Below, in pieces: positions 1 through 32,000 of a stretch of DNA of 32,000 nt. Origin of the DNA: Halogeometricum borinquense DSM 11551 (GTDB taxonomy: Archaea > Halobacteriota > Halobacteria > Halobacteriales > Haloferacaceae); NCBI RefSeq assembly GCF_000172995.2, contig NC_014735.1:1-32000 (forward strand), written 5' to 3'. Positions within the stretch are counted from its first letter, which is position 1; each line of letters starts with the position of its first letter. A model generated the notes under the pieces. It was not told where the DNA came from, searched no databases, and worked only from the letters and a program-made list of their open reading frames with translations. Made by a program: the position numbers and the translations under genes.

Positions 1-89
1 GGCTAGCAGTCGGTGACCAAATACTCAGGGAAAATTAGCTCCCACGACAACGCCCACAGCGCACTTCGAGCGTGCGACACTGGTCGAGG

Positions 90-1040
90 TCACAGTGGAG
101 TCTCAACTGGAGATTCAACCACGGATTCAGATGACTCGGTCTCTGACTCGGTATACGCCGAAAAGATATCCTCTAGTGAGGCAGTCTCGGTCTCGAATCG
201 TTGTGGGGTAGCTCCCAAGCGGTCAAGATGGTTAAGCGCATCAAGATGACGTCCATGCGCGCACTGAACACGAAGCGTCGTGCCGCTGACCTCGAGGTTT
301 TCGATCCCGTCGAGTGTCGTCAACGAGTCGATATCGTCGGGGACGTGATCGACCGAAACCTGTAGTATGGTGTTGTCTCCGACTGCATTACGAAGCGAGT
401 CAATCGAATCAATCGCCAAAAGCGAGCCCTCATTGAGAATACCGACGCGATCGCAGACCGATTCCACTTGAGCAAGGCGATGGCTGGAAAAGAAGATTGT
501 TGCGCCCCGGGCGCGTTCGTCCCTGATGAATTCTCGCATCAACCGAATGCCGTTCGGGTCGAGCCCGGTCGTTGGCTCATCGAGCAACAGTAGATCGGGC
601 TCGCCGGCGGCTGCCATTGAAAGTAAGAGTCGCTGGCGCATCCCTCGAGAATAGCCAGTCGCGACGCGGTCGGCGTCTTCAAGTAGGCCAAACCGATCGA
701 GTAACGCATCGGGGTCGTCGTCAACGTTCCGAGAGTCAAGCTCGAACTCGACGTGGTCTCGGCCGGTCCAGTCAGGCATTACTTCGTATCCGTCTGGCAC
801 AACGCCGGTACGTTGACGAATTGCCGTCGCATTCTCTGTTGGATCAATCCCAAACACTGACGCCGACCCCGATGTCGGATAAATAAACCCGAGTAGGATG
901 TCGATTGTGGTAGATTTTCCAGAACCGTTGGGTCCCAGAAAGCCGAAGACTTCTCCGTTCTCGATGGACATCTCGAGCGAATCGAGCGCGGTGGTCTCAC
1001 CGTAACGTTTCGTTAACGAATGAGTTTCGATAGGATTCAT
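90..1040 (-). CDS. ABC transporter ATP-binding protein
   Basis: 316-aa ORF with Walker A GPNGSGKST, ABC signature YSRGMRQRL, Walker B LLLLDEPTTGLD and H-loop SSHRL. Acidic C-terminal tail. Confidence 0.9.
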   Translation of the reverse strand: MNPIETHSLTKRYGETTALDSLEMSIENGEVFGFLGPNGSGKSTTIDILLGFIYPTSGSASVFGIDPTENATAIRQRTGVVPDGYEVMPDWTGRDHVEFELDSRNVDDDPDALLDRFGLLEDADRVATGYSRGMRQRLLLSMAAAGEPDLLLLDEPTTGLDPNGIRLMREFIRDERARGATIFFSSHRLAQVESVCDRVGILNEGSLLAIDSIDSLRNAVGDNTILQVSVDHVPDDIDSLTTLDGIENLEVSGTTLRVQCAHGRHLDALNHLDRLGATPQRFETETASLEDIFSAYTESETESSESVVESPVETPL

Positions 1041-1160
1041 CTACCTATCCGTTAGTGTTGAAAACGTATCAATTTGACTGTGAACGGTTATTTGACTTAG
1101 GTTGGTATGGGTCCGACAGAAGGAGAATTGGCAGTAAACTAATGGGGAACCCAAACGCAT

Positions 1161-2117
1161 ATGATGATATTCACACTATATATGCTAGAAGGAATGTATC
1201 TGAATCGAGAGAACAGTAAGTATCGGTTCCGGGGTATCGCTAAGCGATTTCCGCTGGCGACTCGGCACTTCAAGACGAAACTGAAGAACCGTTACTACTG
1301 GCTGTATGGGTTCATCATATTTGTAGCCGGAATGGGTGCGGCAACCGACCTCTTATTCAATCCGGCAAGTGGTTATCAAGGTGGAAGCGCGTATGTGATT
1401 GCTACTTTTGCCTGGGCAATCAGGCTTTTCGGTATTCTCGGAGCTAGTGTTGCAGGGTACTCATTGGTAACGGGTGATCAAGCAAGTGGACGGATCCGAT
1501 TAATACTGAAACTTCCACATACGCGGTGGAAGTACGTTTTCGAGAAGTTCCTCGGTGAGGGCCTCGCGCTTATTACGGTGACCTCGCTTGCAACGATCAC
1601 AGGATTCGCCATCTCGACAATTCTCTATGGTCCACCGCCTGTCCTTCCTGCTGTTGAGGTCTTAATTGTTCAAGAAGGATTTCTGCTTGTCTGGCTCTCG
1701 ATTGCGACGGCGACCTCAATGGCTGTTAAGACCAGTCGTCGAGCTATTGCTGTTCCGGTGGCGCTCTACCTTTCTGCATGGGCTTGGAAGCGCGTTATGA
1801 ATTCGATCTTGCGTGGGATCGGGGAACAATCAATTGCCGTTCGCCTCTTCGCGTACCGACTGGAACCGTCTCGTGCTTATAATGTTACCGTAAACTGGAT
1901 TTTCAATCTTCCAAACTCGGACTTGATGGCGCCGCTTCTGATGGAACACGTTGATCCGAATGGATCTACAATAATCGGCCCTCGTATCGTTTCAGAACTT
2001 GTCGGCGACGTTCCGTGGTTTCTTTCGGAATGGGTATCGGCTCTCGTACTCGTGTTATGGGGAACCGTTCCAATGCTCCTCGCCTACCGCCGGTTTGCAA
2101 CAACTGACATCGCGTGA
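1161..2117 (+). CDS. Polytopic membrane protein, possible ABC-2-type permease partner of the divergent ATPase
   Basis: 318-aa ORF with several long hydrophobic segments, divergent from the ABC ATPase across 120 nt. The start codon is uncertain (ATG-rich N-terminus). No diagnostic motif recognised. Confidence 0.55.
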   Translation: MMIFTLYMLEGMYLNRENSKYRFRGIAKRFPLATRHFKTKLKNRYYWLYGFIIFVAGMGAATDLLFNPASGYQGGSAYVIATFAWAIRLFGILGASVAGYSLVTGDQASGRIRLILKLPHTRWKYVFEKFLGEGLALITVTSLATITGFAISTILYGPPPVLPAVEVLIVQEGFLLVWLSIATATSMAVKTSRRAIAVPVALYLSAWAWKRVMNSILRGIGEQSIAVRLFAYRLEPSRAYNVTVNWIFNLPNSDLMAPLLMEHVDPNGSTIIGPRIVSELVGDVPWFLSEWVSALVLVLWGTVPMLLAYRRFATTDIA

Positions 2118-2905
2118 GCGAAAAAAAAATAAGCTTCCAATGATTGGATTTTTGGTGCTGATCGTGGTCGAGTTGACAACAATGTGAACCATCTCAGGGA
2201 GCGTCGCGTCTGCTGTGGCCTGTACTGATAAACTCTTCAGAAAGAGGAGTATGACAGAACAGGTATTTTCGGCCGGGTAGCCGTGATCAACTGACCAGCC
2301 TGAACAGACACACTGCATCGTGCTAGCGCGGGAGACATCACCCCCAAAACTGTTATGTATTCTATAATTACAATAGTATTCTTGTCACGCTCATATTTTC
2401 CAGCCAGTCTGGAATTCTGATTGTGAGCTGTAGAATTGTATTCTGGCAATGAGATTATTGTGACAGCATGACTATTGATAAACAAATATGATACCGATGC
2501 AACATTCGTCAGTAATCAACATCGTTCTCTCCTAGGCAGAACAAGCTCAAGACACGCTTACAATAGATGAACGAGAACTGCTTCGCCAAGAAGTGTCTTC
2601 ACACAACACATTTCATCTGTATCTGTGTTCGTTCCAATAGAACAGAGAACTACCAAAGATTCGCGCACCGTGGTCATTAACAATCCATCACAAGTACGTC
2701 AATAAATATACAAACACTCGCTACAGGCTTATTTCAAAATGTAGAACAGGTTTTAATATTATAAAAGATGCTTATCGGAGATATGGTCCCTGACACGAAT
2801 GAACTTGGCCTTCGAAATTGGAGAAGAAAGCTGGGTAAGAGAAGCTGAACCAACGGAAAACGAGATGAATAACACTTATGTAGATAAACCATAAGTATCA
2901 ATTTA

Positions 2906-3394
2906 ATGTCCTCTCGTAGGAGAGTTCTAAAGGGAATAGCGGCATCAGGTATTTTCTTCTCAGGTTGTAGCGGACCCGCAGTTACTCAGCCAGAACTCCG
3001 TCGGGACTTGGGCTTCCGTCGAAAGAGAAAATTCCACGTCAATCAGACAGATATAGATGCAAACCGTCCACTGGTTAACGGGTATTTAATTGATAATGAA
3101 GAGGATGCGTCAAACCTCAACTGGGATATGCTTCTGAATCGAACGGCAAAACCATATCAACAGACAAATTATTCCTCTGATTTCCTCATCCTTCTAGTTG
3201 GTCTCGTCGATGCGGGGAATCAAATTTCAACTAATCAATGGGATTTTGAGCTTGATGATCAAGCAATGACTTTCAGACTAGAAATAACAGGGGAGTCAAC
3301 TGAGCCAGATGAGCCAATTTATTCATACAGACTTCAGAGATGGAGTGACGGAACTCTTACTAACACCAACTCAGTCGAAACTACTCTCGTGTGA
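2906..3394 (+). CDS. Tat-signal lipoprotein, function unknown
   Basis: The N-terminus MSSRRRVLKGIAASGIFFSGC combines a twin-arginine motif, a hydrophobic stretch and a lipobox Cys. The mature part is acidic. Confidence 0.6.
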   Translation: MSSRRRVLKGIAASGIFFSGCSGPAVTQPELRRDLGFRRKRKFHVNQTDIDANRPLVNGYLIDNEEDASNLNWDMLLNRTAKPYQQTNYSSDFLILLVGLVDAGNQISTNQWDFELDDQAMTFRLEITGESTEPDEPIYSYRLQRWSDGTLTNTNSVETTLV

Positions 3395-3679
3395 AATTAT
3401 TTTCGCCAATTACGAGGAGAAGATAGCCAACACTCGATAGAACGTTGAACAGATAGTCACCGTAGACGACATTACCTTATAAACAAGATACGATATACGA
3501 TAGTATACCGGTAACAATACTTAGATAATACATCGGTTTATGAGATCATATTCGTGTGATTGAGAATCATAACTACCATTTTTGATCCTAATATCTGAAT
3601 AAAGTGGTAAACAGGCATTCTTGGCACTGTCTAGTTAACAGTTTGAGGAACGAGAAGGTCGTTGAGTTAGTTGGTCAAA

Positions 3680-4470
3680 ATGCTCGCAGACCTGCTCAGC
3701 GAGTGCTTTGCCACGGATTTAGAAGAAGCATGGGAACGTGATCGGACGGCGACGTCCCAAACTCGCGACGCGAGTTTGTGGGCTCGAAAGACGCTTTCGT
3801 CTTTCGAACGTTGACGAGACGCGAAGCGTCTCGTTCGCACACCAGAAATCTCCGATTTCTGGGGACGCCCGTCAAGGCGTTCGCCGTCCAACTCCACGCG
3901 ATCGGCTGTTCACTCAGAGAGACAAAAGAAATTCTTCGATTGCTCGGTATTGAACGTTATTATCAACCTTTTTAGCAATAGGTACATTTGCTGGCTGACA
4001 GCGGTCATAACCCGTGAGGCGAAGCCGAAGCGGGTTGCAGTTGACGAGGCCGCTGTCAAAATCAATGGCGAGTGGTCTTGGTTGTACGCTGCAATAGACA
4101 CCGAGACAAAGCTGATTCTTGACGTCGAGTTGTTTGGACGTCATGGTACCGATCCGGCCGCTGCGTTATCCATCGACTCTCGGAGAAACACGATTTCTCA
4201 GACGCTGTGTTTCTTGTTGATGGCTACGGCTATCAGACTACCCTCTCTCGGTTAGGATCGAGCGGTCAGCTTGACTACGTTGAGCGAAACCTCATCGAAG
4301 AGTGGTTTCTGCTTCCATAATTCGTGTGGGCAATCATGCAAGCGCCCGCGAGTGATTCATTCAATTTGCGCAATACTATAACATCTAACGACTGCATCAA
4401 GTGCTCGATGGACGAACACCGGTTGAAGAGGTCACTATCCCATCTTCCAAGGTTGTGGGAAGCCACTAAC
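3680..4470 (+). pseudogene. Decayed IS6-family transposase gene
   Basis: Pieces in three frames: MLADLLSECFATDLEEAWERDRTAT; PVKAFAVQLHAIGCSLRETKEILRLLGIERYYQ; KPKRVAVDEAAVKINGEWSWLYAAIDTETKLILDVELFGRHGTDPAAA; IHRLSEKHDFSDAVFLVDGYGYQTTLSRLGSSGQLDYVERNLIEEWF; FIQFAQYYNI*RLHQVLDGRTPVEEVT. There are several frameshifts, in-frame stops and a 113-nt insertion. The family call rests on recalled similarity to haloarchaeal IS6 transposases. Confidence 0.85.
3755..3863. mobile_element. MITE-like array of four stem-loops inserted into the IS6 transposase ORF
   Basis: Stem-loops lie at 3756-3782 (imperfect), 3784-3807 (10-bp stem), 3814-3834 (9-bp stem) and 3842-3862 (9-bp stem). A GACG direct repeat flanks the array at 3751-3754 and 3864-3867. 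Removing 3755-3867 restores the reading frame. Confidence 0.5.
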
Positions 4471-4594
4471 TTCGGAATTCGATTCTGTTTCATGCTTTGT
4501 TTTCATTATTTTCCAGATTTGACACTTTATTAGTCATTGAAAGCCTCAACATCCGACCCAAAAATTATTAGTGTCAAGTAGTAATAATATTGAT

Positions 4595-5041
4595 ATGGTC
4601 TCACCGCTCCCTACCCGCACCCTCCAGACAGAATGGCGATTCGCGCTTATCGGCGCACTAGCCTCGCTGCCCGTCGCTGCCGTTGTGAACTCGCTACCGA
4701 ACTCGGAGGCAACCCTCGGTGGCGGTGTCATGATAATCGGAGCGTTCATCGGGGGAGCTATCGCCGCAATCCGCTCGGCATCCCCGGATGCTGCAGGACT
4801 TCGTGCTGGGTTCCTTGGTGGCGTCATCGCAGTACTCACGTTCATTGTGACAGTAGTCAGTGCCGCGAGCAGTGGTACGGTGGCAGCATGGACACTATCC
4901 AGAATCGTATTCTGGGTCGCCGGTGGAGTATTGGTCCTCTGCGTCGCCCCCATATTCGGTCTGGGATGCGGGCGTGTCGGTGGATGGGCGGCAAACACCG
5001 TCTCCTCACGATGGGCAACCGGCGCAAACGCGTCAAAATAA
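4595..5041 (+). CDS. Small integral membrane protein (DUF5518-like, Gly/Ala-rich TM helices)
   Basis: Three or four hydrophobic segments in this frame. The other two overlapping ORFs in this GC-rich stretch are Arg/Pro-rich shadows. A GTG at 4571 is an alternative start. Confidence 0.6.
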   Translation: MVSPLPTRTLQTEWRFALIGALASLPVAAVVNSLPNSEATLGGGVMIIGAFIGGAIAAIRSASPDAAGLRAGFLGGVIAVLTFIVTVVSAASSGTVAAWTLSRIVFWVAGGVLVLCVAPIFGLGCGRVGGWAANTVSSRWATGANASK

Positions 5042-5134
5042 TCCTACGACAGACTGCTAAATATCGTTTCAGTACTGACCAAAGTTAGAGGGTAAGCTCG
5101 AATTCTAGCGGGCCTATCCTAATCCCCAATACAT

Positions 5135-5284
5135 CTACTGCTCTTCATCAGGTTCTGTAACGCGCCCGTCACGGTCGGCCTCAATGAGTTCACGAAGTCG
5201 AGTATCGAGCGACTTCGAGCGTGGAACGGTATCTTTCCAAGTCTCCCAAACCTCATCATCAATCTCGAAACTGTATGTGGTCAT
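5135..5284 (-). CDS. Small acidic protein, possible ribbon-helix-helix/CopG-like
   Basis: Internal ATG at 5284 gives MTTYSFEIDDEVWETWKDTVPRSKSLDTRLRELIEADRDGRVTEPDEEQ (49 aa). The upstream part of the 96-aa ORF is non-acidic and AT-rich. Divergent from the 5417 operon. Confidence 0.5.
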   Translation of the reverse strand: MTTYSFEIDDEVWETWKDTVPRSKSLDTRLRELIEADRDGRVTEPDEEQ

Positions 5285-5416
5285 CCCGTTAACTCTCCCT
5301 GAGTATTTGTGACTATATCTAAGTTCTGGCCACAGTTCCTTAACAGTACTCACTACCTCTAAATTGGATTCAGTAAAATTAAGTGTAGTTGCAGACAGGC
5401 TACATATGAGAGTGCA

Positions 5417-5995
5417 ATGAGTCAAGAAAGAAGTTGGATGAAGATCGGAGCCGCTGTCGCGGTGTTCTTCATTTTACTCAATATCGTCTCCTACGTTTGG
5501 TTCCCTTTCCTGCCGTGGACTGAGCAACGGCAGGCGGGCGAAGAGATTGTCGAACAACAGATGGACGCAGAGAAGGCACTCGAAAACTACCGCTGGTTCC
5601 GTTCGCAGTATCACGACATCGAAGCACAGCGCGAGCAGGTCGAAAACAGCTACGACGAGCTTGAACGGTTCTACGAGATTCAAGGTAAAGACCCAGGCGA
5701 CTGGAGCCGAGAGGCCGAGGTACGTCACGGGAGAATCCAAGAACGCATCACAGGTAACCAAAATATGCTTGAAAGCATGGTAGCAGAGTACAACGCTCGG
5801 AGCGACGATGCGACGCGGTCGGTTTTCAAGTGTAATCTCCCGTACAGCGTCGATGATCGATTTGCAATTACTGGTCCGCCGGGAAGCGACGCTCCCGACC
5901 AACCACAGGACAAGTACGTTGACGGTGCAGATCCGGACAAAGAACCCCCGAAGCCTGAGGAGTGCGATGCACTGCCTGAGGAGGTGAACGCATGA
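5417..5995 (+). CDS. N-terminally membrane-anchored coiled-coil protein, unknown function
   Basis: 192 aa with one N-terminal TM segment (IGAAVAVFFILLNIVSYVWFPFL), then a charged helical region and a Pro/Asp-rich tail. Its stop overlaps the next start (ATGA at 5992-5995). Confidence 0.7.
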   Translation: MSQERSWMKIGAAVAVFFILLNIVSYVWFPFLPWTEQRQAGEEIVEQQMDAEKALENYRWFRSQYHDIEAQREQVENSYDELERFYEIQGKDPGDWSREAEVRHGRIQERITGNQNMLESMVAEYNARSDDATRSVFKCNLPYSVDDRFAITGPPGSDAPDQPQDKYVDGADPDKEPPKPEECDALPEEVNA

Positions 5996-6654
5996 ATCGA
6001 AAGAAGATCCTACTCGCGGTATCGGCAGTCGCATTGATCGCCCTCGCAGGGTGCGGAGGCGGTGGACCATCTGGTGAAAAACTCGGGCAGGATACCGGAC
6101 AAGATATCTCGAACGTCTCCCTGGGGGAGTCGTACATGTACGAGGTGAAAATAACCGAGAAAAACCAGTACGGGCTCGTCCAAAAGCGACCACCGTTCAT
6201 CATGGAAGACTCGCTTGAGCGTCAAAACCTCATCAAGCGATATGAGTACCTGAACGACAAGAATAACGTCCACCACGTCTACATGATGTCCAACGATGGG
6301 AAGGTCATCAACTACGAAGTCGCACAAGGAAAGGTCTCGTCAGTCAACAGCAAACTGACGAACGACCTCCAGCCGGTTCGAATCCCGGGCTGTGACGCAC
6401 ACAAGAGCGGAAACGACTGTTGGAAAGTGGTCGAGTCACCGCAAATGGATGGCTCATACGGTAAGAACGGCGACGCGATTTTCTTCTTCACGACCGACGG
6501 CCACTACGTCGAATGGAACGGGCTGTACGTCGTGAGCGAAGAGCCAAAGAACATCCAGACGCAGGTCTCGCTCGTTGACATCGACGACAGTTCCAACTCC
6601 GACGACTCCTCGGAGGAGACCACAAACGAAACGGCGAACAACAGCACATCATGA
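5992..6654 (+). CDS. Secreted lipoprotein, unknown function
   Basis: Signal peptide MNRKKILLAVSAVALIALAGC with a lipobox LAGC, followed by a GGGG linker. The C-terminal tail is Ser/Asp/Asn-rich. ATGA overlap with the next gene at 6651-6654. Confidence 0.8.
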   Translation: MNRKKILLAVSAVALIALAGCGGGGPSGEKLGQDTGQDISNVSLGESYMYEVKITEKNQYGLVQKRPPFIMEDSLERQNLIKRYEYLNDKNNVHHVYMMSNDGKVINYEVAQGKVSSVNSKLTNDLQPVRIPGCDAHKSGNDCWKVVESPQMDGSYGKNGDAIFFFTTDGHYVEWNGLYVVSEEPKNIQTQVSLVDIDDSSNSDDSSEETTNETANNSTS

Positions 6655-7127
6655 AGCGTCGGACGTTCATCACCGGGGCAGTCGGTGTCGGAGTTATTGC
6701 CGTTGGTGGAACGTCAGCCGCGTACGTCTTCGATCAGAGCAAAGAAAACTCAAAAGAGAAGGTCGCAAAAGACGTCCCTGAGAGCGTTGAAGAAGTCAAG
6801 CCGCTCGCAGAGGCATTTCACAAGCGAATTTCACCGCACTTCGACGATGTTCGTGTGTTCATCTCCCGCGACGGCGAGATCATCATGGAATACGCGACGA
6901 ACACGAAAAGCCAGAGTGCACTCAACACGGAGTTCAGCCAAATTGCAGCAGAGTACGCTGATGTAGCTGCTGACTACAAACCGACGACGCTTTCGATGGT
7001 CACCGGACCAGTTCAGGGAATCGTTCCCGTGTCGTCGCTTAAGGCCTACCTCCGCGACGATATTAACAAGAAAGCGTTCCTCCAGACAATACAGGTGACT
7101 GACGTTGAGCGAAACAACAACCGCTGA
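6651..7127 (+). CDS. Tat-signal or N-terminally anchored extracytoplasmic protein, unknown function
   Basis: The N-terminus MKRRTFITGAVGVGVIAVGGTSAAYVF is a twin-arginine-like motif plus a hydrophobic segment. The body is acidic. Confidence 0.75.
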   Translation: MKRRTFITGAVGVGVIAVGGTSAAYVFDQSKENSKEKVAKDVPESVEEVKPLAEAFHKRISPHFDDVRVFISRDGEIIMEYATNTKSQSALNTEFSQIAAEYADVAADYKPTTLSMVTGPVQGIVPVSSLKAYLRDDINKKAFLQTIQVTDVERNNNR

Positions 7128-7401
7128 ACCACAAACTACACAGGAACGAAAGCTCGCATCTGGCTGTGAGAGACGCCACTGTGACCGAGAAATATTCGAC
7201 GAAGCCCGAGTGACCGTGTCTGTCGGCGACATCGAACAGCAGTGGTGTCCGCAATGTGTGCAAGACGAAATGGGACTCGATTACGCTGCGTACGAAAACG
7301 AACAAGAGTCCCCCATGCGATATATCTCAGCACAGACGGTTACTGCGTTTCTCGCAGGGGCAGCGATCATGCTCCTGATCAGTTCCATACTGATCGTGTG
7401 A
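7105..7401 (+). CDS. Tail-anchored zinc-ribbon-like protein
   Basis: 98-aa ORF with Cys pairs GCERRHC and CPQC and a C-terminal TM segment TVTAFLAGAAIMLLISSILIV. Only a TTG start is available, and it overlaps the upstream gene by 23 nt. Confidence 0.45.
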   Translation: MSETTTAEPQTTQERKLASGCERRHCDREIFDEARVTVSVGDIEQQWCPQCVQDEMGLDYAAYENEQESPMRYISAQTVTAFLAGAAIMLLISSILIV

Positions 7402-7608
7402 GAGACGCCCTGTCTCTGTAGCTTCTTTTTTGCCCAACCAAGAACCGTAGGAGTTGTACTTCGGTCACGTACGTGCCACGTAGAGAAGGATAGTGAAATC
7501 CCGTTCAGCGATACCGATGCTAGCTACTTACCACAAAATGAGATATGTTATTCTATCCCAATGAGAATCGGCACTGGCTTCATAATGACGCACATCAAAT
7601 TGTGGTAT

Positions 7609-8031
7609 ATGTACACAAACATCCTTGTCCCGACAGACGGAAGCGACCTCGCAGAACGCGGCCTTGAACACGGAATGGAACTTGCTCGAGAGCACGGTGC
7701 CCACCTCCACATCCTCTTCGTCGTCGACGAATCCGTTTACGGAAGTACACCCGCACTCAGCAGCTACGAGGCATTTCTAGACAAAATGGCCGACGATGCC
7801 GAAGACCTTGCAGAGGACTTCATCGAGGAGGCCACCGAGCAAGGTATCGACTCAACTATGTCAGTTCTTCGGGGCGTGCCTCACGAGGAGATCTTGAACT
7901 ATACCCAAGAAAACAATATCGACGCTATCGTTATGGGCAAACGCGGAGCGGCCGGCGTTGGATACCCACACATCGGTTCAGTTACCGACCGCGTTATCCG
8001 AGAGGCAGAGGTTCCAGTTATCCCGGTATAA
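7609..8031 (+). CDS. Universal stress protein (UspA family)
   Basis: MYTNILVPTDGSDLAERGLEHGMELA...IVMGKRGAAGVGYPHIGSVTDRVIREAEVPVIPV is typical Usp architecture with the ATP-binding G-x2-G-x9-G(S/T) region. ATG at 7609. Confidence 0.9.
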   Translation: MYTNILVPTDGSDLAERGLEHGMELAREHGAHLHILFVVDESVYGSTPALSSYEAFLDKMADDAEDLAEDFIEEATEQGIDSTMSVLRGVPHEEILNYTQENNIDAIVMGKRGAAGVGYPHIGSVTDRVIREAEVPVIPV

Positions 8032-8057
8032 TCCACTCACCAAACTCGTTTATTCAG

Positions 8058-8250
8058 TTAGCTGCCAACGACACGACCGTATTCCTCTCGTTACATATCC
8101 TCCCAGTCGTCAGCAAACTTGCGACTGAAGTCGGACTCCTCTACGATGGAGAATTAGTCGCCGAGGGTCCTCCAGAGATGCTCATAGAACGATGGGAAAC
8201 CGGCGAAGAAAGTACGCCCGAGGATGTCTTCCTCGAAGTAACGACCGATA
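8058..8250 (+). pseudogene. C-terminal fragment of an ABC transporter ATPase
   Basis: Translates to TTVFLSLHILPVVSKLATEVGLLYDGELVAEGPPEMLIERW...EDVFLEVTTD, which covers the H-loop through the C-terminus only. There is no Walker A/B region upstream; the uspA stop lies at 8031. Confidence 0.6.
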
Positions 8251-8327
8251 GATCCTATAACACTGATGAATCCCCAGAACCGCGGAAGGAAGTCAGATGT
8301 GAGTGTTACGTCAGCACAACATTCTAT

Positions 8328-9269
8328 TTACGCTTCCACATCTGTAACCCGATGTTCAAAGAGTCGTTCACCCGTTTCCTCACAGGTGACGGCAAACACT
8401 TTATGTGTGCTACAACAGGATTCAACAACTTCCTCACCGATCTGAATGTCTCCCCCCGTCGTGGGACACGTTTCCAGGAACATTCGAAGGCTATTGAGGA
8501 CCTGTCCCTTTTTCTGCGGTTCGTAGGTGTCCCAACTGGGGATCTGAGATTGGAGAACACGACTGGCAGCAATGTCTGCGATGAGCGCAGGACGAGACGG
8601 CCACTGGCCGATCCGTCTCGATTCAGATTTCAGGAGACGGGCTTCGTCCTGAGTAACGAGGTCGAACTGACGGTCATCATCTTCAAGTCCGAAAGCTTCA
8701 ACGACCGCTTCCGTAGAAACCTCCTCGTCAGCAAGTGTCTCAATCTCCTCAAACCACGCCGCCTCGAACGATTCGGTGAGACAGAGATCATCCGCATCTG
8801 CACACAGTTCCAGAATCCCGTGAGCGACGAAGAAGTCTTCAAGGTCATCCGAAGATGACAACTGCTCAGCAGTGGTTGAGTCAGTATCGCTCGTCGTTGC
8901 ATCCTCCATCGTCGCTGCTTCGTCGGTTTGCGTAGCCCCCTGAGCGGCGTCCGTCGTCGATTCGTCCGCTGCGTCAAGACCATCGAATCCGGTTGCAATG
9001 TCGGGTTCTGTGTCTTTTCCGAACCACCGAAGGATAGTCGGCGGAAGATACTGCTTTGTTAACGTCGGCGTTCCCGGAATAAGGTATCCGCGGAGATAGA
9101 TTAACCCGACAGAAACAGAAACAGCGACCCATCCACCAAGTTTCGATTTGCGTGCGACGAGTGAGCCGAGTAATGCGGCGATAACGAGATTCAACACAGT
9201 ACAAGGCTCACACCTGTTTTCTCCGGTATATTCGGACTGACGGAGGGTGTCAACTATGTCAACTTTCAT
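8328..9269 (-). CDS. Hypothetical protein with two N-terminal TM segments and an acidic C-terminal domain
   Basis: 318-aa ORF; the start is probably MKVDIV at 9269. It has an N-terminal Cys pair (CEPC), TM helices and an Asp/Glu/Thr-rich linker. The C-terminus carries Cys motifs (ETCPTTGG, ESCCSTH). Confidence 0.7.
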   Translation of the reverse strand: MKVDIVDTLRQSEYTGENRCEPCTVLNLVIAALLGSLVARKSKLGGWVAVSVSVGLIYLRGYLIPGTPTLTKQYLPPTILRWFGKDTEPDIATGFDGLDAADESTTDAAQGATQTDEAATMEDATTSDTDSTTAEQLSSSDDLEDFFVAHGILELCADADDLCLTESFEAAWFEEIETLADEEVSTEAVVEAFGLEDDDRQFDLVTQDEARLLKSESRRIGQWPSRPALIADIAASRVLQSQIPSWDTYEPQKKGQVLNSLRMFLETCPTTGGDIQIGEEVVESCCSTHKVFAVTCEETGERLFEHRVTDVEA

Positions 9270-9592
9270 CCGAATAAGGCACACGAACTCAGTTATTATC
9301 TATTTTTCCCGTACGTAGAGTACGATACTTCCACGTGGTGAGAGGATCGAACCGCCCATCAGCAACAGCAGTATCGACCACTCTTACACCCACAAGGACG
9401 CATTATCTCGCTACCGAGTGATTACCGCCAGTTAGACACAACATAGTCCAAAGAGCTAATGCTCAAATTGAGAAAATCAACTATGACATGGATAGAGGCG
9501 TAATTGAAGAATATCTGAATATATTAACTAGATAGTTCCTGAGCTTCTGAAGGCACACTGTTACAAACCGAATCTGGGGTTATGTGTAGTGA

Positions 9593-10452
9593 TTAGAGGT
9601 CGACACGCTGGAACCGAACATAACCAACAAACAATGCTCCACCGCCGAGTATGACAAGTGCGCCAATCGAGAAGAAGAGCAGCGACAGTTCACCCATTGG
9701 GACAGCGGTATCTTTCAGTGAGGTGATCCACTCGCCGACCCAAATAAGCGTATGAATCGGATTGAGCCATTCCACGTAAAGAAACCAGGCGGGACTGTTC
9801 CCGGTGGCCGCCGCGTTCAGTGATGGATAGTCAACGATCCTGCAAACACTAGCGAGAACAGGCACATGACTACCATATCCCAGATCCTCGTAACTGGACT
9901 AAAGAACAGGTACGTGCCACAAATAGCAGCTAAGACACGAAACGGTGAGGTGAATGCTGCGGAAACACCGACGACAAAGGTGGTCCAGACGCTGGTGTAG
10001 AACAGAAGCCACCCGGCAGTCAACCCGAATGCGACGAGGGGAATACCACCGTAGACACTGCTCATCAACACGCCGAGAACCACAAACAGCGGCAGCAGCG
10101 TGACCACGACGAGCGACAGCCTCGACACAAGTTTCGCTAGCAAAACGTCTCGTTTGGTAGCAGGAAGTCCGAGGCGAAGTTTTAGTGTTCCTGACTCCCG
10201 TTCGCCCACAACTGCTCGAAACGCGAGGGCGACTGCGAGCGCAATAAATACGTCCGGAAATGAAACGGGAACAGAGACATCGCCTCTCGTGGCGAGGTCC
10301 AGATTTCGTGTCGAATTCCTTCTACGAGGTTCGGAATAGTAACAAACAGCAGTAGCACGAACGCTCCCAACTTTCTTCTAAATCCGCTGCAGAGCGCTCG
10401 CTGAGTTGGTCTGCGAGAGCTATTCCAAACTCACTCAACGGCCGACTCATTC
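9593..10452 (-). pseudogene. ABC-2-type transporter permease, multiply frameshifted
   Basis: Four successive frames carry the pieces: MSRPLSEFGIALADQLSERS; GAFVLLLFVTIPNLVEG; FPDVFIALAVALAFRAVVGERESGTLKLRLGLPATKRDVLLAKLVSR...; NSPAWFLYVEWLNPIHTLIWV...FVGYVRFQRVDL. The ERESGTLKL motif is typical of ABC-2 permeases. Confidence 0.7.
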
Positions 10453-10651
10453 CTCACGTTGGCTTAACTAGACACCGCCAAGAATACTGATATTACCTTC
10501 TAATTAGAAAGTAAACTGGGCAGTCTACGACTTACCGTTACCTATTCAGGATCGAATGGAATACGCAACTCGCCCATAACCAACATGGATAAGCCATTCG
10601 ACAGCCCAGACTCAAACAGAATTAAATATCCCTTCACAATTGGTCTATAAC

Positions 10652-11653
10652 ATGCATATAAGTCATCCAGCATCAGAAAAACATCTAGAGGGGGGGATCA
10701 AAACGTCAATTCAAAACCAGCGGGAGGCATTCGAGAAGCAGGGAATTTCGTATACACCGCGGTTTTCTCGTGATGCAGAGATACTGCATCTGAACGTTCC
10801 AACGCCCCGTACATACGTCCAACTTCGACGTGCGAAACGAGCGGGGATTCCAGTCGTGATGCACACACACGAGATCGGCGAGAACTTCCAAGAGAGCTTC
10901 CGCCTATCGACCACGTTTTCCCCGATTGTCCGCCGGTACGTAGATTTCTTCTACAAACGCGCCGACCACTTAATCGCCCCATCGGAATATGCAAAACGAG
11001 TACTCAAACAGCGTGGACTGAACACACCAATCTCAGTCGTTACGAACGGGATCGACCCGGATCGCTTAGCTGGTGTGTACACAGGCGAATACAGTCCGAA
11101 ATCGACAATAGAGAGAAACGGAGAACAGGAAAGTAGACTCACCGTAGCTAACGCGTCTATCCTCTTCGAACGGAAAGGACTATCCGACTTTACAGCCGTT
11201 GCTCGTCAGCTACAGGATGTGAACTTCGCCTGGTTTGGCCCTCGATTTAATCGATTTCTCACTGGATCCAGCGTAGATAAAACCATACAACAGGCACCGA
11301 GCAACTGCGTATTCCCCGGGTTCGCAGACGACGTACGAGATGTCTACGCTGCAAGCGACGTATTTTTCTTCCCGACAAAAAGTGAGACAGAAGGAATCTC
11401 GATCATCGAAGCCGCATACTGCGGGATTCCAATTGTCACGCGGGATATCCCAGTCTACGAACCGCTCTTAGAACACGGCACGCACTGTTTGAAGGGAAGT
11501 TCGGTAGAGGAATTCAAAAACCACATCAAACTACTGCAGAACGACCCGGAACTCCGGAAACGACTCGGAGAGAATGCACGAGAGCTCGCAGAGCAATTCA
11601 CGATTGGTGCAGTAGGCAAAGAGCTAGAAAGCGTATATCAGACTACAGTTTAG
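10652..11653 (+). CDS. Glycosyltransferase family 4 (GT-B fold)
   Basis: C-terminal donor-binding motifs ERKGL...FFFPTKSETEGISIIEAAYCGIPIVTRDIPVYE (the E-x7-E region). ATG at 10652; a TTG at 10640 is an alternative start. Confidence 0.85.
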   Translation: MHISHPASEKHLEGGIKTSIQNQREAFEKQGISYTPRFSRDAEILHLNVPTPRTYVQLRRAKRAGIPVVMHTHEIGENFQESFRLSTTFSPIVRRYVDFFYKRADHLIAPSEYAKRVLKQRGLNTPISVVTNGIDPDRLAGVYTGEYSPKSTIERNGEQESRLTVANASILFERKGLSDFTAVARQLQDVNFAWFGPRFNRFLTGSSVDKTIQQAPSNCVFPGFADDVRDVYAASDVFFFPTKSETEGISIIEAAYCGIPIVTRDIPVYEPLLEHGTHCLKGSSVEEFKNHIKLLQNDPELRKRLGENARELAEQFTIGAVGKELESVYQTTV

Positions 11654-11728
11654 TTCGCTTCTGTATCTGAAGACAGCAACGTCACATATAATCGCTTGAA
11701 CCTTAACGGTCCTTAATACCGGGGAGTT

Positions 11729-12016
11729 CTACTTGAACTCGGCCTGCACGAACTCCGGCGCGTCCTCGATCTCCACGACCGTCGTCTCGTGAACGCTGTG
11801 TGCTTCTTCGCCGTCGTAGTCGACGTAGTACAGCTCGTCGACGTGAAAGTGCATCAGTTCCCGTGTGCAGAACTGGAGTTCCCACGGACCGGTCGGATAC
11901 GTCGTCCAGAGCAGCCACGGCCCGTTCAAGCTGCCCGGTGGCGACTCTCCGGGATTGTGCGCGAGCCACCACTCCTTGTCGTCCTTCCGAGGTATACGGC
12001 GCAGTTGAACCGATGA
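11729..12016 (-). pseudogene. Probable C-terminal gene fragment without a credible start
   Basis: The frame is open from 12016 and reads ...RKDDKEWWLAHNPGESPPGSLNGPWLLWTTYPTGPWELQFCTRELMHFHVDELYYVDYDGEEAHSVHETTVVEIEDAPEFVQAEFK. There is no ATG or GTG before an internal TTG at 11929. It abuts the ATG of the opposing gene at 12013. Confidence 0.3.
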
Positions 12017-12759
12017 TCACGAACGGGGATTTCGTTCCCCAGTTCGGCAAGGGTGACGTGTACGAGCTGGTGACGGCGCACGATAGCGTCGATCAAGAGG
12101 GATTCGTGGCACGCGTTCCGACGAAGAACACCCTCGACGATGGGATCACTGTAACGGTCGGGGCATACGCTTCTTCGATCGGCGGAGAAGACCTTCAGGT
12201 CCGCGTCACGGCGACCAAAGGCGGTCGTGAACTAGCAACGCTGTACGCCGACGCCAAGACCTTAGAGAACGAGGAGAACGGGTATCGGAACTTCATTCCT
12301 TCCAACGCTCAAGGCGGCGTCATCTCCGATAGCAGCGTGTCGAAACAGGACATCCCCGGATGGAGCGACATTCGTGACGCCGCTGAGTCAGTCATCGAGA
12401 ACGGCCAAGAGATCCTGAGCGGTACCGCAGACAAGTTCACTGAAACTGCCGACTACCTTGGCGACGAACTCGATGGTGCCGTAGACGAGGCCTACGAACA
12501 GACGGAACCGCTGTTCGATTCGGTGGAGCTCACACCAACCCCCGATGAGGAACCGCCAGTAGATCTCGTCGACAAGGCAAACGAGCTTGGTGCCGAGTAC
12601 GTCGAGACGGTCGATCTCAAACGAAGCTGCTACATCGTCGGTGTCACGCTACAGCGGCGCGATCTCGGTTTCCATGACAGGTGTCGGCGCAGGAGCCGGG
12701 ACGCTCGCGATTCTCGGCGCGGGCGCACTCGCAACTATCGCTGGTTGCCAGCTGCTTGA
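12013..12759 (+). CDS. Acidic hypothetical protein; the 3' end is probably frame-disrupted
   Basis: ATG at 12013 (MITNGDFVPQFGKGDVYELV...). Composition is halophile-like and acidic to about 12620, then an atypical Arg-rich tail (RCRRRSRDARDSRRGRTRNYR). Over the same stretch the +1 frame looks coding. Confidence 0.5.
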   Translation: MITNGDFVPQFGKGDVYELVTAHDSVDQEGFVARVPTKNTLDDGITVTVGAYASSIGGEDLQVRVTATKGGRELATLYADAKTLENEENGYRNFIPSNAQGGVISDSSVSKQDIPGWSDIRDAAESVIENGQEILSGTADKFTETADYLGDELDGAVDEAYEQTEPLFDSVELTPTPDEEPPVDLVDKANELGAEYVETVDLKRSCYIVGVTLQRRDLGFHDRCRRRSRDARDSRRGRTRNYRWLPAA

Positions 12760-12877
12760 TCTCATCAATACTTTTAAGGCCGACTCAAGCTGTAACTTCA
12801 GATACGCGTACATCTTCGAGGAGACAGACATCCACGGTGACACCGAGAACTGGCTAATCGCGGTGCTCTGCGAGTAA
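12674..12877 (+). CDS. Small lipobox peptide, or C-terminal part of the upstream gene after a frameshift
   Basis: MTGVGAGAGTLAILGAGALATIAGC (hydrophobic segment ending in an IAGC lipobox), followed by 42 residues after the lipobox Cys containing 2 further Cys (QLLDLINTFKADSSCNFRYAYIFEETDIHGDTENWLIAVLCE). Confidence 0.4.
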   Translation: MTGVGAGAGTLAILGAGALATIAGCQLLDLINTFKADSSCNFRYAYIFEETDIHGDTENWLIAVLCE

Positions 12878-12901
12878 TCGACCGAGATCCGGCTTTGACC
12901 C

Positions 12902-13189
12902 ATGACCAAATCATCACAGGCGACCGACGACGGGACCGAGATCAGATCGGACTCGAAACGAATGAGGTCGATCCTCGCAGTCGTGGGGGTCGGCACACTG
13001 GTAATAGGGGCATGGAAACTCGTCGCCGGCAATCCCGTGACGGCCGGGTCGATGTTCGTGTTCACAACACTGTGTGTCGCAAATCTCCGCTCCGAAACCG
13101 TCCGCCGATGGATGGACGATCATCCGATCGTGGTGTTGATCGCACTCATTCCCGTGGCCGTCGTCGGTGTTGTCGCCGCGATGCCGTAA
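12902..13189 (+). CDS. Small membrane protein (about 3 TM)
   Basis: 95 aa: a charged N-terminus followed by three hydrophobic segments. Confidence 0.55.
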   Translation: MTKSSQATDDGTEIRSDSKRMRSILAVVGVGTLVIGAWKLVAGNPVTAGSMFVFTTLCVANLRSETVRRWMDDHPIVVLIALIPVAVVGVVAAMP

Positions 13190-13298
13190 CCGACTGAAAT
13201 AAGAAACGGCATCGGATTTTCGAGCGTCATCCTGAAGACTGACTCTCACACCCATTTCAGATATCACTGCTTTGTTGAATCCGATGACGGCGTGGGGA

Positions 13299-13830
13299 TC
13301 ACTGTTTGAGAGCTTGTTCGAGGTTGTGGACTGCGGCGGTCAACACGAGTTCGCGGAACTCGCGGTACCATGCGCGAGGGTGGACAGCGGGGCCGAACCG
13401 ACGCTTGATGGCCGAAAAGGCGGTCTCGGCCATCCAGCGCTGACCGTATAATTCGCTGTCCAACCGTGCGTTGTGGGCGTGATCGTACGCAGCGAACAGT
13501 CGATGGCGCAGCAAGGGCCGGACGCCCTCTGAACGGAGGGCGTCCCGGAGTGATTGGTCGTCATAGCCTTTGTCGCCGGCGAGAATCTCGATTTTTTCTC
13601 GGTGTTGCGAAGAGCGACTCGACGGCCAGTTTGGGTGTCGTGAAGCCAGTGTGCCGAGCAGTGACGACGACGTTCCTCACGCTCGCCGGCCAGCACATCG
13701 GGTTCGACCCACCCGACTAACCGGCTGTTCTCCGCTGGGTTCGCTCAGCGCGTAGCCGCTGCTCTCGCGTTCTCCCCCAGTTTTCGCGTGTTTCATCGGA
13801 CACTCGGTGTCGTCGCATCGAGATAATATC
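13299..13830 (-). pseudogene. N-terminally truncated, frameshifted DDE transposase (IS4/IS5 superfamily type)
   Basis: The C-terminal part is intact: EILAGDKGYDDQSLRDALRSEGVRPLLRHRLFAAYDHAHNARLDSELYGQRWMAETAFSAIKRRFGPAVHPRAWYREFRELVLTAAVHNLEQALKQ. Upstream, VVVTARHTGFTTPKLAVESLF lies in another frame, with the shift near the A-run at about 13585. No N-terminal domain is recognisable. Confidence 0.75.
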
Positions 13831-14370
13831 TCGCACCCCCTGATTTCCCGTCGAAGAACAGCGGAACGACCGGAGTGCCAACCGATTATTCAGTCACCTT
13901 TCCATCTTCTTTCTGTATCCAACTCATCCTCGACATTAGAAAAAGCCAATTTGCGTTTTACAGACGAAAAGAGAGGTCGTGCTCTAATTTAGATTCGATG
14001 TATTCCTGCTCTCCAGCTAAGCGATGTGGAGTCCCATCGCTACTCTTTGTTCAGTGCAGGTTTCAATACAGCAGAAACCGTACTTGGCTCGTGTAGCGAT
14101 CAGTTCCGCTGTCTACTCGGTCACAGCGCTCTAAACAATTATGGTACAGGTTTCAGCACCGGGGAAGTCTGTAGTGGCAAAGAAACTAAATTGATGAGTA
14201 GCAGTCTTATCTACAACTTCTTGGCGATACTCGAACAAGCGCCGCGGTATATTACGTACCATGGTTCCAATCCCCTCTCGAACACTCGTATCCGGGGTTC
14301 CGTTAACCGGGGATGTTTTCAATTTGCATTGGTTGTGAAATTATCCATCCCAAAGTAAATAACCGATCGC

Positions 14371-15264
14371 ATGACAACCAATTATCAGATGAGTCTCAGC
14401 ATACAAAATCTAGGAAAACGGTACACCGAAGACGTCTGGGGCGTTCGAAACATCGATCTTGAGTTAGATACCGGTGTTCACGGTCTTCTCGGACCGAACG
14501 GTGCTGGCAAGTCCTCGCTCATGCGGATGATTACGACCGTTATGGAACCGACAAAAGGGTCAATCAGGTGGAACGGCACGGACGTACTCGATTCGCCGGG
14601 AACGATCCGATCGGTTCTGGGCTACCTTCCGCAGGATTTCGGCGTGTATCCCGATTTGACATTGGAGGAGTTCCTCGAGTACGTCGGTGCGTTGCGGTCG
14701 GTGGACTCGAAGACCGTGGCCGCTCGTATCGACGAACTGATCGCGCTGACGAATCTGGAACAGGCTCGCGACCGTAAACTCAAGACCTTCTCCGGCGGAA
14801 TGCGTCAACGGGCAGGAATCGCCCAAGCGCTACTCAACGATCCGGGACTGTTGGTGGTCGACGAACCAACAGTCGGTCTCGATCCGGAGGAGCGTGTCAG
14901 ATTCCGCAATATCATCTCCGATCTGTCGTCAGACCGTGTTGTGATACTCTCAACACACATCGTACCGGACATTGAGGCCACAGCGAACACGATTGCCCTG
15001 CTGGACGACGGGGAACTACTCACCCACACTGATCCCGAGTCACTAATCAAGACTGTCAAAGGGAAGGTCTACACGTACACCACTGACCAGTCCAACCTCG
15101 ACAAGATCCGATCCGATCAGATTATCTCGGGCACTGTCAGTCGCTCGGATGGCATCGAACTCCGGGTGATAGCCGAGGAGCCACCGCATGAGAACGCACG
15201 TGTTGTCCCTCCAACGCTTGAAGATGCCTACCTCTGGCGTGTTGGCCCACAGGTGGCCCGATAG
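14371..15264 (+). CDS. ABC transporter ATP-binding protein
   Basis: Walker A GPNGAGKSS, Q-loop, signature FSGGMRQRAGIA, Walker B LLVVDEPTVGLD and H-loop STHIV, plus a C-terminal accessory domain. The stop is directly followed by the next ATG. Confidence 0.9.
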   Translation: MTTNYQMSLSIQNLGKRYTEDVWGVRNIDLELDTGVHGLLGPNGAGKSSLMRMITTVMEPTKGSIRWNGTDVLDSPGTIRSVLGYLPQDFGVYPDLTLEEFLEYVGALRSVDSKTVAARIDELIALTNLEQARDRKLKTFSGGMRQRAGIAQALLNDPGLLVVDEPTVGLDPEERVRFRNIISDLSSDRVVILSTHIVPDIEATANTIALLDDGELLTHTDPESLIKTVKGKVYTYTTDQSNLDKIRSDQIISGTVSRSDGIELRVIAEEPPHENARVVPPTLEDAYLWRVGPQVAR

Positions 15265-16869
15265 ATGCGCCAGATCTATCATGTGGCCCGAGCCGACTTT
15301 CTCCAGCGAGTCCGTTCGAGCCGACTGATCGCTTTGTTGGCGTTCGTTATATATCTCGGCTATCTCGTCAATACCGGGGAGATCGATCTCGTCTTTCAAC
15401 AGTCCGTGGCTGGTGGCGCCCTTAACAACTACCGTGGAGTGAATAACGCAGCCTGGATTGGCGCTAAAGCAGGGTTGACAGGGAGCTTCTTTGTGGTGTT
15501 CGTTGGGTTCTATCTGGTTAAGAATAGTCTATATCGTGACCGGTCCACAGAAGTCAGTGAACTCCTCGCATCGATGCCGATCTCGAATCCCCGATATCTG
15601 TTAGGAAAGTGGTTGAGCAATGGAGCGTACCTTGGATTAATTGTCAGCGTACTGGGATTGTCAGCCGTCGTTGTGCATGTAGTACACGGTGTCGGTCCCA
15701 CCAACCCGATCAAACTGCTCTTGCCAGTAGTACTATTGGCCATTCCGACTGCCTTTTTCATCGGTGGGGTTGCGCTGCTAGTCGAGACCGTTGAACCCCT
15801 GAACAACACCGCTGGCAACATCCTCTACTTTTTCGGCACGCTCGCGCTCATGAATGTTTTTTATACTGGGACGGTAGCAAACGGCGTCGTGTCCGGGATA
15901 ACCGGCTACTTCGATCCGTTTGGATATACTCCAATCTACGTAGCAATGTACGATTCGGTTCTGTCTATCGCTCCAAACTACACTGGTGGCGTACCGGCTT
16001 TCGGACCGATTTATGTAGAACAAACAATATTTACTTGGAGTGGAGGGGGATGGCCGCTATGGGTGTACCCACAGCGTGCCGGAATGATCGTCGCTGGGGT
16101 CAGTCTCACGGTCTTCGGTACTCTCACATTCAATAGATTCGACCCATCGAAAACAGGGTCGGGGAGGACCACATCACTGCTCCGACGGCTGTTGCCGGAG
16201 CGGTCGTCAACTGAGAGCGTGACTGAACCGCCAGCACCGACGGAGGTCACACTTACACCAGTCAAAACACGAACCGGTAGCGGTCTCTTCCGAATTCTTC
16301 TCGGCGAGTTCCGCATGACCCTGTCCAAGCTCCCGTGGTGGTGGTATCTAGGCGCAGTCGGGATTATTGCAGCCAGCTTAATCCGTCCACAAAATAGAGG
16401 CCCAATTCTACTAATAGCACTCATCTGGCCAATATTCGTCCTGTCGTCGATGGGAGTTCGCGCACAGCGCCATCGTATGGAACCGCTGATCTTCTCGTCC
16501 AACAGCGCGTACACGCAACTCTTCGCCGAGTGGATTGTTGGGGTGACAATCATCGCGGTGCTGGTTGGGAGCAGTATTGGTCTTACCGCCCTGTTGACCT
16601 CGACACCAGTGTTGTTGGGCTATGTAGCGGCGATACTCTTCGTTCCGTCACTTGCTTTAAGTGTCGGTATCTGGAGCGGAAGATCAGAACTATTCGAAGT
16701 GCTGTATCTTGTTATCTGGTTTGTCGGCCCGGCCAACGGACTAAAGCCCGTAGTGTTCACCGCAACGGAAGCTACGGCTCTGTCAACAGTGAGCGTTATT
16801 GTGTACATCTGTCTGGGGCTCTGCTTGTTCGTGGCTAGCTTCGTTCACCGCTCTCGACAGATGGTTTGA
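15265..16869 (+). CDS. Large polytopic ABC transporter permease
   Basis: 534 aa with many TM segments in two blocks separated by a Ser/Thr/Pro-rich loop. The ATG follows the ATPase stop codon with no gap. Confidence 0.8.
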   Translation: MRQIYHVARADFLQRVRSSRLIALLAFVIYLGYLVNTGEIDLVFQQSVAGGALNNYRGVNNAAWIGAKAGLTGSFFVVFVGFYLVKNSLYRDRSTEVSELLASMPISNPRYLLGKWLSNGAYLGLIVSVLGLSAVVVHVVHGVGPTNPIKLLLPVVLLAIPTAFFIGGVALLVETVEPLNNTAGNILYFFGTLALMNVFYTGTVANGVVSGITGYFDPFGYTPIYVAMYDSVLSIAPNYTGGVPAFGPIYVEQTIFTWSGGGWPLWVYPQRAGMIVAGVSLTVFGTLTFNRFDPSKTGSGRTTSLLRRLLPERSSTESVTEPPAPTEVTLTPVKTRTGSGLFRILLGEFRMTLSKLPWWWYLGAVGIIAASLIRPQNRGPILLIALIWPIFVLSSMGVRAQRHRMEPLIFSSNSAYTQLFAEWIVGVTIIAVLVGSSIGLTALLTSTPVLLGYVAAILFVPSLALSVGIWSGRSELFEVLYLVIWFVGPANGLKPVVFTATEATALSTVSVIVYICLGLCLFVASFVHRSRQMV

Positions 16870-16905
16870 GATTTGCTACTCTGAAGGGCGAAGCATTCGT
16901 CTCGA

Positions 16906-16911
16906 TTTTTT
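16906..16911 (+). terminator. Oligo-T tract downstream of the permease gene
   Basis: T6 run 37 nt after the stop at 16869. Archaeal termination commonly uses oligo-T tracts. Confidence 0.3.
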
Positions 16912-17128
16912 GAGTGGCTGGGGTTCAGTCCGTTCCACCGCTGGCACCGATACCCCCGAGCGCTCGCTACGAAGTAATTGCGGTCGGGAGTGTGCATCAA
17001 GAGTCAACAGACAGTGTGTGCATGGGACATATAAAAGGACGAATCCGGTTCGACAATATTTCTGTAATTTCTTTATCACTTTTCTCCTGGCTAGAATTAA
17101 TTACTTATCCGCCCATGGTCAAATCGTC

Positions 17129-17296
17129 ATGTCAAGTGACACTACCGCACTGAACGTCCAGTACAAAGACGAAGGCAACCTGACGAATGATGTCGGTACT
17201 CTCGACCTCACTGAAACTCACGAGTCGATAGAAACCGACGAGGTTGAAAAAAAGATGGACGACTGGGTGGATAGCTGCTTCGTCGCAAGCTGTTAA
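17129..17296 (+). CDS. 55-aa acidic peptide with a C-terminal Cys-containing hydrophobic end; candidate precursor peptide
   Basis: ATG at 17129 gives MSSDTTALNVQYKDEGNLTNDVGTLDLTETHESIETDEVEKKMDDWVDSCFVASC followed by the stop. It forms the tail of the tracked 165-aa ORF 16799..17296, whose upstream part is basic, Cys-rich and non-halophilic. An AT-rich region lies upstream, and a hairpin plus T-run lies downstream. Confidence 0.5.
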   Translation: MSSDTTALNVQYKDEGNLTNDVGTLDLTETHESIETDEVEKKMDDWVDSCFVASC

Positions 17297-17330
17297 ACGG
17301 CACCCATTTCATAGAGTCGAACGGCAAGAA

Positions 17331-17350
17331 CCTCCGCCTGCAGGCGGAGG
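17331..17350. terminator. Perfect GC-rich hairpin downstream of the small ORF
   Basis: CCTCCGCC-TGCA-GGCGGAGG, an 8-bp stem with a 4-nt loop, 35 nt after the stop codon. A T4 run follows at 17399-17402. Function unproven. Confidence 0.3.
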
Positions 17351-17711
17351 CTAAAGCCGGCCGAGTGGCAAACCGCGTCTGATCGTCTTGAACCGATCTT
17401 TTATACTAATATTTAATCTACAGGCTGCCCCATTAAAATGTAGGAATTATCATACCAGATCTGACTCCGATGATGATACCTGTGCCCGAAAATTGTGGTA
17501 ATCCACCAATTGGACTGCGAACCTGAAACTCCTACCGCTCAGAATTCCTCCGTTGCCACGGAAGAGAACAATTCAAGGTGATGATTCCTCCTACAGTATA
17601 AGAATTACCCGCGTCTCTTACAGTGGAGGTTACTTCTCTCCGAGAATACTTGAACAGTGTAAACACCAGACATGATTAATATAATAAGGACGTGGCCTGA
17701 ACCACGGTACG

Positions 17712-18968
17712 ATGGTAGTATTTGGCCTTTCCTTCGAAGGGTTCCCCCATTTTCCACTGAAAGAAGGCAATGACGGGTACCTTATTCCAGATGCATCAGT
17801 CGCTGAGCTATCTGAATGTCACAAGGAGGCTCTCAGTCAATCAGTCGCTACTGCGGTGGAAGCCGAATCGATGGGGTTCGAGTATATCGTTCATGCGGAA
17901 CACCACTCGGAGCTTGTGACGAACAACTCCCCGAACCCGATCCTGACACAAACCGCAATTGCACGAGAGACTCAGGAGATCCGGCTGCTTCAGATGGCGA
18001 ACATCCTCCCGTGGCACGAGCCAGTTCGTCTCGCCGAAATGCTCTCGATGCTAGATATTCTGAGTGACGGCCGGGTCGATGTTGGTGTCGGTGGCGGATC
18101 TCGCGATATTGCCACAGCGACACTCGGTCAGTATTGGGGTGGATCGTCGGCCCACGAACCAAAAAACGAGAAATCATTTGAAGAAAAATTTGAAATTCTG
18201 GTCAAGGCATGGACCGAAGATCTAGTCTCATACCACGGAGAGTTTCATCAGGTACCTCCGAGCTATACCGAACGGGAAATTAGCCATGACATCGCGTACT
18301 TTTCAGACAGTGTCTGTGAGTACGATCTTCACGACTACATCTCTAAAAAGAAAGACACGATAACGCTTGAGGGACTGCCAGTTATTCCACAACCGGAGCA
18401 GGAACCCCACCCACAGTTATGGCGACCGGCACTGTCATCCTCGTCGTCAACGTGGGCAGCACGTCGAGGGATCAACGTTTGTACCCATTTGTTAAGTATC
18501 TCCCAAACTAACGAAGTCGTCGACGCATACTACACCGCTGCCAAGGACGCTGAGTGGCCTGATCGTCAGACAGATTATACTGGGGAGGCGTTTAACTACG
18601 GATGGGATGCTCAGCGAAACCGAGGTGTTGGTATCATTATCTCCATGTTCAACACCGAAGTCGCCGACGACGGGGCGATTGAGCGATGGAAGCGCTCGTT
18701 CAAGCGCGATGAACAACAAAGAAGAAACGACCTCTCAGAGCCAATAAATGTCGATGAGCAGATTCAAGAACGGACAGCTCCCCTCTATGGGGATGCCGCT
18801 GAACTAATCAATGGGCTTGCAGAGGTGATCGAAGAGTGTGCGCTTGATGATGCGCTAATCATCTGTAATCCACACTCTGTCGGCCTTACACACGAAGAGC
18901 GACGAGAGCAGATACGGGCGTTCGCAGACGATGTGATGCCCTACTTCAGAGACGACCAGTATAAGTGA
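17712..18968 (+). CDS. Luciferase-like monooxygenase (LLM) family flavin/F420-dependent oxidoreductase
   Basis: 418 aa. The N-terminal TIM-barrel region is typical of LLMs (AESMGFEYIVHAEHH...RLLQMANILPWHEPVRLAEMLSMLDILSDGRVDVGVGGG...FEILVKAWTEDLVSYHGEFHQVPP). It is larger than typical family members because of insertions. Confidence 0.88.
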   Translation: MVVFGLSFEGFPHFPLKEGNDGYLIPDASVAELSECHKEALSQSVATAVEAESMGFEYIVHAEHHSELVTNNSPNPILTQTAIARETQEIRLLQMANILPWHEPVRLAEMLSMLDILSDGRVDVGVGGGSRDIATATLGQYWGGSSAHEPKNEKSFEEKFEILVKAWTEDLVSYHGEFHQVPPSYTEREISHDIAYFSDSVCEYDLHDYISKKKDTITLEGLPVIPQPEQEPHPQLWRPALSSSSSTWAARRGINVCTHLLSISQTNEVVDAYYTAAKDAEWPDRQTDYTGEAFNYGWDAQRNRGVGIIISMFNTEVADDGAIERWKRSFKRDEQQRRNDLSEPINVDEQIQERTAPLYGDAAELINGLAEVIEECALDDALIICNPHSVGLTHEERREQIRAFADDVMPYFRDDQYK

Positions 18969-19083
18969 ACGGTTGAGAGTGCAGATCCCCGGTAGAGTAA
19001 CAGACGGAATAATACATATACGAGAGCTTAGAATTGATTGACTGTCTAAAGGTGAAAGATCGAGAGCAGTTGCATGGTCCAGG

Positions 19084-19260
19084 TTAGTTGGTTGAAACAG
19101 ATTGCGAGCAATTGGAGCCACTGTCGGCGGGGTCAGAGATGAGCGTGTATTGCGAACGACTCAGTCCGGCATTGGAGTCTAAGACAATAACAGGCCGCCT
19201 GTAACAACGGTACGCCATCAACGATAAAGACTACCTCGGAAGCGCGACATTTTTTCAGAG
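19084..19260 (-). pseudogene. Remnant of the C-terminal end of a second IS6-type transposase
   Basis: The minus-strand frame reads KKCRASEVVFIVDGVPLLQAACYCLRLQCRTESFAIHAHL*PRRQWLQLLAICFNQLT. From memory, it resembles the C-terminal end of haloarchaeal IS6 (ISH14-like) transposases (a ...FLVDG...LQAAC... segment near a C-terminal ...WLQAF...NQL...). There is an internal deletion and an in-frame stop. Further decayed sequence probably extends toward about 19800. Confidence 0.45.
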
Positions 19261-20375
19261 TTCTTCGATATTTATGGCATCGGCCTGAGTCGTAAGCAAG
19301 GACAGATAGGTGTGAGAACCATTTTTGTTATCCACGATGCTTAAGCAAGTAACCCTGAACCTTCGAGCGGTATTCGTGACTGAGGAACTCTTAGCATACG
19401 GTGGGAAAAGGATGTTTTGAACCCCTAATGCTCTCGTCCTTGGTTGTTTCCTCGGGACTATGATAGCGTTTGACGAATTCGTCTATCGAATTAGGAAGAG
19501 ATAGCAGCCACACAGGATACCCCCAAGTAGATTTCGTAGCAGAGGTCAAGGTCAAAACTCGTTCTTCGTACTATCCGGCATTTCATACGCTTTTCCTGAA
19601 GATTCTCGCAGTAGCCAGGACACTAATCCTCCTAAACCCGATTTCCCCGCGTTATATGCAGTGAGCAGTTTGACCATCTCTCGACAGCGGTCTGGAAAGT
19701 ACTACTGCGCCGATAGAAGGGTTGACTAGCAGAAATTCTACGGGATCGACAATCCCAAGCGAGCCGTGAGACCGTAGGGTAGATATTGTATGATGATTCA
19801 GCAGAGCTTTTGAAAAATAATTCCAACAGAGATGGAATATTAAACCTGAACTATAAAATTCCACTGTGACAATAATAATATTGTAATGCTGGAATGAGTA
19901 CATTCTCATAATCGTGACGAACCCACCGAGACATAATGAGGACGGGAGACCAGCAGATCAGTCTCAGACAAACAGTTGCTCCATCACCATTCAAGAACAG
20001 GATAGTAATACCGGTATCGGGATTTAATCTGAGAATATATGATTGGATTCGGCCGTAAGAGCGCTCAGATCTCACTAATCGTACGCCACTCATAACGAGG
20101 AAGACACATAAGAAGTGATACACATTTAGCACCTTGCTATTTCATAATATGACTGTCATTATTAGCTGTATAATTACGCTGTTTGTCAAAGAAAGACATC
20201 ACTCAACCGAAATAGAATAAAAACAGTACCCTAGCAAGTGGCCAATCCGCTATTCTCAAAGGTAAATCCGCACTATCCACGCATCAAAGCGGTGCGTAGT
20301 CCGGTTACCGACTCCGAAACTATCCCATCGAGAGACTGTTTTCAGCGCGGTGAGTGCGGAGAACAGAAAAAGAGA

Positions 20376-20894
20376 CTACTCGAATAGCTCAGCGTGGCGC
20401 TCAGCAAGTTCCGTGTATTCCGTTGCAGAGTACTTGCTGAGAAGTTCCTCGATATCGATACCGGCCTCAGACAGTGGAGTAACTTCCGCGGGAACACCCC
20501 GAACGAACGACTCCGGCGGAATATCGCGCCCCTCGGGAACAACACAGCCAGCGGCAACGATACTCCGCTCACCGACCGTCACATCCGTATTTATCGTGGC
20601 ATTGAATCCGATGAGCGTGCTGTCTTCGACGACGGCCTCATTAAGCACCGAGCCGTGACCAACCATCACCCGATTGCCGATAGTTGAGGCGTGAAGGACA
20701 GCGTTATCAGCAACGTGTGATTCCGCCCCAATTCGGACCGAGCCGATATCACCCCGGAGAACAACCCCAGGCCAGACACTTGCGTTCGCAGCAACCCGAA
20801 CATCACCGACAAGCGTGGACATCTGGCTCACATGAGCATCCGCGTCGATGGTCGGCGTGTCACCTTCGAACTCGTAGATCCTCGGATCGTTCAT
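20376..20894 (-). CDS. Gamma-carbonic-anhydrase-like / left-handed beta-helix (hexapeptide repeat) protein
   Basis: Start MNDPRIYEFEGDTPTIDADAHVSQMSTLVGDVRV..., with hexapeptide repeats throughout and the His residues typical of the gamma-CA/PaaY family. 172 aa counted from the internal ATG at 20894. Confidence 0.88.
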   Translation of the reverse strand: MNDPRIYEFEGDTPTIDADAHVSQMSTLVGDVRVAANASVWPGVVLRGDIGSVRIGAESHVADNAVLHASTIGNRVMVGHGSVLNEAVVEDSTLIGFNATINTDVTVGERSIVAAGCVVPEGRDIPPESFVRGVPAEVTPLSEAGIDIEELLSKYSATEYTELAERHAELFE

Positions 20895-21320
20895 AGTGAT
20901 TGGTACGTGAGATACCGCATTAAGTATTGTTCGTGTATCACGAATTAAGACACGCGACAACGGTACTGGTTCTACATTCATACACGGCAGACTGAAAGCT
21001 CGTGTACGAAGTGCGCGTACCGAGATAAGTGTGCGAACTGGAGTAGTTTCTTTGCGTGTGTGACAGTCAGTAGTAGTTACTGAGAGGACAAGACGATAAC
21101 GAACGAACGCCACACCATGCAAGGAAACACCGTGATATCCGGTTTGTTTTAGTACCTCGCTGACAGTAATCGATGCACGAGTGGAGCACATCAGCACCAC
21201 ACAACGACCGGCCGTACTCTCCTGCGACAAACCCGAGGTAATCCGCAGTAAGAGCCTACTGCCACGGCAAACTCGAATTGACAGATCGTCCTTCACTCTC
21301 GCCTTTTCTTACCACTGAAG

Positions 21321-21353
21321 ACCATAGAAAACCATCTGATGGTAGCAAATGGT
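21321..21353. promoter_or_regulatory. 33-bp dyad: ACCAT-N5-ACCAT-N3-ATGGT-N5-ATGGT; candidate operator upstream of phaR
   Basis: ACCAT at 21321 and 21331, ATGGT at 21339 and 21349, symmetric about 21337. Same-orientation repeats are spaced 10 bp apart. A further ACCAC lies at 21311. Confidence 0.4.
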
Positions 21354-21361
21354 ACTGAGAG

Positions 21362-21371
21362 TAAATTATAA
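21362..21371 (+). promoter_or_regulatory. TATA-like box for the phaR-phaP transcript
   Basis: TAAATTATAA lies 31-40 nt upstream of the phaR ATG (21402). This fits a leaderless or short-leader haloarchaeal promoter. Confidence 0.35.
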
Positions 21372-21401
21372 GTCGATCAGGCCAGTTTGTCAGAGTGGGA
21401 A

Positions 21402-21710
21402 ATGACCGAGCAAGAAGAGAACAAGCAGATGCAGATGTGGCCGCCAGCGTTCCTCGAGCAGATGCAAGAGGCCGGTGAACGAACAATGGAGGCACAGAAC
21501 CGGATGTACCGGCAGTTCCTGTCGTCGATGACAGGATCAGACGTGAGCGGCCTCGGCCAAATCGGCTGGCGCGACATGGCGACGTTCAAGACGCGCGTTC
21601 AGAGCGGAGGGCGCATCAGCATTCCCGACGCCGAACGCGAGACGCTCGATATCGAAGAGGGCGACATCGTCCAAACGATCGTTATCCCAATCAACCGAGA
21701 CACGGAGTAA
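21402..21710 (+). CDS. phaR: PHA regulator PhaR (AbrB/SpoVT-type DNA-binding domain)
   Basis: The C-terminal KTRVQSGGRISIPDAERETLDIEEGDIVQTIVIP is an AbrB-like swapped-hairpin motif. It sits directly upstream of phaP-phaE-phaC, as in Haloferax mediterranei. Confidence 0.8.
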   Translation: MTEQEENKQMQMWPPAFLEQMQEAGERTMEAQNRMYRQFLSSMTGSDVSGLGQIGWRDMATFKTRVQSGGRISIPDAERETLDIEEGDIVQTIVIPINRDTE

Positions 21711-21715
21711 TCATC

Positions 21716-22183
21716 ATGAGCAGTAACCCCATAGAGACCACGTTCGACCTGCAGCATCAGTCAGTCAAACAAGCCCGAGAAATCGTTGAACAGAACGTCA
21801 AACTTCAACAGTCGATGATGCAGTCAGTCCCGGATGGCATGGACGCCCAGCGGTCGGTACAACACAGAGCTTCGGACCTCTCGAAGCAAGCACTTCACAC
21901 GTATGCTGAAGCTATCGAAGCGGCGAGTCCGGAGGCCGAGATGTCGTTCGAGGATATGCACCAAGCAATCGACGATGGGTTCGACATGTTCAACGAATCG
22001 TTGGACGACATGTGGGACTACTACGAACAGATCGTCGATATGAACGTCGAAGCGTACGACGAGTTCGCAGACACGCAACTCAACTTCGTACACGACTCGT
22101 TCGACGCATTTCTGGAATCGTACGAGGCAGTCGAAGAGCAAACGATAGAGATAACGAATCCGGAAATGCATCCGGAGGACTAA
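21716..22183 (+). CDS. phaP: Haloarchaeal phasin PhaP
   Basis: 155-aa, very acidic helical protein located 5 nt after phaR and upstream of phaE. Position and size match the haloarchaeal PhaP. Confidence 0.7.
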   Translation: MSSNPIETTFDLQHQSVKQAREIVEQNVKLQQSMMQSVPDGMDAQRSVQHRASDLSKQALHTYAEAIEAASPEAEMSFEDMHQAIDDGFDMFNESLDDMWDYYEQIVDMNVEAYDEFADTQLNFVHDSFDAFLESYEAVEEQTIEITNPEMHPED

Positions 22184-22208
22184 TTACATTAAAGAAACAT
22201 ATTGAACT

Positions 22209-22763
22209 ATGAACTCCAACTCCGGTGGAGAGAGTCCACCAGGCGGCGACTGGGGATTCGAACAACTGAGAGAAGCATACATGGAGGGATTCGAACGGAA
22301 CATCGAAGCCCAGTCGGCGTTCGTGGAGGCATGGCAGGACGCGGTTGACGAAACGATGCTGTCGGAGGAGGCGATGCAAGATAGTATCGAAGGCTACGTC
22401 GGCGCGTACGAAGTCTGGATGGACGCGGCTGAGGCCTCTCTCTCACGAATGAGTAGTGCGTACGAAGGAAAGGACGTCGATATTTCCAACTTCAGAGATA
22501 TCTGGCTCGAAGCCGCCAACGACGCGTTCAAAGAGATTGCGTCCACACAGGGGTTCGCTACCATGACGGGCCAAACGGTCGAAGAATCATTCGGCCTCAG
22601 AGGAGACTTCGGTGAAATACAACGGGAGACGTTACGAAACCTCGGCGTTCCGACCGAGTCGGACATCGACGAAATCGGAGAACGACTCCTCGAATTCGAG
22701 CGACGACAGCACAAGGTAGAGCAGAAGCTAGACGAAGTCCTCAACGCACTCGAAGAGGAATGA
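22209..22763 (+). CDS. phaE: PHA synthase subunit PhaE (class III, haloarchaeal type)
   Basis: 184 aa containing ...[17 protein letters not shown]...[16 protein letters not shown]...[26 protein letters not shown], which matches haloarchaeal PhaE by recall. ATGA overlap with phaC at 22760-22763. Confidence 0.85.
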
Positions 22764-24100
22764 ATCCGTACAGTGCTCCGTTAGAGTTCCAAGCGCAAAC
22801 GTGGGAGGACGCTGCCGAGGCCATCGAACAGATGACCGGAGCGCCCGACCAGCTGGAGCGAATGCAATCGGTTGAGGTCGGACAGACACCAAGCGAGGTT
22901 GTCTACTCGGAGAACAAACTCGACTTACTGCATTACGAACCGCGGACCGACGAGCAACTTGACGTTCCGATACTCATTGTCTACGCGCTGATTAATCGGC
23001 CGTACATCCTCGACTTGCAACCGAACCGGAGCGTCGTACGGACACTTCTCGACCAGGGTCTCGATGTCTACCTCATCGACTGGGGAGAGCCCTCTCGGCT
23101 CGATGCCAGTCTCACCCTTGACGACTACGTCAACCGGTACATCGAGAACTGTGTCGATGTCGTTCGTGACCGGTCCGACCAAGACTCCATCAACGTCCTC
23201 GGTTACTGTATGGGAGGAACAATGAGTGCCATGTACACCGCGCTCCATCCCGAGAAGGTACGCAATCTCGGGCTGATGGCGTCCGGACTCTGCTTCAACG
23301 ACACTGGTGGCACCTTGGAGTTTTGGGGCGACGAAGAGTACTACAATCCGGAAGCGGTAACCGACGTATCCGGAAACGTTCCATCGGAGTTTCTCGACGT
23401 TGGGTTCGCACTCATGGACCCAGTCGATAACTACCTCACGAAGTACATCCGTCTGTTCGAGAATCTCGACAACGACAGCTTCGTGGAGAACTTCGCCCGA
23501 ATGGAAAAATGGCTTTCCGATGGGATCGACGTCGCCGGCGAGACGTACAACCAGTTCCTACAGGACATCTATCAGGACAACAAACTGGTGAACGGCGAAC
23601 TCATGCTCGGCGAACAGCACGTTGATCTGGCGAACATCGACATGCCGGTGATACAGATTATCGGCGAACACGACCATCTGATTCCCCCTGAGTCGAGTAT
23701 CCCGTTCAACGATGCGATTGCCAGCGATGACACCATGGTCATCGAGTTCCCCACCGGCCACATCGGGCTCTCCGTCTCGAGCAAGTCCCACGCAGAACTG
23801 TGGCCGCAAGTTTGCGACTGGTACGTACAGCGGTCACAACACGAAGAGACGGAGAGTACCTCAGCGGAAGCAACCGACGAGCCAGCGACCGAGAGTGCAG
23901 CGGTCGAGGAGTCGGCCGAGCTGGAGGACATCACCGGAATCGGTCCGGCATATGCTACGCGGTTGCGCGAATCAGGTATCGAAACCTTCGAAGATCTCGC
24001 CTCAGCAGAGGTGTCGATAGCCGAACAAATAGACGTCTCTGAAAGCCAGTTCCAGCAGTGGATCGACGAGGCCAACGAACGTCTCAACAAGAACGACTAA
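22760..24100 (+). CDS. phaC: PHA synthase catalytic subunit PhaC (class III) with C-terminal extension
   Basis: Alpha/beta-hydrolase fold with lipase-box GYCMGG (Cys150), Asp305 in [10 protein letters not shown] and His334 in PTGHIG. An acidic linker and helix-hairpin-helix-like [24 protein letters not shown] lie at the C-terminus. Confidence 0.95.
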
Positions 24101-24123
24101 TCGTTCTTCTCTCCCATCGATCA

Positions 24124-24128
24124 TTTTT
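24124..24128 (+). terminator. Oligo-T tract after phaC
   Basis: T5 run 24 nt after the phaC stop, in the 90-nt gap between convergent genes. Confidence 0.25.
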
Positions 24129-24190
24129 ACGTTTCAGACCGGACCGGACACACCGACGTATCGAGTGTCTGCGTTTGAATGCCTATTGGC

Positions 24191-24700
24191 TTACTCCGAC
24201 AGTTGCTCAGAGGGCATGCGAAAGCCCTCGAAGCGGTCGAACCAGTCACTGCCCTCTCTCAATGCCTCAATACAGTCATCGACTGTGAACACGTCGTCAC
24301 GAGCGCACGGGAACACTCCCTTGAGAGAGTCATCCTCGTAGACAGCGAGACAGACGACCGGCAAGACGAGTACTTCGTACGTCTCGTTCATCTCCAGCGG
24401 CGATAGTTCGTTCTCCTGGAACGCCGGTTCTAACGTCATCCCATTCTCCGCTGCCCAAGACTGGAACTCGCGAACGGTATCCAGATTCCCCATCGCAGTG
24501 GTAACTGAACAAGAGGGGGAGGTGTTGATCGACCGACCCCACACATCGACTGTGTACTCGTTGATTTTGCCGTCAGACTCAAGTTGGTCTAGGCGCTCGA
24601 TAATCGATTCTGGTCTATCGTACGCACCACGTGGCATCTGTTCGCGGATACGAACTTCGACACGACGCTGTGACTGGTCCACTGTCCCTCTCATACTCAT
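24191..24700 (-). CDS. Hypothetical protein, function unknown
   Basis: 169-aa ORF of acidic composition, convergent with phaC. No motif recognised. Confidence 0.65.
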   Translation of the reverse strand: MSMRGTVDQSQRRVEVRIREQMPRGAYDRPESIIERLDQLESDGKINEYTVDVWGRSINTSPSCSVTTAMGNLDTVREFQSWAAENGMTLEPAFQENELSPLEMNETYEVLVLPVVCLAVYEDDSLKGVFPCARDDVFTVDDCIEALREGSDWFDRFEGFRMPSEQLSE

Positions 24701-24836
24701 ACACTCTCAATCAAGTCTAATAGTACTTTTTCTAATTCACCGGTACTATCGAACACCTTGTGATACATTTTCACAGTATCATATGAGAAGTGGTACACAG
24801 AAAAAGATATGCCGGAGAAACAGAACGCGCCGCCAC

Positions 24837-25502
24837 CTAGAACGTTTCAGTGTACTCCGGCGGTTCATCGATAAGAACAATAGCTTCACCATCAGCAAGC
24901 TTCTCGCCGGATTCGTTATGAACGACCGTATCGAGTCGATATCTACTCTCTCCGAATGCTTCTGTGATTTCACAGGTCGCAGTCAACGTCCCGCCGGGTT
25001 CCGCAGCGGAGAGGAATTCGAGATCCTGCGAGAGATATATCGTTACGCCGGGAAATCGTGCCAAAGCGGCACTTATCAAGCCCGAGATGAGGGTCCCGTG
25101 GACAATCGGGGTCCCAAACCGTGTGCGCTTGGCGAATTCGTCGTCGAGATGTAACGGATTCGTATCACCGCTGATCGTGGCGAACGCACTGACATCCTCA
25201 CTGGAGAGTTGCTTCGTGAACGAGACGCGCTCACCAACACCCAGTTCCTCATACCGGTTCACAGAGCGCTCAAACGACCATTGATGTCGTGTCTCGAGTA
25301 TACTATCCAATTCAACGCCCTCATCGTCTACGTGAGACGTCTGACCGCCCAACGATGCGATAAAAGCGTGGTTCGCCTCGATAAGTCCGTTGAAAAGGTA
25401 CCCAGAACTTCGCTGAACGTGTTCTGAGGCTCGAAGCCACGCGCTGCTTAGCGACTGTGGCTGATATGCAGGGGTGGTTTGGCTGTGTTCGTCACCAGAC
25501 AT
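24837..25502 (-). CDS. maoC: MaoC-like (R)-specific enoyl-CoA hydratase / dehydratase with N-terminal extension
   Basis: Hot-dog fold motifs FATISGDTNPLHLDDEFAKRTRFGTPIVHGTL. About 85 extra N-terminal residues of unknown function. Confidence 0.88.
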   Translation of the reverse strand: MSGDEHSQTTPAYQPQSLSSAWLRASEHVQRSSGYLFNGLIEANHAFIASLGGQTSHVDDEGVELDSILETRHQWSFERSVNRYEELGVGERVSFTKQLSSEDVSAFATISGDTNPLHLDDEFAKRTRFGTPIVHGTLISGLISAALARFPGVTIYLSQDLEFLSAAEPGGTLTATCEITEAFGESRYRLDTVVHNESGEKLADGEAIVLIDEPPEYTETF

Positions 25503-25721
25503 AGGTAACCGTCAGGTCTCCCAAAACAAAAACCCATATGACCGTTTAGTGTGTCTGGCGTGTCTTTTTACTGGATGGTAAGCCATAACAACTGTCAACA
25601 ATTCTAATAGGTATCCCGTCAGCACGAGTTAATCTCTCTCTTCACCGGTAGACTGTCCATTTCGATATAGTCGAAACGTGAAGTAAGATTTTTGTGGGTT
25701 GTGCGCTAGAGAATAACACAC

Positions 25722-25892
25722 ATGATGATGGGTAATAAATGCACCGTTTGCGGCGAACGATTAACAGAGAAGCACGTGCGTGATTGTACGATATGTGGGT
25801 GTCAGATGCACAACCAGTGCATGGAGTACTTCCAGACGTACGAGTGCCAGACGTGCGGTGATGAAACGTGGATCGGAGCAGTCGAACTATGA
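25722..25892 (+). CDS. 56-aa double zinc-finger micro-protein
   Basis: MMMGNKCTVCGERLTEKHVRDCTICGCQMHNQCMEYFQTYECQTCGDETWIGAVEL. It carries CxxC pairs (CTVC, CTIC, CQTC) plus further Cys/His. Below the 60-aa cutoff of the ORF track. Confidence 0.5.
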   Translation: MMMGNKCTVCGERLTEKHVRDCTICGCQMHNQCMEYFQTYECQTCGDETWIGAVEL

Positions 25893-25984
25893 CACCCACA
25901 GGACACCTTCCACGAGACGTCGATCCACGAGTTGCCTCTAGTTTGATTAGTCCATGCTTCGATCAGTGATTCCGCAATCCGACA

Positions 25985-26443
25985 TTAAATCAGTTCGAAT
26001 CGGTATCCATCCCACTCTTGACTCTCTGCGACCCGAATACCGCTTGCTGAGTCACGGAGCGAACCCACGTATACAGGCCGGACTTCGTCGCCGATGGCCA
26101 CATCAACTGACATCTCCTCGTCGGTCCCTGATCCATCATCGAAATCGCCAGCGGTCGCCAACTGCCCAATCGCTCGAACAGATTCACCGTCGATATCAAA
26201 TTCAACGATAGCGACCGGGTTCGGACGGCGGACTCCCGACGGAGTCGCAGTACTGACAGTCCACGTGAGGACCGTCGCAGTGTACTCACTGAGATCAATC
26301 ATCTCAACCGAAGCACCTCCGTTCGGTCCAATCGGATGTTCCGGATACGTGATGCTCCCGTCGGGGTATCGGAACGCCTTCATCGGAGGCTGTGCGTCGT
26401 GATTATCGCTCGTGCTCGAATCGTCGTTCAGTTCGTGGCTCAT
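25985..26443 (-). CDS. OB-fold (DUF35-type) small subunit of the haloarchaeal beta-ketothiolase
   Basis: 152 aa. Its start overlaps the stop of the thiolase gene by 4 nt. The OB-fold-like region is ...TVLTWTVSTATPSGVRRPNPVAIVEFDIDGESVRAIGQL. Two-subunit thiolases (BktB/PhaA alpha plus beta) are known from Haloferax mediterranei. Confidence 0.8.
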   Translation of the reverse strand: MSHELNDDSSTSDNHDAQPPMKAFRYPDGSITYPEHPIGPNGGASVEMIDLSEYTATVLTWTVSTATPSGVRRPNPVAIVEFDIDGESVRAIGQLATAGDFDDGSGTDEEMSVDVAIGDEVRPVYVGSLRDSASGIRVAESQEWDGYRFELI

Positions 26444-27597
26444 GCTTGTCCCTCCATAATGGTCGTAATAACGCAGTTCCCAAATCCACCCACGTTACAC
26501 GTCAAGCCGACATCGGCATCCACCTGTCGTGGTCCCGCATCGTTCGTAACCTGTTTGTGGATTTCGTACGCCTGTGCGACTCCCGATGCGCCGAGGGGAT
26601 GTCCCTTGGATTTCAGTCCACCTGAGGTATTGATTGGTAGGTCACCGTCACGGTGGGTGATACCGTCCTCGACCGCCTTCCATCCCTCGCCCTTCTCGAA
26701 GAAGCCGAGATCTTCGGACTGAAGGAACTCGAGGATGGAGAACATATCGTGCAGTTCCGCCACGTCGATATCGCCGGGGTTCCGGCCGGCCATCTCGTAA
26801 GCGATGTTACCTGATTCGACAACGCCGCGCATCGTTGTCGGGTCCGAACGCTCGTGGACGACGTGTGTGTCCGTCGCGCCGCCAACACCGGTGACGACCG
26901 AGTACTCGTCTGTGTACTCGCGGGCGACCGACTCCGGACAGAACAGTAGCGCTGCACTCCCGTCCGAAATCGGACAGAAGTCGTACAAGCGGAGCGGGTC
27001 AGCGATGACGGGTGCTTCAAGAGCGTCTTCGAGCGTTATTTCCTTGCGGAACTGAGCGTGGGGGTTATCGACACCGTTTGCGTGGTTTTTCACCGCAACC
27101 CTCGCTAAACTCTCACGTGGAGCGTCGTACTCGTGGAGGTAACGCCGAGCCGTGAGACCAGCGAAGGTAGGGAGTGTAATGCCGTGTTTGTACTCAACCG
27201 GATGAGTAATCGAGGCAATAATATCTGTTGTGTCTGCAGTTGATCGATGTGTCATCTTCTCGCCGCCGACGAGAAGCGTCATCTCTGAGGCACCCGAGGC
27301 GATAGATTGCCACGCGGCATAAACTCCTGCACCACCCGACGACGAGGTTTGATCGATTCGCGTGGTGTACGCTGGGAGCATCGAAAGGTCGTGTGCGAGT
27401 GCGTTGGGGATGCCAGTCTGTCCCTCGAACTCCCCGCTGGCCATGTTCGAGACGTAGAGGTGATCGACAGAATCGGGGCTCACCCCGACATCGTCGAGAC
27501 AGGCCTCACCGGCTTCCGCCAATAGGTCGAGGATAAACTGTCCTTCACGATTGCCAAACTGCGTCATCGACGCGCTAATAACAGCTACGCGTTCCAT
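26440..27597 (-). CDS. Thiolase-like catalytic subunit (beta-ketothiolase alpha subunit)
   Basis: The start MERVAVISASMTQFGNREG at 27597 is typical of archaeal thiolases. It has the thiolase fold with C-terminal NTSGGLKSKGHPLGASG and CNVGGFGN motifs. The longer ORF reaching 27705 is probably an over-extension. Confidence 0.9.
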   Translation of the reverse strand: MERVAVISASMTQFGNREGQFILDLLAEAGEACLDDVGVSPDSVDHLYVSNMASGEFEGQTGIPNALAHDLSMLPAYTTRIDQTSSSGGAGVYAAWQSIASGASEMTLLVGGEKMTHRSTADTTDIIASITHPVEYKHGITLPTFAGLTARRYLHEYDAPRESLARVAVKNHANGVDNPHAQFRKEITLEDALEAPVIADPLRLYDFCPISDGSAALLFCPESVAREYTDEYSVVTGVGGATDTHVVHERSDPTTMRGVVESGNIAYEMAGRNPGDIDVAELHDMFSILEFLQSEDLGFFEKGEGWKAVEDGITHRDGDLPINTSGGLKSKGHPLGASGVAQAYEIHKQVTNDAGPRQVDADVGLTCNVGGFGNCVITTIMEGQA

Positions 27598-28039
27598 ACT
27601 CCTGCATGCTATTGGGTCCATCATGAACGTTTGGGCTAGCTCAATTTCGATTCGATCAATCGATACTTCGAACAGGCCGCCCGTGATCTGTGGACAGCCC
27701 CTCATCCAAGAGAATATGATTGAGAGATATTAAATATTGGATATTAGATATGTTTATTATGTCACAACATGAGGTTGTACATTCAACAGAGGTCGGAAAG
27801 TCATGTACAAGCTACTCAACGTGAGAATGAAGTCCACAACCAACCACGGCTGTAAACACATACTAGGAATAGGGAGACATCCATAGCCACGGGAGGATAT
27901 ACCATCACATCTGGCATAATGCTTATTAACTACTCGTAAGTAGAAACACAATGGATGGGACAAAAGTGTCTGTACCGTCCGGATAGGGCCGTCTCTGTCC
28001 TACTCGCAAACATCAAAACAGGGACAATAATCGAAATCC

Positions 28040-28783
28040 ATGAACACCAATAAACGAACCTGCGTTATCACCGGCGCATCCAGAGGCATCGGGCGTGCGA
28101 TCACGAAGGAACTCGGACAATCCGGCGCAAACGTCATCGTCAACTATCGGTCATCAGAGTCGGCCGCATACGATGTCGCTGAGTCCATCGAAGAAAACGG
28201 GGGAACTGCGGTCCCAGTGCAAGCAGACGTTTCAGACATATCACAAGTTAAGGCGATGCGCGATACCGTACACGGCGAGTTCGGTTCGATAGACGTTCTC
28301 GTCAACAACGCCGGTATCACAGTCGACAAGACGTTCACGAACATGACCGAAGCGGACTGGAAACAAGTCATAGATGTCAACCTCGGCGGCGTATTCAACT
28401 GTACGAAAACGTTCTACGAGGATATTAAGAAGGCCAACGAGGGGAGACTAATCAATATCTCGAGCGTCATCGGCAAACAGGGGAACTACGGGCAGTCCAA
28501 CTACGCGGCGAGTAAAAGTGGCATGCTCGGCTTTACGCGTTCTATCGCACTGGAGCTGGCATCGTCCGGGTCCACTGCAAACTGTGTCGCCCCCGGATAC
28601 ACCCGAACCGACATGGTCGATGACGTCCCCGAAGATATTCAAGACAAACTCCGGTCAAAGATTCCCCTGAATCGGTTCGCGGAGCCAGAAGAAATCGCGA
28701 ACGTCGTCCGATTTCTGGCCAGCGAGGAGTCGTCCTACATGACCGGAGAGGTAATCGACGTGAACGGTGCGATCGACCTCTGA
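28040..28783 (+). CDS. phaB: SDR-family 3-oxoacyl / acetoacetyl-CoA reductase (PhaB/FabG type)
   Basis: [10 protein letters not shown] cofactor motif, NNAG, and catalytic S...YAASK. Divergent from the thiolase operon. The phaB symbol rests on context only. Confidence 0.85.
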
Positions 28784-28793
28784 ATCTACATCG

Positions 28794-30789
<1,996 letters not shown>

Positions 30790-32000
30790 CGCATAGCGAG
30801 CGTTTCGATCATCGAGACGAAACCCCACTGCGAATCAGCGTACGACTACCAGTTGCGTCAGGTGAGCCTGGAAGGAACGAAACGCCGAAGTCGTCCGCAT
30901 CTATCGAGGTAACTCCGACAGGCCCCCCGGTAGTCGCCCAGAGATATCTCTGCACTCCATCACACACGATATTCAGCGGCTCGTGGAAGAATACGAAACT
31001 ACCCACCATGCCAGTGAGTGTGGCTGCTCACTCCAGCTCGCCCATCGGTGCCACCGCATTGCTACTCATCCGTCGATTTCTCATTCAGAATGGAAACAAC
31101 CCCCGCAAAGGAAAATTCATAGATTATATTACTGAGTGATTTTCGTTATATTACAGGGGTATGTCTGTAAAGAATGACCGTCTCTGATTCGATGCCTTCG
31201 TCTAGTCAGCTAGATGTTCACGGTTAGTAGCAGTATACTGTAACCGAATGTGGATTATGTGATAGGTTTAACCGAATTTCTTCCGCAGTCAAGACTTCGC
31301 TGGCGTTGCTCCGGCGGCCATCGCAGTAGCGACCGAGTTGCTGCTAAACCCCCGGTAAGGGAAACGTGACGCAACGTAGTTAGGCCAACTACCGTCATCG
31401 TATTTCAACAGTGGGGGTTACATATCAAGCTCAAGTAACAAAATACTTTCACATCTGCTATTTTTGAGGGATGGGATATGCGGGCGAAGAAGATAATCAT
31501 TGGGGCCGCCGCACTTCGTACGGACGTTCTCAGCGGGGAGAAGAGAGTCAATCGATTGATCAACCACAGTGGAACAATCGAAACAGTTCCACCGATAGTG
31601 TATAAGCTGTATAATTACGAAAAGAACAGTCAAAGCACCGTATCACACGGTAGCCCACCGAAGTAGTTACTCGGGAGAGACGGCCGCTCTTTGAGTAACG
31701 AAAACGTGGTTTTCCGAAGGACGACACGAGAATCAGACCACTATCTCTCCAAGTAGGCGTTCAATACTGGACAGGTAGCCGATACTCAGTGCAGATGTTA
31801 CAAAAACAACCAGCTGGTGGTGAAATCCGGAGTGCCAGAGATAGATAGAATGATGAATATTAAAACGGCTATCGAGGTGAGTAATCCAATTAGTACCCGT
31901 CATTTTTCAGATCGGAGACCTCTCCGGCAGAGATTCCAAGGAGATTAGAATTCTGAAAGAGGGTTGGAATATCCCACTATGACAGTAATAAAATTGTAAT

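Follow-up and report, generated by a model that had tools for sequence, protein, structure and literature searches.

Features of the locus

The window, by which we mean the whole 32,000-nucleotide stretch that was analysed, is DNA of Halogeometricum borinquense DSM 11551. Four genes lie on its plus strand between positions 14371 and 18968: an ABC-type ATPase, an ABC-2 permease, a 55-aa peptide and a luciferase-like (LLM) oxidoreductase. An earlier note on this DNA had read them as an IS-bracketed cassette and a candidate halocin or RiPP-like locus. The gene identities are as follows, together with the neighbouring features.

13267..13671, minus strand: IS5-family insertion sequence remnant (PF01609 and nucleotide identity to plasmid IS5 sequences)
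14349..16917, plus strand: horizontally moved 2.57-kb block with the ABC pair and terminator only (88.9% identity to Haloferax mediterranei pHM300)
14371..15264, plus strand: ABC-type ATPase of the DrrA/ABC-2 exporter type (PF00005, E=2e-30)
15265..16869, plus strand: fused 534-aa ABC-2 permease, directly abutting the ATPase (PF12679 over residues 7-204)
16886..16910, plus strand: hairpin (16886-16902) and T6 tract, likely terminator of the ABC operon (inside the pHM300-shared block)
17093..17107, plus strand: AT-rich TATA-like box, ~29 nt 5' of the peptide ATG (sequence reading)
17129..17296, plus strand: 55-aa LanA-like precursor ORF, MSSDTTALNVQYKDEGNLTNDVGTLDLTETHESIETDEVEKKMDDWVDSCFVASC (core SCxxxSC, stop position, LLM context)
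17317..17364, plus strand: stable hairpin with the perfect palindrome CCTCCGCCTGCAGGCGGAGG at 17331-17350, 35 nt past the peptide stop (MFE -39.4 kcal/mol, z=-2.56)
17381-17404, plus strand: small hairpin and CTTTTAT, downstream of the peptide hairpin (sequence)
17676..17687, plus strand: putative TATA-like box, ~30 nt 5' of the LLM ATG (inferred from sequence reading)
17712..18968, plus strand: intact 418-aa LLM flavin-dependent oxidoreductase of a LanM-associated clade (PF00296; 46-54% identity to LanM-adjacent LLMs)
18969..20375, no strand: 1.4-kb stretch with no gene, and no trace of the claimed IS6 remnant, detectable by Pfam, blastn or tblastn

Positions are counted from the first nucleotide of the window, and evidence for each feature is given in parentheses. 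Much of the earlier description holds. The ATPase and permease abut directly, a T6 tract follows the permease (behind a hairpin), the small ORF has an acidic leader and a Cys-containing end, the LLM gene starts 415 nt further on, and the intergenic spacers are AT-rich, with a GC content of 0.45-0.48 compared to 0.49-0.55 for the genes.

The ABC-2 module and the flanking sequences

The block shared with pHM300 stops 48 nt past the permease stop codon, and its neighbours differ on pHM300. The phaEC genes neighbouring the ABC module, which serve as baseline, are only 69.8% identical to pHM300 compared to 88.9% for the block. At the protein level, the pHM300 copy is 94% identical to the window ATPase and 89% to the window permease. 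NCBI annotation places the ATPase start 18 nt further in, giving a protein of 291 aa. The same two-gene module is found at seven other plasmid loci, where it is accompanied by neither a peptide, a LanA nor a LanM; permeases of the module on other plasmids are 28-39% identical to that of the window. The ABC module is of separate origin. The earlier note had taken the pair to be dedicated to export of, or immunity to, the peptide; it is instead an independently transferred module with its own terminator. We rejected an identity as LanFEG or LanT: all NCBIfam matches of the ATPase fall below their cutoffs, including the lantibiotic-protection model TIGR03740 (141.7 bits compared to a cutoff of 309.75), Pfam and NCBIfam found no C39 peptidase domain in the pair, and the seven loci show no lanthipeptide linkage.

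On the left, the dead IS4/IS5-type transposase of the earlier description is real. The ORF at 13299-13514 corresponds to the last 71 aa of a DDE transposase (DDE_Tnp_1, PF01609, E=4.7e-6), and the remnant has 80-93% nucleotide identity to IS5-family sequences on 8 haloarchaeal plasmids, 2 of which are annotated as 'IS5 family transposase'. On the right, the IS6-type remnant claimed from 19084 could not be recovered: 10 six-frame segments of 18855-20141 had no Pfam match at E<=1, blastn of 18969-20400 against the plasmid collection gave no match, and neither did tblastn with the joined minus-strand segments of 19084-19570. Terminal inverted repeats bracketing the region were looked for and none was found. 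Because the right IS6 remnant is undetected and such repeats are absent, the IS-bracketed cassette is unsupported as a unit, and an IS-bounded composite element was rejected.

The peptide and the oxidoreductase

The 55-aa ORF is annotated in GenBank as gene C499_14000. Its GC content at the three codon positions (0.52/0.34/0.61) is gene-like, and its core DSCFVASC stands at the extreme C-terminus (...WVDSCFVASC*). With an acidic leader and a Ser/Cys core it has the form of the precursor in a class II lanthipeptide cluster. The TATA-like box at 17093..17107 suggests that the peptide may have a separate, leaderless transcript. As a single query against the protein database the sequence returned only itself, and Pfam and NCBIfam gave no match. 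It resembles no halocin family, and the proposed halocin membership (HalC8, HalS8 and HalH4 types) was therefore rejected.

The LLM belongs to PF00296 (E=1.6e-33; 116.9 bits, cutoff 27.9). None of the named NCBIfam LLM subfamilies (F420-dependent, MsnO8) was matched above cutoff, the best being TIGR03558 with 84.2 bits compared to 166.95, and all F420 models score well short of theirs. The enzyme keeps 68 of 69 highly conserved columns and shows no decay. Foldseek matched its AF2 model (pLDDT 89.8) with probability 1.0 to LuxA and RslO1, among others, and of the solved structures FMN-dependent monooxygenases (RslO1 7bip, 2i7g, LuxAB) come closest in fold, ahead of F420 enzymes.

LLMs that are 43-54% identical to that of the window lie within 6 kb of a LanM (DUF4135 and LANC_like) at 8 of 9 distinct loci, namely Haladaptatus cibarius (L006), Natronobiforma cellulositropha (L005/L008), MAG QS_1_68_20 (L009), L102, L103, L104, L106 and L107. 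The ninth, L105, is uninformative for LanM: its contig is 6.1 kb long and breaks off 243 nt beyond its LanA. At LLMs of <=41% identity (L010-L019) there was no LanM within 10 kb. In a neighbour-joining tree, the window LLM nests inside the LanM-associated clade, and the clustering with housekeeping enzymes from unrelated contexts that had been raised as a possible objection was not seen. We consider the window LLM most likely to be a RiPP-associated tailoring enzyme, as predicted from these comparisons.

Seven of the LanM/LLM loci carry precursor ORFs of 37-49 aa with a leader of the form MS..L[KR]xQFExxYARxEP and, at the C-terminus or close to it, SCxxxSC or a similar motif. The LanA of MAG QS_1_68_20 (L009) is identical to that of L101. 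When 1.84 billion proteins were searched exhaustively with a profile, 11 members were added, several of which end exactly at the second Cys like the window peptide. In this family, which is defined in the present analysis, the core motif S-C-x3-S-C (or a near variant) within about 6 residues of the stop is kept in 17 of 18 aligned members; the supplement of PMC12144867 includes the one from Haladaptatus cibarius as a 'predicted lanthipeptide'. The association of LLM, LanM and LanA is a property of the clade.

The window peptide agrees with the family in core motif and stop position, has an LLM of the LanM clade 415 nt downstream, starts with MS and aligns at the L-x-x-Q-[FY] element. The leader motif L[KR]xQFExxY[AS]RxEP is absent; only 'LNVQY' aligns, YARxEP is missing, and the leader has an 18-aa insertion relative to the family alignment. 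When the window peptide is left out of the HMMs, they still place it at the top of the 957 window segments, with non-significant E-values of 1.1 (7 sequences) and 0.23 (18 sequences). These alignments cover the core alone, and the lack of significance by sequence counts against the LanA reading. SC.{3}SC was counted in the last 13 residues of six-frame segments: 11 of 23,210 segments in 1.01 Mb have it, 8 being in LanM/LLM clusters, 1 being the window ORF and 2 being background. The probability that a segment of this kind falls by chance no more than 1 kb from the window LLM is about 0.007. We consider the small ORF most likely to encode a RiPP precursor, and from motif, position and context we infer its homology to the LanA family. 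The linkage between peptide and LLM, which the earlier note had considered its weakest point, is the best supported part of its reading.

The synthetase, which the earlier note had also reported as missing, is indeed absent from the window: tblastn with two haloarchaeal LanMs gave a best E-value of 0.22 and nothing near the locus. No remnant of an MFS exporter or acetyltransferase was found in the window. For the genome as a whole, the absence of LanM rests on a published antiSMASH table of the complete H. borinquense genome, which has no lanthipeptide region among its entries (2 terpene, 1 RRE-containing, 1 RiPP-like and 1 siderophore).

Interpretation of the locus

We consider it fairly probable that the region is a mosaic of a recently imported ABC-2 module and an orphan LanA-LLM fragment of a class II lanthipeptide cluster. 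The two units are probably unrelated, brought together in a low-GC, IS-scarred part of the H. borinquense chromosome. Unit 1 (14349-16917), as read from its sequence, would on balance be a self-contained ABC-2 exporter operon of ATPase, fused permease and own terminator, acquired recently by horizontal transfer. Unit 2 (about 17090-18968), holding the SCxxxSC LanA-type precursor and the family LLM, seems rather likely to be a piece of a haloarchaeal class II lanthipeptide cluster. The locus is not a new RiPP class. Where the earlier note expected a chemistry outside the described classes, the related clusters are of the ordinary class II lanthipeptide kind, and the window copy simply has no synthetase.

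In the complete clusters, LanM would dehydrate Ser and add Cys thiols to form one or more thioether rings, one likely ring, by analogy with sallan, being Cys(i)-Ser(i+4). The LLM may then act on the core so modified in a flavin-dependent redox reaction. The modelled fold would favour FMN-type monooxygenation (thioether S-oxidation or hydroxylation), with dehydroalanine reduction as the alternative, and the product would be exported by an MFS pump or another transporter. In H. borinquense the ring-forming LanM would have been lost, leaving LanA and LLM as an orphan piece. Since both LanM and MFS genes are absent there, the peptide would not mature into a lanthipeptide; most likely the two genes make no product and are either left over from a cluster or the result of an incomplete transfer. 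An intact LLM is unexpected if the gene has long been useless, unless the loss or transfer happened only recently or the enzyme acts on a different substrate.

In a different account, which we consider unlikely, the LLM is a stand-alone metabolic oxidoreductase kept for another substrate, the 55-aa ORF has arisen by chance or has no function, and its LanA-like C-terminus is coincidental. The E-values of the independent HMMs, the missing leader motif and the lack of homologues beyond the motif family would all fit, as would the many haloarchaeal LLM paralogues in varied contexts (L010-L019). However, the motif, the stop-codon position and the adjacency to the matching LLM clade, with the low chance expectation given above, argue against coincidence, and so do the aligned MS start and L-x-x-Q-[FY] element, the gene-like GC periodicity and the strong hairpin 3' of the ORF. 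A functional locus independent of LanM, with the peptide made, its Cys/Ser C-terminus modified by the LLM alone (e.g. by oxidation) and the ABC-2 pair providing export or immunity, corresponds in essence to the reading of the earlier note and appears distinctly improbable. LanM is present in all eight informative LLM-clade relatives, the ninth contig being too short. The ABC pair is separate in origin and ends at a terminator of its own, and at its seven other loci neither a peptide nor a LanM accompanies it. To our knowledge, there is no precedent for an LLM as sole RiPP-maturing enzyme on such a core, which also counts against this account. What speaks for it is that LLM and peptide ORF are intact, the latter with gene-like codon-position GC, that TATA-like boxes lie ~29-30 nt 5' of both start codons, and that the four genes are on one strand. 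Some related LanM clusters (L008, L102, L103 and L106) do contain ABC transporters, although these are of other families: tblastn with the window permease gave no match in L008 at E<=1e-8, and identity between the ATPases is only 31-32%.

Bacteria have trans-acting LanM enzymes with multiple unlinked precursors, e.g. the prochlorosins, and by this precedent a lanthionine synthetase elsewhere in the H. borinquense genome could modify the peptide. We regard this as highly improbable given the antiSMASH table, and no Halogeometricum plasmid occurs among the LanM tblastn matches listed or the genera tabulated. The window peptide also has no leader motif of the kind presumably recognised by the family LanMs.

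Comparison to known systems

The ABC pair of the mosaic resembles the stand-alone ABC-2 module of haloarchaeal megaplasmids (pHM300 HFX_RS15530/15525, pHM500, Halobacterium salinarum plasmids), in which an ATPase of ~290 aa is followed directly by a fused permease of ~520-550 aa, and differs from it in neighbours only; the module also occurs on Bacillus thuringiensis plasmids.

For the LLM, counterparts are found in bacterial lanthipeptide pathways. GarO of actagardine, an LLM-family enzyme, forms a sulfoxide. LxmJ is an LLM-family enzyme that converts Dha to D-Ala with F420H2 (PMC8498797), and the birimositide pathway has an LLM-family tailoring enzyme as well (PMC10676316). All three are luciferase-like TIM-barrel proteins encoded in their clusters and acting after ring formation. 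The likeness of the window LLM to them is that of a common Pfam family, its nearest folds being FMN-dependent ones above the F420 enzymes. The archaeal lanthipeptide literature that we examined does not mention LLM enzymes.

The closest known systems are the haloarchaeal class II lanthipeptide clusters, i.e. archalans, ciblans, sallans and others (PMC10105419, PMC12144867), and among individual clusters the nearest is an uncharacterised BGC, 'r2c4' of Haladaptatus cibarius D43 (LanM HL45_RS12075; predicted LanA WP_267879589.1). Unlike r2c4, the window lacks both LanM and an MFS exporter, its leader has no FExxYARxEP and is 18 aa longer, and its LanA is encoded 5' of the LLM in the same orientation. 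In both precursors the leader is acidic and the core is short, with Ser and Cys in the arrangement DSCxxxSC, and the two LLMs of the r2c4 cluster are 46-48% identical to that of the window and belong to the same clade. In sallan a Cys1-Ser5 thioether has been demonstrated, and its Cys(i)/Ser(i+4) spacing is shared by the window core.

Gene content and boundaries of the locus

The window, from Halogeometricum borinquense DSM 11551, lies within the GenBank contig AOHT01000044.1. Domain matches and GenBank annotation place four genes where an earlier sequence-only note had put them, in what it proposed to be an IS-bracketed halocin/RiPP-like cassette:

14371-15264: ABC ATPase (PF00005)
15265-16869: ABC-2 permease of 534 aa, directly abutting the ATPase (PF12679)
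17129-17296: peptide ORF of 55 aa, ending in ...DSCFVASC (GenBank: hypothetical protein C499_14000)
17712-18968: luciferase-like (LLM) oxidoreductase of 418 aa (PF00296)

The hairpin and T6 tract 3' of the permease and the 415-nt gap 5' of the LLM gene are also present as described. The left IS remnant is a C-terminal fragment of DDE_Tnp_1 having 80-93% DNA identity to IS5-family sequences of haloarchaeal plasmids. The claimed right-hand IS6 remnant gave no match by Pfam, blastn or tblastn, and no inverted repeats were found to bracket the region. The original observation is therefore confirmed only in part, and the description as an IS-bracketed cassette is not supported. Scanning for Rfam families and tRNAs gave no matches in the window; a tRNA-like fragment suspected near the palindrome at 17331-17350 had no ARAGORN support and was rejected. 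PADLOC defence models gave generic P-loop matches only.

Several other features of the window were recorded. A 25-nt direct repeat, GTGACGGCCGGGTCGATGTT[C/G]GTGT, occurs at 13037-13061, within a small called ORF (12902-13189), and at 18064-18088, within the LLM gene (codons SDGRVDVGV). The copies agree at 24 of 25 positions and have unrelated flanks, and two matches were seen in 0 of 100 shuffles; between the copies lie the IS5 remnant, both ABC genes, the 55-aa ORF and the 5' third of the LLM gene. An unrelated, divergent ABC-2 pair consists of an ATPase with a DrrA C-terminal domain (90-1040, minus strand) and a 318-aa permease (1161-2117). A polyhydroxyalkanoate and fatty-acid-type cluster occupies 22209-30338, with genes for phaE, phaC, an HTH_63 regulator, a MaoC dehydratase, a thiolase and its OB-fold partner, an SDR reductase and a carboxyltransferase. 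At 20376-21296 (minus strand) a mechanical ORF of 306 aa corresponds to a 172-aa hexapeptide-repeat transferase in GenBank; its N-terminal 130 residues have no domain match and are probably not coding.

The ABC pair as a separate module

The earlier note had read the ABC pair as dedicated export or immunity for the peptide. Comparison with plasmid pHM300 of Haloferax mediterranei does not bear this out. Window positions 14349-16917 have 88.9% DNA identity to pHM300, in a block that begins 22 nt before the ATG of the ATPase and stops 48 nt after the permease stop codon, just past the terminator hairpin. On pHM300 the neighbours of the pair are a sugar ABC operon on one side and a racemase gene on the other; genes for a small peptide, an LLM or LanM (class II lanthipeptide synthetase) are not present nearby. 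The window's phaEC genes, which lie within a few kb of the block, have just 69.8% identity to the corresponding genes of pHM300, and this difference in identity argues that the ABC block is a mobile unit that has recently moved as a whole. The two-gene module is also found on plasmids of Halobacterium salinarum, Salinibaculum, Natribaculum and even Bacillus thuringiensis, and on pHM500. In these other copies the ATPase is 55-66% and the permease 28-39% identical to the window, and the neighbours are variable and include no LanM. The window ATPase scores far under the cutoff of the lantibiotic-protection family.

On pHM500 (4126-7676 of the fetched sequence) a paralogous ATPase and a 529-aa permease are followed by a same-strand 342-aa LLM gene, in a gene order like that of the window. 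We rejected a conserved ABC-LLM linkage and take this order as coincidence, since the pHM500 LLM belongs to a different subfamily (29% identity to the window LLM over 168 aa) and no LLM adjoins the pair at any of the five further plasmid loci examined or on pHM300. A second stretch common to pHM300, unannotated in both records, lies inverted at window 3808-4309 (1659-2160 of the fetched pHM300 sequence) with 76% identity over about 500 nt.

The LLM belongs to a LanM-associated clade

A search of 5.8 billion proteins gave about 57 relatives of the window LLM at E<=1e-50 and 60 at E<=1e-10, the best being 54% identical; the matches listed in a metagenome scan with the LLM profile were all distant LLMs of about 25% identity. 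Genomic context was obtained for ten relatives of 43-54% identity. A LanM gene (DUF4135 and LANC_like) lies no more than 6 kb from the LLM relative in eight distinct loci, usually with an MFS exporter and often with an Eis-like acetyltransferase. A ninth distinct locus (L105) is uninformative on LanM, its 6.1-kb contig stopping 243 nt past the precursor gene, and the tenth contig (L108, 1.9 kb) carries the LLM alone. No LanM was found within 10 kb of the LLMs of at most 41% identity (L010-L019), whose neighbours are heterogeneous.

LLM loci and their precursor peptides. L102, L103, L104, L106 and L107 are metagenomic contigs. All loci except L105 carry LanM.
Haladaptatus cibarius: two tandem LLMs; precursor MSATSMPTNDLKAQFEDKYARDEPTIDELEHDAAAPDSCGFNSCNTQLQ, a "predicted lanthipeptide" in the supplement of PMC12144867
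Natronobiforma cellulositropha: three precursor copies, ending in ...DSCWSSSC(N/GA)
MAG QS_1_68_20: precursor ...KDSCGSESCNDGVSE; same precursor as on the ENA contig L101
L102: precursor end ...SCDACSCT
L103: no candidate precursor ORF in gaps beside LanM (likewise in L102)
L104: precursor end ...VVISCGSASC, followed by stop
L105: precursor end ...SCNQCTCM
L106: LanM called as two ORFs
L107: precursor ...KDSCVEDSCSNNC

In a neighbour-joining tree, LanM-associated and other LLMs separate and the window LLM falls inside the LanM-associated group. It is therefore not placed among housekeeping enzymes of unrelated contexts, a placement that by the earlier note would have refuted its proposal. That note also regarded the link between LLM and peptide as its weakest point; with an LLM clade adjoining LanM and SCxxxSC precursors, it is instead the best-supported part. 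Of 69 columns conserved to 90% or more among 34 relatives, the window LLM keeps 68. This fits an old relic poorly and suggests a loss or partial transfer of recent date, or another role for the enzyme.

Tandem LLM genes of this clade are present in two LanM clusters (H. cibarius, 6001-8654; L104, 108-2748), which hints at two distinct redox steps or a LuxAB-like heterodimer. In L106 (2664-5797) the LanM is called as a DUF4135 ORF of 651 aa and a LANC_like ORF of 393 aa, either a split synthetase or a frameshift, and adjoins an S9 peptidase and an ABC_membrane-type exporter.

The peptide ORF and the SCxxxSC precursors

Precursor-like ORFs of 37-49 aa adjoin LanM in the LLM clusters. A profile of these precursors, searched against 1.84 billion proteins (no word index), gave 11 further members of the same design: a leader of the form MS..L[KR]xQFExxY[AS]RxEP and a core SCxxxSC. 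Several members end exactly at the second Cys, as does the window peptide (...WVDSCFVASC, then stop).

Of 23,210 six-frame segments from 1.01 Mb of fetched DNA, 11 have SC.{3}SC within their last 13 residues: eight in LanM/LLM clusters, the window ORF itself, and two in background. By chance, such a segment would be expected 1 kb or less from the window LLM with a probability of about 0.007 (upper bound 0.02). The GC content of the ORF by codon position (0.52/0.34/0.61) is gene-like, intergenic values being flat, and a strong hairpin lies 3' of it. Other results speak against membership. Profiles built without the window peptide gave it no better than E=1.1 and E=0.23, although among 957 segments of the window it ranked first, and they aligned its core only; the YARxEP leader motif is absent and there is an 18-residue insertion. 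Single-sequence searches with the 55-aa peptide (tblastn against plasmids, and 5.8 billion proteins) returned only the peptide itself. We regard the ORF as a likely, divergent member of the SCxxxSC family of lanthipeptide precursors (LanA), an assignment based on motif, position and context and not on sequence statistics alone.

Interpretation of the locus

The region is, with reasonable probability, a mosaic of a mobile ABC module and an orphan LanA-LLM fragment. The RiPP nature of the peptide-LLM pair proposed in the earlier note is supported by the LLM clade and the SCxxxSC core, and its statement that no lanthipeptide synthetase is present agrees with tblastn of two haloarchaeal LanMs against the window. 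The same search with the MFS exporter and the acetyltransferase also found nothing, nor was there a second LLM or a pseudogene of LanM, MFS exporter or acetyltransferase in the window. New chemistry is not supported, the pair being probably a piece of a class II lanthipeptide cluster without its synthetase; the halocin label has no support either, as the peptide matches only itself in the single-sequence protein search. Neither the dedicated ABC transporter nor the IS bracketing is supported.

The divergent leader and the lack of single-sequence homologues would suit a chance ORF beside a stand-alone LLM, which we consider unlikely given the rarity of the core motif so close to an LLM and the codon-position signal. 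An autonomous RiPP system without lanthionine synthetase, in which the LLM alone oxidises the SCxxxSC core and the ABC-2 exporter handles the product, would explain the intact LLM in a LanM-free genome by ongoing function instead of recent loss; the pHM300 copy of the ABC pair lacks peptide and LLM, and we find this reading quite improbable. A LanM acting in trans would supply the ring-forming step and is very improbable. The published antiSMASH table for the complete genome (GCA_000172995.2) lists regions of terpene (two), RRE-containing (one), RiPP-like (one) and siderophore (one) type, with no lanthipeptide region, and no Halogeometricum plasmids are among the listed LanM matches or tabulated genera of the plasmid collection.

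Under the favoured mosaic reading, LanM in complete clusters would dehydrate Ser residues and add Cys thiols. A Cys(i)-Ser(i+4) thioether, demonstrated for sallan, would suit the SCxxxSC spacing, and the LLM may carry out a redox step after LanM action. By sequence and by its AlphaFold model (pLDDT 89.8), the LLM is nearest to FMN-dependent two-component monooxygenases (RslO1, 2i7g, LuxAB, diketocamphane monooxygenase), F420 enzymes ranking lower, and it reaches no NCBIfam subfamily cutoff. From these comparisons the preferred reaction is a monooxygenation, for example S-oxidation of the thioether or hydroxylation; an LxmJ-like dehydroalanine reduction would be the alternative. The H. borinquense pair most likely makes no lanthipeptide, since no ring-forming enzyme is encoded in the window and no lanthipeptide region is listed in the antiSMASH table.

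Relation to known systems

The speculative "new RiPP class" gives way to a testable and more ordinary explanation, a synthetase-less class II fragment beside an unrelated mobile ABC module. A wider and maybe more useful by-product is a set of very short haloarchaeal lanthipeptide precursors (about 20 distinct members) that travel with a dedicated LLM clade. LLM enzymes are not mentioned in the accessible archaeal lanthipeptide literature, so the LLM-linked SCxxxSC family appears to be undescribed as such, one member having been caught by automated mining. Archaeal lanthipeptides were characterised only recently, and an expression system is available (Hfx. volcanii H1424/pTA1228; PMC12144867); the family thus gives direct access to what may be a new modification after ring formation. 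Among known systems, class II lanthipeptide clusters of haloarchaea come closest (PMC10105419, PMC12144867). The window differs from them in having no LanM, their defining enzyme, and we therefore file the locus outside that class, as an orphan fragment or variant whose peptide-LLM pair would be a natural "LanM-minus" control.

Follow-up and report, generated by a model that had tools for sequence, protein, structure and literature searches.

The window analyzed here, a 32,000-nucleotide stretch of DNA from Halogeometricum borinquense DSM 11551 (contig NC_014735.1, positions 1 to 32,000), carries on its forward strand a small lanA-like gene for a putative precursor peptide at positions 17129–17296. 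The ATG at 17129 starts a frame of 55 codons that is closed by a TAA at 17294–17296, and the product is MSSDTTALNVQYKDEGNLTNDVGTLDLTETHESIETDEVEKKMDDWVDSCFVASC. A TLDLTETHESIE stretch and a C-terminal WVDSCFVASC had been pointed out in a sequence-only reading of this DNA, and both are present in the peptide. The same reading had treated the ORF as untracked, which is incorrect; the translation is identical to that of an existing NCBI entry, “hypothetical protein C499_14000” of H. borinquense DSM 11551. The ORF was located on contig AOHT01000044.1 (362,641 bp) and on a second contig (0.2–1 Mb), as well as in two run assemblies. All contigs recorded with the peptide were 1 Mb or less in size, and a replicon in which so small an ORF had gone uncalled would escape such a listing. 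The four contigs that bear the ORF were 100% identical, and they consequently offer no within-species variation to examine.

It had also been proposed that the sequence changes from basic and rich in Cys and Arg to acidic at the ATG at 17129, and the composition bears this out. The 55-residue part has a pI of 4.05, with 14 Asp and Glu residues versus three Lys and Arg, and the GC fractions at its first, second, and third codon positions (.52/.34/.61) are coding-like and close to those of the neighboring genes. By contrast, the 110 residues that precede it within a longer, 165-residue ORF have a pI of 9.2, 13 Lys and Arg residues, seven Cys residues, and a flat codon-position profile (.45/.52/.45). 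Coding-type composition begins precisely at the ATG. The 165-residue ORF, which starts from a TTG at 16799, was rejected as a real gene because the portion before the ATG shares sequence with the 3′ end of the preceding permease gene, encodes a basic stretch, and lacks a coding-type GC profile. Given the switch in composition at the ATG, the NCBI annotation, and the candidate TATA and terminator elements that flank it, the ORF at 17129–17296 is a genuine small gene.

The first of these elements is an AT-rich TTAATTA on the forward strand (17097–17103), the center of which lies about 29 nt upstream of the ATG. A matching element, TTAATATAATAA (17676–17687), is found at the next gene downstream, centered about 30 nt before that gene's own ATG. 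AT-rich elements some 29–30 nt before the start codon fit the leaderless transcripts of haloarchaea, and TTAATTA, judged by its letters and position, may be the TATA box for a leaderless transcript of the peptide gene. On the 3′ side, a perfect 8-bp GC hairpin with a 4-nt loop, CCTCCGCC-TGCA-GGCGGAGG, occupies positions 17331–17350 of the forward strand, 35 nt past the stop codon, and has no second copy in the window. The hairpin had been described exactly in the sequence-only reading, but the T-run said to accompany it is not adjacent; some 50 nt and a second, weaker hairpin separate the two. This weak hairpin (17381–17398) and the TTTT that follows it (17399–17402), both on the forward strand, resemble a terminator and constitute a candidate archaeal oligo-T terminator. 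The region 3′ of the peptide gene folds with a z-score of −2.4, and an Rfam scan of positions 16000–20500 returned no RNA family.

Directly upstream of the peptide gene and in the same direction lie genes for an ABC ATPase (14371–15264, forward strand) and a 534-residue ABC-2 permease (15265–16869, forward strand), both identified using Pfam; the permease is the longest ORF in the window. The pair could be an exporter or an immunity pump. No counterpart of the permease was found in related clusters, and the ATPase gave only generic matches there (31–34% identity). Downstream, on the same strand, a gene for a 418-residue luciferase-like (LLM) flavin oxidoreductase (17712–18968; PF00296) starts 416 nt after the peptide gene. 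It is followed by a 1.4-kb AT-rich stretch (18969–20375) in which there is no ORF of at least 120 residues.

Other features of the window were recorded alongside. A 71-residue C-terminal fragment of a DDE transposase is encoded on the reverse strand at 13299–13514, just upstream of the ABC genes; the same gene call at locus L099 has a weak match to PF01609 (DDE_Tnp_1), and the fragment looks like the remnant of an IS4/IS5-type insertion sequence. A truncated, 130-residue ABC-2 fragment (9817–10209, reverse strand) matches a permease of Natronobiforma, and together with the transposase fragment it points to rearrangement. A second ABC pair, divergently arranged, is found near the start of the window, with an ATPase at 90–1040 (reverse strand) and an ABC-2 permease at 1161–2117 (forward strand). 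This ATPase shares 52% identity with the ATPase next to the LLM gene of the Natronobiforma lanthipeptide cluster; at locus L102, too, ABC genes that match the pair adjoin the LLM gene. The 90–2117 pair and the 9817–10209 fragment may be scattered pieces of an ancestral cluster, or they may just be common transporters.

Beyond the AT-rich stretch, a hexapeptide-repeat or gamma-carbonic-anhydrase-like ORF (20376–21296, reverse strand) extends for 306 residues from the first GTG; public gene calls give it only 172 residues (20376–20894), and its N-terminal 130 residues look non-coding. A polyhydroxyalkanoate (PHA) gene block occupies 21716–30338 and comprises a phasin-like ORF (21716–22183), PhaE (22209–22763), PhaC (22760–24100), an HTH_63 regulator (24191–24700, reverse strand), a MaoC dehydratase (24837–25502, reverse strand), an OB-fold protein plus a thiolase (25985–27705, reverse strand), an SDR reductase (28040–28783), and a carboxyltransferase (28767–30338). 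Within this interval, a 56-residue Cys-rich ORF with several CxxC pairs (25722–25892, forward strand; MMMGNKCTVCGERLTEKHVRDCTICGCQMHNQCMEYFQTYECQTCGDETWIGAVEL) looks like a zinc-ribbon micro-protein that is unrelated to the precursor family discussed below. The GC content of the window is only 44–58% per kilobase and about 50% around the locus, below that of the H. borinquense chromosome, which we take to be roughly 60%; the low value suggests an AT-rich island or a megaplasmid region.

Alignments and the presence of a shared motif divide the peptide into two parts. The putative leader (residues 1–47; 17129–17269, forward strand) starts with Met-Ser and is acidic. The putative core (residues 48–55; 17270–17293, forward strand) is DSCFVASC, in which two Ser and two Cys residues are arranged as D-S-C-x3-S-C and the last residue is Cys. 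Precursors with the same form, i.e. an MS-start, an acidic leader, and a C-terminal SC-x3-SC core, are encoded in clusters of related haloarchaea around LanM, the class II lanthipeptide synthetase. Examples of their cores are DSCGFNSC, DSCWSSSC, DSCGSESC, DSCVSDSC, and ISCGSASC-stop, and the core spacing in the window peptide is identical to that in the precursors of loci L002, L004 (three copies), L005/L094, L093, L096, and L097. The precursor of Haladaptatus cibarius is MSATSMPTNDLKAQFEDKYARDEPTIDELEHDAAAPDSCGFNSCNTQLQ, and the three tandem copies of Natronobiforma end in PKDSCWSSSCN, PKDSCWSSSCGA, and VPDSCWSSSCN. The endings of the others are PKDSCGSESCNDGVSE (the MAG QS_1_68_20 and contig L094), AKDSCVSDSCNETVRT (L097), and GGSCDACSCT (L093); the L096 precursor is MSAVDNSLRTQFEEQYEPTQPEPEEQEAVVISCGSASC-stop. 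Both the L096 and window peptides end in A-S-C-stop. Most members of the family carry residues beyond the second Cys (N, GA, NTQLQ, or NDGVSE), and a terminal Cys is therefore not a feature of the family. The published archaeal LanA library includes the Natronobiforma and H. cibarius precursors under the label “predicted lanthipeptide”. With such relatives at hand, the division into leader and core that had been proposed from the sequence was right in kind.

The leader of the window peptide has diverged from those of the family. Over residues 1–19 it can be aligned gap-free with the L096 leader, with M1, S2, L8, Q11, and T19 identical. Thereafter it contains some 17–25 extra acidic residues (13 + 4 gap columns versus L096, and more versus the shorter leaders), and the F-E-x-x-Y-A-R-D-E-P-T pattern of the family is missing. 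Similarity to the family over the leader only was not significant (p about 0.07).

Conventional searches with the peptide were largely empty. An exhaustive phmmer search of 1.84 billion representative proteins identified no relative, returning the peptide itself and one compositional match (a 2462-residue protein); in a word-based protein search, the peptide was its own sole match. No family in Pfam or NCBIfam matched it, and no PLSDB plasmid matched the locus in a blastn search. Profile HMMs were built from six or nine family precursors and run against all ORFs of the window. In a search with a profile of the family precursors, the window ORF scored E = 3.7 and ranked 9th of 794, and with the nine-precursor profile it was matched at the core only (2.9 bits); the profiles thus gave no support for homology outside the core. 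In a shuffle test that preserved the composition of the peptide, the summed alignment score to nine family members was 339, versus 188 ± 27 for the shuffled sequences, and none of 2000 shuffles reached 339.

The frequency of the core motif was also assessed. A six-frame translation of the fetched DNA (885 kb; 1.77 million residues) contained eight occurrences of D-S-C-x3-S-C: six in LanM-linked precursor genes, one in the window ORF, and one, spurious, in a frame with stop codons. This puts the background rate at no more than one per 1.77 million residues, so the chance expectation is at most about 0.04 for the whole window, and it is far lower for a spot 416 nt upstream of an LLM gene of the LanM-linked clade. 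Because the HMM and leader scores are not significant and the phmmer search was empty, the argument for homology is built on the eight-residue motif plus the gene context. Common descent of the peptide with the LanM-linked precursors appears well supported by these two, not by conventional sequence statistics.

The gene context is supplied mainly by the LLM. Its closest homologues are 41–54% identical and are all haloarchaeal. In nine of the 11 homologue contexts examined, the LLM gene adjoins a LanM gene (DUF4135 plus LANC_like); these are Natronobiforma cellulositropha, H. cibarius, the MAG QS_1_68_20, and metagenome contigs L092–L097, and the contigs of the other two (L098 and L102) are too short to tell. 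Four further homologues reside on contigs of a size matching those with LanM matches. The genome scan returned eight loci, the source genome not being among them, and a metagenome scan with the LLM alignment yielded only distant LLMs (22–35% identity) that were useless for context. A neighbor-joining tree places the LLM of the window within the LanM-linked clade, as the sister of the Natronobiforma enzyme. LLMs at 39–41% identity without a neighboring LanM group apart from this clade and are not accompanied by a comparable small ORF. At 70 positions, conservation among the other 26 homologues reaches 90% or more, and the window enzyme retains every one of them, the best result in the set, shared with the homologue P0014. 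The solved structures nearest to the window enzyme are FMN monooxygenases. In the SC-x3-SC clusters, the members of this clade are about 420 residues long and adjoin LanM; H. cibarius and L096 have two tandem copies. The words “monooxygenase” and “oxidoreductase” are absent from the main texts of the two main papers on archaeal lanthipeptides (Liang 2023, PMC10105419; Song 2025, PMC12144867). The LLM clade is tightly linked to one LanA subfamily, and the link is undiscussed in the main text of these two key papers.

At the H. borinquense locus, LanM is missing. The window was searched with tblastn using two archaeal LanMs; the best E-value was 0.2, and neither a LanM nor a remnant of one was found. 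The AT-rich stretch downstream of the LLM gene likewise gave no LanM, MFS, or acetyltransferase remnant in tblastn searches. Remnants of the MFS, acetyltransferase, peptidase, and methyltransferase genes of the related clusters were sought in the window as a whole, and only ABC genes matched. In a published antiSMASH 7 table, H. borinquense (GCA_000172995.2) has two terpene regions, a single region for each of the RRE-containing, RiPP-like, and NI-siderophore types, and no lanthipeptide region (Song 2025, PMC12144867). Our own search, in which the 8000 best word-sharing candidates were scored, found 63 LanM homologues, none of them from Halogeometricum. The absence of LanM from the genome is stated on the basis of this published table and the word-filtered search. 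The LLM of the window branches within a group of LanM-linked relatives, so the condition without LanM is the derived one. What marks a cluster as one of the class II lanthipeptide type is a LanM (a DUF4135 dehydratase plus a LanC-like cyclase) encoded in it or elsewhere in the genome; none was found for this locus, and the locus is accordingly classed as a variant, a stranded precursor–LLM pair, and not as a member of the class II clusters. Signs of LanM decay were seen in relatives as well. In the MAG QS_1_68_20, a duplicated 54-residue C-terminal fragment of LanM lies just downstream of the LLM gene (L005, 11326–11487, reverse strand), and in L095 (2664–5797, reverse strand) LanM is split into a DUF4135 ORF of 651 residues and a LanC-like ORF of 393 residues.

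The explanation that we favor, and that we hold to be probable with a good deal of room left for others, is that a lanthipeptide-type precursor and its tailoring LLM have been stranded by the loss of LanM. The peptide gene would descend from a family of haloarchaeal class II clusters that combine SC-x3-SC precursors, LanM, and the characteristic LLM. In the relatives, LanM would bind to the leader and remove water from both core Ser residues, and its addition of the two Cys thiols to them would close two lanthionine rings. The LLM would then probably tailor the product, for which FMN-type oxygenation is the closest precedent, and the leader would be removed and the peptide exported. In H. borinquense, the precursor gene and the LLM gene would have survived beside an ABC-2 transporter after LanM was lost, and without LanM the peptide, if made, would at most form a disulfide. 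We infer this ring chemistry, the role of the LLM, and a present-day lack of maturation. For DSCFVASC, the calculated [M+H]+ is 831.301 in the linear form, 829.286 with a disulfide, 795.280 with two lanthionines, and 811.275 with two lanthionines and one added oxygen; the corresponding values for WVDSCFVASC are 1116.449, 1114.433, 1080.428, and 1096.423. It had been suggested beforehand that a peptide ending in Cys with Ser or Cys nearby might be a substrate for thioether chemistry. The analogy was well aimed, as the peptide shares its form with published predicted lanthipeptides, but because LanM is absent from both the window and the published antiSMASH inventory, modification of the peptide in H. 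borinquense probably does not happen. The LLM is without signs of decay and the precursor ORF is intact, which is unexpected for an old relic; this fits either a recent loss of LanM or a continuing function.

A rival explanation is a LanM-independent system, in which the LLM oxidizes or cross-links the Cys residues of the SC-x3-SC peptide, or a disulfide forms, and the ABC-2 transporter exports the product. The conservation of all 70 positions in the LLM despite the absence of LanM speaks for this, as do the intact precursor ORF and core behind a leader that has drifted from the F-E-x-x-Y…P-T pattern, the common direction of the ABC, peptide, and LLM genes, and the similar promoter-like elements of the latter two. 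However, LanM stands beside the LLM gene in every informative relative, the distant LLMs that are without LanM are also without such a peptide, and the ABC permease is not common to the related clusters; moreover, no LLM that acts on an unmodified Cys peptide is known to us. We consider this reading unlikely, if worth keeping in view, and give somewhat less credence still to its stricter form, in which peptide, LLM, and ABC-2 exporter are a working system and the LLM modifies the Cys/Ser core directly. Alternatively, the intact precursor and LLM could be at work with a synthetase encoded elsewhere in the genome that processes the peptide in trans, in the manner of the prochlorosins; bacterial precursor genes that lie far from their LanM are known. 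There being no LanM in the window, no Halogeometricum protein among the 63 LanM homologues, and, for GCA_000172995.2, only terpene, RRE-containing, RiPP-like, and siderophore regions in the antiSMASH 7 table, this arrangement seems highly improbable.

The peptide could also be encoded by a chance, untranslated ORF in a long intergenic spacer, its acidity and SC-x3-SC end being coincidental; the lack of a homologue among 1.84 billion representatives, the non-significant HMM scores, and the complete identity of the four carrying contigs are all compatible with that. Yet a motif expected 0.04 times or fewer per window is found 416 nt before an LLM gene that belongs to the LanM-linked clade, the codon-position GC becomes coding-like at the ATG, and no shuffle out of 2000 matched the observed score, making coincidence a doubtful account. 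Finally, a Cys end with a Ser six residues upstream formally resembles the C-termini of epidermin- and mersacidin-type peptides, and the sequence-only reading had drawn an analogy to AviCys chemistry, in which a LanD-type flavoprotein decarboxylates the C-terminal Cys and the latter is joined to a dehydrated Ser. Neither an HFCD/LanD domain nor a dehydratase was found in the ORFs of the window that were scanned (30 ORFs, all of at least 120 residues apart from the peptide), and most peptides of the family do not end in Cys. AviCys/LanD chemistry was rejected for want of a decarboxylase domain in this set; we assign this reading next to no probability.

The stranding of a lanthipeptide-type precursor and its LLM by loss of LanM, the reading that we prefer, bears on a young field, as archaeal lanthipeptides were first characterized only in 2023–2025. 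The published precursor libraries were built around LanM, and a precursor in a genome that lacks LanM is for that reason invisible to them. The locus indicates that precursor and tailoring genes can outlive the synthetase. If the LLM no longer acts on the peptide, the locus would be a clean case of cluster decay on a haloarchaeal replicon; if it still does, new RiPP chemistry would be involved, and a true LanM-independent system would amount to a new enzymatic route, derived from lanthipeptide machinery, to a modified archaeal peptide. In either event, the window peptide is a ready substrate for studies of leader tolerance in archaeal LanMs.

Several known systems can be set beside the locus. 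The AviCys lanthipeptides (epidermin, gallidermin, and mersacidin) share with the window peptide a C-terminal Cys with an upstream Ser, but their synthesis depends on a LanD decarboxylase and a dehydratase, and the scanned ORFs of the window yielded neither. The prochlorosins offer lanA-like genes without an adjacent synthetase, as seen here, and many procA genes lie far from a single procM; Prochlorococcus genomes do encode ProcM, whereas no LanM is known for H. borinquense. In the actagardine cluster (GarA, GarM, and GarO), as probably also in the related haloarchaeal clusters, a flavoenzyme with the LLM fold serves as a tailoring enzyme in a class II setting. GarO is a luciferase-like monooxygenase that oxidizes a lanthionine of actagardine to the sulfoxide, and actagardine carries such a sulfoxide. 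By analogy, GarO-like oxygenation would be the closest precedent for the role of the window LLM. A different activity is attributed to the LLM-type reductases of two-component lanthipeptides, which are thought to convert Ser to D-Ala, as in birimositide (PMC10676316).

The closest comparison is with the haloarchaeal class II LanA precursors, represented by the H. cibarius D43 precursor WP_267879589.1, which adjoins the LanM HL45_RS12075, and by the three tandem ORFs that adjoin the Natronobiforma cellulositropha LanM N0B15_RS13405 (PMC10105419; PMC12144867). Ciblan A1 derives from another H. cibarius cluster than the one with the SC-x3-SC precursors. The window locus differs from this family in that its peptide has no LanM in the window or in the published inventory, in the hydrophobic interior of its core (FVA) where that of the family is polar, and in its leader, a putative 47 residues versus 30–45 in the family, which lacks F-E-x-x-Y-A-R-D-E-P-T and contains the approximately 17–25 additional acidic residues. 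What the two have in common is the MS-start, the acidic leader, the C-terminal (D)SC-x3-SC, and a neighboring LLM of the same clade, and the window peptide resembles archaeal class II LanA precursors in how it would work and is in all likelihood derived from them.
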